A DNA stretch of 64,000 bases, from the NCBI GenBank assembly GCA_012959525.1, contig DUDB01000072.1:2098-66097 (forward strand). The letters are read 5' to 3'. The notes below the pieces were generated by a model. The model was not told where the DNA came from, did not search any database, and saw nothing but the letters and a program-made list of their open reading frames with translations. The position numbers and the translations under genes are program-made. Shown piece by piece: positions 1-64,000 of this stretch. Each line of letters begins with the position of its first letter. The stretch's first letter is position 1. The DNA is from Planctomycetota bacterium. Lineage in GTDB: Bacteria > Planctomycetota > UBA1135 > GCA-002686595.

Positions 1-260
1 ACCTCATCACCCCGGCCCGGGAAACCGCCCCTCTCGACCACGGTCCAGTCTTCGCCGGATCGGGTCAGGGTCGTGGTGCCCAGCGCGCTCGCGATCACGA
101 GGGTGTCGGCCGCATCCACCTGACCGGGCAGGTTGGGGAAGATCGGCTCGGAGGCGCGGCTCCAGGCAGAGCGTGAGTCGCGACCGGAGTCGAGGCCCAG
201 GCCGAGTAGGGTCAGGACGGCTCCACAGGAGGCCATCACTATCAGGGTCTTTTGCTTCAT
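1..260 (-). CDS. DUF4340-like membrane-anchored protein, N-terminal part (gene runs off the left edge)
   Basis: Not in the ORF track because no stop lies in the window. My own minus-strand translation from the ATG at 258-260 gives MKQKTLIVMASCGAVLTLLGLGLDSGRDSRSAWSRASEPIFPNLPGQVDAADTLVIASALGTTTLTRSGEDWTVVERGGFPG... It has an N-terminal hydrophobic helix. Its start overlaps the stop of the upstream GldG-like gene in an ATGA. DUF4340 genes usually sit at this position, after ATPase/permease/GldG-like genes. Confidence 0.55.
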   Translation of the reverse strand, partial: MKQKTLIVMASCGAVLTLLGLGLDSGRDSRSAWSRASEPIFPNLPGQVDAADTLVIASALGTTTLTRSGEDWTVVERGGFPGRGDE

Positions 261-2164
261 GCGCTCTTCCTCCGACGGCGTAACCGGAAGGACAGGCCAC
301 CCAATGCGACAAGCAAGGGAACCAGTCCGATGTGGATGAACTTGAGCCGTGCGCCCAGGGCTTCGATGTCTTTGCTGAGGTCGTGCTTGACCCGGCCTCT
401 TTGCTTGCGAATCTCAATCTGCTCTTCCTGCTTGGCGCTCAACTCCTCGAACTGCTGCATGGTCATGCGCACCACGCCCTGCTCGTCAGCACCTTCCTGA
501 AGGCTGCGGATCTCCGCGCTCAGCTCCTGCTCCTTGGCCTGTAGCTCCTGATCCTTGGCCAGGAAGCGCTCGCGAGCGGCCTTCTCCAGAGCGTCCTTCT
601 TCTCAAAGGGGCGGCTGAAGAGGCCGCGGCCGCGCAGAGAGAGGAGGTCGTTGGAACCAAGCAGGTTTTCGATGGCGTTGACCACCAGGACGGGGTTGTT
701 GTTGCGTCGTTCCAGCATGCCCAGCTGGGTCATCTGGGCCGAGCGCCAGAGAGCTTCGTGCATGCAGTCGACGTCAGCGACGACTATCGCGTTAAAGGAA
801 CCATCGGACTCCGTCAGGATTGCGTCCTGTCCCAGCCATCCCTCCGGGGCACCATCGGGGAAAGCACTCGTGATCGGACCACTCACGCGCACCGCGAGGC
901 CCACGCGTTGCTCATTGCCATCCTCATCGACCTGAGCCGTGGTGGTGAACTGCGCACCCAGCGTGGGTGCCAGTTGGACCACGTCGGGTGCGAACTGCAG
1001 GTTCACCGCGTCAATGGTCTGGCCCGTTGGGCTACTGGATAGCAAGGTCGTGACCTCCGTGCTGCCCCCCTCGCTCTTGCGCACCTCACCCGCGCAGAAG
1101 ACATTGATGAGGGAGAGGGTGGAGGAGACGGTGTCGGTGCCGTTGAACAGGCCCTCATCCACGGAGGCGTTGAGCTCCATCCACAAGGGAAAATCGATAA
1201 CCGAGTTGCCCGAGCGGACGGGTCGCGCCAGGGTCGAGTCGCCCGCCACCTGGGAGGGGACCAGTTCCACTCCCCAGGCGCCCAGGAGGTCATCGAGCTG
1301 GGACGTGCGGTTGTGCCCGAATTGGTTCTGTTGGCCCGGGGGCGGCATGTCGAAGTAGCAGTAGGGGTCCACCATGGCCAGCACCTTGCCGCCACCCAGG
1401 GCGAACTGGTCGATGGCGAAGCGCGCCGTATCACTCAACCCCTTGGGGTGAACGATCAGCAGTACGTCCACTGCGGGGTCGATGGGGCCGGTGATGCTCG
1501 CCGGGTTCAGGGTCTCGGTCTCGAAGCTGTCACCCAGGACCTGGGTGATAGCCCAAGCATCCTGGGGCGGCATGCCGGGCATCATGGCCTGCTGCCCATC
1601 GAGGGGGAGGCTGGAGATGATCGCCACGCGCCCGCGATCGTCATCGCTCTGTGCCAGATCGTGAATCAGCTTGGCAATGTCGTATTCAAGGTAGGCCGTT
1701 CCGCGGGCGTCCAGGGAGGGGATGGTGGCGACCTTGTCCACGCTGTTGTTGGCGGCGATGCCGAAGAAGAGCATGTCGCCCGCGGCGCTGACGAGCTGTC
1801 CGCTGATGCCGTAGGAGTTGGCGAGCTCCTCCTCCTCAGAGTAGGGTTCCGGATCGATCACCTTGAGGGCGATCTTGCCGTCAGCGGCCGCCTCGACCTC
1901 TTCCAGGAGCTCTCGCACCCGGCGGGCGTAGGTCTGCAGGGCGGGGATATCCTCGGCCGTTGCCGTAGAGAAGAAGAGCCGGATGGTGATGGGCTCATCG
2001 ATTCGCTTCAGGATGTTGCGCGTTCCGTCGGAGAGGGTGAACAGGGACTGCTCCGTCATGTCTACTCGCCAGAAGCGCAGAGCCGTGCCCGCGAACAGGT
2101 TGATGCCCAGGAACAGGAAACCGGCTACTGCAAGTGCCAGCCAGGGTGAACGTTGGTTCTTCAT
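257..2164 (-). CDS. GldG-like auxiliary component of an ABC-2 type transport system
   Basis: 635-aa ORF. It has an N-terminal TM (WLALAVAGFLFLGINLF), a large periplasmic region and a C-terminal TM (IHIGLVPLLVALGGL) followed by an RRRRK tail. It lies directly downstream of the ABC-2 permease and ATPase genes. Both the topology and the N-terminal motif (TEQSLFTLSDGTRNILKRIDEPITIRLFFS) are typical of the GldG/ABC_transp_aux family. Confidence 0.8.
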   Translation of the reverse strand: MKNQRSPWLALAVAGFLFLGINLFAGTALRFWRVDMTEQSLFTLSDGTRNILKRIDEPITIRLFFSTATAEDIPALQTYARRVRELLEEVEAAADGKIALKVIDPEPYSEEEELANSYGISGQLVSAAGDMLFFGIAANNSVDKVATIPSLDARGTAYLEYDIAKLIHDLAQSDDDRGRVAIISSLPLDGQQAMMPGMPPQDAWAITQVLGDSFETETLNPASITGPIDPAVDVLLIVHPKGLSDTARFAIDQFALGGGKVLAMVDPYCYFDMPPPGQQNQFGHNRTSQLDDLLGAWGVELVPSQVAGDSTLARPVRSGNSVIDFPLWMELNASVDEGLFNGTDTVSSTLSLINVFCAGEVRKSEGGSTEVTTLLSSSPTGQTIDAVNLQFAPDVVQLAPTLGAQFTTTAQVDEDGNEQRVGLAVRVSGPITSAFPDGAPEGWLGQDAILTESDGSFNAIVVADVDCMHEALWRSAQMTQLGMLERRNNNPVLVVNAIENLLGSNDLLSLRGRGLFSRPFEKKDALEKAARERFLAKDQELQAKEQELSAEIRSLQEGADEQGVVRMTMQQFEELSAKQEEQIEIRKQRGRVKHDLSKDIEALGARLKFIHIGLVPLLVALGGLSFRLRRRRKSA

Positions 2165-2167
2165 GGA

Positions 2168-2917
2168 TCAGTCCGCCTTCTTGGAGTCAACGATGACCGT
2201 GTTGGCGAATAAGAACACCCCGATCAAGGACAGGAAGAACACCACGTCGCGTGCGTCGATTACGCCTCGCACGAGTCCGTTGAAGTGGGTCAGGAAGCTC
2301 ATCTGCTGAACCGCCTCGACCAGGAAATTCGGCAGCACGGCTTCGGCAAATTCCAGGACAGCGGGGTAGCCGCTCAGGATGAAGAGGAACCCGATGGAGA
2401 TGGAGAGCACAAAGGCCACCACCTGGTTGCGGGTCAGGGCCGAGAGGCAGGCCCCGATGGCGAGGAAGGCGCCCGCCAGGAGCAGGGTGCCCAGGTAGCT
2501 TGTGGCGATCACGCCGTGGTCGGGTCCCCCGAGCCAGGCCACGGTGATCCACTCGCCCACGGTCAGGGCCAGAGCAACTCCTACAAAGAGCCAGGCGGCC
2601 AGGAACTTGCCGAGCACCGCCTGCCCCGGGCTGATGGGCAGCGTGAGCAGGAGCTCGATGGTGCCGCTGTGCCGTTCCTCGGCCCAAAGGCGCATGGCCA
2701 GGGCCGGGATCAGGGCCAGGAACAGCCAGGGTTGGAAGGAGAAGAAGGGGGTCAGATCCGCTTGGTCCTGCTCGTAGAGCCCTCCGAGATACCAGGTGAA
2801 GACCCCGGACAGGATCAGGTAAATGACCAGGAAGACGTAGGCCACGGGGGTGGCGAAGTAGCCCTGCAGTTCGCGTTTGAATACGCAGCGGGTGTTGTGG
2901 AGTGCGACGCTCATCAT
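2168..2917 (-). CDS. ABC-2 type transporter permease
   Basis: 249-aa polytopic membrane ORF (about 6 hydrophobic segments). The N-terminus FKRELQGYFATPVAYVFLVIYLILSG is typical of ABC-2/GldF-like permeases. Its start overlaps the ATPase stop by 4 nt. Confidence 0.85.
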   Translation of the reverse strand: MMSVALHNTRCVFKRELQGYFATPVAYVFLVIYLILSGVFTWYLGGLYEQDQADLTPFFSFQPWLFLALIPALAMRLWAEERHSGTIELLLTLPISPGQAVLGKFLAAWLFVGVALALTVGEWITVAWLGGPDHGVIATSYLGTLLLAGAFLAIGACLSALTRNQVVAFVLSISIGFLFILSGYPAVLEFAEAVLPNFLVEAVQQMSFLTHFNGLVRGVIDARDVVFFLSLIGVFLFANTVIVDSKKAD

Positions 2918-3864
2918 TGGGCTCCCGTCTGGGTCGTGATCGTTCGGAAGACCTCATCAAGGCTGCCGCGTTCCACACTCAGGTGCTGAACGTCCCAGTT
3001 CTTGCTGCGGGCCAGGTCTGTGATGGAGTGCAGGAGGGGCGCATCGCCCGCAGCATAGGCGCGCAGGCGCACCAGCTCCTCGCCGGGGCTGCCCTCGAGT
3101 ACTTCCACGCGTCCGACTTCTGCCAATCCGCTCAAGGCCGCGCTCGCAGCCTCGGCCTGGGTGTTACCCAGGTGCAGGGCCACCGCTCCGTGAGTGGCCG
3201 AGCGCGCGCGTAGTTCTGCGGGAGTTCCATCGAAGAGCACGCGACCCTCCGAGATGATGATGGCTCGTGTGCAGACAGCCTCGACCTCCTCCAGGATGTG
3301 AGTGGAGAGGACGATCACCTTGTCCTTCGCCATGCTCCGGATGAGCTTGCGCACCTCTTCCTTCTGATTGGGATCGAGGCCATCCGTCGGTTCGTCCAGG
3401 ACCAGCACCTCGGGGTCGTGCAGGATCGCCGCGGCCAGGCCCACCCGTCGCTTGAATCCCTTGGACAAGGTGTCGATGCGCTGGCTCATGACGCTTCCGA
3501 TGCCTACCAGAGCGACGACCTCGTCCGTCCGTTCTTGGGCTCGCGCACGCTTCATGGAGCGTGCTTCCGACACGAATCGCAACAAAGACGTCGGGGTCAT
3601 GTCCGGGTACAGGGGGGCCCCTTCAGGGAGGTATCCGATGCAGCGTTGGGCGGCGATGGGGTCCTGGGTGACCTCATGTCCGCAGATGCGCGCCCCGCCC
3701 GAAGTGGGCGACAGAAAGCCCGTGATCATCTTCATGGTCGTGGATTTGCCCGCACCGTTGGGGCCGAGGAATCCCAGGACTTCCCCTGGCTGCACGTTGA
3801 ACGTCACGTGATCCACGGCGGGCCGTGTGCCAAAGACTTTGGTGAGTTGTTGGATCTCGATCAT
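2914..3864 (-). CDS. ABC transporter ATP-binding protein
   Basis: Walker A GPNGAGKST, signature LSKGFKRRV, Walker B VLVLDEPTDGLD and H-loop LSTH. The ORF track begins at 3909. I prefer the internal ATG at 3862-3864 (MIEIQQLTKVFG), the usual N-terminus for this family. The start is uncertain by 45 nt. Confidence 0.9.
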   Translation of the reverse strand: MIEIQQLTKVFGTRPAVDHVTFNVQPGEVLGFLGPNGAGKSTTMKMITGFLSPTSGGARICGHEVTQDPIAAQRCIGYLPEGAPLYPDMTPTSLLRFVSEARSMKRARAQERTDEVVALVGIGSVMSQRIDTLSKGFKRRVGLAAAILHDPEVLVLDEPTDGLDPNQKEEVRKLIRSMAKDKVIVLSTHILEEVEAVCTRAIIISEGRVLFDGTPAELRARSATHGAVALHLGNTQAEAASAALSGLAEVGRVEVLEGSPGEELVRLRAYAAGDAPLLHSITDLARSKNWDVQHLSVERGSLDEVFRTITTQTGAQ

Positions 3865-4017
3865 TGGGAGCTTGGGTGCATGGCGTATCTGTGCCGCTGG
3901 AGGAGCCACCCCGATCGGTGCGGGGGGCGCTGCCGGAGACCCTGAGAGGAGACCCTGAGAAGCTTGGCGGGGGGGCTTTTATACCGACCTCGCCGTGCCT
4001 TGCAAGGGCTTCAGCCC

Positions 4018-5115
4018 CTAGCGCAAGCGCTGCAACTTGCTGATGCGCCCGCGGGCGTTCCAGTCCATGACGAACAAACTGCCCTCGCGGTCCCAGCACA
4101 GGGAGTGGGGGGAGAGGAACTCGCCTGCCGCCCACTCAGAAGGGGGGACACCATTGCGAGCGCGCTTGGCGGGGTCAGGATTGTCGCAAAGGTGCGCGAT
4201 CAGGCGCTGCTGGGCGTCGATCAGGGTGATCCGACCGGCCAGATCGGGCACGGCCAGGACCCCGTTCCACTCCGCGACCCCACACGGACGACGCAAGCCG
4301 TGCTGCACCGTTTCCTGGTGCTGGCCCTGTAGGTCAAAGAATTGCAAACGGTGGTTTTCCCGGTCTGCAACGATCAGGCGTTCCTGTTCGCCGCGGGTAT
4401 CCAGCCAGATCCCGTGGCACGTTCGGAACTGTCCGTCGGCGTTGCCGAGTCCGCCGAAGGAGCGCACGTACTGGCGGTCGGCATCGTACTGGTGCACCCA
4501 GGACTTGCCGTAGCCATCCGCCACGTACAGGCTTCCGTCGGAACTGACCGCCACCCCCGTGGGCCTGTATTCATTGGCATTCTTGTAGTGGCCGGACTCC
4601 TCGGGGTAGCCCAGAGTCCACAGTATCTTGCCCTTCAGTGTTGTCTTGATCACTTCGTGGCGCCCTAGGTGACACAGATACAGGAACTCCTCGCCCCCTT
4701 CCTCCCGCAGGCACATTCCATGCAGGCCACCGGCCAACTCCTTGCCCCAGGTCTCGAGCAGGGTTCCGTCCGGGCGCACGACCACCACCGCGTTCTCGGT
4801 GTCGGTATTGAACAGGACGTTTCCCTCCCGGGTGACCAGCATCCCGCCATGGGTGTTGCCCAGGTTCATGCCCTCGGGGAGCTGCAGCCAGTCCTCGACC
4901 CACTCGAAGGCGAACGTCTCACGGGGTTCGGGACCGGACCAGGGCCGGCGTGGGGTGGCGGGCAGGGAGCTGCCCGGGAGCGCGTGGCTGTGGTGCGCCG
5001 TGAGCGGATCGTGAGGATCGTGAGGGGCTGGGAGGGCGAGGGACAGGGGTGCGAGCAAGATGGGAATCAGCATGGCGTCGAGAGTAGGGCACGCGGCCCG
5101 ACTCAGCCATTCCAA
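4018..5115 (-). CDS. Secreted NHL-repeat six-bladed beta-propeller protein (peptidyl-alpha-hydroxyglycine lyase-like family)
   Basis: 365-aa ORF with a signal-like N-terminus (MLIPILLAPLSLALPAP; alternative start at 5073). Repeated NHL-type blades are visible, e.g. GVAVSSDGSLYVADGYG, HGIWLDTRGEQERLIVADRENHRLQFF and PHSLCWDREGSLFVMDW. Confidence 0.7.
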   Translation of the reverse strand: MEWLSRAACPTLDAMLIPILLAPLSLALPAPHDPHDPLTAHHSHALPGSSLPATPRRPWSGPEPRETFAFEWVEDWLQLPEGMNLGNTHGGMLVTREGNVLFNTDTENAVVVVRPDGTLLETWGKELAGGLHGMCLREEGGEEFLYLCHLGRHEVIKTTLKGKILWTLGYPEESGHYKNANEYRPTGVAVSSDGSLYVADGYGKSWVHQYDADRQYVRSFGGLGNADGQFRTCHGIWLDTRGEQERLIVADRENHRLQFFDLQGQHQETVQHGLRRPCGVAEWNGVLAVPDLAGRITLIDAQQRLIAHLCDNPDPAKRARNGVPPSEWAAGEFLSPHSLCWDREGSLFVMDWNARGRISKLQRLR

Positions 5116-5144
5116 ACCAGCCCCGGGCTGCTAGGGTCACAGGC

Positions 5145-6827
5145 ATGCGCACGTCCCCTCTCTGGTTTCCCCTGGCTTGTACTCTGTCCATGGTCGTCTC
5201 ATCCGCACACAGTCTTCCCCAGGACCTCTTGCCCCGCACCACGGCCGAAAACTCAGATTGGGCGAGCACCAGCACCCACTCGGACGTGTCAGCGTTCCTT
5301 GAACAGCTGGCAGGCCTGTACGGCAGTGACCTCATGGCCGTGGAGGGGATCGGAGAATCCAAGGAGGGGCGTGAGTTGCTGCTCGTTCGCCTGGGGAGCC
5401 CCCTGCCCGCGAGCGCCGATGCCCACGCTTGTGGGGATAGGCTGCGCGTTCTGATCACCGGGAACATCCATGGTGGAGAGGTCGAGGGCAAGGAGGCGCT
5501 GCAGCAGATCATGCGCGAGCTGGTCACCGGCCAGCACGGTCCGCTGCTGGAGAAGGTGGCGCTCTTCTTCGTGCCCGTCTACAACGCCGATGGCAACGAC
5601 GCCATCGCCCGCACCAACCGCGTCAGCCAGAACGGTCCGGATGGGGGCGTGGGGGAGCGCGCCAACGGGCAGGGTCTCGACCTGAACCGGGACTTCATCA
5701 AGGCCGAGTCCCCCGAGTGCCAGGCTTTGCTGGGCCTCATGAATGGCCTGGACCCGCACCTCTACGTGGATCTGCATACCACCAACGGATCGGACCACGC
5801 CTATCATCTGACCTACGCCCCCTCGCTCTCCACCAACGTGGATGCGGACCTGGATCGCATGGCCAGAGAGGAGTTCCTGCCCGGTGTGCGCGCGGCCATG
5901 GCACGTCGCGCCGGTTGGAGGATTTTCGACTACGGCAATTTCAGCGGGCGTGAGCAGGTGCAGTGGACGACCTACGATCACCGCCCGCGCTTCGGGACCA
6001 ACTATGTGGGGCTGCGCAATCGATTCTCGATCCTGTCGGAGGCCTACAGCTACCTGCCCTTCCATGAGCGCGTCGACGTGACCCACGACTTCGTGCTGGA
6101 GATCCTGGCCTACGCCGCGGAGAACGCCGATGCGCTGCGCGCCGCTTGCGATGCGGCCGATGCGCGCGCCCTGGGCGGGGACGTGACCTTCGGTGTGGAC
6201 ACCAGCCTCGCGGCGGGCCGCGCACTGGAAGTGATGCGCGGAAACCTCACCTCAGTGGAGCTACCCGGGCTGGGAACGCGCAGGGTGGTGGGGGATGAAT
6301 GGACCGCAGAGACCATGCAGGTGCGCGTGTCCTTTGAGTCCAAGCGGCAGGTGCCCCTGCCCACGGCTTGGGCCTTGCCCGAGCCAGGGCCGGAGGTGCT
6401 CAAGCGTCTCGCCTGGCACGGACTTCAGGTTATCCACCTGGAGGAAGAGGTCCCCTCGACGCTCAATACCATTGAGATCATGTTTGAGCTCGAGTGCTTT
6501 GAGATCGAGGAGATCCGGCGCGCCAAGCGCCTGTTTCAGGGCCACCATGAGACCAGCGTGCGCGGCAAATGGCGGACCCGGGTAGGGACACTGCCCGCAG
6601 GCACGGTGCTGGTGAGCGCCCGCCAGCCCCGGGCGCGCGTGGCGGCCCAATTGCTCGAGCCCGAGAGCGAGGACGGTCTGGTGACCTGGAATTTCCTCGA
6701 CGACTCCCTGCCCGAAGCCGTGAGGGAAGATTCCTTCATCAGCCCTCTCCTCTTCCCCGTATGGCGCATCCAGTCCGTGACTGAGACGAGCCCCCTGTTT
6801 GCACTCTTGAATCCCAAGCAACCTTGA
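5145..6827 (+). CDS. M14-family zinc carboxypeptidase
   Basis: Signal peptide. HxxE zinc motif in ITGNIHGGEVEGKEA. NADGND and NRDF motifs are present. The second His ligand lies in VDLHTTNGS. There is a long C-terminal extension. Confidence 0.85.
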   Translation: MRTSPLWFPLACTLSMVVSSAHSLPQDLLPRTTAENSDWASTSTHSDVSAFLEQLAGLYGSDLMAVEGIGESKEGRELLLVRLGSPLPASADAHACGDRLRVLITGNIHGGEVEGKEALQQIMRELVTGQHGPLLEKVALFFVPVYNADGNDAIARTNRVSQNGPDGGVGERANGQGLDLNRDFIKAESPECQALLGLMNGLDPHLYVDLHTTNGSDHAYHLTYAPSLSTNVDADLDRMAREEFLPGVRAAMARRAGWRIFDYGNFSGREQVQWTTYDHRPRFGTNYVGLRNRFSILSEAYSYLPFHERVDVTHDFVLEILAYAAENADALRAACDAADARALGGDVTFGVDTSLAAGRALEVMRGNLTSVELPGLGTRRVVGDEWTAETMQVRVSFESKRQVPLPTAWALPEPGPEVLKRLAWHGLQVIHLEEEVPSTLNTIEIMFELECFEIEEIRRAKRLFQGHHETSVRGKWRTRVGTLPAGTVLVSARQPRARVAAQLLEPESEDGLVTWNFLDDSLPEAVREDSFISPLLFPVWRIQSVTETSPLFALLNPKQP

Positions 6828-6900
6828 GGGCGTGGGTATTCCAGCCCTACAATCAATGCGTTCCCCATTTCCTCCAAGCCCTGATCGCTGACCCCACCCC

Positions 6901-7416
6901 ATGACTGCAGCCCCTCCACAAGCCGGTGAGTATCCCGAGTCGGTTCAGAAATTTATCGACCTCGCCCCTACGGGCGACATCTTGCGCACGCTCCACAGCC
7001 AGGGCACCGAAACGGTGGCGTACCTGCGGAATCTGAGCGAGGATCTCGGGTGGGCGCGGCCAGCCGAGGATCGCTGGAGCCTGAGGGAGCTCGTGGGTCA
7101 CCTGCTCGATACCGAACGTGTGATGGTGACTGCGGCCCTTCATTTTGGTCGCGGCAACGAGTGTAACGTGCCCGGCTTCAGCGCCCAGAGTTGGGTCGAT
7201 GCCTCCGAGTATGACGACCGGACCCTGGCCGACCTCTGCAACGAGTTTGAGCCATTGCGGGCATCCAACGTACAGATGTTCTCCTGTCTGGGCACTTCGG
7301 ACTGGCTGCTCAAGGGAACCGTGGATGATGCTCCTTATACCCCGCGGGGCATCGCCTGGTTCTTGGCGGGACACACCGCGTACCACATGGACGTGGCTCG
7401 TGCGGAGTATGCTTAG
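6901..7416 (+). CDS. DinB-family (DinB_2) four-helix-bundle protein
   Basis: 171 aa. Contains WSLRELVGHLLDTERV and a C-terminal AGHTAYHMD, the His-bearing helices typical of the DinB superfamily. Confidence 0.7.
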   Translation: MTAAPPQAGEYPESVQKFIDLAPTGDILRTLHSQGTETVAYLRNLSEDLGWARPAEDRWSLRELVGHLLDTERVMVTAALHFGRGNECNVPGFSAQSWVDASEYDDRTLADLCNEFEPLRASNVQMFSCLGTSDWLLKGTVDDAPYTPRGIAWFLAGHTAYHMDVARAEYA

Positions 7417-8839
7417 GGTGACGGCCGCTTGCTGCGCGCTGGGCGCGCTGGGCGCGCTGGCTAGCGTGGCGGTAGCCACTCAGGATGCCCAGCGGCCACC
7501 GAACCTGGTGGTGATCTTTACCGACGATCAGGGCTGGGGGGACATCGGCTGTCAGGGGGCCAAGGGTTTCGAGACCCCGCACCTGGATGCCCTTGCGGCG
7601 CAGGGTGTGCGCTGTTCGAACTTCTACGTGGCCCAGGCGGTGTGCTCCGCCTCCAGGGCGGCCCTGCTGACCGGGTGCTATTCCAATCGGGTGGGGATAT
7701 CGGGAGCCCTGGGTCCTTCTTCGAAGATCGGAATCGCGGACGCTGAGCTCACCCTGGCTGAACTGAATAAGCAGGCGGGGCACGCCACGGCGATCTTCGG
7801 CAAGTGGCACCTGGGCCACCACCCCCAGTTCCTGCCCATGCGCCACGGCTTTGACGAGTTCTATGGCATCCCCTACTCCAACGACATGTGGCCCTTCCAC
7901 CCGGTGAACCCCAAGGCCTGGGGCGACTTGCCAACCCTGGAGGGGCATGAGGTGGTGGGTTTCAACACCGACCAGAACCGCTTCACCGGGGACTTCACAT
8001 CGCGGGCGGTGGACTTCATCGAGCGCCATGCGGACGAGCCGTTCTTCCTCTACTTGGCGCACCCGATGCCCCACGTTCCCCTCCATGCGTCCGAGGCGCA
8101 CCGTGGCAGGAGTGAGCAGGGGCTGTATGGGGACGTGATCCAGGAGATCGACGCCTCGGTGGGGGCCGTCGTCGCCGCGCTCGAGCGTACGGGCAACACG
8201 GAGCGCACCCTGGTGGTGTACGCCTCCGACAATGGGCCCTGGTTGTCCTACGGTAACCATGCAGGCTCCACCGGCCCCTTGCGCGAGGGCAAGGGTACGA
8301 GCTTCGAGGGAGGCGTGCGGGTGCCCTGTATCTGGAGCTGGCCCGGCCAGCTTCCCGCTGGACGCGTGTGTGAGACGCCGCTCATGACCATCGACGTCCT
8401 GCCCACCTGGGCGGGGCGCCTGGGGCAGGCGCTCGGAGAGGCGCCCGTCGATGGGGTCGACGTGTGGAGCACTCTGCGCGGGGATAGTGTCCTGCCAGAG
8501 CGTCCACTCTTCTTCTACTACGCCAACAATGAGCTGCAGGCCATGCGCCGCGGGCGCTGGAAGCTGCACCTGCCCCACAGCTATCGCTCCATGGGGCAAC
8601 GCGCTGTGGGCGCCGACGGTCAGACGGGCAAGTACGACTACAGCTGGAAGACGGGACTTGAGCTGTACGACCTGGAGGCGGATGTGGGCGAGTCCAACGA
8701 TCTGGCCAAGACCCACCCGCGGAAGGTAGAGGAGCTGCTCGTCGACGTGTTCTCCATGCGCGCGGAGCTGGGAGATCGCCTCACGGGGCAGCCGGGCCCC
8801 CAGCGTCGACCACCTGGGCGCGTTCCAACCGAGCGCTAG
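7409..8839 (+). CDS. Arylsulfatase-family protein (Cys-type, CSASR)
   Basis: The track ORF begins at 7145, but that part overlaps DinB. The ATG at 7409 gives a signal peptide MLRVTAACCALGALGALASVAVA, then PNLVVIFTDDQGWGD and AVCSASRAALLTG (C-x-A-x-R formylglycine motif). The start overlaps the DinB stop by 8 nt. Confidence 0.9.
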   Translation: MLRVTAACCALGALGALASVAVATQDAQRPPNLVVIFTDDQGWGDIGCQGAKGFETPHLDALAAQGVRCSNFYVAQAVCSASRAALLTGCYSNRVGISGALGPSSKIGIADAELTLAELNKQAGHATAIFGKWHLGHHPQFLPMRHGFDEFYGIPYSNDMWPFHPVNPKAWGDLPTLEGHEVVGFNTDQNRFTGDFTSRAVDFIERHADEPFFLYLAHPMPHVPLHASEAHRGRSEQGLYGDVIQEIDASVGAVVAALERTGNTERTLVVYASDNGPWLSYGNHAGSTGPLREGKGTSFEGGVRVPCIWSWPGQLPAGRVCETPLMTIDVLPTWAGRLGQALGEAPVDGVDVWSTLRGDSVLPERPLFFYYANNELQAMRRGRWKLHLPHSYRSMGQRAVGADGQTGKYDYSWKTGLELYDLEADVGESNDLAKTHPRKVEELLVDVFSMRAELGDRLTGQPGPQRRPPGRVPTER

Positions 8840-8856
8840 GCTGTTCGCTTGCGCGT

Positions 8857-11325
8857 CTAGTACTGCAGCTCGCTGACGAGCGCGCCACGTCGGTCGAACA
8901 GGCGCACCCACTCGCCGGCCTCGATCTTCTGGAGGTAGGGCCCCGTCACGTGTAGGCCTTCGCCCCCCGTCGGGCTCGTGGCACGCTTACGGAACAGCTT
9001 GACGTTGGGGCTCAGGTACAGGTCGTCACCGGCGGCCATCACGGTACCCTGCGGCACGGCGAAGCGAATGGCACCGCCCAAGCTGTAGCCCGAGATATCT
9101 GCGGCCAGGGGGGAGGAGTTGGACAGGATGACGTACTCCTCACCCATCTTGCCGGAGGCGGGGTCTCCTTGGATGAAGCGGACTGTGATGGGCGGCGACG
9201 GGTTGGCCGGTGGGATAACACCGCTGCCGGCTGGGCCGTGGGTTGTGTACAGATGCTGGCGCCGCTTGCGCAGGTACTTGTTCTTGAGACGGTCTACGTC
9301 CTCGATAAAAGCGTAGCTCGATCCCCAGTTGGGAATTCCCCAGAGGGCCTGGTCCAGGGTGACGTCCGCCTGCATGGCGACGACCAGGTCGTCAATCCAC
9401 GTCTCCAGGAAGTGAGGCTGTACCGCGGGGGTCTCCAGGAAGCGGTCCATAAGGGTGCGCAGGCGACACAGGTACATCTCGCGAGTGCGTGGGTTGGCAT
9501 AGATGCGATCGATCAGGATGTTGTGGGGACCATCGTTCTTGGGGTGCGCCTGATCCCCGAAGAGGGGGTGGCTGAAGGGATCCTTCATGGCCCAGAGGGT
9601 GTCGTTGAGCACCCCGCCCGCGATCGTGTAGTTGCGCCCCCAGGTCAGGTCCTTGTCCCAGGGAATGAACTGCCATTCCTTGTCGCCGTCCGAATCACGG
9701 TAGAGGTAGTAGTTCTTGGCGATGTGGTCGTTGTCATGGATCAGGCTCGTTACGGCCAGGTAGTTGAAGCACTGATCCAGGTCGACGGCATCAAACAGCA
9801 GTATCTCCAATTCCGAGGCCGAGGCTTTAGCCAGACCCTGTACCAACTGCTTCAAATCCTTGTGACCTTCTTGCAGGCGAGTCTTCTTCTCGACGCCGCC
9901 TTTCCAGGAGTTCAGCACGTTGTACATCTTGTACAGCGCGCCTTCCGGGTCGAGGCCATGCTCCTCCAGGAAGGACTCCTCGCCCGGTTCCTCAACGAAG
10001 ATCGCCACGCTCCTGAAGGCTCCATTCTGTTCGAGCCGAAGGGGGTAGGAACCGGAGGAGACACAGCCCGCCAGGGTGTACAGCTCGTAGGAGAGCGTCT
10101 GCCGCACGAAAGCCTTGTCCGCCCAGGTCGTGTTGATGTTGGCCTCGTCGTGCCGGATGCCACTCGGGAAGAGCAGACGCTGATCCTTGTTGAAGTCGAA
10201 CTTGTAGCTCTTCTTCGGGTACCAGGCTGACGAGCCCCCGCGGATGCGCACGAACACGTTGTCGTAGAACTCACCGTTGGTATAGACCGAAGCGCGCGTG
10301 CCAGCGCGCGTCTCGCCCTTGGCCGGATTCTGCAGCCAGTACTGCCAGCGCGGCAGGGCGGAGGAGACCGCGTCGTTGCGCACCGCCGTACCGAAGTACT
10401 CAGCGGACCCCTTGGGGTCCACGAAGGGGGGCAGGCTGGACGAGCGCAGGGTGCTCCCCTCGATGGCCTCCATGCGCCAGCGCAGCATCTGTCCCGGAAC
10501 GAAGGCCTGGGCCGGAATCGTGGCGCTGTAGATGCCATCACCCGCCGCCAGATCCGCACCTTGGCCATCGTCGAGCAGAGGCAGGATCGACTCCCCGTTG
10601 AAGTCCAGGCGCCACGTCAGGCTCACCGCGCCGCCCTTCAGATCGCTGGGCACGCTGACCCAGATGCGCACGTCTTCTCCCGGTCCGGGATCGGTGGGCG
10701 CGTAGCCCGGATTGACCATGACCGGCCCCCCCGGCCCGTTGGCGGTTCCAGGTGTGGGAGCGGTAAAGTACGTCTCGTTGCTGGTGGGGCCCGGATCGAA
10801 GGACAGCCCATAGGAGACATCCGCGAACTGCTGGGGGTAGGTCGGGGCGTAGGCGTGCTCGACGGTGGCACCGTCCGGCCGGGTCAGGCCGAGGAACTCG
10901 CCATCCGCCTTGAGCTTGAAGTTCGTGTGATACTCTGCGCCTGGAGTGACGCGGTCCTTCCCGGACGCGAACACGATCAGGAACCCGCCCGCTGGGAGCA
11001 GCGTGGGCGTTGGAATCTGCCAGCGGTCGAGGTTGCTTGCGCTGTCCGTCAGGTACCAACCGGAAAGGTCAAGAGGAGCCCCAGCGGGATTGTGCAGCTC
11101 GATCCAATCCGAGGAATCCCCGTCCGCGTCGTAGAGCGTGTTCGTGTTGGAAGCCTGAAACTCGGATAGCAGCGGGCCCTGTGCGTGGGCGCCTGCCGCT
11201 AGCAACAAGGCCAGGATGGCGATTGCCGGTGCAAACAAAGTGGTGTTCAGCAAGGAGAGCAGAGTGACTCTTATGGCCTGCTGTGGCATGTGCCGGTCGG
11301 CACTTCGTGGGTTGGATGCGATCAC
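8857..11325 (-). CDS. CotH-family protein with N- and C-terminal lamin-tail (LTD) domains
   Basis: 822 aa. TM/signal segment LFAPAIAILALLLAAGAHA. LTD signature LLSEFQASN...DWIELHNPAGAPLDLSGWYLTD. The central region with SYKFDFNKD, WADKAFVRQTLSYELY and IHDNDHIAKNYYLYRD is typical of CotH. A second LTD-like segment EYVILSNSSPLAADISGYSLGG follows. Alternative start at 11289. Confidence 0.75.
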   Translation of the reverse strand: MIASNPRSADRHMPQQAIRVTLLSLLNTTLFAPAIAILALLLAAGAHAQGPLLSEFQASNTNTLYDADGDSSDWIELHNPAGAPLDLSGWYLTDSASNLDRWQIPTPTLLPAGGFLIVFASGKDRVTPGAEYHTNFKLKADGEFLGLTRPDGATVEHAYAPTYPQQFADVSYGLSFDPGPTSNETYFTAPTPGTANGPGGPVMVNPGYAPTDPGPGEDVRIWVSVPSDLKGGAVSLTWRLDFNGESILPLLDDGQGADLAAGDGIYSATIPAQAFVPGQMLRWRMEAIEGSTLRSSSLPPFVDPKGSAEYFGTAVRNDAVSSALPRWQYWLQNPAKGETRAGTRASVYTNGEFYDNVFVRIRGGSSAWYPKKSYKFDFNKDQRLLFPSGIRHDEANINTTWADKAFVRQTLSYELYTLAGCVSSGSYPLRLEQNGAFRSVAIFVEEPGEESFLEEHGLDPEGALYKMYNVLNSWKGGVEKKTRLQEGHKDLKQLVQGLAKASASELEILLFDAVDLDQCFNYLAVTSLIHDNDHIAKNYYLYRDSDGDKEWQFIPWDKDLTWGRNYTIAGGVLNDTLWAMKDPFSHPLFGDQAHPKNDGPHNILIDRIYANPRTREMYLCRLRTLMDRFLETPAVQPHFLETWIDDLVVAMQADVTLDQALWGIPNWGSSYAFIEDVDRLKNKYLRKRRQHLYTTHGPAGSGVIPPANPSPPITVRFIQGDPASGKMGEEYVILSNSSPLAADISGYSLGGAIRFAVPQGTVMAAGDDLYLSPNVKLFRKRATSPTGGEGLHVTGPYLQKIEAGEWVRLFDRRGALVSELQY

Positions 11326-11413
11326 CCGTTCAAACTACCCCGGCCCCTGGCTGATCGCCATCCATGATTGGAGAAGCACCGTTTTGGCCACCGGCCTGTA
11401 TGCTCATGCGGCT

Positions 11414-13900
11414 ATGTCGCCGCTCCCGCTCCCCCCGACCGCTTGGCCCGATCCCATGCTTACGATCTTCGCTTGTACGTTGACCTTGACAGGTTGCCTC
11501 TCGCCCTCGGCTCTCACTGCTCAGGATGGACCGGTTGATGCCAGAGGTCGTTTGGCGGCCCACGCGGTTCATGAGTCCATGCGTGCGGATACGCCTCACG
11601 CAGAACGCACCTGGCGCTTCATCGGGCCGACCAACGTCAGTGGCCGCGTGGTGGACATGGCCATTCCCACTCCGCGTGGGGAGCACTACACCCTCTACGT
11701 GGCCACGGCCACCGGCGGGCTGTGGCGCAGCCGCAACGAGGGAACGACCTTCGAACCTCTCTTTGAGGACGGGCCCACCGGCTCCATCGGAGCCCTGGCC
11801 GTGGACCCTGCGGACTCCGAGCGCCTTTGGATGGGGACGGGCGAGGCCAACATCTTCCGCAGCTCGATGGCGGGCACGGGCGTGTACCTGTCCGAGGACG
11901 GTGGGACGACCTTCACCCACATGGGCCTGGAGGACACGCACACCATCGCGCGCGTGTGCGTGCACCCGACCGATCCCAACACCGTCTACGTCGCCGCTAG
12001 CGGGCACGAATGGACGGACAACCCGGAGCGTGGCGTGTACCGCACGCGCGATGGGGGTCAAACCTGGAAGCTCGTGCTGTTCGTCGACGCGGGCACAGGC
12101 GCCATTGATCTGGCGTTGGACCCCCAGGACCCGAATCGCATCTACGCCGCCACGTGGGAGCGCAGGCGCGACCGTTGGAATGACCCTCGCACCTACCCCA
12201 CCACCCGAGGCAACGGAATTTGGCGCAGCGAAGACGGGGGGGACTCCTGGGACCCTATCAACGAGGGGCTGCCCCTGCCTGAGCACCGCGGACGCATCGG
12301 CCTGGCGACCACCCCCTCCCTCGCTGGCAGCCTGTATGCATTCGTGGACAACTACGAGCTGGTGGAGTTGGAAGAGGACGAGGAACGCGGCGAGGAGGAT
12401 GAAGAAGGCGAGGAGGATGAAGAAGGCGAGGAGGATGAAGAAGGCGAGGAGGATGCCGGCGGCACGGACTCCTACGGGCGCGAGAAGCAGCGGGAGATCA
12501 AGGGAGCCACGCTCTATCGTTCCTTGGATCACGGCAACACCTGGCAACAGGCCAGCGAGGAGAACCGTTACATGCGAGGCCTCTCCGCTACCTACGGCTG
12601 GGTCTTTGGGCAGGTGCGCGCGGACCCTGTGGACGCGGACAAGGTGTTCCTGATGGGCCTTGGGCTGAACGTCTCTGAGGATGGAGGCAAGACCTTCCGC
12701 TCTTTGCGCGGCATGCACGGCGATCACCACGCCCTGTGGATCGACCCGGCCAACACCGACTATCTGGTGAACGGCAATGACGGGGGCTTGGCCATCTCCT
12801 ACGACGGGGGTGAGAACTGGCGAACCTCCACCAACAACCTGCCGGCCGTGCAGTTCTACAACCTTGCCGTGGACATGGATGAGCCCTTCCATATGTACGG
12901 TTCCATCCAGGATCACGGCAGTCGGGTCGGTACGGCCTCGTCCGGCCAGCGGCGCCGCTGGCGCGGTGGCGGAGGTTCAGGAACAGAGTGGGGGGCGGCT
13001 TCGGGAGGAGAGGCGAGCTTCCACGCTGTGGACCCCACCGATGCGAGCGTCCTCTACTCGGAAGGGTTCTATGGGAGCATCCAACGCACCAACCTCGCGA
13101 GTGGAGAGCGCACCGGCCTTCAACCCAAGGCGGGTGATGGCGAGCCAGAACTGCGCGGTCAATGGCTCGCACCGTTCCTACTCTCTCCGCACAATTCCCG
13201 TGTCGTCTACCACGGGATGAATCGACTCTATCGCTCCATGCACATGGGCGAGGGCTTCGAACCCATCAGTCCAGATTTGACAGGCAATGACCCGGATCAG
13301 TTGGGGGACATTCAATATCAGACCATCACGGCCATTTCAGAGTCTCCGTTCACTTTTGGGGAGATCTACGTGGGCACCGATGACGGTCATCTGCACGTGA
13401 CCCATGATTCGGGCGCCCATTGGGAAGAGCGCACGGCGGGCCTGGCGCAGGAGCGCTGGATCTCGCGCGTGGTTGCCTCCGTGCACCAGGAGGGTGTGGT
13501 CTACGCGGCTCAGAACGGTAAGCGCTGGGATGACTTTGCGACCTACCTGTGGCGTTCTCCCGACCAGGGCCGGACCTGGGAGAGCATCGGTGCGGGTATT
13601 CCCTGCGGACCGGTCAACGTGGTGCACGAGGACCCCAAGGTCTCCGGCCTGCTCTACGCGGGAACCGACCTGGGGGTGTACGTGAGCATGGACGACGGTG
13701 ATACCTGGGACGTGCTGGGCGGAGGCCTGCCCAATACCTTCGTGCATGATCTGGTGGTTCATCCCCGGGACGGAGTCCTGCTTGCCGCCACCCACGGACG
13801 GGGTGTGTGGCAATTGAACGTGCGAACTCTCCAGGAGCCGGTAGAAGAAACGGCCGAGGAGCCCGACACCGAGCAAGGGGCGGGGGCGGAAGAGAACTAA
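11414..13900 (+). CDS. BNR/Asp-box repeat beta-propeller protein (sortilin/VPS10-like), probable lipoprotein
   Basis: Nine Asp-box motifs (SxDxGxTW type): SEDGGTTF, TRDGGQTW, SEDGGDSW, SLDHGNTW, SEDGGKTF, SYDGGENW, THDSGAHW, SPDQGRTW and SMDDGDTW. The track start at 11216 overlaps the CotH gene. Starts at 11414 (MSPLP) or 11456 (MLTIFACTLTLTGC, lipobox-like) are more plausible. Confidence 0.8.
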   Translation: MSPLPLPPTAWPDPMLTIFACTLTLTGCLSPSALTAQDGPVDARGRLAAHAVHESMRADTPHAERTWRFIGPTNVSGRVVDMAIPTPRGEHYTLYVATATGGLWRSRNEGTTFEPLFEDGPTGSIGALAVDPADSERLWMGTGEANIFRSSMAGTGVYLSEDGGTTFTHMGLEDTHTIARVCVHPTDPNTVYVAASGHEWTDNPERGVYRTRDGGQTWKLVLFVDAGTGAIDLALDPQDPNRIYAATWERRRDRWNDPRTYPTTRGNGIWRSEDGGDSWDPINEGLPLPEHRGRIGLATTPSLAGSLYAFVDNYELVELEEDEERGEEDEEGEEDEEGEEDEEGEEDAGGTDSYGREKQREIKGATLYRSLDHGNTWQQASEENRYMRGLSATYGWVFGQVRADPVDADKVFLMGLGLNVSEDGGKTFRSLRGMHGDHHALWIDPANTDYLVNGNDGGLAISYDGGENWRTSTNNLPAVQFYNLAVDMDEPFHMYGSIQDHGSRVGTASSGQRRRWRGGGGSGTEWGAASGGEASFHAVDPTDASVLYSEGFYGSIQRTNLASGERTGLQPKAGDGEPELRGQWLAPFLLSPHNSRVVYHGMNRLYRSMHMGEGFEPISPDLTGNDPDQLGDIQYQTITAISESPFTFGEIYVGTDDGHLHVTHDSGAHWEERTAGLAQERWISRVVASVHQEGVVYAAQNGKRWDDFATYLWRSPDQGRTWESIGAGIPCGPVNVVHEDPKVSGLLYAGTDLGVYVSMDDGDTWDVLGGGLPNTFVHDLVVHPRDGVLLAATHGRGVWQLNVRTLQEPVEETAEEPDTEQGAGAEEN
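12389..12455 (+). repeat. 18-bp in-frame tandem repeat (GGCGAGGAGGATGAAGAA x about 3.7) encoding (GEEDEE)n inside the BNR propeller gene
   Basis: Direct reading. Units lie at 12389-12406, 12407-12424 and 12425-12442, with a partial unit at 12443-12455. The translation is EEDEERGEEDEEGEEDEEGEEDEEGEEDAGG. Confidence 0.9.
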
Positions 13901-14188
13901 TTTCTGGCCGGGCGTTTTGGGCATTCGTAGCCCTCTGGCATAGTGCTAACGCCCGACCCGTCACGGGTGCCTAATAGGGCCCATAAAGCGCATTCGTATT
14001 CATCCGCACGGATGCCGTGATGTCTGGACAGAAATTAGGGGGCGGGGTAAGGTTGCAGCCGTCGCAACAACGAATACCAGTCGCTTTCCCATGACTTTTG
14101 CAGTTCGAGACTCCAATCCGTCCGCTCACGCAGAGAGACCTTGCCGCTCGCAGGGCTTGCCCGCCCCGGTTTCCCAGGGGGGCTCGCT

Positions 14189-14956
14189 GTGAAGGTGGGC
14201 ATTCTCGCTGGGGGCGTAGGGTCGCGTCTGTCTGAGGAGACGGTCCTCAAGCCCAAGCCGATGGTAGAGGTGGGGGGGCGGCCCATCCTTTGGCACATCA
14301 TGCAGCGCTACGCGGCGTTCGGGCACACCGAATTCGTGGTGGCCCTTGGCTATAAAGGCGAGTACATCAAGCGCTATATGCTCGACTACTGTTCGCTCAG
14401 CAGCAACTTGAAGGTTCACCTGGGCCAGGGTGAGGTGATTCAAGAGACGCGCGGTGGGGAAGAGGATTGGACGGTCGAGCTCATCGATACGGGCCAGGAA
14501 TCTGGAACAGGGGGCCGCATTCGCCAGCTTGTGCCTTACATGGGGGACGAGACGTTCATGCTGACCTGGGGCGACGGAGTCAGTAATGTCGACTTGGATG
14601 CCCTCCTCGACTTTCACCGGTCTCACGGAAAGCTCGCGACCGTGACGGCCGTCCGCCCGCCAGCACGTTTTGGCCTGATCGAAATGGACGGCGACAGAGT
14701 CGTGAGCTTCTCGGAGAAACCCCAATTGGGTGAAGGCTGGATCAATGGCGCTTTTTTTGTCTTCGAACCCGGCATCGCCGAGTACGTGGATGACGACCTT
14801 GTCATGTGGGAGCAATCTCCCATGGAGCGCTTGGCTGCCGACGGGCAGCTGATGGCTTACCGGCACCACGGTTTCTGGCAATGCATGGACACGTTGCGCC
14901 ACAAGAAACGACTTGAAGAACTCTGGGCCAAAGGGGACGCCCCCTGGCAGGCCTGA
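14189..14956 (+). CDS. rfbF: Glucose-1-phosphate cytidylyltransferase
   Basis: VKVGILAGGVGSRLSEETVLKPKPMVEVGGRPILWHIMQRYAAFGHTEFVVALGYKGEYIKRYMLDY matches the RfbF N-terminus almost motif for motif. INGAFFVFEP and the C-terminal WQCMDTLRHKKRLEELW also match. A GTG start at 14189 gives 255 aa (family-typical length) with a G-rich SD-like run at 14175-14181. The track ATG at 14141 would add 16 aa. Confidence 0.9.
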   Translation: MKVGILAGGVGSRLSEETVLKPKPMVEVGGRPILWHIMQRYAAFGHTEFVVALGYKGEYIKRYMLDYCSLSSNLKVHLGQGEVIQETRGGEEDWTVELIDTGQESGTGGRIRQLVPYMGDETFMLTWGDGVSNVDLDALLDFHRSHGKLATVTAVRPPARFGLIEMDGDRVVSFSEKPQLGEGWINGAFFVFEPGIAEYVDDDLVMWEQSPMERLAADGQLMAYRHHGFWQCMDTLRHKKRLEELWAKGDAPWQA

Positions 14957-14965
14957 CTGACGCCC

Positions 14966-15025
14966 GAAATCCGCACTGAAATCCGCACTGAAATCCGCAC
15001 TGAAATCCGCACTGAAATCCGCACC
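14966..15025 (+). repeat. 12-bp perfect tandem repeat GAAATCCGCACT x4 plus one 11/12 copy, intergenic
   Basis: Direct reading. Units lie at 14966-14977, 14978-14989, 14990-15001, 15002-15013 and 15014-15025 (last base C instead of T). The array starts 10 nt after the rfbF stop and ends 50 nt before the next ATG. Confidence 0.95.
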
Positions 15026-15075
15026 GCAACCCGCCTTTTCTCTGAACCGCAAATCGAATCAATAAGGAACCCAAG

Positions 15076-16140
15076 ATGAGAGTTCTCGTTACCGGCCATG
15101 ACGGCTATATCGGCTGTGTTTTGGTCCCCATGCTCCAAGAGCGCGGCCATGAGGTCGTCGGCCTGGATAGCGGTCTGTTCGTGGGTTGCGAATTCGAGGA
15201 CTTGCCTTTCGAGTGTGAGACCATTCGCGCAGACGTGCGTGACGTCAGCCCCGAGCACATGCACGGTATCGACGCAGTCATTCATCTGGCGGGGATATCC
15301 AATGACCCCTTAGGGGATCTGAATGCGGAGTGCACCTACGACATCAACCATCGGGCCAGCGTGCGCGTCGCCGAAGTTGCCCGCACGGCCGGCGTCCAGC
15401 GTTTCCTTCAGTCCTCCTCCTGCAGCCTGTACGGGGCCCACGGGGATGACCTGATCGACGAGGGCGCCGAGTTCAAGCCCGTCACGCCCTACGGGGAGTC
15501 AAAGGTGCTCGTGGAGCGCGATGTGGCACCCATGGCGAGCGACACCTTCTCTCCCGTCTTCTTGCGCAATGCTACGGCCTACGGCCTCTCCGCGCGTCTA
15601 CGCGGGGACCTGGTGGTCAACAACCTGACCGGATACGCCGTGACCAAAGGAGAAGTGTTCCTCAAGAGTGACGGCACACCGTGGCGCCCGTTGGTTCACA
15701 TCCGTGATATCTCCTTGGCCTTCATCGCAGCCATGGAGGCCCCACGCGCGGTGATTCACAATCAGGCTTTCAACGTGGGGAGGACCGACGAGAACTTCCG
15801 CATGAGCGAAGTGGCAGAGATCGTGCGTTCGATCGTGCCGGACAGCGTCGTGACCTATGCCGAGGGCGCTGGTCCGGACAAGCGCTGCTACAGGGTCGAT
15901 TGCCGCAAGATTGAGAATGAGCTTCCCGGTTACGAGCCCTGCTGGACGGTGCGTAAGGGCGTAGAGGAGCTCTACGCGGCGTACAAGTCTCACGGATTGA
16001 CCGTGGATGAGTTGGAGAGCTCGCGCTACATGCGCATCAAGCACGTGCAGGGCCTGCAGTCGGAAGGACGCTTGGACGGAGACCTGCGCTGGAAGTCGGG
16101 CTCCCCCGAGACCTTGACTGAACCCGCGGTGAGCCTCTAG
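15076..16140 (+). CDS. NAD-dependent epimerase/dehydratase (extended SDR) family protein
   Basis: Rossmann N-terminus MRVLVTGHDGYIGCVL and catalytic YGESK (YxxxK). 354 aa. SD-like AAGGA at 15064-15068. Confidence 0.85.
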   Translation: MRVLVTGHDGYIGCVLVPMLQERGHEVVGLDSGLFVGCEFEDLPFECETIRADVRDVSPEHMHGIDAVIHLAGISNDPLGDLNAECTYDINHRASVRVAEVARTAGVQRFLQSSSCSLYGAHGDDLIDEGAEFKPVTPYGESKVLVERDVAPMASDTFSPVFLRNATAYGLSARLRGDLVVNNLTGYAVTKGEVFLKSDGTPWRPLVHIRDISLAFIAAMEAPRAVIHNQAFNVGRTDENFRMSEVAEIVRSIVPDSVVTYAEGAGPDKRCYRVDCRKIENELPGYEPCWTVRKGVEELYAAYKSHGLTVDELESSRYMRIKHVQGLQSEGRLDGDLRWKSGSPETLTEPAVSL

Positions 16141-16142
16141 TC

Positions 16143-17396
16143 ATGGTTACTCGCACCACTTGCCGGTCCTGCGCGTCCGCCGACTTGGACGTCTTCCTCT
16201 CCCTGGGGGACCTGCCGCTCTCCGACGCATTCCGCGATGCGGGCAATCTGGATGAAGAGGAAGGACGCTACCCCTTGGACGTCGCCTTCTGCCGCGAGTG
16301 TTCTCTGGTACAGATCCTGGAGACGGTCGCCCCTGAAGAGCTATTTGCCGAAGACTATCCCTACTACTCATCGTTCTCGGATGCCCTGCTTGAGCACTCG
16401 CGAGCCAACGTGGAAGCTGTTCTGTCCCATGAGGATTGGGGTGCCTCTCTGGGGGCCGATAGTCTTGTGGTGGAGGTGGCCAGCAATGACGGCTACTTGC
16501 TGCAGTACTACAAGCAAAAGGGGATCCCGGTCCTCGGGATCGATCCCGCCCCCGGGCCGGTGGAGGCCGCTCGAGCGAAAGGCGTGGAGAGCCTGATTGC
16601 CTTCTTTGGTCTCGAGATGGCCCGCCAACTCGCGAACCAGGGGCGCCGCGCGCACATCATCCACGGAAACAACGTGCTGGCCCATGTGGCGGATACCGCA
16701 GGCTTCGTGCAGGGCATCACCACGCTCCTCCAAGATGAGGGCGTTGCCATCATGGAGTTCCCCTACGTGCGCGACCTGATCGACCACGGTGAGTTCGACA
16801 CGATCTATCACGAACACCTGTGCTATTTCTCCGTGACCGCCGTCCAGACTCTCTTCGCGGCCAACGGACTAGTCTTGCATCACGTGGACCATCTGCCCAT
16901 CCATGGTGGGTCCCTGCGGGTGTTCGCCTCGCGAGCCGACTCACCCAGCCCACGTCAGCCGGATGCCTCGGTGGAGCAGTATCTGGCGGCCGAAGAAGAG
17001 GCGGGGCTCACCTCACCCGAGTACTACCGCGGCTTCTCTGACCGTGTGGCTTCGGTGCGCACCGGCTTGAGGGATCTGATTGCGGATCTGTCGTCCCAGG
17101 GCAAGACGATTGCCGGCTACGGAGCCGCGGCCAAAGGCACGATCATGCTCAACTACTGCGGTATCGGCTCTGAGACCCTTGCCTTCGTGGCTGATCGTAA
17201 CGTGCACAAGCAGGGCCGCTTCATGCCAGGTGTTCACGTGCCGGTCGTGGACCCATCACGCATCTTGGAAGAGCAGCCCGACTACCTGCTGATCCTGCCT
17301 TGGAATTTCAAGGACGAGATCGTTGAGCAACAAGCCGCGTACGCCGAGAACGGTGGTCAGTTCATCGTGCCTGTTCCCGAGCCCCGGGTACTGTAG
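16143..17396 (+). CDS. SAM-dependent NDP-hexose C-methyltransferase-type protein (TylCIII/NovU-like architecture)
   Basis: N-terminal Cys-pair zinc-ribbon (CRSCASADL...CRECSLVQ). SAM motif VVEVASNDGYLL. The C-terminal domain carries GKTIAGYGAAAKG, typical of the Methyltransf_13/Methyltransf_14 arrangement. Confidence 0.8.
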   Translation: MVTRTTCRSCASADLDVFLSLGDLPLSDAFRDAGNLDEEEGRYPLDVAFCRECSLVQILETVAPEELFAEDYPYYSSFSDALLEHSRANVEAVLSHEDWGASLGADSLVVEVASNDGYLLQYYKQKGIPVLGIDPAPGPVEAARAKGVESLIAFFGLEMARQLANQGRRAHIIHGNNVLAHVADTAGFVQGITTLLQDEGVAIMEFPYVRDLIDHGEFDTIYHEHLCYFSVTAVQTLFAANGLVLHHVDHLPIHGGSLRVFASRADSPSPRQPDASVEQYLAAEEEAGLTSPEYYRGFSDRVASVRTGLRDLIADLSSQGKTIAGYGAAAKGTIMLNYCGIGSETLAFVADRNVHKQGRFMPGVHVPVVDPSRILEEQPDYLLILPWNFKDEIVEQQAAYAENGGQFIVPVPEPRVL

Positions 17397-17398
17397 GA

Positions 17399-18574
17399 GT
17401 GAGGATGGACTGCCAAGCCTGTGGATCTGAGGCGCTGAGCGACGTCTTTCGTGTGGACCGGGTTCCTGTCCACAGTTGCATGATGGTCGCCAGCCGTCAG
17501 CAGGCCCTCGACTTCCCGCGCGGGGACCTTCGGGTTCAGTTCTGCGAGGACTGTGGGTTCTTGCAGAACTCCGCTTTCAGCGCAGACCTGATCCACTACA
17601 GCACCGACTATGAGGAGACCCAGGTCTTCTCGTCCACGTTCCGGGCCTTCCAGACCCGCCTGTGTCAGGAGCAGGTGGCCAAGCACGAACTGCAGGGCAA
17701 GTCGGCGTTGGAGATCGGCTGCGGGAAGGGTGAGTTCATCTCCGAGCTGTGCGAAATCAGCGGTGGACCCGGTGTCGGAATCGACCCGGGCTATCGGCCC
17801 GAGCGCAACGAGAGCGAGGCCGCCAGCAGGATCGAGTTCATTCAGGACCTGTACTCGCCCGCCTACAAGCATCTGAAGGCCGACTACGTGGCTTGCCGCC
17901 ATACTCTTGAGCACATTCAGCCCGTCCGTGAGTTCGTCCAGATGGTGCGCGACACCCTCGATGAAGCCACGGACACCGTTGTGTTCTTCGAGCTCCCCGG
18001 GGGAGAGCGCGTCCTGCGCGAGATGGCGTTCTGGGATATCTATCACGAGCACTGCACCTACTTCACCCTGGGGTCGCTTGCGCGGCTCTTTCGCCGTTGT
18101 GGTTTCGAGATTCTCGACCTCTACACCGGCTATGACGACCAGTACCTCATGATCGAGGCGCGTCCTGGTGATCCTGACCATGGCAAGCGCTTTGAAGCCG
18201 AGCAGGACCTGGACCAGATCCGTGCAGACGTCGAGGCCTTCCGGGGGGGGATTGAAGCCAAGCTGAAAGGCCTCTCAGACCAGTTGGACGAATGGGTGCA
18301 GGCCGGCAAGAAGGTCGTGCTCTGGGGGTCGGGGTCCAAGGCCGTGTCCTACCTGACTACGCTGGGTGTGACGGACCAATTGCAGTACGTTGTGGATATC
18401 AACCCACACAAGCACGGCAAGTTCCTGGCGGGCAGTGGGCATGAGATTGTCTCCCCGGAGTTCCTGGTTGAGTATCAGCCGGACGCTGTGATTGTGATGA
18501 ACCCGATCTATCTCGAAGAAATCCGTTCCGATCTCAAAGGGATGGGCCTGGAGCCAGAGTCGTGGGCCGTCTGA
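17399..18574 (+). CDS. Second SAM-dependent methyltransferase with the same zinc-ribbon / MT / C-terminal domain architecture
   Basis: CQACGSEAL...CEDCGFLQN zinc ribbon. SAM motif ALEIGCGKGEF. C-terminal GKKVVLWGSGSKAVSYL. Start is GTG at 17399 or ATG at 17405. Confidence 0.8.
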   Translation: MRMDCQACGSEALSDVFRVDRVPVHSCMMVASRQQALDFPRGDLRVQFCEDCGFLQNSAFSADLIHYSTDYEETQVFSSTFRAFQTRLCQEQVAKHELQGKSALEIGCGKGEFISELCEISGGPGVGIDPGYRPERNESEAASRIEFIQDLYSPAYKHLKADYVACRHTLEHIQPVREFVQMVRDTLDEATDTVVFFELPGGERVLREMAFWDIYHEHCTYFTLGSLARLFRRCGFEILDLYTGYDDQYLMIEARPGDPDHGKRFEAEQDLDQIRADVEAFRGGIEAKLKGLSDQLDEWVQAGKKVVLWGSGSKAVSYLTTLGVTDQLQYVVDINPHKHGKFLAGSGHEIVSPEFLVEYQPDAVIVMNPIYLEEIRSDLKGMGLEPESWAV

Positions 18575-19461
18575 CGATCCCGCGCGTCTCGATCGGCCTT
18601 CCGGTCTATAACGGTGAGAACTTCTTGGAGGACTGCCTGTGCTCTGTACTCACACAAACCCATGATGCCTTTGAGTTGGTGATTTCGGATAACGCCTCCG
18701 ATGACGGCACGGCCGAAATCTGCAAGGCCTTCGCGGGGCGGGACGACCGAATCCGTTACGTGCGCCAAGAGCGCAACAGTGGGGCGGCAGCCAACTTCAA
18801 CGAGGTCTTTCGCCTGTGCCGGGGAGAGTATTTCAAGTGGATGGCACACGACGACCTGTTGCAACCCACCTGGCTCGAGCGCTGCGTAGAAGCACTGGAC
18901 GCTTCGGGGCCCGAAGTTTCAGTGGCCTACACGGCTGTGTCGCACCTGCGCGAGGAGGAGGGAACTCTCCTCCCCTACGACGCGGAGTTCCCCTGGGGGG
19001 CCCCAACGCCCGCTGGGCGGCTGTCGCAGATGCTCGTGATGGATGGCGTGTCGATCCTGACCAAGTGCTATCCGGTATTTGGAGTGATGCGCAGGGAGGT
19101 CTTGGCGGGCACGCGCCTGATCCAACCCTTCAACGCTTCCGACAAGGTCCTCCTGGTGGAGCTGGCTCTGCGCGGAGACTTCGTGCAGGTTCCCGAGTAC
19201 CTGTTCCATCGCCGGCTACACGCGAACAACTCGCTTACTGCGAACCCCACCCCCCAGGATGTTCTCAAGTGGTTTGACCCCGATGCCAACCGTCCGGCCA
19301 CGGTCCACAAGGATCTGTGGGACGGATACCGAAATGCCGTTCGTGAGGCCAGCCTGCCCAGTGATCAAGCCCGCAGTTGTCGTCGGATCGTTCGGCGCTG
19401 GGCGTGGAAGCTTCGCAAACGCCTTGCCGGCGATGTGCTGCGCGGGGCCGGCCTACGCTAG
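18562..19461 (+). CDS. Family 2 glycosyltransferase
   Basis: VSIGLPVYNGENFLEDCLCSVLTQTHDAFELVISDNASDDGT is a classic GT2 N-terminus, and the AHDD (DxD-like) motif is present. The GTG start overlaps the upstream stop by 13 nt. Confidence 0.85.
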   Translation: MGRLTIPRVSIGLPVYNGENFLEDCLCSVLTQTHDAFELVISDNASDDGTAEICKAFAGRDDRIRYVRQERNSGAAANFNEVFRLCRGEYFKWMAHDDLLQPTWLERCVEALDASGPEVSVAYTAVSHLREEEGTLLPYDAEFPWGAPTPAGRLSQMLVMDGVSILTKCYPVFGVMRREVLAGTRLIQPFNASDKVLLVELALRGDFVQVPEYLFHRRLHANNSLTANPTPQDVLKWFDPDANRPATVHKDLWDGYRNAVREASLPSDQARSCRRIVRRWAWKLRKRLAGDVLRGAGLR

Positions 19462-20762
19462 CCGACACCCAGCCTGACGAGCTCGGCAACCAGGCTGTGG
19501 TAGTGGGGCCACAGGGGTGAGCCGGGGCCGATGCTCGGGAAGAGGTCGATCTGCTCAAAGGGGTCGCTCTGCAGATCGTAGAACTCGTCCGCTACGCCCG
19601 TTGATCGGATGAGTTTGAACCGATCATCCCGCACCGCCCGTGTGTGGGTGGTCCAGGGGGCCGGACCATTGGGTGTGAAGAACTCCGCGTAGACCGCATC
19701 GCGCTGGGGTTCGCTTGAGCCCCGAAGGTACGGCACCAAGCTCACGGAGTCCTCAGCTGCCGACGGCACCCCTGCCAAGTCGCCCAGGGTGGCGAAGATG
19801 TCGGTGGCTGTGACGAGGGCTCCACATTCGCCTTGGACCGTGCCTGCACCAGCGATGATCAAGGGGACGTTGACCCCTCCCTCGTAGAGGGTGCCCTTGG
19901 CCTGGGTCTTGTCGAACGGAGGTTCGGTGACGGCCGCGGCGGTGCCATTGTCGCCCATGAAGATCACGAGGGTGTCCGGGGGAATGACCTGCAGCAGCCT
20001 TCCGATCTCCGTGTCCATGGCCTCCGTCATGGCCTTCGCTTTGACAGCTTTGGATGAGCCGTTCTGCACGACGTCGCAGTTGCTGGTGGTCGGGCAGGCG
20101 CACAGACCGCTGGGCGGCACGTGGTGGGGTGTATGGGGGGCCTGGAAGGCGGCGTACAGCAGCCATGGCTCGGGCATGGTGAGTGCCGCCTGGATGGCCT
20201 CGTCAGCGCAATCGGTGGTGGCGTAGGTGGTGCTGGTCGACTCGCTACCGTTCACGACCTTCTGCCAGTTGAAGTAGTCGCTGATGTTGCCCATGGACCC
20301 GGCGTGGTAGCCGAAGCCGGACTTGCCCGGGTGCTTCTTGCCCTGACCCTGGCCCGCCAGATGCCACTTGCCGCTGACTGAGCTGGAGTACCCCGTGAGC
20401 ATTTCTGGCAGGGTGAATTCACTGAGGAGGAGCCCCTGATTGCCGTTGTTGACTGGCTGACCGATTCCGGTTCGGAAGCCATAGCGGCCCGTGAGGAGTT
20501 CGCTCCGCGTCGGGGAGCAGGTCGGGTTAGCCCAGGCGTTGCGGAACAGTAGCCCGCGCGTCGCCAAGCCGTCGATATTGGGAGTGCAGGGCGGAGCGCT
20601 GCCCTCGGCGTAGCAGGAGACCATGTCCACTCCCATGTCGTCCCCCAAAAGGATCAGGACGTTGGGACGCCGCACCAGCCGCGATGCTTGGTCCCGTGGA
20701 GTCTGGGCGCCGGATAGCTGGGTCAGCAGACAGGCGAGGAGGAGCAGGTGGGGGGCGTTCAT
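19458..20762 (-). CDS. Sulfatase (Cys-type, CSPTR)
   Basis: The internal ATG at 20760-20762 gives a signal peptide MNAPHLLLLACLLTQLSGAQ. Then PNVLILLGDDMG and NPTCSPTRSELLTGRY. The track start at 20888 adds a non-signal 42-aa extension. Confidence 0.9.
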   Translation of the reverse strand: MNAPHLLLLACLLTQLSGAQTPRDQASRLVRRPNVLILLGDDMGVDMVSCYAEGSAPPCTPNIDGLATRGLLFRNAWANPTCSPTRSELLTGRYGFRTGIGQPVNNGNQGLLLSEFTLPEMLTGYSSSVSGKWHLAGQGQGKKHPGKSGFGYHAGSMGNISDYFNWQKVVNGSESTSTTYATTDCADEAIQAALTMPEPWLLYAAFQAPHTPHHVPPSGLCACPTTSNCDVVQNGSSKAVKAKAMTEAMDTEIGRLLQVIPPDTLVIFMGDNGTAAAVTEPPFDKTQAKGTLYEGGVNVPLIIAGAGTVQGECGALVTATDIFATLGDLAGVPSAAEDSVSLVPYLRGSSEPQRDAVYAEFFTPNGPAPWTTHTRAVRDDRFKLIRSTGVADEFYDLQSDPFEQIDLFPSIGPGSPLWPHYHSLVAELVRLGVG

Positions 20763-20896
20763 GGTCAAGTGAATAGTAGTACCGACACAGGGGTGGGGAG
20801 GGTTGGCTCCAGATCTTGTGGCCCCTGGGTTGGGAATGGGGGCGTAGTTGGAGTCGCAGGGGCCCCGCTGTGCCTCAACATGCACCACCTCTACCG

Positions 20897-20925
20897 TTCA
20901 CGGGAGGGTCGGGCCCCGCTATACT
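20897..20925 (+). promoter_or_regulatory. Candidate sigma70-like promoter (TTCACG-N17-TATACT) upstream of the peroxiredoxin gene
   Basis: -35 TTCACG at 20897-20902, a 17-nt spacer, then -10 TATACT at 20920-20925, about 74 nt upstream of the ATG at 20999. This is a pattern match only, and promoter consensus in this lineage is unknown to me. Confidence 0.3.
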
Positions 20926-20998
20926 CCGCCCTCGCTGTCCGAGTGGGCGGCTTCTCATCGCTTTCAAATACTCCTTCGATCCCCGAGATCCTCGTACC

Positions 20999-21598
20999 AT
21001 GAGCAACTTTATCGGCAAAGCCGCCCCCGCGTTCAGCGCGCAGGCCGTAATGCCGGACGGCAGCACGCAGAGCGTGAGCCTGTCCGACTACTCCGGCCAG
21101 TACGTGGCCCTGTTCTTCTATCCCAAGGACTTCACCTTCGTGTGACCCTCCGAGCTCATCGCTTTCGACCACCGCATGGGTGAGTTCGAGAAGCGAGGCG
21201 TCCAGGTTCTGGGCGTTTCCATGGATGACGCGGAGACCCACGCCCGTTGGCGCGACACCGCGATCAACGACGGCGGAATCGGTCCCGTTGGCTATCCTCT
21301 TTTGGCGGACACGACCAAGCAGATGACCGCGGATTACAACGTGCTTCACGAGGAGTCGGGCTTCTCGGCGCGTGGTACGTTCCTGATCGATCCCGATGGG
21401 ATCTGCTGGCACGCCCTCGTGAACAACCTGCCCCTTGGCCGCGACATGGACGAGCTCATGCGCGCCATCGACGGGGTGCAGTTCTTCAAAGAGCACGGCG
21501 AGGTCTGCCCCGCGGGCTGGGCCACCGGAAAGGCCGGCATGGCTCCCAGCGAAGAGGGAGTCAAGAGCTACCTGACCGACCACGCCGACGGCCTCTAG
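20999..21598 (+). CDS. Typical 2-Cys peroxiredoxin (AhpC/Prx1 type) with in-frame TGA at the peroxidatic Cys codon: predicted selenocysteine peroxiredoxin
   Basis: ATG at 20999. The TGA at 21143-21145 is codon 49. Track ORFs 20816..21145 and 21176..21598 are in the same frame. The joined protein reads ...[14 protein letters not shown][U][28 protein letters not shown]...[11 protein letters not shown]...[31 protein letters not shown]... The conserved family motif is FTFVCPTE, so the TGA replaces the peroxidatic Cys. The resolving Cys is retained in EVCPAGW. Confidence 0.8.
21159..21196 (+). promoter_or_regulatory. Candidate bacterial SECIS hairpin 13 nt downstream of the in-frame UGA
   Basis: Hand-folded. 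UCGCUU (21159-64) pairs with AAGCGA (21191-96), with a bulged G at 21190. UCGA (21165-68) pairs with UCGA (21186-89), followed by a small internal loop. CACC (21170-73) pairs with GGUG (21179-82). The apical loop is GCAUG (21174-78). In total there are 14 bp. The apical loop lies about 29 nt from the UGA. Confidence 0.45.
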
Positions 21599-21620
21599 TC
21601 ACGCGCGGTTCGCAGTCCAC

Positions 21621-21657
21621 GAGCCCCGTCGGCCCCAGCGGTCGGCGGGGCTCTTTT
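21621..21657 (+). terminator. Rho-independent terminator after the peroxiredoxin gene
   Basis: GAGCCCCGTCGGCC (21621-34) pairs with GGTCGGCGGGGCTC (21640-53): 14 bp including two G-U pairs. The loop is CCAGC and a TTTT run follows at 21654-57. It lies 22 nt after the TAG stop. Confidence 0.65.
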
Positions 21658-21708
21658 GCGTACAACCCATTCAGAGCGTGCGTCCCCTGAGCACACGGAT
21701 GGGCTAGC

Positions 21709-23142
21709 ATGGTTCCCATGCGGCGGTCGTTTCTCATGGGGTCGGTGGCCTTCTGCTGCCTGGGTAGCACCTTGCCCGCACAGGACGCTGAGCCCGAAGG
21801 CAGCGTGTACTTCGCCAACGGCGTGAAGGTGGGGGAGGTGACGTCGTCGGCGGCGATCATCTGGACGCGACTCACCGCGGCACCCGAGCGCAACATCGGA
21901 GGGCGTCCCTGGCCCGACGGCGCCGCCGCCGTTCCCGCGGGCCGTATCCTCGGGGAGATGCAGGACAGCGTGATGGGAGCCGCCGGGGAGGTTCGCGTCC
22001 AGTGGTGGCCCAAGGGCGCTGTCGGTGTGCGCAGCTCCAGCGGTTGGGCGGCGGTCGACCCGCAGGCGGACTTCACCCACGCCTTCGACCTAAGCGACCT
22101 GCTGCGTTCGGCGACGGCCTACGCGATGATTGTCGAGGGTCGAGCTTCCGGTTCAGAGGAGGTTCAGTGTTCTCTGTCGGCCTCCTTCCGCACGGCTCCC
22201 GCCATCCAGCAGTCGTCACCGGCCACCTTCACCGTGGTCACCGGACAGGATTTCACCCGGCGCGATGATCCCCAGGCCGGGCACCGGATCTACGCGTCCA
22301 TGGGTGAGCTGGACCCCGATTTCTTTGTGCACACCGGTGACGTGGTCTACCACGACAAGCCCGGACCCCTGGCAAGGTCCCAGGAGCTCGCTCGCTACAA
22401 GTGGAACCGCATGTACGCCCTGCCCCTGCAGCGTGCCTTCCACGCTCGGGTTCCCGCCTGGTTCCTGCGCGACGATCACGACGTGCTCAAGAACGACTGC
22501 TGGCCGGGTCAGTCCTATGGCGAACTTACCTGGGAGCAGGGCCTGGCCGTGTACCGCGAGCAGGTGCCTACGGGCCCGCGCCCCTACCGACGGCTGCGTT
22601 GGGGTAAGGACCTGGAGGTCTGGTTTGTGGAGGGGCGCGAGTTCCGCAGCCCCAACACCCTTGCCGATGGCCCGGACAAGACGATCTGGGGTGGCGACCA
22701 GATGGCCTGGTTCAGGCGAACGTTTGCCGCATCCGATGCCACCTTCCGTATTCTGATTTCTCCGACCCCGATCCTCGGCCCCGACCGCTCGAGCAAGCGC
22801 GACAATCACGCAAACAAGGCCTTTCAACACGAGGGCGACGAGCTGCGGGCATTCTTGGCCGAGCAGGACAGCGCCTTCGTTATCTGCGGCGACCGTCACT
22901 GGCAGTACGTGTCGGAGGTTCCCGACACGGGCTTGCGGGAGTACTCGTGCGGGCCCACCACCAACAAGCACGCGGGTGGGTTCTCGGAGAAGAACCGATC
23001 GGACGCGCACCGCTTTCTCCGTGTGGCCGGTGGGTTTCTCTCGGCGAGCCTCGAGTACCGCGACGACGCGCCCCGGTTGGTCATGCGCCACCACGACGTC
23101 GCCGGGGGAATTGTGCATGAGGACGTCCACGAGGCGCGTTAG
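21709..23142 (+). CDS. PhoD-like phosphatase (alkaline phosphatase D family metallophosphatase)
   Basis: Signal peptide. FANGVKVGEVTSSAAIIWTRL (PhoD N-domain). FFVHTGDVVYHD, WFLRDDHDV and ICGDRHWQY are metallophosphatase motifs. Confidence 0.8.
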   Translation: MVPMRRSFLMGSVAFCCLGSTLPAQDAEPEGSVYFANGVKVGEVTSSAAIIWTRLTAAPERNIGGRPWPDGAAAVPAGRILGEMQDSVMGAAGEVRVQWWPKGAVGVRSSSGWAAVDPQADFTHAFDLSDLLRSATAYAMIVEGRASGSEEVQCSLSASFRTAPAIQQSSPATFTVVTGQDFTRRDDPQAGHRIYASMGELDPDFFVHTGDVVYHDKPGPLARSQELARYKWNRMYALPLQRAFHARVPAWFLRDDHDVLKNDCWPGQSYGELTWEQGLAVYREQVPTGPRPYRRLRWGKDLEVWFVEGREFRSPNTLADGPDKTIWGGDQMAWFRRTFAASDATFRILISPTPILGPDRSSKRDNHANKAFQHEGDELRAFLAEQDSAFVICGDRHWQYVSEVPDTGLREYSCGPTTNKHAGGFSEKNRSDAHRFLRVAGGFLSASLEYRDDAPRLVMRHHDVAGGIVHEDVHEAR

Positions 23143-23151
23143 GATCTGGCT

Positions 23152-24378
23152 ATGAGCTTCGTGCGGTACTTGTTCCTTCTGCTCCTGTGCTTCGTGGGCG
23201 TTGGTCTCGCCGCTGCCCAGGATCATCCGGTCAACTACGACGAGGCTAAGGTGCCCGCCTACGACCTGCCTGATCCCTTGGTCATGGAGGACGGCACACG
23301 CGTCGAGACTCCAGAGCAGTGGCGCAAGTCACGACGCCCCGAGCTTCTGCGGCTATTTGAAGAGCACGTCTATGGTCGAATGCCCAAGGGGGCAGCGGAG
23401 ATCAGGGCCAAAGTGGTGAATGAATGCCTGGCCTTAGGGGGCCGGGCCGTGCGGCGCGAGGTCGACCTCCTCGTGTCCGGGAAGGCGGATGGGCCCATTC
23501 GGCTTCTGATCTACAGTCCGGTCGGGGTGTCGGGCCCGGCACCCGCGTTCCTGGCCCTCAACTTCATGGGCAACCACTCCATCCAGCCCGATCCGGAGAT
23601 CATGCTCTCCACCCAGTGGATCGGAAACCGGGCCGGGCATGGCATCGAGGATAATCGGGCGACGGAGGCCTCGCGGGGCAAACTCTCTTCGCGCTGGCCC
23701 GTGGAGCGCATCCTGGCGCGCGGCTACGCCGTGGTGACGGCCTACTACGGAGACATCGATCCGGACTTCGACGATGGGTTTGCCAATGGTGTGCACCCTG
23801 CCTTGGACCCGGAAGGCGACGCTGAGCGGAAGCCAAACGAGTGGGGCTCCATCGGGGCATGGGCTTGGGGCCTGTCGCGTGCGCTTGATTTCCTCGAGGA
23901 GGATGAACTGGTGGACGCCGAGCGTGTGGCCGTGTTGGGTCATTCACGTCTCGGTAAGACGGCGCTGTGGGCGGGTGCCACCGATGAGCGCTTTGCCCTG
24001 GTGATCTCCAATAATTCAGGTTGTGGGGGGGCCGCTCTGAGCCGGCGCTGCTTCGGAGAGACCGTGGCCCGTATCAACCGCGTCTTTCCGCACTGGTTCT
24101 GCGAGCGCTTTCGGAGCTACGACAATCAGGAGTCCCGACTGCCCGTGGACCAGCATCAGTTGATCGCCCTGATCGCGCCGCGCCCGGTCCTGATCTGCAG
24201 CGCCGAGGAGGATCGCTGGGCCGACCCACTCGGGGAGCAGCTCGCCGCGCGCGCCGCGGCCCCGGTCTTCCGCTTCCTAGACTCCGCCTCTCTCGTCCAT
24301 CGGCTACGCCCCGGCGAGCACGACGTGACGGACGAGGATTGGACGGCTTACATGGACTTCGCGGACCGGGAGATGTGA
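23152..24378 (+). CDS. Alpha/beta hydrolase, CE15 glucuronoyl-esterase-like
   Basis: Signal peptide. VAVLGHSRLGKTALWAGATDERFALVISNNSGCGGAAL resembles the bacterial CE15 nucleophile region (G-H-S-R-x-G). Confidence 0.7.
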   Translation: MSFVRYLFLLLLCFVGVGLAAAQDHPVNYDEAKVPAYDLPDPLVMEDGTRVETPEQWRKSRRPELLRLFEEHVYGRMPKGAAEIRAKVVNECLALGGRAVRREVDLLVSGKADGPIRLLIYSPVGVSGPAPAFLALNFMGNHSIQPDPEIMLSTQWIGNRAGHGIEDNRATEASRGKLSSRWPVERILARGYAVVTAYYGDIDPDFDDGFANGVHPALDPEGDAERKPNEWGSIGAWAWGLSRALDFLEEDELVDAERVAVLGHSRLGKTALWAGATDERFALVISNNSGCGGAALSRRCFGETVARINRVFPHWFCERFRSYDNQESRLPVDQHQLIALIAPRPVLICSAEEDRWADPLGEQLAARAAAPVFRFLDSASLVHRLRPGEHDVTDEDWTAYMDFADREM

Positions 24379-24450
24379 GGCGATCGGTCTGGCGACCCAT
24401 CCTCGACATTCAGCGGAGCGCATCGACCGCGGATTCCCTAGAGTGCATCC

Positions 24451-25359
24451 ATGACGCTCTTCCTTGCCGCAGCTCTGACGCTGATTCCCGTTCAAGACGC
24501 GGGTGCCTCCAAGCCGCGCCCCGCGACCGTCGAGTTCGGACTGTGGCCCGATGGCGTGCCTGGGGCTCCAGCGGAGATCTCGCCCGAGGTGCTGAAGGAC
24601 CGGCCCGAGGGCGGAGACGCCCACGTCTCGAACGTGCACGTGCCCACGCTCACCGTGCACCTGCCCGAGCCCGGCAAGCGTACGGGCTGTGCCGTCATCA
24701 TCTGTCCGGGTGGAGGGTACGGGCTGCTCGCGATAGACAAGGAGGGCCACGACATCGCGCGTTGGTTCGCGGGGCAGGGCATTGTCGGCGCCGTCCTGAA
24801 GTACAGAATGCCCCGGCCGAGCGGACACGTGTACGGGCATGAAGCACCCTTGGCCGATTGCCGCAAGGCGTTCGAGTTGGTGCGCTTCCATGCGGACAAG
24901 TGGGGCGTTGATCCGCAGCGCGTGGGGGTCATGGGGTTCTCGGCGGGGGGTCACCTCGCAGCCTCGGCCTCGGTCCAGCTGCTTGAGAAACCCCCGGCCT
25001 TCACCATCCTGGTCTACCCGGTGGTCTCGATGCTGGAGGGGATCTCACACAGGGGGTCGGGCCAGAACCTCCTTGGCCCGGACGCGCCCGAGGAGCTGAT
25101 TCACCGCTTCTCCAGTGAACTGCACGTGACCGCCAAGACCCCTCCCGCCTTTCTCGTGCACACGTCCGATGACCCTGTGAAGGTTAGCAACTCACGCCTC
25201 TATGCTGCGGCTCTCGAGGTTGCGGGAGTGCCCTTTGAGTTGCATGTGTTCGCCCGCGGCGGTCACGGCTACGGCATGCGCCGTCCGGATCTTCCCGTGG
25301 GCCAGTGGCCGAATCTGCTCGCGAAGTGGATGAAGGCCGAGCGCTACTTCAAGAACTGA
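24451..25359 (+). CDS. Alpha/beta hydrolase (esterase/lipase-type)
   Basis: Signal peptide. Oxyanion region ICPGGGY. Nucleophile elbow GFSAGGHLA. C-terminal GGHGYG. Confidence 0.8.
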   Translation: MTLFLAAALTLIPVQDAGASKPRPATVEFGLWPDGVPGAPAEISPEVLKDRPEGGDAHVSNVHVPTLTVHLPEPGKRTGCAVIICPGGGYGLLAIDKEGHDIARWFAGQGIVGAVLKYRMPRPSGHVYGHEAPLADCRKAFELVRFHADKWGVDPQRVGVMGFSAGGHLAASASVQLLEKPPAFTILVYPVVSMLEGISHRGSGQNLLGPDAPEELIHRFSSELHVTAKTPPAFLVHTSDDPVKVSNSRLYAAALEVAGVPFELHVFARGGHGYGMRRPDLPVGQWPNLLAKWMKAERYFKN

Positions 25360-25385
25360 TCCAAGCCCTCTCGATTTCTTCCCGC

Positions 25386-27908
25386 ATGAGCCTCCTCCTC
25401 ACCTGCCTCTTGTCCTTTCAGCCCGTGGGCATCCACGCCAACGGGGTCGAGCAGCCCAACGTGCTCCTGATCATCTCGGACGATCAGGCCTGGACGGATT
25501 TCGGCTTCATGGGGCACGGACAGATCCAGACTCCGCATCTGGACCAGCTGGCCCAGGAGTCGCTGATGTTCCGGCGCGGCTACGTGCCGACGGCCTTGTG
25601 CCGTGCGAGCCTGGCGACTTTTGCCACGGGTCTCTACCCGCACCAGCACCAGATAACTGGCAACGATCCGCGCCCGCGGGACAACGGCCGGGATCGCATG
25701 CTTGAGTACATCGCAAGCGTCGACACTCTCCCGGGGCTTCTGGGGGAGGCGGGCTACAGGAGCCTGCAGACCGGCAAGTGGTGGGAGGGGAACTTCGCCC
25801 TGGGGGGCTTCACCGAGGGCATGACCCACGGGGATACGGCGCGCGGGGGTCGCCACGGGGACGTGGGCCTCACCATCGGCCGCGACACGCTGGCACCCGC
25901 CTTCGAGTTCATGGACGCCTGCCAGGATGAGGGGACACCCTTCTTCCTCTGGTACGCGCCCTTCCTGCCGCATCGGCCCCACAACCCGCCCGAGCGTCTA
26001 CTGGAGAAGTACCGGGTGGATGGTATCACCGACTCGGTGGCTCGCTACCGCGCCATGTGCGAGTGGTTCGACGAGACCTGCGGGGAGCTGCTCGCGCATC
26101 TGGAGGAGCGCGGGCTGGAAGAGGACACCCTGGTGGTCTTCGCCGTCGACAACGGCTGGGTCCAGCTTGAGGAGACCTCGGGCTACGCGCCGCGCTCCAA
26201 GCGCACGGCCTACGAGGGGGGCGTGCGTACGCCGATCCTGTTGCGCTGGCCGGGGCACATCGAGGCGGGGGAACAACCGCAGCCCGTGAGCACCATCGAC
26301 CTCGCGCCGACGATCCTCGCGGCTTGTGGTGTGCAGGTGCCCGAGGCGCTCCCGGGCGTGGACCTGCTCACGGCAACCGATCACGGTCCTGTGTTCGGCG
26401 CCGCCTACACCCACGACGTGATCAAGCTGGGCGATCCGTCCCGGAGTCTGCTCACCCGCTGGGTCTTGCGGGATTCCCACAAGCTCCTGGTGCACACCGA
26501 CCCCTCCAAGCCGGAGGAGCTCTACAACGTCGTCGAGGACCCCTTCGAGGAGCGCCCTCTCGAGGACGCGGCCACCCAAGCGGCCCTGCGCACCGAGCTC
26601 GATGCCTGGTACCCCGCCCGCCGTCCGAACCTGCTGGTGGTCGTGACCGATGATCAGCGCTTCGACCAACTCAGCTGTGAGGGGCACCCCGTACTCCAGA
26701 CCCCCAACATGGACCGCCTGGCAGCCGAAGGCCTGCGCTTTGCCAACTCATTCGTCACCACTTCGATCTGCGCAGCGAGCCGGGCCAGCCTCATGACCTC
26801 GCGCTGGGAGGGGAGCCATGGCTACACCTTCGGCACGCCGGCCATGGGTAAGCAACTGGCGGACGAGACCTACTTCGCCCGTCTACACGAAGCGGGCTAC
26901 TCCACCGGGTTCATCGGCAAGTGGGGGGTGCGTTTTGATCCGGGCGTGATGTCCGAGCACCTGGACACCTACCAGCCCCTCTCGCCGCCCTACCTGCGCG
27001 CGCGGGATGGGGAGGACGCGCGCCACCTCACGGACCGCGCCGCCGACAAGGCGATCGGGTTCATCAAGCAACAGGAGGGCGACCAGCCGTTCTGTCTGAC
27101 CCTGAGCTTCAACGCGCCCCACGCCGAAGACTCGAACCCGCTGCAGTACATTCCGCCGAGGGATCTGGCCGAGCTCCATGCCGATGCCGCGGTCGCCCTG
27201 CCGCCGCTCTCGGAGCCGAGTGTGTTCGAGGCCCTGCCCGAGTTCCTGCGCGGCTCCCTCAACCGCGAGCGTTGGGGCTGGCGCTTCGACACGCGCGAGA
27301 AGCAGGTGCAGCGCACCCTCGACTACTGGCGCATGATCGCGGGGGTCGACCGCGCCCTGGGCCGCGTTCTCGATGCGCTCGACGAGCAAGGGCTCGCCCA
27401 GGACACGGTCGTCGTCTTCACCAGCGACAACGGCTACTTCCTCGGCGAGCGCGGCTTCGCCGGAAAGTGGTTGATCTACGAGGAGTCCGTGCGCGTGCCG
27501 CTCATCATCCACGACCCGCGCCTGCCCGAGGGCCAAAGGGGCAGCCTGGTGGATCAGGTGGTGCTCAATGTGGACCTCGCTCCGACCCTCCTCGCCCTGG
27601 CCGGCGTTGAGGTCCCTGAGTCCTACGAGGGGCGCAGCCTGGTGCCACTCTTCGGACAGGCTCCCGAGAGTTGGCGCTCGGACTTCCTCTACGAGCACCG
27701 CATGAGCCACCCGGCCATTCCCAAGAGCGAGGGCGTGCGCGGTGAGCGCTGGGTGTACGCGCGCTACTACGAGCAGGAGCCTGTCTACGAGCAGCTCTTC
27801 GATCTGCGCTCCGACCCGTTGCAGCTCACGAACCTGGCCGCAGATCCGGCCTTTGAGAAGGTCCTCATTGCGCAGCGAGGGCGTTGTGACGAGCTGCTAG
27901 GACAGTGA
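25386..27908 (+). CDS. Tandem two-domain sulfatase-family protein
   Basis: The ATG at 25386 gives MSLLLTCLLSFQPVGIHA. Domain 1 has PNVLLIISDDQAWTDFG...PTALCRASLATFATG. Domain 2 has PNLLVVVTDDQRFD...TSICAASRASLMTS (C-x-A-x-R). The track start at 25305 overlaps the preceding gene. Confidence 0.85.
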   Translation: MSLLLTCLLSFQPVGIHANGVEQPNVLLIISDDQAWTDFGFMGHGQIQTPHLDQLAQESLMFRRGYVPTALCRASLATFATGLYPHQHQITGNDPRPRDNGRDRMLEYIASVDTLPGLLGEAGYRSLQTGKWWEGNFALGGFTEGMTHGDTARGGRHGDVGLTIGRDTLAPAFEFMDACQDEGTPFFLWYAPFLPHRPHNPPERLLEKYRVDGITDSVARYRAMCEWFDETCGELLAHLEERGLEEDTLVVFAVDNGWVQLEETSGYAPRSKRTAYEGGVRTPILLRWPGHIEAGEQPQPVSTIDLAPTILAACGVQVPEALPGVDLLTATDHGPVFGAAYTHDVIKLGDPSRSLLTRWVLRDSHKLLVHTDPSKPEELYNVVEDPFEERPLEDAATQAALRTELDAWYPARRPNLLVVVTDDQRFDQLSCEGHPVLQTPNMDRLAAEGLRFANSFVTTSICAASRASLMTSRWEGSHGYTFGTPAMGKQLADETYFARLHEAGYSTGFIGKWGVRFDPGVMSEHLDTYQPLSPPYLRARDGEDARHLTDRAADKAIGFIKQQEGDQPFCLTLSFNAPHAEDSNPLQYIPPRDLAELHADAAVALPPLSEPSVFEALPEFLRGSLNRERWGWRFDTREKQVQRTLDYWRMIAGVDRALGRVLDALDEQGLAQDTVVVFTSDNGYFLGERGFAGKWLIYEESVRVPLIIHDPRLPEGQRGSLVDQVVLNVDLAPTLLALAGVEVPESYEGRSLVPLFGQAPESWRSDFLYEHRMSHPAIPKSEGVRGERWVYARYYEQEPVYEQLFDLRSDPLQLTNLAADPAFEKVLIAQRGRCDELLGQ

Positions 27909-27982
27909 ACCCTAGCCCCTCTCCGGATGACAATCGCGATCCTCGAACCCCTCCCGCAGATACCTGAAAGTAGAGTGCACCC

Positions 27983-30900
27983 ATGCAAGCCCCTTTTTTT
28001 ACCGCTCTCCTGTGTTTCGCTGGCCAGGACGCGCGCGATCTGACCGATCGCTTCGAGTCCCCTGAAGGCTGCAAGGTCAGCCTGTGGGCCGAGTCGCCCC
28101 AGGTGTACAACCCCACCGCCATCGACGTGGATCCGCAGGGTCGCGTGTGGGTGGCGGAAGCCGTGAACTACAGGCGCTGGGGCGGGCGCAACCCCGGCAT
28201 CGACCACAGCGCTGGCGACCGCATCGTCATCCTCGAGGACACCGATGGAGACGGGGCGGCGGACTCATCCAAGGTGTTCGTCCAGGATGCGGACCTGACG
28301 GCACCCCTGGGGATCTGTGTCGTCCCCCCGCGGGTCTACGTCTCCTGCTCACCGAATATCTTCGTCTACACGGACGAGGATGGCGACGACGTGCCCGATA
28401 AGCGCGAGACCTTCCTGACGGGCTTCGGCGGCTTCGACCACGACCACGGCGTGCACTCGGTGGTGGCGGGCGATGACGGCTGGCTGTACATCGCGGCCGG
28501 AAACGCAGGGCCGCACATCGTCACCGGCAGTGACGGTACCACCGTACGCTCGGGCAGCATCTACACCGGCGGGTCGCCCTACAACGGTAAGAACAGCCCG
28601 GGGCTCGTGAGTGACGACGGGATGGCCTGGACCGGGGGCATCATGCTGCGCGTGCGTCCCGATGGCACGGGCCTGCAGGTCATCGCCGATAACTTCAGGA
28701 ACCAGTACGAGATCGCCCGGGATTCCTACGGCAACCTGTTCACCGAAGACAACGACGACGACGGCAACCGCGGTTGCCGCACGGTGTGGGTGGCCGAGGG
28801 CGCGCGTTATGGGTACTTCTCCGCAGACGGCTCGCGCACTTGGCGCGCGGACATGCGTCCGGGGCAGGAGGTCCAGACGGCCCACTGGCATGCCGACGAC
28901 CCGGGCGTGATGCCGACCTGGGAGGTCAACGGCGCGGGCGGCCCCACGGGGGTCTGCGTGTACGAGGGTGATGCCCTGCCCGGGCTCATGGGCGCCGTCC
29001 TGAATTGTGACGCGGGAGTAGGCGTGGTCTACGCGCACCAACCGGTGGTGGAGGGCTCCGGCTACCGGTTGGACCCTTCGGTCTTTCTCGGCCGCAGCGC
29101 GCAGAGTGGGCGCGAGGCTGGGGATGGCAAGGGGCAGTGGTTCCGTCCCAGCGACGCCGCGGTCGCCCCCGATGGATCGGTCCTCGTCGCCGACTGGTAC
29201 GACCCGGGCGTGGGCGGGCACGGTGCCGGAGATCGCGAATCCTATGGCCGCATCCTACGCGTCAGCCCAACGCGCGGGGCGGGTGTCGTGCAGGAGGGAC
29301 TGCGCTCGCCCTGCCTGAGCGTGCGTGCCGTCGAGCGCGCTCGACTCCTGGCCCTGGGCAAAGAGGCGGCTCCCATCGTGCAGGAGCTGTGGCAGGACGA
29401 CGACCCTCGGGTGGTGGCGCGCGCTGTACAGATGGCTATCCAGCATCCCGAGGTCCGCCAGCTGGCCATGACGACCACAGAGATCGAATACTCAGAGGAG
29501 CAGATGTGTGCCCTGATGCGGGCGCTTTGGCTCCACATGCCCGAGTTCCGTGGCCCGGTGGCGGCTCAGTTTGCCGTGTACCCCTCTGACCTCGTGCGTG
29601 CCTGCCTGGCCCGTCTCCTCGGAGAGTTGGACTGGGAAGACCGAACGGAGGCCCTGCTTCTCCTCGCCTGCAACCATCGCGCCGGGGATCGCGCCTCGCT
29701 GGAGTCCATGGGAATTGGCGCGCGCGGGTACGAGTTGGAGTTCCTCGACCTGATCGCCGAGGCTGTGGACCTGGGAGAGATCAACGAGGCGGCCTACCGC
29801 GACCTGCTCTGGAGACTGCATCCCGTGGAGGCTGTGGCGCCCATGCTGGCGCGGGCCATGGACGAGTCCCTCGATCGAGAGGCTCGCAAGCTGATGGTGG
29901 ACGGCATCGCCTTCTGCGAAGCGCGTGAGGCGGCGGACGCGATGTTCGTCCTGTGGCACACGGGTCCCGCCGACACGCGCGAGGAGGCCCGCTGGTGGTT
30001 CCAGAACCGCTCCGAGAACCTCTGGCGTGCGTTCACTCCCGCGGTCGACGGTGGGGACTTCGGAGCCGCGACCCGGCGTTGGTCGAGCGGCGTGATGGGG
30101 CAGGGGCTGCGTGACGTCGACGTGGACGTGAGCACGGGGCAGCGTATCTGGCTGGTCGTAACCGATGGTGGCGATGGCCACGGTTGTGACTGGGCGGACT
30201 GGCTCGACCCGGCCTTCCTCATGGAGGATGGGAGTGCCCTCCCCGTGCGGGGTTGGGACTCGGCCGAGCAGGGCTGGGGCATGACCCGGCTGGACAAGAA
30301 CGCCGGTGGGGGCCTTCTGCAGGTGGAGGACATGGTCTTCCAGAAAGGCATCGGCACCCACGCCGACGCGCGCATACTGGTTGCCGTGCCGCCCGGAGCC
30401 CGGCGCTTCCAGGCCCGGGTTGGTCCCGACCACGGGGGCACATCGCAGGGCTGCGGCAGTACGGTCGAGTTCCAGGTGTGGGTGGAGGACGCCGACGCTG
30501 AAGTGAGCATCGACCCGCGCCGGCTCACCCTGACGGACGCCTCGGCGGCATGGGGGGAGCGCGAGCAGGCTGCCCGCGGGTTGGCCGCTGATCCGGAGGG
30601 GGGGCTGTTCCTCTTGACGAAGGCCGAGCGGGGCGAGCTTCCCGCGCGGCTCATCGTCGCCGCGACCGAGGCCATCTATTCCAACACCGACCTGGGCGTG
30701 CGGGCCCTGGCGACGGCGCACTTTCCGCGCCCGGGCATGGAGGCGCTGCCCACGGTTGCCGAGATTCTTGCCCTTGATGCTTCGGCCGAGCGCGGGCGCG
30801 AGGTCTTCCGCTCGGAGCTTTCGCGCTGCTCGTCCTGCCATGCCCACACGGGGCTGGGCCTGGATATCGGACCGGACCTGACGGCCATTCGCTCTAAGTA

Positions 30901-31852
30901 CGGCCGCCCCGAGATCCTAGATGCGATCCTGAACCCCTCGTCGGCCATCGCTTTTGGGTACGACACCTATCTGGTGCAGACCACGGACGACGAGTACATC
31001 TCGGGCTTCCTGCTGGCCGAGGGCGAGGACCTGATCCTGAAGGATACCTTAGGCGAGCGCTATGTGATCCCGGCCGAGGAGGTCGCGCGCAAGAAGAAAC
31101 AGGAGCTCTCGGTCATGCCCGAGGGACTCGCCATGGGGATGGGTGCCCAGGATCTGGCTGACCTGGTGGCCTTCCTGTCGCGCGATCCTGAGCGCGAGCC
31201 GCTGTTCGGAGATCCCGTCCAGCTATTCGACGGGAGGAAGTGGTTAGAGGTGGAAGACAGAGACGGCAAGGAAGAGGGCCTCAGGACGCAAGGGTTCGGA
31301 GAACGGCCTTATTTCACGGGCTGGACCTTCCACCTGAATGGCAGTGCCGAGCGCGACGACGTGTGGTCGATCTCGGACGGTGTGCTGCGTTGCAAAGGCC
31401 GCCCCGCGGGCTACCTGCGCACAGAGGCCGACCATCTCAACTACGAGCTCACGCTTGAGTGGCGCTTTGATCCGCAGAAGGGTGCAGGCAACTCAGGCGT
31501 CCTGTGTCGCATGACGGGTCGGGACAAGGTCTGGCCGCGCAGCATGGAGGCCCAACTGCAGTCGGGCAGTGCCGGCGACATCTGGAACATCGACGCGTAT
31601 CCGATGCTGACCGCACCCGACCGCACCAACGGCCGCCACACCCGCGGCATGTTGGGCTCCAGCGAGAAACCCCTGGGCGAGTGGAACCGCTACCGCCTGC
31701 TTGTGGACCGGGGCTACCTCCGTCTGGAGGTGAATGGCGTCCTGCAGAACGAGGCCTTCTGGTGCGAGGAGGTGCCCGGCAAGATCTGCCTGCAGTCCGA
31801 AGGCGCCTACATCGAGTTCCGCAACGTTGTCCTGCGTCCGATCCTCAATTGA
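27983..31852 (+). CDS. PVC-type multidomain protein: membrane-bound-dehydrogenase-like propeller, HEAT-like repeats, NPCBM-like module, CxxCH heme-binding domain, DUF1080 (3-keto-disaccharide hydrolase-like)
   Basis: The N-terminus FESPEGCKVSLWAESPQVYNPTAIDVDPQGRVWVAEAVNYR...DRIVILEDTDGDG matches the Planctomycete/Verrucomicrobial dehydrogenase N-domain. The middle contains WLVVTDGGDGHGCDWADWLDP and FQKGIGTHADARILV (NPCBM-like). CSSCH is the heme c site, followed by LSVMPEGL. The C-terminus has NSGVLCR...EAQLQSG...GEWNRYRLL...ICLQSEGAYIEFRNVVLRPI (DUF1080). Confidence 0.85.
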   Translation: MQAPFFTALLCFAGQDARDLTDRFESPEGCKVSLWAESPQVYNPTAIDVDPQGRVWVAEAVNYRRWGGRNPGIDHSAGDRIVILEDTDGDGAADSSKVFVQDADLTAPLGICVVPPRVYVSCSPNIFVYTDEDGDDVPDKRETFLTGFGGFDHDHGVHSVVAGDDGWLYIAAGNAGPHIVTGSDGTTVRSGSIYTGGSPYNGKNSPGLVSDDGMAWTGGIMLRVRPDGTGLQVIADNFRNQYEIARDSYGNLFTEDNDDDGNRGCRTVWVAEGARYGYFSADGSRTWRADMRPGQEVQTAHWHADDPGVMPTWEVNGAGGPTGVCVYEGDALPGLMGAVLNCDAGVGVVYAHQPVVEGSGYRLDPSVFLGRSAQSGREAGDGKGQWFRPSDAAVAPDGSVLVADWYDPGVGGHGAGDRESYGRILRVSPTRGAGVVQEGLRSPCLSVRAVERARLLALGKEAAPIVQELWQDDDPRVVARAVQMAIQHPEVRQLAMTTTEIEYSEEQMCALMRALWLHMPEFRGPVAAQFAVYPSDLVRACLARLLGELDWEDRTEALLLLACNHRAGDRASLESMGIGARGYELEFLDLIAEAVDLGEINEAAYRDLLWRLHPVEAVAPMLARAMDESLDREARKLMVDGIAFCEAREAADAMFVLWHTGPADTREEARWWFQNRSENLWRAFTPAVDGGDFGAATRRWSSGVMGQGLRDVDVDVSTGQRIWLVVTDGGDGHGCDWADWLDPAFLMEDGSALPVRGWDSAEQGWGMTRLDKNAGGGLLQVEDMVFQKGIGTHADARILVAVPPGARRFQARVGPDHGGTSQGCGSTVEFQVWVEDADAEVSIDPRRLTLTDASAAWGEREQAARGLAADPEGGLFLLTKAERGELPARLIVAATEAIYSNTDLGVRALATAHFPRPGMEALPTVAEILALDASAERGREVFRSELSRCSSCHAHTGLGLDIGPDLTAIRSKYGRPEILDAILNPSSAIAFGYDTYLVQTTDDEYISGFLLAEGEDLILKDTLGERYVIPAEEVARKKKQELSVMPEGLAMGMGAQDLADLVAFLSRDPEREPLFGDPVQLFDGRKWLEVEDRDGKEEGLRTQGFGERPYFTGWTFHLNGSAERDDVWSISDGVLRCKGRPAGYLRTEADHLNYELTLEWRFDPQKGAGNSGVLCRMTGRDKVWPRSMEAQLQSGSAGDIWNIDAYPMLTAPDRTNGRHTRGMLGSSEKPLGEWNRYRLLVDRGYLRLEVNGVLQNEAFWCEEVPGKICLQSEGAYIEFRNVVLRPILN

Positions 31853-31864
31853 AGGTGGGCACCG

Positions 31865-33508
31865 TTAGCGCTTCTGGGCTCCATCTGCCTTTTCCAATTG
31901 GGGCGCGGTCAGCGGATAGGGGTACTCGGGCGGCGTGAAACCCTCCCTGCGCTTGACTGGCCAAGGCAGGACGCCGCAGCGCTCGGCCCAGGCGTCGTAT
32001 GTCGCGGTCATCTTGGCGACGCGCTCGGGCTGGGCGGCGGCCTGGTCACTCGTCTCGCTCCGGTCGCCTGAGAGGTCGTAGAGCTCCCAAGGCTGCCCGT
32101 GCCGGGAGACAAGCTTCCACGGGCCCTCCCGGACGGCGCGGTTCCCTTCATGCTCAAAGAAGATGGGGGACGATCGTTCGAGGGCTTCGCCCCGTAGGAC
32201 TGGGACGAGGGAGACGCCTTCCAGACCGCCGATCTCGTTACCGCCGTGGTTCTTCGGGTAGCGGGCGCCCGCCAGCTCGTAGAGGGTCGGGGCGATGTCG
32301 ATCAGGTGACAGGGCTCACGCTGGATTGTGCCCTTGGCCTCGATGCCGGCGGGCCAGTGGGCGATGAAGGGCGAGGCAATCCCGCCCTCGTGCACCCAGT
32401 GCTTGTACATGCGGAAGGGCGTGTTGGAGGCGTTGGCCCAGCCCTTGCCGTAGGTCAGGAAGTAGCCCTCGCGGCCGCCGACCATCTCGTCGGGACTGCC
32501 GCCCATCAGGCCACCCTCCGCACACCCGCCGTTGTCGGCGAAGAACAGGATGAGAGTGTTGTCCAGGACACCGAGCTCTTCGAGCGTGGCGACCAGACGC
32601 CCCACGTTCTGGTCCAGGCGGTCGACCATGGCAGCGTAGATCGCCATGCGATGGGCCAGGGCCTGACGGCGCTCGGGGTCCGTCTCGTTCCAGGGCTTGA
32701 CGTCGAGTGGGGAGAGTTCGCTGTTTGCATGCAGGATGCCCAGCTCCTTCATGCGTTCGAAGCGACCCGCTCGCATAGGCTCCCAGCCCGTGTCGTACTT
32801 TCCCTTGTAGCGCTCGATGTCCTCGGGGGGAGCGTGCATGGGCCAGTGCGGAGCGGTGAAGGCCAGGTAAAGCGCGAATGGGTCGTCGCTGCGCTCCCGC
32901 GACTCGCGCACGTAGCCGATGGCGGCGTCAGTGAAGGAGTCCGAGGTGTAGAAGTCCTCGCCCGGGGCGACCGGTCGTCGGCCCTCCATCAACAGCTTGT
33001 CCGGGTGCGGCTTGAAGTGGTTGCTCCCGCCGCGGATGAGCCCGTAGTAGCGCTCGAACCCGCGGTCCATGGGCCACATGCCGCTGAAGGAGCCCACGTG
33101 CCACTTGCCTGCCATCAGGGTCCGGTAGCCCGCGCCCGCCAGCACCTCGGCAAATGTCAGCGAGGTGCGATTCAACTCACCGGTGTAGCCGGGGTAGCCC
33201 AGGTCCTGGCCACGACCCGCACCCTCGCTGGTCATCCAGCCGACCCCCGCCTGTTGCGCGTAGCGTCCCGTGAGGAGCGCGGCACGTGTGGGGCAGCAGC
33301 GGCCCGTGTTGTAGAACTGGGTCAGGCGCACCCCGTTCGCCGCCAGGCGGTCCAGGTGCGGCGTCGCGATCTCTCCGCCGAAGCAGCCGATATCGCTGTA
33401 GCCCATGTCGTCCGCCATGATGACGACCAGGTTGGGTCGCTGAGCCGGCTCCTGACCTTGGGCACCAGTGAGTATGAAGAGGGCTAGGAGGGGGGGGAGT
33501 GTGCGCAT
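31865..33508 (-). CDS. Arylsulfatase (Cys-type, CCPTR)
   Basis: Signal peptide. PNLVVIMADDMGYSDIGCFG, NTGRCCPTRAALLTGRY, GKWHVG and FFADNGG. Confidence 0.92.
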   Translation of the reverse strand: MRTLPPLLALFILTGAQGQEPAQRPNLVVIMADDMGYSDIGCFGGEIATPHLDRLAANGVRLTQFYNTGRCCPTRAALLTGRYAQQAGVGWMTSEGAGRGQDLGYPGYTGELNRTSLTFAEVLAGAGYRTLMAGKWHVGSFSGMWPMDRGFERYYGLIRGGSNHFKPHPDKLLMEGRRPVAPGEDFYTSDSFTDAAIGYVRESRERSDDPFALYLAFTAPHWPMHAPPEDIERYKGKYDTGWEPMRAGRFERMKELGILHANSELSPLDVKPWNETDPERRQALAHRMAIYAAMVDRLDQNVGRLVATLEELGVLDNTLILFFADNGGCAEGGLMGGSPDEMVGGREGYFLTYGKGWANASNTPFRMYKHWVHEGGIASPFIAHWPAGIEAKGTIQREPCHLIDIAPTLYELAGARYPKNHGGNEIGGLEGVSLVPVLRGEALERSSPIFFEHEGNRAVREGPWKLVSRHGQPWELYDLSGDRSETSDQAAAQPERVAKMTATYDAWAERCGVLPWPVKRREGFTPPEYPYPLTAPQLEKADGAQKR

Positions 33509-33677
33509 GGTAGTGAGGTGGGCGTGGAGGCGCCTTGCGGCTTGGAGAAGGAGGATAGCAATCGCCCAACGTCTCCGGGGGCTTGGCTGGGGACCTGCGC
33601 TAGTGGATACCTTGCAGATATCTGCTTGAGGCTAGACTCTCATTCGGGGCCTGAGTTACTTGAGCCGGTCCCGCGAC

Positions 33678-34559
33678 ATGACTCTGGGCCCCTCCCAACT
33701 CGAAATCCACCACGAGCCCCTGACCCGCACGTTTCCCCAGCCGGGGGACTTCACCGACTGGGAACTCTCAGCGGCAGACTGCGAGGGCTTCGCCCGCGAT
33801 GGGTATACCGCCCCATTAGATCTCCTCTCTGCGGCGCAGGTTGAAGCGCTGCGGGAGAGGCTGAGCGCCATCGGTGAGTCGCTCACGGACCTGGGCGATT
33901 CGCTCTACGAAATCGAGGCCGCGTGGAGGGAGAGACCCGATGAGACAGTGCTGCATTTCCTGGGTGCGTGGCGCACGGACGAGCTGTTTCACGATCTGAT
34001 CTTTCACCCCGGAGCAATCGGGCCCGCTGCCCAGCTGCTGGGAGTGGAGCGCTTGCGGTTCTGGCACGACCAGGTGTTCTGGAAGCCACCCCAACACCCG
34101 GGAGTCGTTCCTTGGCACCAGGACTGGTCCTACTGGACACGTACAACTCCCCAGCGACACATCACGGTCTATATAGCCTTGGATGACATGGACGAGGAGA
34201 ACGGGTGTCTTCAGGTGGTTCCCGGATCCCATCTGTGGGGGGAGCTGCCTGCGGTGGAGTTCGGCGGCGCCATGGAGCAGCTACACGCACACCTGAGTGA
34301 GGCGCAGCGTGAGGCCTTCGCGCCCGTGCCCGTCCCCTTGCGAGCGGGTCAAGCCTCCGTCCATCACTCGGGCACGATCCATGGTTCGCTGGCCAATGGC
34401 TCAGGTCGTCCGAGGCGCGGCGTCGTACTCAACTACATGTGTGCCCAGACTAAGTGCGCGGATGCTGAGAGCCCCTTGCTGGCTGGCTGTCAACTCATCG
34501 CAGCCGGTGAGCTTGTCGAGGGGCCGTTTTTCCCCTTGGTCTACGAACGCCCTAGGTGA
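33678..34559 (+). CDS. Phytanoyl-CoA dioxygenase (PhyH) family Fe(II)/2-oxoglutarate oxygenase
   Basis: VPWHQDWSYW (HxD facial triad region), later SVHHSGTIHGS, and RRGVVLNY. I prefer the ATG at 33678 over the TTG at 33660 given by the track. Confidence 0.75.
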   Translation: MTLGPSQLEIHHEPLTRTFPQPGDFTDWELSAADCEGFARDGYTAPLDLLSAAQVEALRERLSAIGESLTDLGDSLYEIEAAWRERPDETVLHFLGAWRTDELFHDLIFHPGAIGPAAQLLGVERLRFWHDQVFWKPPQHPGVVPWHQDWSYWTRTTPQRHITVYIALDDMDEENGCLQVVPGSHLWGELPAVEFGGAMEQLHAHLSEAQREAFAPVPVPLRAGQASVHHSGTIHGSLANGSGRPRRGVVLNYMCAQTKCADAESPLLAGCQLIAAGELVEGPFFPLVYERPR

Positions 34560-34574
34560 TGGACTGCTCGTGAC

Positions 34575-34769
34575 CTAAAAGGTCTGGTTGATGTAGAGGC
34601 GCGCTCGGGTTGCATCCGTCCCACCTGCGACCGAGCCATCAGCCAGCATGAAGAGGTCGAGGTCTCCGTCCCCGTCCACGTCCAGGGTGGTGAGGCTACG
34701 GCAGATGAATGAGCCCGGTTCAGCCAGCAACAGCCTGGCGATACCGACGCCAACGGCGATCTCCACGGC
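34575..34769 (-). pseudogene. Possible remnant of an FG-GAP/VCBS-repeat gene (single terminal repeat)
   Basis: The last 64 aa of ORF 34575..34916 contain LDVDGDGDLDLFMLADGSVAGGTDATRARLYINQ, a single FG-GAP/VCBS-type calcium-binding repeat. There is no credible start, and the 5' part of the ORF overlaps the 3' end of the sulfatase gene. Confidence 0.25.
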
Positions 34770-34827
34770 TTGTGTCCGAAGGTCCGGCGGGGCGCCAACG
34801 CCTGGGCTCCGCCCAGGGCTCGGTAGC

Positions 34828-36258
34828 TCAGTAGCCGATGGCCTTGAGGGCCTCGAGCATGGCCTCATCCAGCTCGGGGGCCTCGCCTCGGCCTCCCTGT
34901 TCAGGGGAGGTCTCACGGGCGCGTTTCTCGAAGAGCTGCATGACCGCCTGCAGCTGCTCGAGAAGCTCCGGTTTGCTCTTCTTCAGGTTCTGGGTCTCGC
35001 GGGGGTCGTCCGTCAGGTTGTAGAGCTCCTCTCGGACCACCGGGCCCCAGGGGTCGAAGTCTACTTTGAGGGCCGCCTGTTCGTGTTTGCGCTCGTTGCG
35101 CACTAGCTCGGTGCGTTGGCGGAGATTGAGCCACTTGCGTGTCTGGATGTACTTCCAAGGGCCCACGGTCACGCTGCGTAGCACGTTCCTGTGCTGGATC
35201 AGGAGTTCGCTCAGCGTGGGGGTACGCTCCGTTAGGGGCCGCCCTTGGGGATCGATAAGCCTGTGACCATCGCTGGGCTCCGTGGATTCGATGCCCTGTA
35301 GTTGTTGAACGGTGGGCAGCACGTCCACCAGGGAGACTCGCTCGGGGATCCGCGACGGTTCGAGGGTACCGGGCCACCAGAAGATGAGAGGCACGTGCAG
35401 GACCTCCTGATAAAGAGTCCAGGCATGCTCCACGAAACCGTGCTCCAAGAACTCCTCACCGTGGTCGCTGGTGATCACGACCAGGGTGTTGTCGGCCACA
35501 CCCTGTGCTGTGAGTCCATCGAAGAGGCTCTTCAATGCCTGGTCGGTCCAGGTGATCTCCGCGTCGTAGCGCACCTGCTGATCTTCAAAAAGCGGATCGC
35601 CCGGGCCGAAGCCCTTGGATACGTACTCGGGAACCCGCTTGCGTAACTGGGTGTACAGGCCCACCGGGTCGGGGTGGATCTCGTCGGTGTAGCGCAACAT
35701 CAGCTCCTCGGGCGGGTCATAGGGCCCGTGAGGATCGAAGTAGTGCAGGTACATCATGAACGGGTCGTCGCCGCATTCGCGGACGAACTCAAGGGCGCGC
35801 TCGGAGAGCGCCTGGCCCTTTCCGCTCACCCCGCCCTTCTTGACCAGGTGCTCCACGCTCTCGAAGCCGCGGGCGTAGGCGGGGTCGGGGAGCATCAGGG
35901 TCGTCGTGAAGAACCCCGTGCGGTAGCCCTCCTGGGCGTAGGACGTACCCAGGGTCGGCAGGTGTTCGGGGGGGGTGGCGTACCAGCCGATACTGCCGCT
36001 CGTGGAGGGCAGATAGCCCGTGAGGAGTGCCGAGACGGACTCGCGTGTGAAGGACGACACGGACTGGGCGTTCTCGAAGACCATGCCCTGCTGGGCGATC
36101 TCATCCAGGAATGGAGATGTGTCGCGTTCGTAGCCGTGCAGGCCCAAGTGGTCGGCACGCAAGGTATCCACGACTATCACGACCAAGTTGCTGCGCGCGG
36201 GTTCGGACGGTGAACCGCAGGCGAAAAGCAGGGCTAGGGCAGATGCAGGAACACGCAT
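34828..36258 (-). CDS. Sulfatase-family (alkaline-phosphatase superfamily) protein with Thr at the nucleophile position
   Basis: NLVVIVVDTLRADHLG, SVSSFTRESVSALLTG, ITSDHGEEF. Lipoprotein-like N-terminus LALLFACGS. Confidence 0.85.
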   Translation of the reverse strand: MRVPASALALLFACGSPSEPARSNLVVIVVDTLRADHLGLHGYERDTSPFLDEIAQQGMVFENAQSVSSFTRESVSALLTGYLPSTSGSIGWYATPPEHLPTLGTSYAQEGYRTGFFTTTLMLPDPAYARGFESVEHLVKKGGVSGKGQALSERALEFVRECGDDPFMMYLHYFDPHGPYDPPEELMLRYTDEIHPDPVGLYTQLRKRVPEYVSKGFGPGDPLFEDQQVRYDAEITWTDQALKSLFDGLTAQGVADNTLVVITSDHGEEFLEHGFVEHAWTLYQEVLHVPLIFWWPGTLEPSRIPERVSLVDVLPTVQQLQGIESTEPSDGHRLIDPQGRPLTERTPTLSELLIQHRNVLRSVTVGPWKYIQTRKWLNLRQRTELVRNERKHEQAALKVDFDPWGPVVREELYNLTDDPRETQNLKKSKPELLEQLQAVMQLFEKRARETSPEQGGRGEAPELDEAMLEALKAIGY

Positions 36259-36265
36259 GGGTTGA

Positions 36266-38233
36266 TCATTCTACCTGCTCGGTGATGCACCACAGCTTGG
36301 TGGTGGGGTCTTTGAACAAACGCTGTTCGTCCGGGAGATTCTGGACAGGCCGCAGCAGGAGGGCCTCTTCACCGGAGCGAACCTCTTTGCCACTGGGCCA
36401 GTGTTGGAGTAGCAGATACTCGACGCCTGCATCGCGCAGGTTGCCCAATTGGACTCTACCGGACTGCTTGACTGGTTTCTTGAATTCCCTCCACCAGGAA
36501 TCCGATGCGGTGCGCAGGCGCTCGTGTAGTCGGACCCGTGCAGTTCCATTGGCGTTCACCGCCACGGGCGTGAGTTGGAGTTCCCTGCCGAATAGGGGAT
36601 AGATCAGCGAGTGGCTCGGCGGATCGTAGGACTGGACGGCCACCCGGGTCCCCGAGGGCAATTGTTCCAGGGCCTTCCAGCCAGCACCGAGCTTGCGAAC
36701 TGTCGCGTAAAGATGCTCGGCGGTCTGTGCTGCACGGTGGCTCTTGGACTGTGACAAGACCATCAAGAGCAGGAGGCAAGCGGCGAAGCCGGGGCCACGC
36801 AGGATGCCGGGCATTGGCCGGACTGCGGTCTGGTGTTCCGGCTTGGCGCGCCAAAGAGTGGGAAGAAGTAGGAGTCCCAGTAGGAACGGGTAGGTCAGGA
36901 AGCGGGAGTCGAACCAGGCTGGCGCGTCCGGTCGGTTGGCGCTGGCCGAGAAGGGCTGCATGGGGAATAACAGGACAAACACCAGTGCGCTGCCCGTCAG
37001 GAGCCACAGGTGTCCACGTGTGGCCGGGTCTTTCGTGCGTCGTGCGGTGACTCCCCCCACGGCGATGCCCACAACCGCGAGCCATCCCAGCCACGCTGGC
37101 CAGTTCAGGAGTTCCTCGTGCAGGGCCTGCCATGTTTGGGCCTCGTTCCACCCCGCGCGCAAGAACGCCAACAGGGACGTGACGTGCTGAGTTTGGGCGT
37201 CGAACGGTCCCGGGAAGGGCCCCAATTCGGCGGGGTAGACCGGGTTTCCCGTGAGAGCCAGGTTGCGCAGGTACCAATAGCCTCCGGTCACGCCAACGCC
37301 GCCAATAAATGCGGCTATTGGAACCAGGGGCCATTTCCCCGAACGCTTCTTCGCCCAACACAATCCAGCTAGTGCCAGATGTGGCGCTGCCGAGATTTTT
37401 GTGCCCAGGGCTAATCCCCCAGCTAGTCCAGCAAGAAGGGCGCGCGTACCCGGCCGCGAGACTCCTCCGGGATTCCAGGTCATTGCCAGCATGGCGGCTA
37501 GGAGGCTGGCCATGGAGAGATCAGGGGAGGCGAAGTAGGGCAATCGCTCTGCCACTCTGGGCGAGAGCAGAAAACCCGCCAAGGCTAGAGCCGCCAGCCA
37601 GCGTGCCTGGCCAAGGCGGTGCGCATGGACGACCCATACGGCGACCAAAATTGCGATCCATATCAACGAGGCCAGATTGGCGTAGGCGTCGATGCCGTGG
37701 GGCAGCATGAACCACAGAGCCTGAACCTCTGAGTTCATCGGGAAGTAGGACTGGTAGTTGAAGGGGGGCAGGCTGAGATCGCCTTGCTGGATCCACCAGG
37801 CGGGAGCCACGGCGTGGTAGCTGAGAGTGTCCCACCCGAAGAGAGTCCCCGAGCCCACCACAGCCCAGGCGGAGACAATCGAGACTAGTACGACTATGGC
37901 CGTGGCGGGCCAGCGCCAGGGGGGAGGCGCTGGATCTCTGGTGTCTTCATCGACGGCCGGTGTGGGCCGCCCCAGCCAGGCTTCGGCCAGAACTCCGACT
38001 CCCATGACGACCGCGATGCCTCCGGCCGTCAACTGGCCCGCCAGGCCACAGGCTAGCAAGCTGACCTGGGCAACACTGGCGAACAGGATCAGCGTGGTTA
38101 GGGCACGTTCACCTGGTGCCAGATTGGGCAAGAGGCGCCGCGACCAGCGCGAAGCCAACCATAGCGCCGCCCCGGTCTGACCGACGAACAGAACATCAGA
38201 CAGTGTTCCCACTCTCGCCGAATATGTCGCCAC
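36266..38233 (-). CDS. Polytopic membrane protein, GT-C-fold glycosyltransferase-like (ArnT/PMT-like), with a C-terminal soluble domain
   Basis: 655 aa with at least 10 hydrophobic segments over the first 470 aa or so. A periplasmic-loop motif GWDTLSYH lies early. The soluble C-terminal domain is about 170 aa. The family assignment is tentative. Confidence 0.6.
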   Translation of the reverse strand: MATYSARVGTLSDVLFVGQTGAALWLASRWSRRLLPNLAPGERALTTLILFASVAQVSLLACGLAGQLTAGGIAVVMGVGVLAEAWLGRPTPAVDEDTRDPAPPPWRWPATAIVVLVSIVSAWAVVGSGTLFGWDTLSYHAVAPAWWIQQGDLSLPPFNYQSYFPMNSEVQALWFMLPHGIDAYANLASLIWIAILVAVWVVHAHRLGQARWLAALALAGFLLSPRVAERLPYFASPDLSMASLLAAMLAMTWNPGGVSRPGTRALLAGLAGGLALGTKISAAPHLALAGLCWAKKRSGKWPLVPIAAFIGGVGVTGGYWYLRNLALTGNPVYPAELGPFPGPFDAQTQHVTSLLAFLRAGWNEAQTWQALHEELLNWPAWLGWLAVVGIAVGGVTARRTKDPATRGHLWLLTGSALVFVLLFPMQPFSASANRPDAPAWFDSRFLTYPFLLGLLLLPTLWRAKPEHQTAVRPMPGILRGPGFAACLLLLMVLSQSKSHRAAQTAEHLYATVRKLGAGWKALEQLPSGTRVAVQSYDPPSHSLIYPLFGRELQLTPVAVNANGTARVRLHERLRTASDSWWREFKKPVKQSGRVQLGNLRDAGVEYLLLQHWPSGKEVRSGEEALLLRPVQNLPDEQRLFKDPTTKLWCITEQVE

Positions 38234-38539
38234 AGATCATGGCCTTCCAGCCTTTCCCCCTGATTCCAAGAACATCTCGTCCGCCGGGGGCCATGTGCCG
38301 TGGAAGGCTACTGGTGGTGCCCCGGTCTTGAGTTCGGAGTGGGCTCCTCCAACTTCAATCGGTGTTGGCTGGGAAGGCCCTGTCCGTCGTCGAAGTGGCT
38401 ACTGTGACAGTGCGGAGCCTATTCACGAGGGGGGCTGAGTGTCGATCGGGGCCCTGCTATCCCATTTGGCGAGGCACCGAATGTGGGGGGGGGGCAGAAA
38501 CCCCTACAGGCGGTGCGTGTTCACTTGAAGTAGATGCCT

Positions 38540-39706
38540 TCAGTCCAGATCCCGTGCATAGAGATTGGCCAGGTCCACGACGCCTCCAATCTCCAGGCGC
38601 AGGGGGCCGCTTTCGGGGGTGCCGGCCAAGACCTTGGCTGTGCAGGGGACGCCATTGACCGCCAGCTCCAGTCGCCCGGCACGGTAGGTACCGCGAAGAC
38701 GGTTCCAACCCGCGGAGAGGGCTGAGGCCAGCGGTTCGGCTGCACTGTCGAGGTGTAGACCCGTCCCGCGGGAGCCGTGGGGCAGGAAGTTCACGGTGGC
38801 TCTTTCTCCGTCGAGCTTCATGTCGAAAATGAACTCGTAGCTCTTGAACGTGCGCTCAGTGGCCAGGGTCAGAGGGCCCTCGTCCGCCTCGGCCCGCAGC
38901 ACCCAATCACGCACGTGCAATCTGTCGCGGTTCTGTGGCGTCAATACCCAGCCGGTGAGATCGACGCCTGTGTAGAGCGTCTCGAATCCCTGCTCGGCCT
39001 GGGCCACGTCCGCCTCGTCGACCGGCGTGTCGGGCAGCACCTTGATGCGCATGTTGCGGTAGTCCACCTGTCCGCCCTCGGACTCCAGGCAGATGTAGCC
39101 CTTGCTGGGGGAGCAGAGATTGCCGCGCGTCACCACCTTGCCGTTGACGGCCAGGGTGATGGAGCCGGCGTTGCAGTGGATGGAGTAGTGATTCCACTCG
39201 GGGCTGGGGTTGGAGCGCGACTCGGTGGGGAAAGCGCGCGATCCCCCGCGACCGTTGACGGGAGTCATGCGCGCCCCGTGGATGGGGAAGATGTCCCCGT
39301 GGGTCGTGTGGGAGTTCGTGTTGCCGTAGCCGTGATCGAGAACCTGCACTTCCACGGAGCGATGGAAGGGCACGCCCCGCGCGGTGATGTCATCCGCCCA
39401 GACGAAGATGCCCGCGTTGCCTCCTGAGACCAGGTGGCGCCACTCCACCTCGAAGATGAAGTTCTGGTACATGCGCGTGGTGCGCAGCTCCCCGGTGGGC
39501 TTGCCGTTGCAGTGCAGCATCCCCTCCCATACCTGCCAGGTGGAGGGTGCCGTGTTGATGGCCCTCCAACCCGTCAGGTCGCGGCCATTGAAGAGCGATT
39601 GGAAGCCGCTCTCGGGTTCGACGGCGGAGTCGGGGGCCTGGGTCCCGACCGCGCTGCAACCGGTGCCAAGCGGCAAGAGCAAGAGCAAGGATTGCGTGAT
39701 GTGCAT
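38540..39706 (-). CDS. Tandem DUF1080 (3-keto-disaccharide hydrolase-like) lipoprotein
   Basis: The ATG at 39704-39706 gives MHITQSLLLLLPLGTGCSA (lipobox). The first DUF1080 has FQSLFNGRDLTGW...EWRHLVSGGNAGIFVWA...ICLESEGGQVDYRNMRIKVL. A second copy has FETLYTGVDLTGW...LRLEIGGVVDLANLYARDL. Confidence 0.8.
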   Translation of the reverse strand: MHITQSLLLLLPLGTGCSAVGTQAPDSAVEPESGFQSLFNGRDLTGWRAINTAPSTWQVWEGMLHCNGKPTGELRTTRMYQNFIFEVEWRHLVSGGNAGIFVWADDITARGVPFHRSVEVQVLDHGYGNTNSHTTHGDIFPIHGARMTPVNGRGGSRAFPTESRSNPSPEWNHYSIHCNAGSITLAVNGKVVTRGNLCSPSKGYICLESEGGQVDYRNMRIKVLPDTPVDEADVAQAEQGFETLYTGVDLTGWVLTPQNRDRLHVRDWVLRAEADEGPLTLATERTFKSYEFIFDMKLDGERATVNFLPHGSRGTGLHLDSAAEPLASALSAGWNRLRGTYRAGRLELAVNGVPCTAKVLAGTPESGPLRLEIGGVVDLANLYARDLD

Positions 39707-39758
39707 GGTCCGTAGCCTAATGTAGGCACCCTTGATTTCGCAGCCTGTAACTCCACCC

Positions 39759-41459
39759 ATGCAACGCCAGATCTTCCCAGTGGTCACTCTCCTCCTACTC
39801 GTGGGTGGCTTGGGCGCCTTGTCTGCGCTTCCCCCCAGCGCCCAGGACCCGGAGCCCGGTCCCGGCTATGCCGAGCGCTTGGACATCTACGGCATTCGCA
39901 TCGAAGCCACCCAGCAGGTCCCGAAGCACTGGATCTACCAGACGGCCCTGATCTATGAACACATGACGCGCGCCAAGGAGCCCCACTCCTTGCGCTCGAC
40001 CCTGTCCACCAACGGGTTCCGCATCCTGCTTGCCGGTGAGGACGAGTCTCTGGGAGATCTGCCCGAATACAGGGATCAGGACATCCCCGACGATGTGGGT
40101 GGCCTGGGCGGCGACCCTGGGGAACCGACCGTTGCCGTGCGCGTGGGCCATGCGCACACCCTGATCCATGAGTTGGCCCACGGGATCTACCACACGGTGA
40201 TCCAGTTCAAGGAACTGGATGGTTCCAGTGACCCAGAGGTGGTCGATGCCCCCCCCGCCAAGGGTTCCTTCACGGCCCGCCTGCACACGGCCTACGAGGC
40301 GGCCCTGGAAGCGGGGACCTGGGCAGGCGTCTATCACGAGGCCCACGCCGATGAGTACTGGGCCGAGGGTGTGACCCTGTGGTTCCGGTGTCCGGAGCGT
40401 AACTTCGCCACGGAACTACGGGCCGAGCTGGAGCCCGGTCAGGCCGAGCTGCTGAGGCGCGACCCGCGCGCTTTCCTCCAGGCCCGCGATCCGGCACTGG
40501 CGGCTCTGGTGGACGAGATCTTCACGGCCGAGGACTGGTGGCCCACCCGAATGGGCTTGCGGGGCCGCGACGGGGTGGAGTTTGCCGGGGGGGATGGGCC
40601 CGATGGTGAGCCGAGAGGGGAGGACGAGGCCCGAACCACTCTGGACCTCTCCGCTCCCACCGAGTTCGTCCTGACGGACATTCCGAAGAGCGGTCCCCTG
40701 TCGTCCTTCGCCCCCAAGTTCACGCGCTACATCCAGGTCTTTGGAGTCACCGTTGTGGCCACCGCCGACCTACCCGAGGACAAGGCTCTGCACGCGGCGC
40801 GCATCCTGGCGGAGTGGATGGACAACGACGAGGATGGGGAGGTGGATGACAGAAAGGTGGCTGCGGAGCTCCTGCGTGGGGGCGCCTTCTTGGTGATGTT
40901 TGCCACGGAGCGGGACGCCCGCCGCGGCCTACGTACCGTGATGGACCGCATCGAGCGTAGCGGCTTCCAGATCGGCCAGGATCTGTACGGAGAGGAGACC
41001 TTTCCAAAGGGCCCGCCCCATGTGAATCGCGCCGGCCGCTTCGACGCCAGCCTGGAGGAGATCTGGCATCTGGTGAGCAACGGTTGGGTCGCCGCCTACC
41101 CCGCCGCCTTCGACTACGCGCCCGGCTCCCTCTTGACCCAGGCCATGGACCTGGCACGGGGCGGGAGGTTCCGCTCCATCCCGCGCGCCTACCCCGAGGA
41201 GGCCTGGTACCACTACGATGACCGGACCTGCGATTACGAGTGCATGGCCGCCGAGTATTTCTACTGGACACTGACCTCCTTGCTCGGGGGCCAGTCCTAT
41301 CCCGGTCGCGCGCAGGAGATCGCTGAGGAGTGGGAGTGCCCCACACCTGAGCTCTTGGAGCGGATGGACCCCGCCGTCCACCGGCTTCTGACGGATCAGA
41401 ATTTCGCCCTCCCCCGTGTTCTGCCGGACGGCGTCTATCGTGGCATGGGACCCCGGTAG
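39759..41459 (+). CDS. Secreted hypothetical protein with one HExxH zinc-metallopeptidase-like motif and an internal duplication
   Basis: The ATG at 39759 gives a signal MQRQIFPVVTLLLLVGGLGALSA. HTLIHELAHGIYH is the HExxH motif. The second half repeats the fold pattern, but with LEEIWHLVSNGW at the equivalent place. Confidence 0.6.
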   Translation: MQRQIFPVVTLLLLVGGLGALSALPPSAQDPEPGPGYAERLDIYGIRIEATQQVPKHWIYQTALIYEHMTRAKEPHSLRSTLSTNGFRILLAGEDESLGDLPEYRDQDIPDDVGGLGGDPGEPTVAVRVGHAHTLIHELAHGIYHTVIQFKELDGSSDPEVVDAPPAKGSFTARLHTAYEAALEAGTWAGVYHEAHADEYWAEGVTLWFRCPERNFATELRAELEPGQAELLRRDPRAFLQARDPALAALVDEIFTAEDWWPTRMGLRGRDGVEFAGGDGPDGEPRGEDEARTTLDLSAPTEFVLTDIPKSGPLSSFAPKFTRYIQVFGVTVVATADLPEDKALHAARILAEWMDNDEDGEVDDRKVAAELLRGGAFLVMFATERDARRGLRTVMDRIERSGFQIGQDLYGEETFPKGPPHVNRAGRFDASLEEIWHLVSNGWVAAYPAAFDYAPGSLLTQAMDLARGGRFRSIPRAYPEEAWYHYDDRTCDYECMAAEYFYWTLTSLLGGQSYPGRAQEIAEEWECPTPELLERMDPAVHRLLTDQNFALPRVLPDGVYRGMGPR

Positions 41460-41489
41460 GAGCCCCACGGCTCAGTCTTCGCTGCCGGA

Positions 41490-43787
41490 CTACCTATCCG
41501 GTTTCCCGATGGGATACGCCTCGCACCATTCGCAGGCGCACTCGGGGTCGATCCAGGGATTGTTGTCAGGCAGGGCGCTGCCCGGCGCATACCCCAGCCC
41601 TGCAAGCGCCTTGAGGGTGGCCTCGTCCGTGCGATAGTCACTGGTCAAGTACTCGGCCACCCGCGAGTCCATCAGCCAGCGCAGGAGCTGGGCTCTCAGG
41701 TCCAGAGCGACCTCGCGGTTATCGTCCAAGACGTTGACCTTGCAGTCGGGATCCGCTTCGAGGTCGAACAGAACCATCGCGTGGTTCGGCACCCGGACCC
41801 CCTCCGAGCGCTGGCGGGCATACAGGTTGTGGTTCAGGTACCACCGACCTCTCTTGGCGGAGGCCTTCAAGGCATGCGCTTGGAGGGCGAAGCGTGTCAC
41901 GGGTTCGCCGGCGGGCTCGGCGTCCAGTCCCAACAGCAGATTCGTTCCGGGAAACTCCGTGCCTCCCAGCCCCGCCAGGTCCAAGAGGGTTCGCCCCACG
42001 TTGACCTGGGTGACGGGTTGTTGAACGAGCCCCATCTGCGGGACCCTTGAGCCCGCCAGGATGAGCGGGATGTGCTGGGTGACCGTGGTCAGGCCCGTGT
42101 GGTCGAAGTTGGGTCCCTGGTCGTAGAGGTTTTCGCCATGGTCACCGACGAAGACCAGCAGGTCGCGTTCGAGTCGCGGTTGACGATCGAGCAACTCGCC
42201 GAGGGCGTTGTCTTGGTAAGTGACCTCGCCTCGGTAGAGCGCCTCCACATAGCGTGGATCCGTGACCTGGCTGCACCAGGAGGGCATCTCGACCTCGCCC
42301 CAGCGACCTGCATTGGCAGGGTCTTTGGGGTCTTCCCCGTCCTCTGGCTGGTACATCGTGTCGTAGGGCGGCGGGGGGCGGTAGGCACCGTGCGCATCGA
42401 ACAGGTGCAGCCACACGAACAGCGGCCTGCCGTCCGTCGACCCGTCCCGCAGCCACTCTTCGAGGATGGCAATGGTCTCCGAGGAGTCTCGGGCGGCGCG
42501 GTCGGGGGAGGACATGCGCTCAAAGCCCTGCTCGATTCCGCCCCAGGCAAGGTGGGCTGCACTCAGGACGGCGAAGGTCCGGTAGCCTCTTTCCGCAAAG
42601 GCCTCGGCCAGGGTCAGGAACTTGGGCGAGGCCGGAATGTCGTTGGAGACGACGCCGTGGTCCTGTACGCCGGTGCCGGTCATGATCGAGATGTGCGCCG
42701 GGTTGGTCACGTTTGCGGCGGCCCAGCAGTCCGTGAAGGCGACTCCCTCCGTGGCCAGCCTGTCCAGGGTGGGCGTGTCCACCTCCATCCGCTCCATGAA
42801 ACCCAGGTAGTCCGCACGGTGGGTGTCACTGGTCAACAGGAGCACGGTACGGGGATCGCTCTGCCGACCATCCACCCGGGGCGGCGTCAGAGCGCAGGCC
42901 GTGACGGTCCCCCCCCGGCCCGGTGCCAGGGAGAGGCGCGCCGTGAGAGTGCCCGCTTGCGCCAAAGAGGCGTCGATCGTCACCTGCTCGGTTCGCCACG
43001 AGTTTACGGGTACCGCAAACTCGTGCTCCGCAAGCGTCCTCCCGGTGTCGTCGATAAACTCAAGGGTCAGGGCTGAATCGGAGTTGTCCCTCAAGCCATC
43101 GGGGGCGGCGAAGTCGAAGCTGAAGTTCAGCCCCGCCTGGGCCTCGAACTTCGTCTCCAGGGGGCGACGGCTGGAGAGACCCGCCGCCATGCGATGATCG
43201 CTCCCCATGGCGGTCATTGCCGGTGCCCTGGGGTCCGGCAACCAGGATTCGGGGGTGGTGCCCAGGAACGTGATGCCTGTAATGGTCAGCGTGTCCAAAC
43301 CCTTGGGGAAGTGGAGGATAACGCGGCCGACGTCGCCGAGTTTCTTACGCACCTTCTGAAGCGGAAACTCCAGGTTCTTGAGTTGGTCCGGATCGGAGTT
43401 TCCAAAGTAGATGCTGGCCCGGTGAAGCTTGTTGCCCTCGGAGTCTTGAAGATCAAGCTGCAGCCGCCCATCACGTGGTGTGCGCATGTCGAGGCGAATG
43501 CGATCGTAGGCACCCTGCGGGACATCCCGGAGCTCAAGTATGCCTTGCTCCTCGAAAGTGAACACGGCTCGCGTGGACCGTATCCGGCCCGTACCCTTGC
43601 GTGCTTTCCAGGAAGCGAGGACCCCCTCCGAATCCCAGTGCTTTAGAACGACGGGTTCAGTCGAGATCTCCTGCACCCCTTCGCAGACCTGGAGGGTGAG
43701 CTGTTTGCCCTGCACCTCCAACTCGGGCAGCGGATCGGAGCAGGCGGCAAGCGCTAAGCCTGCCAGGGTGGATGTGATGCGGCGCAT
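41490..43787 (-). CDS. Lipoprotein with an N-terminal beta-rich region and a C-terminal sulfatase-family (AP superfamily) domain carrying Thr at the nucleophile position
   Basis: LAGLALAACSD lipobox. The first 310 aa or so show no recognisable motif. Then VLLLTSDTHRADYLG, ANVTNPAHISIMTG, VGDHGENL. Confidence 0.8.
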   Translation of the reverse strand: MRRITSTLAGLALAACSDPLPELEVQGKQLTLQVCEGVQEISTEPVVLKHWDSEGVLASWKARKGTGRIRSTRAVFTFEEQGILELRDVPQGAYDRIRLDMRTPRDGRLQLDLQDSEGNKLHRASIYFGNSDPDQLKNLEFPLQKVRKKLGDVGRVILHFPKGLDTLTITGITFLGTTPESWLPDPRAPAMTAMGSDHRMAAGLSSRRPLETKFEAQAGLNFSFDFAAPDGLRDNSDSALTLEFIDDTGRTLAEHEFAVPVNSWRTEQVTIDASLAQAGTLTARLSLAPGRGGTVTACALTPPRVDGRQSDPRTVLLLTSDTHRADYLGFMERMEVDTPTLDRLATEGVAFTDCWAAANVTNPAHISIMTGTGVQDHGVVSNDIPASPKFLTLAEAFAERGYRTFAVLSAAHLAWGGIEQGFERMSSPDRAARDSSETIAILEEWLRDGSTDGRPLFVWLHLFDAHGAYRPPPPYDTMYQPEDGEDPKDPANAGRWGEVEMPSWCSQVTDPRYVEALYRGEVTYQDNALGELLDRQPRLERDLLVFVGDHGENLYDQGPNFDHTGLTTVTQHIPLILAGSRVPQMGLVQQPVTQVNVGRTLLDLAGLGGTEFPGTNLLLGLDAEPAGEPVTRFALQAHALKASAKRGRWYLNHNLYARQRSEGVRVPNHAMVLFDLEADPDCKVNVLDDNREVALDLRAQLLRWLMDSRVAEYLTSDYRTDEATLKALAGLGYAPGSALPDNNPWIDPECACEWCEAYPIGKPDR

Positions 43788-43883
43788 TGTCGCCTGAAGC
43801 GTAGGCCGCTGTAGCCCTTGAGGCCAATTCCAAGGCCTCGAATCCCGTTCGGATGAGTCGATCCGTGTCCGATTGGGGCAGGA

Positions 43884-43960
43884 TGGCGCGCCCGCCAGGA
43901 CTTGAACCTGGGACCGCCGGATTAGAAATCCGGTGCTCTATCCAGCTGAGCTACGGGCGC
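43884..43960 (-). tRNA. tRNA-Arg (anticodon UCU), CCA encoded
   Basis: Hand-folded cloverleaf from the reverse complement: GCGCCCG-UA-GCUC-AGCUGGAUA-GAGC-A-CCGGA-UUUCUAA-UCCGG-CGGUC-CCAGG-UUCAAGU-CCUGG-CGGGCGC-G-CCA. All four stems are perfect. 77 nt. Confidence 0.92.
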
Positions 43961-44014
43961 ACCTGTCGGTGAGCATAGCCTCCCGGGGGGCGCAGGTCGT
44001 GGGGGGGCTCTGGG

Positions 44015-45568
44015 TCAGGGGCGCTCGCTGCCGATAAGGAGGTCGAGTAGCTCATCCAGATCCAGGATGTTGGGCATCCGCGGGTCTGTGGGGTCGAGGA
44101 CGACGCGCTTGATCTGGAGGTTCTGGGCGGCTTCGCGGGCCAGGTAGAGCCGACCGCCGGGGCTCTCAAGGACTTCGTTGTGAAGACGCTCCGAGAGAGC
44201 TCCCGCCTGGGCCAGAGCCAGCTGGCCCTGGGCCAGGAGGTGAGTCTTCTCGCTCCTGGCTTCCGATTGAAGCTGATGGACCGCAGCCCGGCTCTCACGC
44301 TCCAAGGCCTCTACCTGCTGGGCAAGGCCCAGGCCCTCGCCCAGGTTGACCTCGGTGAATTCGGCCTCGAGGCGGGCGGCATCTCCGAGATATTCCAGTC
44401 GGGCCTCGGCCAGGGAGAGAGAGGCCAGACGGTAGTCGAGGGCAAGGGGGTCTGCCGCCTCGGCAGTGACCGGCTTCGGATTCGCCACTGCCTTGGTCAG
44501 GGCTTTGGAAGCGCTCAAGAGGCGCTTGCCCTCTGCACTGGCCTCCGCCTCGGCAACCGCTCCGGCGGCGGCCACCTCGTGCGGGTATTCCTGAGCCGCC
44601 CGTTGGAGGGCATGCAGCTCCCGCTCCAGTTCAATGCGCTCCTGGGCAATCCGCAGATCCCACTCGGCTGCCAGGGCCCTCTGCTCGGCGGCCACCTCGT
44701 GCAGGCTGAACTCGCGCTGCAACTCGGCTGCTTGCAGGGCGGAGAGGGATTGGTTGGTCAGCTCGGTCTGGGTGGCGAGCTGCTTCTCATGCAGCTTGCT
44801 CTCGAAGGAGGGGTCGAAGTAGACCGCGCCGATGACGACCTCCATGGCCTCGAGGTGCACCTCTTCGAGATCGGCGTTGAGGCGTGTCAGTACAGCCTCC
44901 TCTACTTGCGCGCGTGCGTCGCTGCTGGCAAATGCGTCCGTGGACAACTGCCCCATCTCTTCCAGCAGCACGCGCCTTGCGATGGCTGTCACGCGGCGCG
45001 GGTAGTCGTTCTTCAGGCCCGCCTCAACCACACGCCAGGCCTGCCCGGGTTGGATCCGGTAGGGAATACACACGTTCACCTCGGCCGGGACGCCCCCTTG
45101 AATGGCCACGGCCAGCATGGGTTCGGTACCGCCGAGGTTCTCCCAGCCGAAGATCACGAACTGTGAGCCCCCGGCGATCTGATGCCAGGTGGAGCGGCCA
45201 CCCCAGGCGAGGTGGATGCCCGAGCCGTGGTCCCGTTCCACGATACCGGCGTTGTCGCCCCAGTTGATCTGCTCGACGGCCACCATGCCCGGGGGCACCC
45301 GTTCAAGGATCGAAGCACCCGCGATGCACACGACTGCCGCCATCACCAGGCCGCTGAGAGATGCCCTGAGAACTCGGCGCATGGGCCGCAGGCGATCACG
45401 CAGGCGGGTGGAAGAGGCGACGCCCCGGGCGCGCTGGAGGCAGGCACTGAAGAAGCCCCCGAGGACACTCAGGACTAAGGTGAACGGCCTTCCACAGGCG
45501 CGCAGCAGGGCTCCGAGGCCCCGCAGGATGGATCGGAAGACACCCTGGGTGGATTCGAGCATTGTCAT
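44015..45568 (-). CDS. SPFH/band-7 domain membrane protein with a long C-terminal coiled coil
   Basis: Arg-rich N-tail, TM LSGLVMAAVVCIAGASIL, SPFH-like core (VPPGMVAVEQ...GIHLAWGG...NVCIPYRI...) and about 250 aa of A/E/Q/L/R-rich heptad-like sequence. The ATG overlaps the upstream stop in an ATGA at 45565-45568. Confidence 0.7.
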   Translation of the reverse strand: MTMLESTQGVFRSILRGLGALLRACGRPFTLVLSVLGGFFSACLQRARGVASSTRLRDRLRPMRRVLRASLSGLVMAAVVCIAGASILERVPPGMVAVEQINWGDNAGIVERDHGSGIHLAWGGRSTWHQIAGGSQFVIFGWENLGGTEPMLAVAIQGGVPAEVNVCIPYRIQPGQAWRVVEAGLKNDYPRRVTAIARRVLLEEMGQLSTDAFASSDARAQVEEAVLTRLNADLEEVHLEAMEVVIGAVYFDPSFESKLHEKQLATQTELTNQSLSALQAAELQREFSLHEVAAEQRALAAEWDLRIAQERIELERELHALQRAAQEYPHEVAAAGAVAEAEASAEGKRLLSASKALTKAVANPKPVTAEAADPLALDYRLASLSLAEARLEYLGDAARLEAEFTEVNLGEGLGLAQQVEALERESRAAVHQLQSEARSEKTHLLAQGQLALAQAGALSERLHNEVLESPGGRLYLAREAAQNLQIKRVVLDPTDPRMPNILDLDELLDLLIGSERP

Positions 45569-46917
45569 TGGATGGGCTCCGAGTAGGCGATGACCTGGGC
45601 TTGGCCAGGGCTTGGGAGTTGGGGCGTGGGGGCGATCTCGATTGAGATCCCCATGAGCTTGTGGACCAGGGCGGCGCGCACGGCGGCAATACCATGGGCC
45701 GAGAAGGCGTCGGTCTGGGCTTGGAAGCCCTGTGCGTCCAGTCGGGCCACGTCCGTGAGGACCTGTGCCTCACGCTGGTCGGCCGCCAGGTGCAGTTGGG
45801 CCTCGAGCACCGCGGCCAGACTGGCGGATTGAGCGGCCTGCAGGGCCCTCTGCGATTCCCGCTGGGCTTGGACCCACTCGATCTGCAGCCCGTTCCGGAT
45901 CTTGGCTTGCTCCAGCCCCAGCTCCCGGCGCCTCTGTCCCAGCGCGGCCGCCTGACTTGCTCGGAGCCTCTGCTCCTCTTCCCGCAGGGTCGCCGTCGAG
46001 CGCTCCAGGTCCACGCGCAGGGCCTGGGCCTCGGCTCGGCTCTCGGCCAGAGCCAACTCGGATGCCAAGGAGCGGTCCGACTGCTTGCGATCCGCCGCGT
46101 AGCGGGTGAGCTCTTGATTGCGCAGGGCCTCCTGGATCAAGGAGTGAAGTGTCTCGCGCATGCGCACCAACTCCAGCTCCTTCTCCTTGCGCACCTGTTC
46201 CATGATGGCCGTGCGACCGGCCAGCATCTGGGTGCGCTCCACGTTGATCTTGAAGGCGTCCTGGTCGGCCACCTTGCGGCGGCTGATAGTCTCCTCGTAC
46301 TTGCCGGAGAACTTGGGCTTGGAGACGGAGACCTCGAGAACCGTCAGGCCGTGCCGGGCAAGGCTGCGTTCCAGGTCCTCCTTGGCCGCCAGGGTGGCGG
46401 CCTGCTTGGCGTTGGAGAGGAGCACCTCGGCAGGGGTCAACTGCCCGAATGCCGCGCGCAAGGCCCCCCTGGCGTAGGCATCCACGATGCCGTCCTTGAA
46501 GCCGCTGGTGGGTCCGGAGTCCAGGAGCGCGAGGGTCGCCGCTTCAGGGGCCAGGGCGTAGAGAACCTCCACCCGGTCGAATGAGAAGCAGGTGCCCTCA
46601 CGGCCGCGCACCACGAGCGTGGGCACATGGTTGGCATCCAGGCGTTCGCTACCCGCCATGATGTACTCCACGGGTCGCCGGTCCAGGCAGTAGATCTCTT
46701 GGAACCAGGGTAGGAAGGTCTGGACGCCCGGCCGTTCGATGTTCTCCAGGTCGTGTCCAAGGTGATCGGCGAAGACCGCCAGTTGATGGTCGTGGACGGT
46801 GGCCATACCGCCGTCCTGGGCCACGTGACGAAGCGCGAAGTAGAGGCCGGCGAAGAGCGTGAGTAGGGCCACGCCCATCTCGAGGACGATAGCTCCGCGA
46901 GTTGCGGATGAGTGCAT
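45565..46917 (-). CDS. SPFH/band-7 domain membrane protein with a long C-terminal coiled coil (paralogous partner)
   Basis: The ATG at 46915-46917 gives MHSSATRGAIVLEMGVALLTLFAGLYFAL (TM). The SPFH-like core has ERPGVQTFLPWFQEIYCLDRRPVEY...VEVLYAL...LTVLEVSVSKPKF. A/E/Q/L/R-rich coiled coil follows. The track start is at 46983. Confidence 0.7.
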   Translation of the reverse strand: MHSSATRGAIVLEMGVALLTLFAGLYFALRHVAQDGGMATVHDHQLAVFADHLGHDLENIERPGVQTFLPWFQEIYCLDRRPVEYIMAGSERLDANHVPTLVVRGREGTCFSFDRVEVLYALAPEAATLALLDSGPTSGFKDGIVDAYARGALRAAFGQLTPAEVLLSNAKQAATLAAKEDLERSLARHGLTVLEVSVSKPKFSGKYEETISRRKVADQDAFKINVERTQMLAGRTAIMEQVRKEKELELVRMRETLHSLIQEALRNQELTRYAADRKQSDRSLASELALAESRAEAQALRVDLERSTATLREEEQRLRASQAAALGQRRRELGLEQAKIRNGLQIEWVQAQRESQRALQAAQSASLAAVLEAQLHLAADQREAQVLTDVARLDAQGFQAQTDAFSAHGIAAVRAALVHKLMGISIEIAPTPQLPSPGQAQVIAYSEPIQ

Positions 46918-47030
46918 GTTGCTGGGGGGTGGGAGGATCGGAGGCGTGTCCGTCCATGGGCACACCTTGCGAATGCCCTCCAACCCCGCACGCGATGCGG
47001 GTTCCGTCCCAATTCGATTCTGCTAGCCGC

Positions 47031-50000
47031 TCAGGTGGCTCGCTGCACCCAGGTCTGGGCGATCTCGCTCAGATCCGGCCGTGTTCCGTCCGCGTCACCG
47101 AAGTAGTGCTTCTCGATATTCTGGATCTGCCCCTGCAGCTCCTCGCGAGAGTCGGGCGTCAGACCATTGGTGGACTCGATACGCCGCAGCAGTCCGATGA
47201 CCGTGAAGGGGGACAGGGGTTCGGGAACCGTGAAGCGTGCCTCGCTGGTGCCGCCTGCCGCAGACCTGAGCGCCGCGCGCACGCCCAGGACCAGGGCCAA
47301 CGCCACGGCCTGGCCCTCAAAATGCGCATCGGCCAACGCCACGGCCGTACCCAGCAGCCACGTCCAGAAGCCCGGTCCGTCCACTTCGCCGTAGCGGGCT
47401 TCCAACGAGATGGTCTGGCCGACAGAGGCCAGGTCCGCGTCCACATAGCGCTGGTAGGTCAACTCGACCTCTTCCTCGGGCAGAACGGCGCTGCCGAAGG
47501 CAAAGGAGTCAGGTAGCTGGGTGAGATTTTCCCCTGCCTGCATCTCGACCATGAAGGTGCGATCGCTGATCACCTGCGGCGCGGCGCTCTCGGCGTCGAA
47601 CTTGGAGATGGCGTTGCCCTGATCCTCTACGGAGACCACCTCAAAGCCCTCGGGAGCCAGATCGACCAGGTCCTCAAAGCTCGGCAAGAGTCCGCGGGCG
47701 CTGGCCTGGACTTCGAGCAGGAGCTTGCCACTCTCCGCCTCGCGCTCGTCCAGGGTCTGGGTCAGCTTGAGCTGCGCGAAGGGGCGCGGGTCCACCTGGC
47801 CCGAGCCGCAGTCGAGGACCACCGGGGACGACTCGATGGGCAGCAGGGCGTAGCCCACCGAATCCATGAAGTCCAAGTCGAGGCGCAGAGAGGGGATGCG
47901 GTCCACCTCCGGCCCGCGCGCCTTCAAAAGCACGTAGGCGTAGGGCGTCAGGCGCCAGCCGTACTCCGCCGTAGCGCGCGAGTGGGTGTCGGGGTGGTTG
48001 AAGGTGATGGACTGCACATCGAAGTGCTCGCTGAGCACGTCGTGGGTGAACTCCTCGAACTTGTCGCGGTAGTCCTCCGTGGGGCGCCCGTAGTTGAACG
48101 CATTCACCGTGGCGTTCTGATTCACCAGATACTTGCCGAAGCCACCCGACTCGCGCTCGATGGCGCCGGTGTGTCGTAGATTCACGAAGACTCCGAAGGG
48201 TTCTCCGCTGCCCACGTGCGCGCTGCCATCCACCGCAACGTCCAGCTGGATCTCTGTGATCAGGTCCTTGTAGTAGGTCAGGATCTTGTGGGCCTCGCGC
48301 GTGCGTTCTGTCTCGCCAGCGATCTTGAGTCCCGAGCGCAGATAGCTGTACTTGACGGCCGGGTTGACTGAGCCGATACGCGTGAAGAGCGCGTTGGCGA
48401 AGCGATCCATGTGACGCTTTGCTGCCTCGCCGGGGAGAGCCTCGATGGCTTCCTTGATGAGGGCGAGCTGGTTCTGTACGGGCTGCTTGTAGCTGTCGAG
48501 AGCCTGCAGGTCGCACGCCCCCAGGCTGGCGTAGAACCAGGTCTCGTACAGGTTCTGGGCCTCTTCATCTTCGTCCAGGTCGGGCAGTGCTGCCTGATAC
48601 AAGCGTGCCGCGTCGGCAAAGCCAGCCAGGGCCTCCTTGCGCTTGCCCGCAAACTCGCTGCTCTTGGCCACCTCCTGGCGGAAGTTGTTCTCGTCGTGGG
48701 CGACGGAGGCCAGGGCGATACTCAGAGCCCAGTCCCCGGGGTGGCTGTCCAAGGACTCCTGGGCCACGGTGGCGGCTGTGGAGTAGCCGCTCAGGATCTC
48801 GGCCTCGATGTCCTTCTGGCGCCGGTTGGTCTTCTTCGCTTCCTGGGTGGCGGGCCTGCGCCAGACACCCACCAGGTTCTTGCGCATCTCCTGCACGAGG
48901 GCGGCGACCGTACGCGGGGCCAGCTCGCTGAGATCCCCAAAGACCCTCTCGATGGTCTCCACCTGATAGACCTCCGCGCTCGAGTGCGCGTTTGTGAAGG
49001 CCGTGGCCACCAGCTCCTCGTTCACCCCCTCCAGGGGCAGGGCCCGAATACGCTGCACCCAGGCGGCGAGATCTTTCAGGTTGCGCTCCTGCTTGGAGCG
49101 CGTGAGCGGGATGCCCGCCGACAGTTGGCTGAACCCGTACACGAACATGTACTCATTGGTGCGGTTGTTGCTCGCGTTGGGGTTGTGGTTCCTGATCCAC
49201 ACGCGCAGAAACTCCTCTACCAGGGCCTCGGCCTGATCGGGGTGCGTCCGAGCCAGACGCTCTATGTAGGGGAACGCCTCCTCTTCGGCCTGGACCTTGA
49301 GCAGCAGCTGGGCCGTGACCATCTCGAACTTGGGACGCAGCCCCTGGGCGATCAGCTCCATCCACTGGGGGCTCGGGCGCATGGCGAGCATCTCGTTCGC
49401 CCCAATGGGGATGGGGGCGTTGCGATTGAACGAGGTGCTGGCCATGTTCGTGTAGAAGATGTTCCCGAAGGGGTCAACCTGCACGGACTGCCCGCGCGAG
49501 ACGGTGGTATCAAAGCTGTGGGTGCAGACCGCCTCCTGCAACCAGTTGTTGGCCAGCAGATTGAGGGTGTCGGCCCACTCGCGCGCACGCTCGGGGGCGG
49601 ACTCAAGGAGGGCTTCGGCCGCTGTGGTCTGTAGCTCCAGATTGGCGTGCCGTAGGGGCATGACCCGGGCCTGCTCGAGCAGGCCGCGCGAACTGGAGGA
49701 GCCCAGCAGCGCTAGGATCTCCGCCCCCCGCTCGGGCCGCGTCGTGAAGCTCTCCGTGAGCCAGGTCTGGCCCAGGGTCTCGTGCACCTTGGGTGCCAAT
49801 TCCACGGCGCGCTTGAGGGCTTCCTTCTTGGTGTCGTCTTCCACGTCGCCCGGAGCCAAGGCACTCATGGTGGCCTGCCAGGTGGCGTTCAGGTCGGTGT
49901 CCTTGTTGTCCCGCTGATACTGGGCCAGATGGTGTCGCGCCAGGAGGTTGAGGATGGGACGGTCATCGGCTGCCTGGGCCTCCTCCAAGGAGGGCAGGAA

Positions 50001-50981
50001 CTCGCCCGCCTCCACGAAGAAGTGGCCTTCCAGGAGAACGTGCGCTAGTTGCTCGTGGGCGAGGGGGAAATTCTCAGTGGCCAGGGCGGGACGCAGCGCA
50101 CTCAGGCAGCTATCGATGAGCACACCTTCGTTGACGGTTAGGCGCAGCAGCTGGCCCAATCCCTTGATCTGCAGTTCGACGACCTTGGCCGGGGCTGCGG
50201 CGACAAGTCCGACCAGGTCCTGAGCATCGAAGTAGTTCTTCTCCGCGAATGGGGCCAGAGAACCGTTGACCTTGACCGGACCCTCCGTCAGCGACTTGAT
50301 CAGTTGAGCGTAAGCGACGCGCCCTTCAGGCTTGGTGAGGGAGGCCAGGTATTCGCGCACGGCCTCCCACTCTCCCAGGGTGACTTGTCGCTGGAACAGG
50401 GCCAATTCGGCCTCGAGTTGCTTTTCCTCGAATTCTTCCGCCGCCTTCTCAGCGGCTTTCTCGGCTTTCTTCTCAGCGGCCTTCTGGGTCTTCTCCCGGT
50501 CCTCGGCAGCCTCCTCGATGGCCTCTGCGGCTTCCTCCTCGCTCATGCCCTCGAGATCCACTTCCTCGATCGGAACCTCGACCGGCTCGGCTTTCACCGG
50601 TGGTTCGGGTGCCTCGGGTGGTTCGGCGGCCCATGCGGAGAGGGAGGCCGAGGGGCGGCGATCGAAGACGAGCTTCTTCAGCTTCTTGCCACGGTCGGTG
50701 TCGGCTTTCTCCTCGGACTTGTCGTTCTGGCCCTCGGGCGCGGGAGGCTCTGGGATAAGACCCTGTTCCATCAGGGCCTTGAGCTCTTCCGGGCTGATTG
50801 GGGCCGGTACCAAGGGAAGGGCGCGCGTCGGACCCGAGATGATTGCGCGCCTCAGCGGGATAGCAGGTTTCGCGCGCACGGGTGTCTGCGCCCAGATGGG
50901 GGCCATTCCCCCTAGGCAGATAAGCGGTACGAGAGCCCGGATGGGGTCTTGGAAGAGCGAACGGGCGGACGGGTTCAGCAT
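47031..50981 (-). CDS. 1316-aa hypothetical secreted/membrane-anchored protein at the distal end of the MoxR-VWA array (the position BatD occupies in Bat operons)
   Basis: Signal-like N-terminus (LVPLICLGGMAPIWAQ). K/E/A-rich low-complexity block (AEKKAEKAAEKAAEEFEEKQLEAE). About 750 aa of helical-repeat-like sequence. A beta-rich C-terminal region. A hydrophobic segment AVALALVLGV lies near residue 1215, followed by a tail of about 90 aa. I recognise no catalytic motif. Confidence 0.7.
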   Translation of the reverse strand: MLNPSARSLFQDPIRALVPLICLGGMAPIWAQTPVRAKPAIPLRRAIISGPTRALPLVPAPISPEELKALMEQGLIPEPPAPEGQNDKSEEKADTDRGKKLKKLVFDRRPSASLSAWAAEPPEAPEPPVKAEPVEVPIEEVDLEGMSEEEAAEAIEEAAEDREKTQKAAEKKAEKAAEKAAEEFEEKQLEAELALFQRQVTLGEWEAVREYLASLTKPEGRVAYAQLIKSLTEGPVKVNGSLAPFAEKNYFDAQDLVGLVAAAPAKVVELQIKGLGQLLRLTVNEGVLIDSCLSALRPALATENFPLAHEQLAHVLLEGHFFVEAGEFLPSLEEAQAADDRPILNLLARHHLAQYQRDNKDTDLNATWQATMSALAPGDVEDDTKKEALKRAVELAPKVHETLGQTWLTESFTTRPERGAEILALLGSSSSRGLLEQARVMPLRHANLELQTTAAEALLESAPERAREWADTLNLLANNWLQEAVCTHSFDTTVSRGQSVQVDPFGNIFYTNMASTSFNRNAPIPIGANEMLAMRPSPQWMELIAQGLRPKFEMVTAQLLLKVQAEEEAFPYIERLARTHPDQAEALVEEFLRVWIRNHNPNASNNRTNEYMFVYGFSQLSAGIPLTRSKQERNLKDLAAWVQRIRALPLEGVNEELVATAFTNAHSSAEVYQVETIERVFGDLSELAPRTVAALVQEMRKNLVGVWRRPATQEAKKTNRRQKDIEAEILSGYSTAATVAQESLDSHPGDWALSIALASVAHDENNFRQEVAKSSEFAGKRKEALAGFADAARLYQAALPDLDEDEEAQNLYETWFYASLGACDLQALDSYKQPVQNQLALIKEAIEALPGEAAKRHMDRFANALFTRIGSVNPAVKYSYLRSGLKIAGETERTREAHKILTYYKDLITEIQLDVAVDGSAHVGSGEPFGVFVNLRHTGAIERESGGFGKYLVNQNATVNAFNYGRPTEDYRDKFEEFTHDVLSEHFDVQSITFNHPDTHSRATAEYGWRLTPYAYVLLKARGPEVDRIPSLRLDLDFMDSVGYALLPIESSPVVLDCGSGQVDPRPFAQLKLTQTLDEREAESGKLLLEVQASARGLLPSFEDLVDLAPEGFEVVSVEDQGNAISKFDAESAAPQVISDRTFMVEMQAGENLTQLPDSFAFGSAVLPEEEVELTYQRYVDADLASVGQTISLEARYGEVDGPGFWTWLLGTAVALADAHFEGQAVALALVLGVRAALRSAAGGTSEARFTVPEPLSPFTVIGLLRRIESTNGLTPDSREELQGQIQNIEKHYFGDADGTRPDLSEIAQTWVQRAT

Positions 50982-51240
50982 GGGAGGGCTAACCTCGAGC
51001 AGCGAAGAAGTGACAGCGGATGATCGGGTTGATGATTAATCGTTGGTGCGGGCGCTGCGCACACCCTTTCCCCGGATGGAGGACCCGAGTGGGCGAACCA
51101 GCGAACTGCACAGTGCAGGGAACTCAGGAGCCCGAACCGTCCGGCGGCGGGCCGGAGGATGCACCGCGTGCGTCCTTGCTCTTCGGTCCGTTTGCCTTTC
51201 CCTTTCCTCGGCCGCGACCGCGACCGCTACCACAGCCTTG

Positions 51241-51879
51241 TCATTGGCTGGGCAGGGGGAGACCCTGGAGTTCGGACAGGTCCATGCGCGCCAGTCGGAT
51301 GGCGGATTCCAGATCCTCCCGAGCCTTGAGCACCTCAGATCCCTCAGCCTCAACGGCCTCGGCTTGACTGGCCAGCAGCTTGAAGGTCTGCCGTGCACTG
51401 TCGATGTGGGGCTCCCAGTCCTCCCGGGCTGCGCCTTCCAAGCGCAGGAGCCAGGTCAGGTAGTACTGGCTGGTGGCGAAGGTGCGCTGGGTGTCCGCCA
51501 GCAGGGCGGGGTCGACGCTCGGATCTTCGAGCAGTTCGGTGACCAAGCCGGCCAACGACGCGTTGGCGTCGGGCAGCTTGGAGATGTTCATCTGGGCCTT
51601 GGCGCGCTCCAACTTGAGGCGGCGCACGTCCTCCACACGCTCGCCCGGCAGGAGAGCCAGGGCCTCGGCGTATTCGGCCTCGGCGTCGAACCACTCCCCG
51701 CGTGCGGCGGTCTCGCCCTCTGCGGCGGTCAGGCGCACGGCCTCAGCGGCGTGGGCGTCCGCGCTGGCTATCAGCGTGGCGGCATCATCCAGGCGCAGGT
51801 GATCCTGGCCCGGGCCCATGTGGTAGGCGTAGGCAGCGACCGGCAAGGTCAGCCAGGTGGCGATAAGGAGTCGTTTCAT
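51241..51879 (-). CDS. Secreted all-helical (TPR-like) hypothetical protein (the position BatC occupies in Bat operons)
   Basis: Signal peptide MKRLLIATWLTLPVAAYA. 212 aa of Ala/Glu/Leu-rich helical sequence. Same strand, between the VWA genes and the giant ORF. Confidence 0.55.
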   Translation of the reverse strand: MKRLLIATWLTLPVAAYAYHMGPGQDHLRLDDAATLIASADAHAAEAVRLTAAEGETAARGEWFDAEAEYAEALALLPGERVEDVRRLKLERAKAQMNISKLPDANASLAGLVTELLEDPSVDPALLADTQRTFATSQYYLTWLLRLEGAAREDWEPHIDSARQTFKLLASQAEAVEAEGSEVLKAREDLESAIRLARMDLSELQGLPLPSQ

Positions 51880-52045
51880 GGCGTCGGGTCCAACGGGGGC
51901 AATGGGACGCGCAGATACTGCGCGAACTCATGAGTGTGTGTATTGTCGCTGAAGAGACTGGAAGAGGGGAGTGAAAAGAGGCAGGAGGATATCCCAAATC
52001 CGGGAATCATCATTGGGGAGGTTATGGGGCATACAGACGCGAACT

Positions 52046-53068
52046 TCAACGCCGTATTCCCGGCCTCCAACGGGTGCCGAAGAGCTGCAACAGCAAGGGC
52101 AGGAGGGCGAGCCAGCCCGCTCCGAGTCCGCAGGCGGCCAAGGCGTACTCGCGTAGGCTGAGCTGCTCAAGCGCGCTCTCCGCCCCGCTCTGGGTCAGGT
52201 CACGGATCAGAACCGAGCTCAGGTGCTTGGTGTTGCCGTTGTGGAATGATCCCCCCAGGCGGGTGGCAATCTGCCTCAGGGTGGATATGTCTTGTCGGGA
52301 CTGGGCACCGTCGATGAACGAGCCCGCACGCGGGTCGCCGACTCCCACGACCAGGACCGACTCGATGGAGGGTGGCATCTTGGGCATGCCTTGGGCGGGC
52401 ACGGTGTCACCGTCGCTGACCAGGATCAACGTCGTCGAGTTGGGCTCCCAGGCCTTCGCCGTCTCGGCCGCGGCCTGAAGTCCGTCAAAGAGCTTGGTCT
52501 TGCCGGCTTCGAAGGCGAAGTGAAGAGGCAGGTCTCCCAGGATGTTGCGCACCACCTCCACGTCGCGTGTGCGCTTCACCACGGGCTTGGCGCCGTTGTA
52601 GACGGCCAGTACCGTGAAGCGGTACTGCTCCAGCGGTACCCGGCGCAAGAAAGAGTCGAGCACGTCGCGCGCCCGGTGCATGCGGCTCTGGTGCTTGGTT
52701 GGCCCCGCGTCTTCAAGGCGCATGCTGGGGGAGACGTCGAGTACCAACAAGACGTTCTTGTTCGCATCGTCAACTCCGAAGGCTCCTCCCGCGCCGCTGT
52801 GCACCTTGGGGATCAGGCTCCAAAGGGTGATCAGGCCCCAGGCCAGCGCACCTCCTGCGAGAGCGCGCAGGAATGGAACCATGCGGACCCAGGCAGCAGG
52901 CTGCCCCTTGGGCCCAAAGGCTAGTCGCGCCACCGGCAGCAGGCGCCGCAGATGCAGCAACTCCGCGCAGAGGATGATGGCCATGACGCTGGCCGCAACC
53001 ACAAGACCAGGGCCGCTATCGAATTCCAGGCCGGGGCTCGGGCTCACCTGCGGGATGGTGGCTACCAC
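52046..53068 (-). CDS. VWA-domain membrane protein (BatB-like)
   Basis: Two N-terminal TM segments. MIDAS LVLDVSPSM. VWA core ...ILVSDGD... C-terminal TM LAACGLGAGWLALLPLLL. The start overlaps the upstream stop by 7 nt. Confidence 0.8.
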   Translation of the reverse strand: MVATIPQVSPSPGLEFDSGPGLVVAASVMAIILCAELLHLRRLLPVARLAFGPKGQPAAWVRMVPFLRALAGGALAWGLITLWSLIPKVHSGAGGAFGVDDANKNVLLVLDVSPSMRLEDAGPTKHQSRMHRARDVLDSFLRRVPLEQYRFTVLAVYNGAKPVVKRTRDVEVVRNILGDLPLHFAFEAGKTKLFDGLQAAAETAKAWEPNSTTLILVSDGDTVPAQGMPKMPPSIESVLVVGVGDPRAGSFIDGAQSRQDISTLRQIATRLGGSFHNGNTKHLSSVLIRDLTQSGAESALEQLSLREYALAACGLGAGWLALLPLLLQLFGTRWRPGIRR

Positions 53069-53988
53069 GGGTTGTACCTCAATCCGAAGGAGGCCAGCAG
53101 GGTCCCCGCCAGCAGAGCCATGGCTGCCAAGGTCCAGGGTCCGTAGTCGTCGATGGCCTCGGATGAGGTCTTCTCGATGCGCGTCTCCTGCATTTCATCG
53201 ATGCGCTGGAACACATAGGCCAGTCCTTCCACGTCCCCAGGGCTGAAGACCGCACCGCCCGTCTTAGAGGTGATGTCCACGATGGGGGCGGGGATGCTGC
53301 CGCCCGCCACGTGCACTCCGTAGACGGTGACGTTGTCGGCGATCAGGTCGCGCACGATCTCGTCTCCACGATTGCCGTTCAGGTCGGAGCTGAACCCATC
53401 GGAGATCAGGATGATCATCCGATCGCCCTCCTCACGACTGGTGAGCACCTTGCGGCAGGCCTGCAGCGCTTTGCCGATCTCCGTTCCACCGAACCAGCTG
53501 GGGATGTTGCCCGGGCGCATAAAAGGTGGTGCGCAGCGGAACGCGGACACGTCGGTGGTCAGGGGCACCCAGTGCAGGACCGAGTTGCCGAAGAAGGTCA
53601 GGCCAAAGGCATCACCCTCCCTGAAGTTCAAGAAATCATTGATGGCCACCATGGAGGCGTCGTACCGGTTGCCTGGTCCAAAAGGGGCGGTCATGGATCC
53701 GGACACGTCCACGCAGAACTCGATGTTGGTTAGGACCTTCTTGGCTTGGGGTTCGTCCCAGCGTTGAGGGCCGGCCAGGAGGATCACCACCAGGATCAGG
53801 GTCAGTGCTGGCAGGGACTCCGCGCTGCGCAATAGGCTGCTCAGTACTCGCCCACGGGTCGCGTGACCGTGGTCGAAGGGCAGAAACAGGCGCTGGCCCC
53901 GGCCACTCCAGATCCAGATCAGCAGCGCGGCCGGAAGCAGCAGGCCCAAGAGGGCCCACGGGTGCCGGAAGGGAACCAGGAACTCCAC
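53062..53988 (-). CDS. VWA-domain membrane protein (BatA-like)
   Basis: The N-terminus MEFLVPFRHPWALLGLLLPAALLIWIW is typical of the BatA/aerotolerance N-domain. MIDAS FCVDVSGSM. ILISDG. C-terminal TM. Confidence 0.85.
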   Translation of the reverse strand: MEFLVPFRHPWALLGLLLPAALLIWIWSGRGQRLFLPFDHGHATRGRVLSSLLRSAESLPALTLILVVILLAGPQRWDEPQAKKVLTNIEFCVDVSGSMTAPFGPGNRYDASMVAINDFLNFREGDAFGLTFFGNSVLHWVPLTTDVSAFRCAPPFMRPGNIPSWFGGTEIGKALQACRKVLTSREEGDRMIILISDGFSSDLNGNRGDEIVRDLIADNVTVYGVHVAGGSIPAPIVDITSKTGGAVFSPGDVEGLAYVFQRIDEMQETRIEKTSSEAIDDYGPWTLAAMALLAGTLLASFGLRYNPW

Positions 53989-53991
53989 GGT

Positions 53992-54879
53992 TTAGCCGTC
54001 CTGTCCAAGAGTGGCCGGGCCGGGTGCCGTCGCCTCCCACTCCCGATCCCAATCCTCGGACGTGAGGTTGCGATAGGGAGCCAGTAGTTGGGCCGGGTCC
54101 ACGGCCCCCCGCCCATCGGCAGAGCCAGGACTGTGCAACCAGCGCTCGAGCTCGCCCAGCAGGATGCCCGCCTCCTCGTGTTGCTTGAGCCGTGTCAACA
54201 CTTCGGCCGCAGGCAGGTCCTGGATACCCAGTCGCTTGCGCCAGATGGCGATCAGGATCAGCTCCAGGCGGGCCTGCTCTTCGAGGGGCAGCTCACCGCG
54301 AGCTCCGCGTTCTACAAGGGGCGCGAGGCGTTCGGCGAGGGTGGGGGGCGGGGTGTCCTCTAGCGCGCGGGCGGCCTGGACCGTGCGACGGCGACTGAGC
54401 CACCAGGCCAGAGTGCCCAAGACCCAACCGATACCCAGTATCCAAAGGGTTCGGCCGTACCCTCCCAGGTCGGGGGTGGCACCTTGCGTCACGGGGTTGG
54501 GCTTGACCTGACCGGATGGCAGATGGCTTTCGATTCGGATCTGTAGGGGAGGGAGGGCTCCCATCTCAGAACCGTCCGCCCTTTGCAGAAAGTCCAGTAG
54601 GTTGTAGGTGCCGGGCTCCAGGCCGTAGTACTCGAAGTCGTAGCGCCGGTCCGTGCCGTGGGGAGAGTCCGAATCGATGCGCACGATCAGAGGCGTCTCG
54701 ATGTCGGCCGGTCGTACCTTGAGGGCCGTCCCCTTCAGTACCACCTCCCTTGACCAGCGCGGGACACCAACGGGGATCGCTTCGTCTTGGGCAGTCGCCT
54801 CCTGGGTCGCCGGGACGTGGTGCGATGCGGCCGGTAGTGCCAGGGCCAGCTGAAGTGGGAGGAGAAGCCAGGAAGTCAT
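53992..54879 (-). CDS. Hypothetical single-pass membrane protein between DUF58 and the VWA genes (the position DUF4381 occupies in Bat operons)
   Basis: Signal peptide, an ectodomain of about 140 aa, TM TLWILGIGWVLGTLAWWL followed by SRRR, then a helical tail of about 120 aa. Tightly packed against its neighbours (1-nt overlap upstream, 3-nt gap downstream). Confidence 0.6.
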   Translation of the reverse strand: MTSWLLLPLQLALALPAASHHVPATQEATAQDEAIPVGVPRWSREVVLKGTALKVRPADIETPLIVRIDSDSPHGTDRRYDFEYYGLEPGTYNLLDFLQRADGSEMGALPPLQIRIESHLPSGQVKPNPVTQGATPDLGGYGRTLWILGIGWVLGTLAWWLSRRRTVQAARALEDTPPPTLAERLAPLVERGARGELPLEEQARLELILIAIWRKRLGIQDLPAAEVLTRLKQHEEAGILLGELERWLHSPGSADGRGAVDPAQLLAPYRNLTSEDWDREWEATAPGPATLGQDG

Positions 54880-55742
54880 CAGCGTGCGGTCCTTCCCAGT
54901 AAACCCCGGGACGCGAAGAAGTGCCGCACACCGGCCAGATAGGGCTGGCCGCAGAGGACGCGATGGTGATCAATGCCGGACCGACGCAGTTGAGTTTCCA
55001 GTTGCTCCTGGTCGAGGTGCTGGCGTCGGCTGTGTGTGCTGAATGTCTGGCCGCTCTCGGCTTCCTGCGCGCGCATGAATCCCGCGCCACTCAAACCCTC
55101 CTCCGCAGGATCTTGCATCTGCAGCACGGCGCAGTCGTGCAATTGGGCGGCCCGCTTGAGTGCGTTGATTGCGCCGGGGTCGTGCAGGTCCGAGAGGACC
55201 AGGAGCAGGACGCGCGAGGTCAGGCTGGGCATGAGCTCGCCCAGGCGCTGAGTAAGGGTCGTTCCTTCGTCGTGGCGGAAGCGGCGCAGCGTCAGCATCC
55301 ACTGCATGATCTGGGCCTTGGACAGGCTGGGTCGCACCTGGAGCCGGCGCGTGCCCACCCCCAGAACTCCTACCGGGCTGACCCGGTCGAGGGCGGCCAG
55401 GGCGATGCCTCCGGCGAGGATCAGGGCCGTCGGGTACTTGCCCGAGGGCACGGAGGAGAGGGTCATGGAGGCCGAAGTGTCGATCAAGAGGTAGACCGGC
55501 ATGCACTTGGGTGCCTCGTACTCCTTGATGTAGGCCTTGCCCGTCCGCGCGATCACGCGCCAGTCCAGGTCTCGCACCGGGTCGCCGTGCTCGTACTGCC
55601 GCGACTGGGCAAACTCGACGCCGCTGCCCAGGAAAGGAGAGCGATCGCTGCCGTAGCTCAGGTTGTCGGCCAGGCGGCGCATGACAATCTGAAACTGCCG
55701 GGAGTCGAGGAACTCGACCTGGTCCAGGGTGCTGGTCTGCAT
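54879..55742 (-). CDS. DUF58 domain protein (MoxR-associated, VWA-like fold)
   Basis: FLGSGVEFAQSRQYEHGDPVRDLDWRVIARTGKAYIKEYE is the signature DUF58 motif. LLIDTSASM follows. Lies immediately downstream of MoxR. Confidence 0.88.
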   Translation of the reverse strand: MQTSTLDQVEFLDSRQFQIVMRRLADNLSYGSDRSPFLGSGVEFAQSRQYEHGDPVRDLDWRVIARTGKAYIKEYEAPKCMPVYLLIDTSASMTLSSVPSGKYPTALILAGGIALAALDRVSPVGVLGVGTRRLQVRPSLSKAQIMQWMLTLRRFRHDEGTTLTQRLGELMPSLTSRVLLLVLSDLHDPGAINALKRAAQLHDCAVLQMQDPAEEGLSGAGFMRAQEAESGQTFSTHSRRQHLDQEQLETQLRRSGIDHHRVLCGQPYLAGVRHFFASRGLLGRTAR

Positions 55743-55757
55743 GGATCGAGGTCGGGG

Positions 55758-56834
55758 TCAGGCTTCGGCGGTTGCCCTGGATCCGTTCGTGCCTGGTGCG
55801 GCGACCTGGCCGTTCAGATTTGCCTCGTCGCCCGATCCCATGTGGGCCAGCATTTCTTGCAGGACGTTGGCTGTCGTCTTGCCGTCGGCCAGGGCTTCAT
55901 AGTTCAAGCGCAGGCGGTGAAGAACGACATCCTCCGCAAGAGCGAACAGATCCTCGGGGATCACGTAGTTCCGCCCGAAAAGGAGTGCCCGCGCCCTCGA
56001 TGCCTTGATGAGCGAGATGCCCGCGCGGGGGCTGCCTCCCAGCTCAATGTCCGGGTGCTTGCGCGTGCGCCCCACCAGTTCGACCACGTGCTCCAGGAAG
56101 GTGTCGCTCACGTGCACGCTCTGAACCGCCTCCATGGCGGCGATGATGTCCTCGATACCGCCCACGGGGCTGTCGTCAATCACGTCAAATTCGGTGGCCA
56201 CTACGGCGCCTCCGTCCCGGCGCTGCACTCCCAGCGCTGCGTTGCGACGCAGGATGACGCGCTCTTCGTCGGGGGTGGGGTAGTCCAGTCGGTGCAACAG
56301 CATGAAGCGATCGAGCTGGGCTTCGGGCAGTTCAAAGGTGCCCGACTGCTCCACCGGGTTCTGCGTGGCGATGACCAGAAAGGGCGCGGGTAGGGTGAAG
56401 GGCTCGCCCCCGATGGTGACCTTGCGTTCTTGCATGGCTTCCAGGAGGGCTCCCTGGACCTTGGGGGCGGCGCGGTTGATCTCGTCTGCCAACAAGAGGT
56501 TGGTGAAGACCGGCCCCTTCTCCGTGCGGAAGGTGCTGGTGGATTGATCGAGGATCTCCGAGCCCAGGATGTCCGCGGGTAGCAGATCGATGGTGAACTG
56601 GATGCGGGAGAAGTCCAACCGCATGGCCTTCGAGAGGGCCGAGGCCAAGAGGGTCTTGGCGATGCCGGGTACCCCCTGCAGGAGGATGTGGCCACCGGTG
56701 AAAAGGGAGATCAGGAGGCGCTCAACGACAACGTCCTGACCCACAACCACCTTGGCTATGCGCTCGCGCACGTCCTGGATGAACTGGGCGCTCTGGCTGA
56801 AGTCGGCGTTCGGGGCAGGGGGGATCTGGCTCAT
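55758..56834 (-). CDS. MoxR-family AAA+ ATPase
   Basis: VVVGQDVVVERLLISLFTGGHILLQGVPGIAKTLLA (Walker A). LLADEINRA (Walker B). VIATQNP. QLDRF. Confidence 0.92.
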   Translation of the reverse strand: MSQIPPAPNADFSQSAQFIQDVRERIAKVVVGQDVVVERLLISLFTGGHILLQGVPGIAKTLLASALSKAMRLDFSRIQFTIDLLPADILGSEILDQSTSTFRTEKGPVFTNLLLADEINRAAPKVQGALLEAMQERKVTIGGEPFTLPAPFLVIATQNPVEQSGTFELPEAQLDRFMLLHRLDYPTPDEERVILRRNAALGVQRRDGGAVVATEFDVIDDSPVGGIEDIIAAMEAVQSVHVSDTFLEHVVELVGRTRKHPDIELGGSPRAGISLIKASRARALLFGRNYVIPEDLFALAEDVVLHRLRLNYEALADGKTTANVLQEMLAHMGSGDEANLNGQVAAPGTNGSRATAEA

Positions 56835-57248
56835 GGAGGGCGGGATGGAATTTCGGTGCTGCAGGGTGGGTTCCCCTGTGGGTCACCAGAATGCCGTGGA
56901 CAGTAGACACTCTACTGGCTGGGGTTATTCCCCGAGCAGGACAAATACAGGGCCTTCGGGCCCTGGGAGGGTAGAGCGGACTCCAACCGCCGACTAAGTA
57001 GGTCCCAAAGCTACTCCTCTACCAGCTGAGGTGCTCGTCGTTGGCGGTAGCCTAATCTAGGCAAGGTGCCAGCGCCCCCCGTTGAGGGAGCAGCTCCCCG
57101 ATTCGCATGCGGGCCACTGACGCACGGGGTGGAATATTCCTGTTGAGGTTGCGTGGCTTGTTGTTGGTATCTTCGTTCTCGCAACGGCCATTGCCGCCGT
57201 CCATCCATCATCTGTCCTGCGGTTTTCCGCGTGACCAGCCAAGGAGTC

Positions 57249-57926
57249 ATGAGCGTGTCCGGAACAACATCCACTCTGGTTACCAGGGAACACTTCGATT
57301 ACATCGCGGCCCGCACCCAGGCCGAGGACCCGTTCCTGGTGGAACTCAAGGAGGCGGCGGAGGCGGCTGAAATCCCGGCCATTGAGATAGCTCACGAGCA
57401 GGCCCGCTTCATGGAGATCCTCCTCAAAGCGGCGGGTGCCCGGGACGTTGTCGAGGTCGGGACGCTGGCGGGCTATTCGGCTATCTGTCTGGCCCGCGCG
57501 CTTGGAGAGACGGGGCGGCTGGTCACGATGGAGGTCTCCGCGAAGCACGCGGCCTTCGCTGAGGATTGGATTCGGCGGTCCGACGTGGCCGAGCGGATCG
57601 AAGTTCGGCAAGGGCGTGGAGCGGATCTCCTCCCAGGGCTGGCAGACGCGTCGATCGACGCCATCTTTCTGGACGCGGACAAGCCCAGCTATGGCTCCTA
57701 CCTCGAAGAGGCCCGGCGCATCCTGCGCCCCGGTGGATTGCTGCTCGTGGACAACGCCTTCGCCTTCGGGTATCTGTTCGATGGGGATTGTGAAGAACCT
57801 AGCGTGCTCGCGCTGCGGGAGTTCAACGACTCCCTGGCCGCTGACCCGGATTTCGACGGGATTCTCGTCCCCCTTGGGGATGGGCTCTGGGTTGCTCGGC
57901 GTCTGGTGGGCGACGATTCCCCTTGA
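57249..57926 (+). CDS. Class I SAM-dependent O-methyltransferase (caffeoyl-CoA OMT-like, Methyltransf_3)
   Basis: AAGGAG SD at 57241-57246, 2 nt before the ATG at 57249. VVEVGTLAGYSAICLARAL. IFLDADKPSY. LRPGGLLLVDN. Confidence 0.85.
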   Translation: MSVSGTTSTLVTREHFDYIAARTQAEDPFLVELKEAAEAAEIPAIEIAHEQARFMEILLKAAGARDVVEVGTLAGYSAICLARALGETGRLVTMEVSAKHAAFAEDWIRRSDVAERIEVRQGRGADLLPGLADASIDAIFLDADKPSYGSYLEEARRILRPGGLLLVDNAFAFGYLFDGDCEEPSVLALREFNDSLAADPDFDGILVPLGDGLWVARRLVGDDSP

Positions 57927-58147
57927 CCTGATAGCGCGGAGTGGACCCTGATGGGAGGGCGTGGGGCCGGGCCCCGGGGCTCGGCAGGGGTCGAAGTTCA
58001 CCTCTTGGCGGTGGCAGATAGCGGAGCGGGTGGCGAGGCTTCTGGCGCGCGCTGCCCAACCCGGATACCTTGACTGCCGCTCGCTGCGTGCTTGGAGGTG
58101 CCAAGGCGTGCTGGCCGTCTACTCCCCCTCATGCAGGACAAACAACA

Positions 58148-59479
58148 ATGAAGGTTTTGGTCGTGGGTTCGGGTGGGCGTGAGCACGCCTTGTGTTGGAA
58201 GCTGTCGAGGTCTCCCAAGGTGAGCGAGGTGCTGTGCGCACCTGGCAATCCTGGTACGGCGCAAGTGGCCCGTAATGTGGATGTGGCTTCCGGGGACACC
58301 GAGGGCCTCTTGAGCCTGGCCAGCACCGAAGCGGTGGCACTGGTCGTTATCGGTCCCGAGGACCCTCTTGTGGGGGGGCTTGCGGATCGTTTGCGCGAAG
58401 CGGGCATCCCGACCTTCGGTCCGGGTGCGGATGGTGCTCAGCTAGAAGGTTCCAAGATCTTCTCCAAGAGTTTCCTCGATCGCTACCGCATCCCCACCGC
58501 AGCCGCGCGGCAGTTTGACCGCTCAGGCGCGGCCAAGAGCTACCTGGAAGGCTGCACCACCTGGCCGCAGGTGGTCAAGGCAGATGGCTTGGCGGCGGGT
58601 AAGGGCGTGTACGTGTGCGCCAACGTGGCGGAGGGACTCAGTGCCATCAATGTGATCATGGAGGAGTGCCGTTACGGAAACGCCGGTGCACGTGTGCTCA
58701 TCGAGGAGTTCATGGATGGGGAAGAGGCCAGCATCTTTGCGGTCACGGACGGCAAGACGATCCTGATCATGGAGGCGGTTCAGGATCACAAGCAGGTCGG
58801 CGATGGAGATCAGGGTCCCAACACGGGTGGCATGGGCGTGCACTCTCCCGTCGATGCCCTGAACGAACGGCTCCACAAGCAGATTGAACAACGCGTCCTG
58901 GTGCAGACCCTGCACGGCTTGCGTCAAGAGGGCATTGACTATCGTGGCGTCCTGTTCGTGGGCCTGATGCTCACCGACAGCGGGCCGAGGGTCGTGGAGT
59001 ACAACGTGCGCTTCGGCGATCCCGAATGTCAGGCCCTGATGATGCGCCTGGAAGGAGATCTGTTCCCGATCCTCTTGGCGGCCGCCAACGGGGATCTGGC
59101 TAGCATCGATCCACCACACTGGGACAAGCGCGCGGTCATTGGCGTGGTCGCTGCGGCCAAGGGCTATCCGGGGTCGCCGCAGGCTGGGGACATGGTCCAC
59201 GGGTTGGAAGAGGCCAGTGCTGTGGAGAGCACGATGGTGTTCCATGCGGGTACGCGAGCCGAGGGCGACGAGATCCACACCAGTGGGGGGCGCGTTGTCT
59301 GTGTTACGGCGCTGGGAGCGGACAAGGAGGAGGCGCGCGAGCGTGCCTACTCGGCCTACGATCTGCTTGAGTGGGACGGTAAGTTCTGTCGCCGGGACAT
59401 CGGAACCCGGTCCGAGGCCCGAGCAGCCATGGAGGCTGCCGCGGAGGCCAAGATGGAGCTTTTGGGCGAGCCTGACTGA
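58148..59479 (+). CDS. purD: Phosphoribosylamine--glycine ligase
   Basis: MKVLVVGSGGREHALCWKL. ATP-grasp core VVKADGLAAGKGV. GPNTGGMG. EYNVRFGDPE. C-terminal GGRV. Confidence 0.93.
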   Translation: MKVLVVGSGGREHALCWKLSRSPKVSEVLCAPGNPGTAQVARNVDVASGDTEGLLSLASTEAVALVVIGPEDPLVGGLADRLREAGIPTFGPGADGAQLEGSKIFSKSFLDRYRIPTAAARQFDRSGAAKSYLEGCTTWPQVVKADGLAAGKGVYVCANVAEGLSAINVIMEECRYGNAGARVLIEEFMDGEEASIFAVTDGKTILIMEAVQDHKQVGDGDQGPNTGGMGVHSPVDALNERLHKQIEQRVLVQTLHGLRQEGIDYRGVLFVGLMLTDSGPRVVEYNVRFGDPECQALMMRLEGDLFPILLAAANGDLASIDPPHWDKRAVIGVVAAAKGYPGSPQAGDMVHGLEEASAVESTMVFHAGTRAEGDEIHTSGGRVVCVTALGADKEEARERAYSAYDLLEWDGKFCRRDIGTRSEARAAMEAAAEAKMELLGEPD

Positions 59480-59499
59480 GTTGCCGAAGAAAACCTGCC

Positions 59500-59940
59500 A
59501 TGCAGCCCGCCTCAGTCCGCCGAAAATTCGAACGTCACCTGCAGGACGAAGGTCTGCGGCTGACCGCTCAGCGCTTGCGGGTGCTGGAGAGAGTCTTCCT
59601 GACCCACGAGCACTTCAGCGCTGAGACCCTGTTTGGCTGGCTGCGGGCCGAGGATGGGCCGTCGGTATCCCGAGCGACCGTGTACCGGGCCCTTGAGCTG
59701 CTGGCTTCAGGTGGTTTCGTGACGGTCTTGGATACCGGGCGTGGCGAGATGTTGTACGAGCACAGCCTCGGGCACACGCACCATGATCATCTGGTGTGCA
59801 AACGCTGTGGTCGCATCGAGGAGTTTAGGGAAGCGCAGATCGAGAAACTCCAGGAAGCCGTGGCCCGCAAGTACGGGTTCGACTTGACGGGCCACGTGCT
59901 GCGCCTGACCGGGGTCTGCCGCGACTGTCAGAAGCCGTAA
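59500..59940 (+). CDS. fur: Fur-family transcriptional regulator
   Basis: Winged-helix region VSRATVYRALELL. HTHHDHLVCKRCGRIEEF and a C-terminal GVCRDCQ provide the metal-binding His cluster and two CxxC pairs. The metal specificity (Fur, Zur or PerR) cannot be told from the sequence alone. Confidence 0.85.
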   Translation: MQPASVRRKFERHLQDEGLRLTAQRLRVLERVFLTHEHFSAETLFGWLRAEDGPSVSRATVYRALELLASGGFVTVLDTGRGEMLYEHSLGHTHHDHLVCKRCGRIEEFREAQIEKLQEAVARKYGFDLTGHVLRLTGVCRDCQKP

Positions 59941-59979
59941 GGGCGAGCGGCTGCGGTGGAGAGGCGCCTGTTGCTTCGC

Positions 59980-60375
59980 TCACCTCAGTCCGCGCTTAAT
60001 TTTCTCCAGCACCCGCTCTGCTTCAGCGTCGTTGTACAGACCCCATTTGCGGGCCGTGACTGAAATTCGGGTGCGGCCTCCATCAAACTGCTGGACCCGT
60101 AGGGTTACCTTCGCATCGTCCACAGTTGCGCTCGCCGCGCGGGCATCGTGGTCTACGTCCACGGGCCCGTCCGAGATTTCACCGAGCGTGGCTTTGGCGT
60201 ACGCCCAGACCAGGCCAGTATCCATCTTGACTAGGTGAACGTGAGCGTGCTCCGTAAACTCCTGGGTCAGAACAACGCTCGCGGCACCGACCGCCATAAG
60301 GTGGCAGCCTGCACTCAGAAAAGTGGTTCCCAGAAGCGCAGCTAGGCCGCCACGAAGCCTAGTTCGACGGCTCAT
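59980..60375 (-). CDS. Small lipoprotein, DUF3568-like
   Basis: Lipobox LSAGC. 131 aa. Clear paralogue of the neighbouring gene, e.g. VVLTQEFTEHA vs VVLTEEFQDNA, VWAYAKATL vs VWASAKSSL, and TRISVTARKWGLY vs TRVRVMAKKFMIY. Confidence 0.6.
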   Translation of the reverse strand: MSRRTRLRGGLAALLGTTFLSAGCHLMAVGAASVVLTQEFTEHAHVHLVKMDTGLVWAYAKATLGEISDGPVDVDHDARAASATVDDAKVTLRVQQFDGGRTRISVTARKWGLYNDAEAERVLEKIKRGLR

Positions 60376-60745
60376 GGTGCAGCTCTTTGGCGATTAGGTC
60401 GCAGACTCTCTCCGCGAGCTCGTTGCGGTAGATCATGAACTTCTTGGCCATCACCCGTACGCGGGTTCCCCCCGTATTCCAGTTCTGCACCTCGATGGTG
60501 ACTTCGGCGCCTTCGATCTCCGTGACCGCGTACTTCAGGTCATCATCCGTGTGGATCATGGACTCGGTCATGTGGGCGAGAGAGGACTTCGCGCTGGCCC
60601 ATACCATTTCGGCGTCTTGTTCCACCGTCATCTTAACGGCGTTGTCTTGGAACTCCTCGGTAAGTACGACGGCGGTGCTGGCCACCAAGACCGCTGCGCA
60701 TCCCGATGTCAGCAGGCCGGCCAAAGTTAGAATCAGATACTTCAT
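60359..60745 (-). CDS. Small lipoprotein, DUF3568-like (paralogue)
   Basis: The ATG at 60743-60745 gives MKYLILTLAGLLTSGC (lipobox). 128 aa. Its 3' end overlaps the start of the downstream paralogue by 17 nt. The track start at 60934 would overlap purQ. Confidence 0.6.
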   Translation of the reverse strand: MKYLILTLAGLLTSGCAAVLVASTAVVLTEEFQDNAVKMTVEQDAEMVWASAKSSLAHMTESMIHTDDDLKYAVTEIEGAEVTIEVQNWNTGGTRVRVMAKKFMIYRNELAERVCDLIAKELHHEPSN

Positions 60746-60834
60746 GCAGTGGGTCCCCCCCCAGATGCACGGGCTCGGCCGTGCGGTTTGTCGAATGATT
60801 GAACCGTTCGGAGCATTGCCGCTCCGAGAGCCGA

Positions 60835-61701
60835 TCATACGAGAGCGGACTCGGCCACTTCCACCATGCGTCTGTAGAACGCCAGACCCTCTCCCACCTC
60901 TCTGGGGCTCATGTCCGTCGCATGCCGCGTCCAATGGGGGTGATTCCAGGGGTCCAGGTTGCGTTCGGGATGGGGCATGAGGCCCAAAACGCGTCCGCTG
61001 GGGTCACAGATTCCCGCCACGTCTCCGGCCGCGCCATTGGGGTTGTAGGGGTAGGGGACGGAATCCTCCCCGCCGGCGGGGCTGTCCGCCCAGCTGGGCC
61101 GGACGTAGCGCAGGGCCACCTGCTTTCCGGCAATCAGGCGCTCCATGACCGCATGGTCGCGCACGACGAAGCGGCCCTCGGCATGGGCTACGGGTACGGG
61201 CATGCGCTCGCCGGCTTCCAACCAGGGGCAGCAGCAGTCGGCGCTCTCGAGCTCCACCCAGCGACACTCGTAGTGGTTGGAGGCATTGGAGTAGAGCGCG
61301 ACGGAGCGCTCCTCGGCCGGCTCGTTGGGCTCGAAAATCCCGGACTCTACAAGCACCTGGAATCCGTTGCAGACGCCTAGCGCCAGGCCTCCGCGTTCGA
61401 CGTGGGCGCGCAGCTGCTCGCCCAGCCGAGTTCTCAGCTCCATACCCCAAACGCGGCCAGCTGCCAGATCGTCTCCGTAGCTGAAGCCCCCCGCAAACAC
61501 CCAGATCCCATAGGGATCGAGCAGCTCGGGGTGTTCGATCACGCGGTTGAAGTGCAGCACGTCGGTCTGGGCTCCGCCCAGGTCTAGGGCGCGCGCCGTC
61601 TCGATCTCACAGTTCGTGCCGGAGGTGCGCAGTACCAGGGCCCGTGGTCGGCGGGGCGTGTGGGAGCTGGTCTCTGGAGGGGGCATAGTGGGGGATTGCA
61701 T
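60835..61701 (-). CDS. purQ: Phosphoribosylformylglycinamidine synthase, glutaminase subunit
   Basis: ALVLRTSGTNCEIETARAL. Catalytic Cys in GVCNGFQVL. MPHPER His/Glu motif. Sits 3 nt downstream of purL. Confidence 0.9.
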   Translation of the reverse strand: MQSPTMPPPETSSHTPRRPRALVLRTSGTNCEIETARALDLGGAQTDVLHFNRVIEHPELLDPYGIWVFAGGFSYGDDLAAGRVWGMELRTRLGEQLRAHVERGGLALGVCNGFQVLVESGIFEPNEPAEERSVALYSNASNHYECRWVELESADCCCPWLEAGERMPVPVAHAEGRFVVRDHAVMERLIAGKQVALRYVRPSWADSPAGGEDSVPYPYNPNGAAGDVAGICDPSGRVLGLMPHPERNLDPWNHPHWTRHATDMSPREVGEGLAFYRRMVEVAESALV

Positions 61702-61704
61702 GGG

Positions 61705-64000
61705 TTACGAATTCTCCGGGGCGACGTTCTGGGCAGCAGCGCCCGCGAACGCGCGTGCGAGGTCCTGAACGGGGATGCGGATCAGGTCCGAGCCACCGTC
61801 ACCTTGAATGCACAGGTGCCCATCATCTGACACGTCTCCTATGTGAGCGTGCACCTGGCCTTGCAGTGCGGCCTCAAACGCCGCGGCGTTCTCGGGGCTG
61901 ACCTCCACCAGGAAGCGCGAGCAGCTCTCAGCGAACAGCGCCGAAGTGCTCGGGTCGTAGCCCTTCGGCAACTCATCGAGTGGTACTTGTGCGAGGTCCA
62001 CATGGGCACCCAAGCGTCCGGCCAGACAGGTTTCCGCGAGAGCCACCGCAAGGCCACCCTCACTCAAGTCGTGACAGGCGCGCACCAGTCCCGCAGCCAG
62101 CGCGCCGTGCACGGCCTGGAATAAGTCGGGCGCTGTGCCGAGATCGGGGCAGGGAACACGCCCGCCGTCGAGACCCAGGTGGGCGTGGAGTTCCGAACCA
62201 CCGAAGTGCGCGCCGGTCCTACCCACCAGGTATAGGCGGTCCCCCGCCTGCTTGGCGTCCATGGTCATGGCGCGGTGCACGTCGGGGACGATCGACAGGG
62301 AGGAGATGTAGAGAGTGGGGGGGATGGAGAGAGTCTCATCGCCCACCCTGTAGTCGTTGTTGAGGGAGTCCTTGCCGCTGATGAAGGGCGTCTGGTAGGC
62401 CATGGCCGCCTCGTAGCAGCCCTTGGCGGCGAGCACCAGGGCACCCAGGCGATCGGGCTTGTCGCAGTTGCCCCAGGAGAAATTGTCGAGGATGGCCGTG
62501 TGAGTCGGATCGCCACCGGCGGCCACCACGTTGCGCAAGGCCTCGTCGATACAGGCCATGGCCATGGACTTGGGATCCAGGCGGCCCATGGTCGAGGAGG
62601 CACCGGCGCCCAGGGCGATGGCCTTCTGGGACTCGGGTAGGGGCCGCAGGACGACTCCGTCCGAGGGGCCGTCCATGTGCACCCCTGTGTTGGGTCCCAC
62701 CACCCGCATGCCCTGGACCTCGTGGTCGTACTGGCGGGTGATCCACTCCTTGCTGGCGATGCCGGGGCGTGCCAGCAGCTTGAGGAGCACGTCGGACGCG
62801 TTGTCGAGGGCCGGCGCACCGGGGTCTTCGATCGCGGGCGGCGTCCACTCGGCCTGGCGGGTGGGTCGGGGCGTGCCCTCATGCAAGAAGTGCATGTCCA
62901 TGTCGGCCATCTCGCGACCCTGGTAGTGCAGGGTCAGTCGCCCCGTGTCGGTGAAGGTGCCGATGGCCGTGGCCTCGACCGCTTCGGCCTCGAAGGTGGC
63001 GATGCACGCGTCGAGGGACTCGGGGGGGACCGCCAGGACCATCCGTTCCTGAGCCTCGCTGATCCAGATTTCCTCAGGGCTTAGCCCCGGGTACTTGAGC
63101 GGCACCTTCTCCAGGTGGACCTCGGCGCCGCACTCCGCTCCCATCTCGCCCACGGCTGAGGACAGGCCCCCGGCGCCGCAGTCGGTGATGCCGCGATAGA
63201 GGCCGGCATCCCGTGCGCGTAGCAAACCGTCCAGCACTTTCTTCTCGGTGATGGGGTCGCCGATCTGCACCGCCGCAGCGGAGACAACCTCGCTCTCCTC
63301 GTGGAGTTCGGTGGAGGAGAATGTGGCGCCGTGGATCCCGTCGCGACCGGTGCGGCCGCCCACGGTGAGGATCACATCGCCAGGCTCCACGGACTTGGTG
63401 GCGCAGGCGCGGGGCAGGATGCCCACGGTTCCCGCGTAGACAAGAGGGTTGCCCACGTAGCCCTTGTCGAACCACACCCCGCCGCTGACCGTGGGGATGC
63501 CCATGCGGTTGCCGTAGTCGCGTACTCCGGCCACTACACCGTTCAGGATGCGCTTGGGGTGCATCGTGCCCTTGGGCACTTGATCCATGGGTAGGTCGGG
63601 AGGACCGACGAAGAAGGCGTCCGTGTTCGCGATGGGCTTGGCCCCCAGGCCCACGCCCAGGATGTCGCGGATCACTCCGCCGATGCCCGTGCCCGCTCCG
63701 CCGTAGGGGTCGATGGCGCTGGGGTGGTTGTGGGTCTCCACCTTGAAGGCCAGATCCCAGCCCTCGTCCACGTCGGGCTCGAACTCGATGATGCCCGCGT
63801 TGTCGTGGAAGACCGAGATACACCAGGGCTTGTCCAGTTCAAACGTGGCGGCGGCGATGGTGGTCTTGAGCAGGTTGTCGATCACCTCTCCGTCCATCTC
63901 GATGCGGCCACGGAAGGTCTTGTGCTGGCAGTGCTCGCTCCAGGTCTGGGCGAGGGTCTCCAGTTCGCAGGCGCTCGGATCGCGTCCCTGCTCCCGATAG
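61705..64000 (-). CDS. purL: Phosphoribosylformylglycinamidine synthase subunit PurL (5' end beyond the right edge)
   Basis: VETHNHPSAIDPYGGAGTGIGGVIRD, GRDGIHGATFSS, TDCGAGGLSSA and SGKDSLNN. The track starts at the ATG at 63897. My translation of 63898-64000 in the same frame continues without a stop as ...TLAQTWSEHCQHKTFRGRIE-MDGE, which contains the conserved WSEHC motif. The gene therefore extends past 64000. Confidence 0.93.
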   Translation of the reverse strand, partial: YREQGRDPSACELETLAQTWSEHCQHKTFRGRIEMDGEVIDNLLKTTIAAATFELDKPWCISVFHDNAGIIEFEPDVDEGWDLAFKVETHNHPSAIDPYGGAGTGIGGVIRDILGVGLGAKPIANTDAFFVGPPDLPMDQVPKGTMHPKRILNGVVAGVRDYGNRMGIPTVSGGVWFDKGYVGNPLVYAGTVGILPRACATKSVEPGDVILTVGGRTGRDGIHGATFSSTELHEESEVVSAAAVQIGDPITEKKVLDGLLRARDAGLYRGITDCGAGGLSSAVGEMGAECGAEVHLEKVPLKYPGLSPEEIWISEAQERMVLAVPPESLDACIATFEAEAVEATAIGTFTDTGRLTLHYQGREMADMDMHFLHEGTPRPTRQAEWTPPAIEDPGAPALDNASDVLLKLLARPGIASKEWITRQYDHEVQGMRVVGPNTGVHMDGPSDGVVLRPLPESQKAIALGAGASSTMGRLDPKSMAMACIDEALRNVVAAGGDPTHTAILDNFSWGNCDKPDRLGALVLAAKGCYEAAMAYQTPFISGKDSLNNDYRVGDETLSIPPTLYISSLSIVPDVHRAMTMDAKQAGDRLYLVGRTGAHFGGSELHAHLGLDGGRVPCPDLGTAPDLFQAVHGALAAGLVRACHDLSEGGLAVALAETCLAGRLGAHVDLAQVPLDELPKGYDPSTSALFAESCSRFLVEVSPENAAAFEAALQGQVHAHIGDVSDDGHLCIQGDGGSDLIRIPVQDLARAFAGAAAQNVAPENS

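Follow-up and report, generated by a model that had tools for sequence, protein, structure and literature searches.

The window analysed here, a 64,000-nt stretch of contig DUDB01000072.1 from a Planctomycetota bacterium (assembly GCA_012959525.1), carries a gene for a typical 2-Cys peroxiredoxin (Prx) that is interrupted by an in-frame TGA and contains a hairpin resembling a bacterial SECIS element (Table 1). ORF calling divides this gene in two. A sequence-only reading of the window had placed both ORFs (20816..21145 and 21176..21598) in one frame, and the ORF list agrees. Joined from 20999 to 21598, they translate, as that reading had stated, to 199 codons in which the TGA of codon 49 is the single internal stop. 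A sigma-70-like promoter match upstream of the start codon and a terminator-like hairpin downstream of the stop codon suggest that the gene is a monocistronic unit. Its neighbours on the contig include sulfatases, Band_7, a MoxR/DUF58/VWA cluster, purL, purQ and purD, and further Fur, Tricorn protease, accA and an ECF sigma factor.

Table 1. Features of the peroxiredoxin gene and its surroundings (window coordinates).
Feature	Position	Strand	Basis
Sigma-70-like promoter match TTCACG-17-TATACT, 5' of the start codon	20897..20925	+	Consensus match only; 1 found vs 0.1 expected
Typical 2-Cys (Prx1/AhpC-type) peroxiredoxin CDS, 199 residues, one in-frame UGA	20999..21598	+	Translation, Pfam, Prx2 alignment, dN/dS
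UGA codon 49, predicted selenocysteine, at the peroxidatic Cys position of PxxxTxxC/U (P42, T46, U49)	21143..21145	+	Aligns with Cys51 of Prx2
Bacterial SECIS-like hairpin within the CDS, 15 pairs, bulges A21183, U21185 and A21191	21159..21196	+	MFE structure and comparative counts
Apical loop GCAUG, starting 28 nt past the UGA	21174..21178	+	First loop G (21174) invariant in 49 sequences
Conserved active-site arginine, CGT codon 125 (SARGTF)	21371..21373	+	Aligns with Arg of AYRGLF in Prx2
Resolving cysteine, TGC codon 170, in EVCPAGW	21506..21508	+	Aligns with Cys172 of human Prx2 (GEVCPAGW)
Intrinsic-terminator-like hairpin, 14 pairs (11 G-C), then TTTT; 23 nt past the stop codon	21621..21660	+	

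For scoring against domain models, we put cysteine in the place of codon 49. The resulting protein matched Pfam AhpC-TSA (PF00578; 1.3e-37, 128.9 bits against a cut-off of 26) over residues 5-135, so this match runs across the TGA. It also matched the Redoxin domain and 1-cysPrx_C (PF10417; 1.8e-09, 37.9 bits against a cut-off of 21.1). Human Prx2 (1qmv) aligned collinearly over residues 5-195 (E=9e-61), and this end-to-end alignment confirms the collinearity with typical 2-Cys peroxiredoxins, including an EVCPAGW motif near the C-terminus, that had been noted from the sequence. The TGA had been said to sit exactly on the redox-active cysteine, and it does: codon 49 corresponds to the peroxidatic Cys of human Prx2, in the context PKDFTFV-U-PSEL. 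The active-site motif P42-K-D-F-T46-F-V-U49 is present with U replacing C, and R125, whose role we take to be catalytic from established peroxiredoxin knowledge, falls on the active-site Arg of Prx2. Near the C-terminus, the resolving Cys in its VCP motif and the extension domain are both present.

The window has a G+C content of 64.7%, and its 41 other non-overlapping ORFs of high GC3 end in TGA (24), TAG (13) or TAA (4). TGA is thus an ordinary stop codon elsewhere in the window, as had been argued from two examples that both proved correct (14141..14956, NTP_transferase, and 58070..59479, GARS, purD). Recoding at codon 49 is therefore local, and the earlier view that the code as a whole is not reassigned stands. 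A crude scan for other TGA-interrupted genes in the window (GC3 >= 0.72 on both sides) gave a noisy set of 56 candidates, nearly all in antisense or overlapping frames, and none of them except the peroxiredoxin shows a redox motif. In a related locus (L001), the ORF adjoining the peroxiredoxin gene was considered as a SelW-like selenoprotein and rejected; it looks small and hydrophobic and is without a CxxU motif.

Conservation of the TGA and of the frame on both sides

A stop codon inside a gene could stem from faulty sequencing or assembly, or from a nonsense mutation that arose recently in a pseudogene undergoing decay. Here the only point in favour of either is the presence of the stop codon itself, and we regard the chance of both as negligible. 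The 140-aa downstream product is on record in at least 14 independently assembled contigs. In all 6 contigs fetched (L016-L021, from four NCBI metagenome assemblies, JGI 3300001683 and the Logan assembly of SRR3577362), the 600-nt gene including the TGA is 100% identical, with flanking identity of 99.96-100% across as much as 13 kb. The JGI contig, GBIDBA_10000492, is identical to the window over the 13 kb compared. The window purQ and its neighbouring genes are also found on DQKT01000152.1, a contig of MAG GCA_015660505.1. The identity of the TGA across at least 14 independent assemblies argues against a read error.

Decay is equally at odds with the pattern of substitution. When the window gene was compared with those of L001, L009 and L007, synonymous sites were nearly saturated (pS 0.48-0.65) and dN/dS was 0.045-0.084 5' of the TGA and 0.074-0.094 3' of it; across the relatives compared it was about 0.05-0.13 on both sides. 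These low values indicate that both halves are translated and under purifying selection, and they uphold the earlier observation that conservation continues undiminished past the TGA, against a pseudogene. The TGA is conserved in 4 diverged relatives and, Cys forms excepted, is found at codon 49 in all close relatives examined, a recurrence far beyond chance. No close relative has additional stops or frameshifts. A TGA that is kept at a pS of about 0.5, with dN/dS < 0.13 on both sides, fits neither error nor pseudogene.

The breadth of the gene points the same way. We scanned one genome per GTDB species with the degenerate DNA pattern DFTFV-TGA-P.x.E.IAF, which constrained non-synonymous positions in columns 1-23 only and left the 3' arm and all third positions free. 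The pattern matched 81 species-representative genomes, mostly marine MAGs labelled Planctomycetota, Verrucomicrobiales, Deltaproteobacteria/Thermodesulfobacteriota and Neomarinimicrobiota, together with single bins each of Myxococcota and Flavobacteriales. Wherever a contig end does not cut the copy short, the frame remains open for 145-167 codons past the TGA, and a TGA present in 81 species with the downstream frame intact in every complete copy is a further argument against error and decay. The closest species representative, MAG ANT-40 (L051), has 92.7% nucleotide identity in the gene and approximately 82% in the flanks.

In protein databases the clade appears in pieces. Our search recovered 140-aa fragments in three clusters (71, 37 and 51 members; 86-89% identity) and one full-length relative at 83%. 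At the DNA level, the fragments consist of a 48-codon ORF, the TGA and a 30-nt gap to the called ATG, in two different gene neighbourhoods. Nearly every database entry of the clade gives the protein as a 48-aa piece and a second one of 140 or 125 aa, in agreement with the earlier remark that such genes are routinely mis-annotated, and we ascribe this to standard gene callers and the want of a matching NCBIfam model. If the annotation were taken literally, the gene would be genuinely split, with the TGA ending a 48-residue peptide and a 140-residue C-terminal part made separately from the ATG at 21176, which does lie 30 nt past the TGA. This is extremely improbable. Protein-level conservation is strong throughout the ten codons that separate the TGA from the ATG, which form part of the active-site helix; the Met itself varies, being I or L in many Sec forms; many database fragments begin only at a later Met (125 aa); and the catalytic residue would be carried by neither fragment.

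A SECIS-like hairpin downstream of the TGA

The hairpin was obtained as the MFE structure of the 68 nt from the UGA onward, and three further pairs extend it to 21154-21199. The published model of bacterial SECIS elements (bSECIS; PMC13188914 Fig. 2) specifies a loop of 3-9 nt with G in position 1 or 2, an upper stem of 4-16 bp, a UGA-to-loop distance of 16-37 nt and an MFE of <= -7.5 kcal/mol. The window hairpin agrees with all four: its 5-nt loop, with G in first position, begins 28 nt past the UGA, its upper stem has at least 4 bp and its MFE reaches -18.1 kcal/mol. The SECIS prediction that had been proposed as a check thus gave a structure within the published bacterial model, with the comparative support described below. 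Like known bacterial SECIS elements (E. coli fdhF type; bSECISearch consensus), it sits in the CDS directly 3' of the UGA, and it shares with the fdhF type the small G-first apical loop, the spacing (28 nt) and the stable upper stem. The predicted SECIS differs from the consensus in the bulges on its 3' arm and in its second loop base, which is C where the bSECIS model has 'mostly' G or U (PMC13188914).

Against shuffles of this GC-rich sequence, the stability of the single window sequence was not significant (z = -1.48), and we therefore relied on comparative evidence. In a gapless alignment of 49 distinct sequences with the window-type hairpin, the named structure was paired in 91.0% of cells, compared with 23.9-50.6% when the 3' arm was slid by 1-3 columns. 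Cells in which both sides of a pair had changed numbered 33 in these 49 sequences, compared with 12.3+-2.6 in column shuffles, and 0 of 500 shuffles reached 33. Compensatory changes were found at five pairs, for example between CG and UA at 24-46 and 30-38 and between AU and GC at 29-39. The RNAalifold consensus recovered the lower stem and only 2 pairs of the upper stem. We attribute this shortfall to register shifts between lineages, which make the counts on the named structure more informative than RNAalifold.

As a negative control, we compared TGA and TGC forms in 29 sequences: the window, L015 and 27 of 32 close relatives from a metagenome scan. All 17 TGA forms kept 13-15 of the 15 pairs, whereas all 12 TGC forms kept only 4-11. 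Among these TGC forms are some with 81-82% protein identity, a proximity to the window equal to that of many Sec forms. For codon pairs encoding identical residues, we also measured what fraction differed synonymously, in the stem and in the rest of the gene. This fraction was 0.318 in stem codons and 0.518 in the rest of the gene for 55 Sec forms, and 0.339 and 0.311, respectively, for 11 Cys forms, so that the synonymous dip at the stem occurs in Sec forms only.

Sec/Cys exchange and relation to known peroxiredoxins

Average-linkage clustering of 150 distinct proteins, which is a clustering and not a phylogeny, gave several all-Sec and all-Cys groups that interleave. Cys and TGA alternate in the codon 49 column among orthologues with the downstream sequence intact, an alternation that the sequence-only reading had proposed looking for. 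One 199-aa Cys form, P0125, shares a 90% cluster with the window protein. Gene order at its locus, L140, matches that of the window (sulfatase, Prx, PhoD, GCE_fung, sulfatase, DUF7133), and its gene has 91.3% nucleotide identity and 93.5% residue identity to the window gene, with TGC at codon 49 where the window has TGA. The L140 gene keeps 14 of the 15 hairpin pairs, so that the hairpin is not confined entirely to genes with TGA. The clade around L140 is Sec and has the hairpin intact, and from this we infer the direction of change: L140 appears to have converted recently from Sec to Cys and to carry a relic SECIS.

Peroxiredoxins that carry Sec in a TxxU motif form an abundant family of bacterial selenoproteins that has been verified by experiment, with catalogues drawn from marine metagenomes and from bacterial genomes (Zhang, Fomenko and Gladyshev 2005, PMC1088965; Peng et al. 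2016, PMC5029168). The catalogues hold 43 Sargasso sequences (PMC1088965) and record the family in 78 of approximately 5200 bacterial genomes (PMC5029168). The selenoprotein family of the window peroxiredoxin has thus already been known for 20 years. The window gene fits its description in the AhpC-TSA fold, the predicted Sec for the peroxidatic Cys in PxxxTxxU, the hairpin directly 3' of the UGA, the marine origin and the widespread Cys homologues, with no essential difference, and is a mis-annotated further member of this established family. Neither this Planctomycetota gene nor its clade is named individually in the Sec-Prx catalogues compared (PMC1088965, PMC5029168), and the main text of the BSepDB paper contains no mention of Prx.

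Curated models do not cover the clade. The window protein scored 153.9 bits against NCBIfam NF040737 (peroxi_PrxU; cut-off 270), and representatives of three other Sec-Prx clades (Verrucomicrobiales, Marinisomatota and Deltaproteobacteria) scored 149.8-168.6 bits, also below the cut-off, which indicates that the window protein belongs to a different lineage of the Prx superfamily. The best-matching models are NCBIfam 'peroxiredoxin C' NF011576 (212.2 bits, cut-off 301) and AhpC TIGR03137 (146.8 bits, cut-off 272), yet the window protein lies outside both of these narrowly defined sets. Biochemical proof of a Sec-containing peroxiredoxin comes from Eubacterium acidaminophilum (Sohling et al. 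2001, as cited in PMC13188914). This PrxU, which NF040737 represents, is reported to be the only one with direct biochemical evidence. It is thioredoxin-dependent and has Sec at the peroxidatic position, as proposed for the window protein; its host is an anaerobic Firmicute, whereas that of the window gene is an aerobic marine Planctomycetota. With human Prx2 and the NF011576 type, the window protein has in common the peroxidatic position, Thr, Arg, GG(L/I)G, the EVCPAGW resolving Cys and the C-terminal domain. It differs from Prx2 in the predicted Sec for the peroxidatic Cys and in having YL rather than YF; eukaryotic 'sensitive' peroxiredoxins combine GGLG with YF, whereas the window protein combines GG(I)G with a C-terminal YL.

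Predicted insertion of selenocysteine and its meaning

The sequence-only reading had predicted a selenocysteine peroxiredoxin split by ORF calling, and the Cys/Sec alternation, the hairpin, the independent assemblies and the lack of decay support it. We consider it highly probable (about 0.9), judging from sequence, that this region is the gene of a single selenoprotein, a typical 2-Cys peroxiredoxin that depends on thioredoxin and has U49 as its peroxidatic residue, and we infer that the residue inserted is Sec. The hairpin, acting as a bacterial SECIS, would recruit SelB-GTP-Sec-tRNA(Sec) with the UGA in the ribosomal A site. Sec insertion would compete with RF2 and yield the full 199-residue chain. 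By homology to Prx2 and AhpC and from established peroxiredoxin chemistry, a catalytic cycle can be proposed in which the U49 selenolate, positioned by P42, T46 and R125, would attack H2O2 or an organic hydroperoxide and become a selenenic acid, which would form a selenenylsulfide with the resolving C170 of the partner subunit. Thioredoxin would then reduce the U49-C170 selenenylsulfide. That Sec serves resistance to irreversible over-oxidation in this protein is speculation.

We searched for the Sec machinery in the sequence within reach. No tRNA-Sec, selA or selD was found in the window (ARAGORN and Rfam) or its contig extension of approximately 20 kb (annotated genes to about 10 kb past the window end), nor in 136 related-locus sequences totalling 981 kb (ARAGORN and tblastn, the latter with approximate E. 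coli SelD and SelA queries), a tiny share of any genome. Because the sequence covered is such a small fraction (approximately 85 kb for this genome), the absence of sel genes from it says little. Complete sel gene sets occur in some Planctomycetes (PMC4807772), which makes their presence plausible at the phylum level only.

A different residue could in principle be inserted at UGA 49: Cys, by means of a tRNA(Sec)-like tRNA with cysteine identity and a SelB-like factor, or Trp/Cys through near-cognate read-through stimulated by the hairpin. Such recoding would be compatible with the failure to find selA and selD in the 981 kb searched. Sec-to-Cys recoding systems of this kind were reported in some bacteria by Mukai et al. 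2016 (Angew Chem). We nevertheless judge it very unlikely, since the hairpin fits the SelB-type bSECIS model and Sec-containing peroxiredoxins are established experimentally. Moreover, 81 species retain the UGA even though one A-to-C change, of the kind seen in L140, would be enough to obtain Cys. There is likewise only a slim chance that the conserved UGA and hairpin insert something other than canonical Sec, for example by SelB-like delivery of Cys on a tRNA(Sec)-derived tRNA after loss of selA and selD; if this were true, a widespread marine peroxiredoxin clade would mark a non-Sec recoding system. A milder reading, and a much more likely one, is that the window gene represents a Prx1-type Sec-Prx clade that is separate from PrxU and still uncurated, with a gene and SECIS module common to Planctomycetota, Verrucomicrobiales, Marinisomatota and Myxococcota MAGs and with L140 as its natural syntenic U49C revertant.

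As a predicted Sec-containing peroxiredoxin, the window protein is a well-supported added example of Sec/Cys exchange. It leaves our knowledge of recoding and of peroxiredoxins unchanged and would not surprise a selenoprotein specialist. Its practical value lies in correcting annotation: in nearly all public entries found, the enzyme of this clade is stored as 48 aa plus 140 or 125 aa, called 'peroxiredoxin' or left nameless, and the Sec-Prx clade is captured by no NCBIfam model. As a result, what would be a main peroxide-scavenging enzyme of these abundant marine Planctomycetota, and their selenium dependence, are invisible to metabolic reconstructions. L140 and the window gene, which differ by TGA to TGC at codon 49 within 91% nucleotide identity and with the SECIS nearly intact, form a natural matched pair that may allow one to ask what Sec gives a 2-Cys peroxiredoxin, for example in rate or in resistance to over-oxidation.

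Gene neighbourhood of the peroxiredoxin

The window contains at least 5 sulfatase genes, together with genes for PhoD, a GCE_fung esterase, a DUF7133/NPCBM protein and 2 3keto-disac_hyd proteins, a set that is typical of polysaccharide-degrading marine Planctomycetota. The large ORF of 1304–1316 aa that adjoins the Bat/MoxR-like cluster had no Pfam match. Because the Fur-family gene lies approximately 38 kb from the peroxiredoxin (Prx) gene, a connection between the two is not implied.

Coordinates of neighbouring genes in the window
Feature	Position	Strand	Remark
Sulfatase genes	19458-20888, 25305-27908, 31865-33508, 34828-36258, 41490-43787		
Two Band_7/SPFH genes	44015-46983		Adjoin the Bat/MoxR-like cluster
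Bat/MoxR-like cluster	51241-56834	-	MoxR-type AAA ATPase, DUF58, two VWA-domain genes
Fur-family regulator gene	59500-59940	+	Directly downstream of purD

Contig L017 is nearly identical to the window (L018) but has 16 additional nt (AGAGGACGAGGAACGC) at approximately window position 12425, within the region 11600–13920. In L017 the gene caller predicted a single 767-aa ORF in this region, for which no Pfam match was found, and the window version was called as 2 pieces of 346 and 428 aa. Either the strains differ here by a frameshift, or the contigs were assembled differently. Contig L016 also differs upstream, with a minus-strand 318-aa ORF in place of the LTD/CotH gene of L017 and L018.

Hairpins of the Sec-Prx copies

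When the 60 nt past the TGA were compared, the selenocysteine (Sec) Prx copies of Deltaproteobacteria/Thermodesulfobacteriota showed a different, second hairpin, AUYGCCUUGG-AY-AAGGCRAU, immediately 3' of the UGA (L023, L028, L037, L042, L045, L052, L055, L074–L076, L088–L090, L093, L094 and L102), with apparent compensatory changes (AUCGCC...GGCGGC versus AUUGCC...GGCAAU). The copies at L059 and L068 matched neither hairpin type. One hairpin type is common to Planctomycetota, Verrucomicrobiales, Marinisomatota and Myxococcota bins, and 2 copies from bins assigned to different phyla, L087 (Flavobacteriales MAG NORP269) and L099 (Planctomycetota MAG casp150-mb.290), are identical over these 60 nt. 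This indicates either that the gene was horizontally transferred together with its SECIS or that the bins are contaminated.

A cysteine orthologue of the window Prx

The orthologue at L140 (10001–10600), which is syntenic with window 20999–21598 and 91.3% identical to it in nucleotide sequence, carries TGC at codon 49; L141 and L142 were noted together with L140 for this TGC orthologue. Despite the TGC, 14 of the 15 hairpin pairs are kept. L140 looks like a recent Sec-to-Cys conversion in which the SECIS is a relic, and together with the window Prx it forms a natural Sec/Cys matched pair.

Follow-up and report, generated by a model that had tools for sequence, protein, structure and literature searches.

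The window analysed here, a stretch of 64,000 nucleotides, contains a seven-gene block whose last gene encodes a giant protein of 1316 residues (P0001) that probably takes the part of BatD, as an equivalent subunit, in a paralogous Bat-type MoxR/DUF58/VWA envelope operon specific to Planctomycetota. We infer that it acts as a periplasmic scaffold or adaptor of this paralogous Bat-type MoxR/VWA machine. The BatD-equivalent reading draws on synteny, MoxR orthology, a BatD-like gene position, topology and profile similarity, together with BatD-TPR precedents, the periplasmic orientation of the VWA domains, intact DxSxS motifs and folds of a binding type. The block itself belongs to a known kind of operon, Bat (Bacteroides aerotolerance)/MoxR-MRP, of which it is a lineage-specific paralogue. 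An earlier note on this DNA had proposed an undescribed envelope system; the operon type is a known one, and the undescribed part is the giant family itself plus the block proteins p295 and p212. The genes of the block are as follows.

47031..50981, minus strand: giant P0001, whole ORF with stop codon (homologues; AF2 pLDDT 90)
51241..51879, minus strand: p212, small exported helical protein (synteny; BatC position)
52046..53068, minus strand: VWA2, BatB-like (PF13519; three hydrophobic segments; DVSPS MIDAS motif)
53062..53988, minus strand: VWA1, BatA-like (PF13519, PF00092; DVSGS MIDAS motif)
53992..54879, minus strand: p295, with a signal peptide, ~130 periplasmic residues, a TM segment (WILGIGWVLGTLAWWLSRRR) and a cytoplasmic helical tail
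54879..55742, minus strand: DUF58 protein, VWA-like, DTSAS motif (PF01882, E 9e-31)
55758..56834, minus strand: MoxR AAA+ ATPase, AAA_3 + AAA_lid_2 (PF07726, E 2e-61; PF17863, E 5e-22)

The ATG-to-stop ORF of the giant is a real gene and not a chance product of high-GC DNA, because it has full-length homologues (1230-1420 aa, identity 44-99%), is encoded in at least 509 species-representative genomes and is modelled by AF2 with a mean pLDDT of 90. A profile of its C-terminal third likewise retrieved 972 clusters (50% identity) at E<=1e-3, 483 of them at E<=1e-30. The family is almost wholly confined to Planctomycetota. In keeping with the claim that the protein carries no named domain, sequence and profile searches of Pfam, NCBIfam, PADLOC and the PDB returned nothing above noise, and fold comparison with the PDB gave no specific match. 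PADLOC assigned no family to any of nine proteins (the seven of the block and two SPFH proteins encoded downstream of the giant).

Synteny was examined by tblastn of the window's proteins against the loci of 42 relatives, 39 of which had enough flanking DNA to be informative. The MoxR-DUF58-p295-VWA-VWA-p212-giant block was found in 36 of these 39, across many families and counting five circular permutations (L059-L062, L081), and the giant is its last gene across Planctomycetota. This bears out the proposed tie to the upstream MoxR/VWA genes. The other three loci (L002, L074, L076), the only informative ones in which the giant lacks MoxR/VWA neighbours, retain just p212 and the giant; these two genes are thus the minimal retained pair, and their separate position means that co-operon coupling between the giant and MoxR/VWA is not obligatory. 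In synteny p212 is the closest partner that the giant has: of all 42 loci, it is adjacent in 37, lies at the far end of the block in L059 and was undetected in four (L060-L062, L038). Among relatives, p295, which has no Pfam match, is kept in the MoxR-to-giant block. The MoxR of the block shares 61-75% identity with its counterparts from the giant-type operons of distant families, but only 44% with the MoxR of the canonical Bat operon in the same genome, and by this measure it forms its own orthologous group. The SPFH genes, in contrast to their proposed inclusion in the unit, come after the giant only within its own species and genus (L005-L009, L045); every other locus with at least 4.5-5 kb of downstream sequence lacks them.

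The separation of the genes in a few lineages could be taken to mean that the giant is a mere conserved neighbour, a periplasmic TPR protein of independent role whose link to MoxR/VWA is a relic of gene order. We regard this as highly improbable: the order is kept across families at only 30-50% protein identity, the block outlives circular permutation as a unit in the five loci named above, and its MoxR constitutes an orthologous group of its own.

From N- to C-terminus, the giant is built of the following parts.

50889..50981, minus strand: Sec-type signal peptide, residues 1-31, ending …ALVPLICLGGMAPIWA before QTP (sequence reading; hydropathy peak 13-31)
50628..50690, minus strand: conserved N-terminal peptide KLKKLVFDRRPSASLSAWA, residues ~98-118 (alignment A1)
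50397..50627, minus strand: P/E-rich disordered linker, then an E/K/A-rich helix with AEKKAEKAAEKAAEE, residues ~119-195
48252..50396, minus strand: TPR-like alpha-solenoid of ~715-720 aa, residues ~196-910 (AF2 model m99a481dfbcd7)
47832..48251, minus strand: beta-sandwich 1, residues 911-1050 (DSSP of both models)
48030-48173, minus strand: helical insert of sandwich 1, residues ~937-984 (near-invariant alignment columns)
47397..47831, minus strand: beta-sandwich 2, membrane-proximal, residues ~1051-1195 (hhalign of ~1046-1121 to BatD 281-354)
47280..47372, minus strand: single TM segment, residues ~1204-1234, FWTWLLGT[AVALADAHFEGQ]AVALALVLGVR (hydropathy; TM alignment)
47310..47345, minus strand: 36-nt in-frame insertion, residues 1213-1224 (AVALADAHFEGQ, 12 aa) (alignment)
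47034..47279, minus strand: cytoplasmic helical tail of ~82-85 aa, residues 1235-1316 (model helices; conserved columns)

The giant is Sec-exported, and a single TM helix near its C-terminus anchors it in the cytoplasmic membrane; its solenoid and two sandwiches lie in the periplasm and its conserved helical tail of ~85 aa in the cytoplasm. Much of this had been anticipated. Hydropathy analysis agrees with an exported, membrane-anchored protein, placing a signal peptide at the N-terminus and a single TM segment near the C-terminus. The h-region of the signal peptide is ALVPLICLGGMAPIWA, with Q as the next residue and no lipobox; homologues have the N-terminal hydrophobic segment in common, many of them ending in AxAQ or similar. 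The predicted charged K/E/A block of about 120 aa corresponds to a low-complexity stretch rich in P, E, K and A at about residues 75-195, with AEKKAEKAAEKAAEE at 168-182. Embedded in it is the conserved N-terminal peptide, in which R108, R109, P110 and S111 are invariant among 30 homologues and which the AF2 models leave out; the linker and E/K/A helix that follow (~119-195) differ among homologues in both sequence and length. The helical-repeat-like region, estimated at ~750 aa, measures about 720 aa in AF2 (190-910, wholly helical; pLDDT mostly >90 across the all-helical solenoid of model m99a481dfbcd7), and the beta-rich modules, estimated at ~300 aa, occupy about 280 aa (911-1192) and form two Ig-like sandwiches according to AF2 and the DSSP assignments of both models. 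Over the TM segment pLDDT is low. Arg residues after it (stop-transfer) occur in the giant and its homologues, and three high-confidence helices follow the membrane region. The tail begins RFTVPEPLSPFTVIGLLRRIE and carries the conserved pattern RFxxPExxTPFTVLGLLRxIE…LExHYF…PDLxxIAxxW.

Fold comparisons place these parts in general classes. For the solenoid, Foldseek against the PDB gave only generic TPR/HEAT superhelices (TM<=0.2), and 34-residue TPR motifs of the Pfam TPR clan appeared in 30 members only as isolated weak matches, in one of the 30 each. The top matches of the full model were eukaryotic TPR/HEAT scaffolds (Integrator INTS, Ctr9, Ski3, OGT TPR, APC/C TPR), which share with the giant a long right-handed helical-repeat superhelix, in those scaffolds a binding platform; at TM-scores of 0.1-0.2 and 8-14% identity, the likeness is one of fold class and not of homology. 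The C-terminal model best matched Ribophorin I/Ost1 of the oligosaccharyltransferase (6s7o_E, 6ezn_A; E about 1e-4, TM 0.14-0.18), which likewise has a tandem beta-sandwich ectodomain, a single TM and a helical cytosolic domain. Because the other matches were Fabs, TCRs and integrin, this resemblance is generically Ig-like. Membrane-coat-like proteins of the PVC group, as Santarella-Mellwig et al. reportedly described in 2010, have an N-terminal beta-propeller followed by an alpha-solenoid. The giant was rejected as a candidate of this type, as it has no propeller and its order is solenoid, two beta-sandwiches, TM.

Sandwich 1 holds the giant's most conserved stretch, a helical insert with the motif HTxxIERESGGFxKYLxNQN…YNYGRPTEDYRDKFEE. 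The invariant polar residues of the sandwich (H937, T938, E942, R943, E944, Y964, R966, R972, K974) would fit an active site no less than an interface. The giant could thus be an envelope-acting enzyme whose active site lies in this insert (HTxEIERESGGF…YNYGRPTEDYRDKF) and whose solenoid holds the substrate, as its numerous His, Glu, Arg, Tyr and Lys positions that are invariant among 117 homologues might suggest. Moreover, a sulfatase-fold protein follows both Bat-type operons of the genome, hinting at envelope polymer chemistry nearby. This sulfatase neighbour, however, is not conserved with the giant, and the insert consists of ~48 helical residues set on an Ig-like sandwich, an arrangement more typical of an interface. 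The motif also decays in divergent members (e.g. L073, L081), which would not be expected of a catalytic site, and no enzyme family was matched by sequence or by fold, the folds being of binding type only. An enzymatic role is accordingly judged distinctly improbable.

The BatD-equivalent reading is also supported by comparison with the canonical Bat operon of the same genome, which is located on contig C36 and reads MoxR-DUF58-DUF4129-VWA-VWA-376aa-BatD. Its BatD (P0122; PF13584, E 6e-17) occupies the position equivalent to that of the giant, each closing a MoxR-DUF58-x-VWA-VWA-x operon as its last large gene. The block shares further Bat-operon traits, namely MoxR first, DUF58 directly after it and two membrane-anchored MIDAS VWA proteins. 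BatD and the giant also agree in having a signal peptide, periplasmic beta-sandwiches, a single TM, an Arg-rich stop-transfer sequence and a helical cytoplasmic tail of ~85-95 aa. They differ in that BatD has three or four sandwiches and the giant two, and in that the giant is 2.3 times as long, owing to its ~720-aa N-terminal alpha-solenoid, linker and conserved N-terminal peptide. About half of the carrier genomes encode both types; thus, neither is a plain substitute for the other. For BatE (TPR + SH3), the last gene of Bat operons, neither the giant nor the downstream SPFH genes gave an SH3 or TPR Pfam match.

Remote homology and structure searches, the checks first suggested for this protein, produced no confident match to a characterised family. 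The closest was to the central domain of BatD, whose sandwich consensus (…PvPEEGRP…GAVG…GD.I.L.V…G.GN…PdL…F.GFrV) has a weak profile likeness in the giant (LPV…RP…G.L.L.V.G.G..P.L…GF.V). By hhalign, giant residues ~1046-1121 aligned with BatD 281-354 at a probability of 52-72% (P 3e-5 to 1.5e-4), with a score of 43.1 against 18 for reversed alignments and 19.2±3.3 (maximum 26.7) for 30 block shuffles. Because the match is a single stretch of ~75 residues at that probability, homology between the giant and BatD is not proven; pairwise BLASTP of the same stretch was not significant (E 0.11). PF13584, the Pfam model of the N-terminal 'DUF11-like' domain of BatD, found no match in the C-terminal 417 aa of the giant at E<=10 or in 30 giant homologues at E<=1, and in a six-frame search of the genome it recovered contig C36 only and not the giant locus.

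Chains combining BatD-type beta domains with TPR-type repeats in one membrane-anchored Bat-operon protein have precedents in the BatD+TPR+SH3 fusion BB0170 (bb0170) of Borrelia burgdorferi (PMC5700661) and in the planctomycete BatD-TPR fusions P0163 and P0184 (PF13584 + TPR). In these fusions BatD is recognisable by Pfam and the canonical TPRs lie mostly C-terminal to it, across the TM, whereas the solenoid of the giant is N-terminal, periplasmic and missed by TPR models, and SH3 is lacking. The VWA proteins fit the same type of operon. Both are doubly anchored in the membrane; VWA1 has two TM helices at its N-terminus and a third at its C-terminus. The positive-inside pattern places the VWA domains in the periplasm, in agreement with the topology determined experimentally for Borrelia BB0173 (PMC5700661). 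The DxSxS motifs are intact in all three VWA-type proteins of the block. The NCBIfam BatA and BatB models match the VWA proteins only under their cut-offs (for VWA1 against BatA_Lepto, E 8e-14). The TPR matches of p212 are weak (E 0.08-0.4), and hhalign found no match of p212 to the giant or to BatD.

In the proposed mechanism, the two sandwiches of the giant would form a membrane-proximal stalk, with sandwich 2 a possible remote relative of the BatD core domain, and the solenoid would serve p212 and the periplasmic VWA domains as a platform to bind to. The MIDAS sites of these domains could be completed by acidic residues conserved in the giant (e.g. in the invariant ERESGGF/EDYRDKFEE insert). 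The tails of the giant and p295 may couple the cytoplasmic DUF58/MoxR ATPase pair to the periplasmic assembly, which would thereby be built or remodelled. If other Bat/MoxR-MRP operons are a guide, the result would be envelope maintenance or stress tolerance, with no catalysis by the giant itself. In Leptospira biflexa, deletion of all bat genes produced no phenotype (PMC3557215).

A different division of labour would make the giant a client of the MoxR/DUF58/VWA module, which would act as a chaperone in its folding, insertion or metal loading and then leave it to act alone. The MoxR-VWA pairs CoxD/E, NorQ/D and CbbQ/O are maturation factors for specific clients and lend this idea a model. The giant is, moreover, the sole component of "product" size, and it can sit with p212 away from the MoxR part (L002, L074, L076). 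Against this, its conserved TM and cytoplasmic tail, as in BatD and p295, resemble a coupling element more than a product that is set free, the chain showed no recognisable motif for a metal site or cofactor (Cys is neither abundant nor conserved), and one-to-one stoichiometric synteny suits a complex equally well. We consider a client role unlikely, though less so than an enzymatic one.

A bolder version of the scaffold reading, which we consider improbable, casts the seven-gene block as a phylum-specific trans-membrane mechanical device that drives a ~130-kDa periplasmic solenoid between two MIDAS-VWA anchors. The conserved tails and the TM helices of the giant and p295 would relay cytoplasmic ATP hydrolysis by MoxR/DUF58, and the tethered N-terminal FDRRPS peptide might serve as a regulatory plug or second attachment point. 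Such a device, if real, would organise the periplasm, which is unusually large in planctomycetes, or keep it under tension, or link the cytoplasmic membrane to the peptidoglycan or outer membrane.

The TM and tail described in the earlier note are both present, with the correction that the 12-aa AVALADAHFEGQ splits the TM helix in this assembly. The insertion occurs in none of the giant's homologues, including those of five otherwise 99.94-100% identical assemblies. It consists of a 15-nt direct repeat (GCCGTGGCGTTGGCC) and 21 nt (GATGCGCATTTTGAGGGCCAG), with the same 15-nt repeat again at 47295-47309; the 21-mer occurs once in the genome.

Window 47031-50981, on the minus strand, holds an open reading frame of 1316 codons from ATG to stop that encodes protein P0001 (hereafter the giant) and cannot be put down to chance in high-GC DNA. 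In a word-indexed search it matched 359 proteins; those among the matches listed measure 1230-1420 aa, share 44-99% identity with the giant over nearly its full length and, where labelled, are all "hypothetical proteins" of Planctomycetota without Pfam domains. With E<=1e-3, a profile of the C-terminal third matched 972 clusters (50% identity), 483 of which reached E<=1e-30, and every one of the best 150 of the 972 is a member of the giant family. Scanning one genome per species with an alignment of giant homologues uncovered at least 509 loci encoding the family, labelled Pirellulaceae, Planctomycetaceae (Gimesia, Fuerstiella), Gemmataceae, Isosphaeraceae (Aquisphaera insulae) and Phycisphaerales, with Tundrisphaera also among the carriers. 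Cultured carriers exist (e.g., Aquisphaera insulae and Tundrisphaera sp. TA3), and in an even sample of Planctomycetota the giant occurs in 45 of 401 genomes.

A few full or partial members bear non-planctomycete bin labels (Alcaligenaceae, Burkholderiaceae, Verrucomicrobiota, Akkermansiaceae, Ca. Paceibacteria). Because most of these lie on short contigs and are close to planctomycete sequences, mis-binning is likely; a true presence in Verrucomicrobiota is conceivable. Short "C-terminal-only" relatives (database entries of 400-700 aa) were discounted, as the two checked on long contigs, P0348 and P0415 (loci L161 and L162), turned out to be pieces of frameshift-split giants in long-read metagenome assemblies.

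Two confident AlphaFold2 models made from family alignments, one of residues 190-1316 (pLDDT 90.0, pTM 0.73) and one of residues 895-1316 (pLDDT 90.1), together with the sequence, divide the protein as follows.

Domain layout of the giant (residue numbering; gene on the minus strand)
Residues 1-31: signal peptide
Residues ~98-118 (window 50628-50690, minus strand): conserved N-terminal peptide KLKKLVFDRRPSASLSAWA, after a variable stretch
To about residue 195: P/E-rich linker, then an E/K/A-rich helix, both of variable length in homologues
Residues 196-910: continuous helical-repeat solenoid
Residues 911-1050: beta-sandwich 1, with a helical insert
Residues 1051-1195: beta-sandwich 2
C-terminal to sandwich 2: transmembrane (TM) segment, one hydrophobic helix
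About 82 residues: conserved helical tail

The architecture proposed in an earlier note from the sequence alone (signal peptide, charged block, helical repeats, beta-rich modules, TM and tail) was thereby borne out almost to the residue. Basic residues follow the TM segment in the homologues, placing the tail in the cytoplasm and the bulk of the protein in the periplasm. The N-terminal peptide, with the consensus KLKxLxFDRRPSAILxAWS, lies outside both models. Its residues R108, R109, P110 and S111 are invariant in the family alignment, the linker between it and the solenoid varies greatly in length and composition, and it resembles a short linear motif or plug.

No named family accounts for the giant. 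Pfam gave only noise for the whole protein, for two fragments at E<=10 and for 30 homologues, NCBIfam nothing specific, and PADLOC no match; an NCBIfam match to V-ATPase E falls on the E/K/A block and is spurious. Searches of PDB sequences (phmmer and profile) likewise rose no higher than noise (CsdE/YgdK at E 0.3, for example). By fold, the large model matched in the PDB only generic TPR/HEAT scaffolds at TM 0.1-0.2 (Integrator subunits, Ctr9, Ski3, OGT and APC/C among them) in Foldseek. The C-terminal model found generic Ig-like tandem sandwiches, none specific; Ost1/ribophorin I, Fabs, TCRs and integrin scored a TM of about 0.14 and ZrgA a TMt of 0.44 over one sandwich, Ost1/ribophorin I and ZrgA being the best matches. 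The earlier view that the giant carries no named domain thus held by sequence and by fold. These generic scaffold and Ig-like matches indicate that it is built of binding-type folds, with no enzyme-like match. An enzyme acting through the helical insert of sandwich 1 (HTxEIERESGGFxKYLQNQN…YNYGRPTEDYRDKFEE), where conservation within the family peaks, is an improbable reading of the same data. We met no paper about the family in a literature search and regard it as undescribed; large, well folded and lacking a Pfam entry, it is found in 500 species or more and deserves a domain or family entry.

Six genes of the same strand stand upstream of the giant and encode a MoxR ATPase (AAA_3), a DUF58 protein, p295 (a bitopic protein of 295 aa without a Pfam match), a pair of VWA proteins that both have an intact DxSxS motif and three hydrophobic segments, and p212 (an exported helical protein of 212 aa). 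When the window's proteins were compared by tblastn with 42 loci fetched around the giant in other genomes, the full block MoxR-DUF58-p295-VWA-VWA-p212-giant was present in 36 of the 39 loci with sufficient flank, in agreement with gene tables; the link between the giant and the MoxR/VWA genes, suspected from the window alone, is thus well founded. Five of the 36 carry the block circularly permuted, its genes still adjacent and pointing the same way: L059-L062 start with the giant (giant-MoxR-DUF58-p295-VWA-VWA-p212, with p212 detected only in L059, whose fetched downstream flank reaches it), and L081 reads VWA2-p212-giant-MoxR-DUF58-p295-VWA1, where VWA1 and VWA2 are the BatA-like and BatB-like proteins. 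In three further loci (L002, L074 and L076), p212 and the giant alone are still together. A scan for promoters and terminators between the giant and its neighbours gave nothing informative. The MoxR of the block is 61-75% identical between distant families, whereas its identity with the other MoxR encoded in the same genome is only 44%, which marks the block as an old, vertically kept orthologous unit. Set beside this record, the reading of the giant as a mere conserved neighbour of the MoxR/VWA genes is very hard to credit.

The earlier note had also drawn a downstream SPFH/band-7 pair with long coiled-coil tails (window 44015-46983) into the same system. This linkage is rejected because the pair is conserved only within the genus: it follows the giant in the same species and genus (L005-L009 and L045) and in none of the other relatives' loci, across 4.5-5 kb of downstream sequence. 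No terminator-like site precedes the pair in the window, where it may be co-transcribed with the giant; it lies outside the conserved unit.

Few bacterial gene clusters that lack a mechanism are as widespread as the Bat-type (Bacteroides aerotolerance) MoxR/VWA operons; the setting of the giant is a long-unexplained system. Searched in all six frames for BatD (PF13584), the genome of the window gave a hit in a single place, on another contig (C36), where the gene order is MoxR-DUF58-DUF4129 protein-VWA-VWA-376-aa protein-BatD-sulfatase (L012:5568-15778). This is a canonical Bat-type operon in which BatD (575 aa, PF13584 at E 6e-17) occupies the position that the giant holds in the window. With its signal peptide, beta domains, TM segment, RRRR run and helical tail of ~95 aa, this BatD shares the topology of the giant's C-terminal third; BatD's Pfam-defining N-terminal domain is absent from the giant. 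In both operons a ~760-aa sulfatase-fold protein follows (in the window, after the SPFH pair). The two are 25% identical (E 9e-11), with non-canonical motifs (IPAHVSLLTG on C36, NPAHISIMTG in the window), and such a neighbour is not conserved beside the giant in other genomes.

BLASTP showed no significant similarity of the giant, p295 or p212 to the corresponding proteins of the canonical Bat operon on C36, the best giant-BatD alignment reaching E 0.11 (giant 1069-1121 with BatD 298-354). Profile-profile comparison of the two families found the same stretch at 53% probability (P 1.3e-4), rising to 72% (P 3.4e-5) for the C-terminal parts alone. Against a null of reversed or block-shuffled BatD alignments, the true score of 43.1 compares with 18 for the reversal and 19.2±3.3 (maximum 26.7) for 30 shuffles. 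The aligned motif, LPV…RP…, G-L-L-V, G-G, P-L, GF-V, is the familiar start of a BatD sandwich. By these profile comparisons, sandwich 2 is probably a remote homologue of the BatD core, short of proof. Fusions of BatD to TPR regions have precedents in the planctomycete proteins P0163 and P0184 and in Borrelia BB0170 (PMC5700661). The layout of p295 (signal peptide, small periplasmic domain, TM segment, RRR, helical tail) matches that of both BatD and the giant's C-terminus, and in Bacteroides fragilis a BatD domain has been reported in the gene at this position (PMC5700661). By hhalign, p295 (window 53992-54879) against BatD was negative and against the giant's TM segment and tail reached an unconvincing 43% probability; p212 against BatD or the giant gave nothing convincing. 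PF13584 occurs in 153 of the same 401 genomes; of the 45 genomes with the giant, 23 have it. The two systems are free to occur together and do not replace one another. Of the undescribed envelope system once proposed here, the protein family is indeed undescribed, while the system is a Bat-type variant and not a wholly new kind. The BatD position can hold a far larger, solenoid-bearing protein, and the giant would be the lineage-specific "output" subunit of one Bat-type MoxR/VWA operon.

By hydropathy and the positive-inside pattern, both BatA/B-like proteins have a periplasmic VWA domain, as shown experimentally for Borrelia BB0173 (PMC5700661). MoxR and DUF58 of the block have no signal peptide and no convincing TM segment; the sole weak hydropathy peak of DUF58 (1.6) falls just after its DxSxS motif, inside the Pfam domain. 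Conserved cytoplasmic parts of the block's membrane components are limited to the VWA loops and tails, the p295 tail and the giant tail. The most economical model would be a complex anchored in the cytoplasmic membrane, with the two sandwiches of the giant as a stalk, the solenoid binding both p212 and, at their MIDAS faces, the VWA domains, and the cytoplasmic tails coupling the assembly to DUF58 and the MoxR ATPase, which would build or remodel it. Concrete interaction hypotheses follow for the solenoid and for the tail. The same gene neighbourhood would suit a giant that is instead a client of a MoxR/DUF58/VWA chaperone, which appears unlikely. PMC5700661 cites work that links Bat/MoxR operons of some bacteria with tolerance of air and with the integrity of the envelope; Leptospira biflexa showed no phenotype after loss of all its bat genes by deletion (PMC3557215). 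The subunit model overturns nothing known: it offers a well-defined new family and a testable hypothesis, with no surprising mechanism as yet.

The window's copy of the gene is itself unusual. Apart from 12 extra residues, AVALADAHFEGQ, at positions 1213-1224 in the middle of the TM helix, the giant has the same sequence as P0002 (1304 aa; seen on nine contigs that come from several samples). The extra residues are the product of a 36-nt in-frame insertion.

Insertion in the window
47295-47345, minus strand: 15-nt direct repeat GCCGTGGCGTTGGCC, 21 unique nt, repeat again

The 21-mer has no other copy in the genome. All giant homologues lack the insertion, and so do five other assemblies that match the window at 99.94-100% identity along 7-24 kb. 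Either it is a real but rare allele, in which case the anchor may be crippled, or it arose as an artefact of assembly. The only TM segment of the giant is split by it into two hydrophobic stretches, one of about 13 and the other of about 10 residues, and there the confidence of the 190-1316 model collapses.
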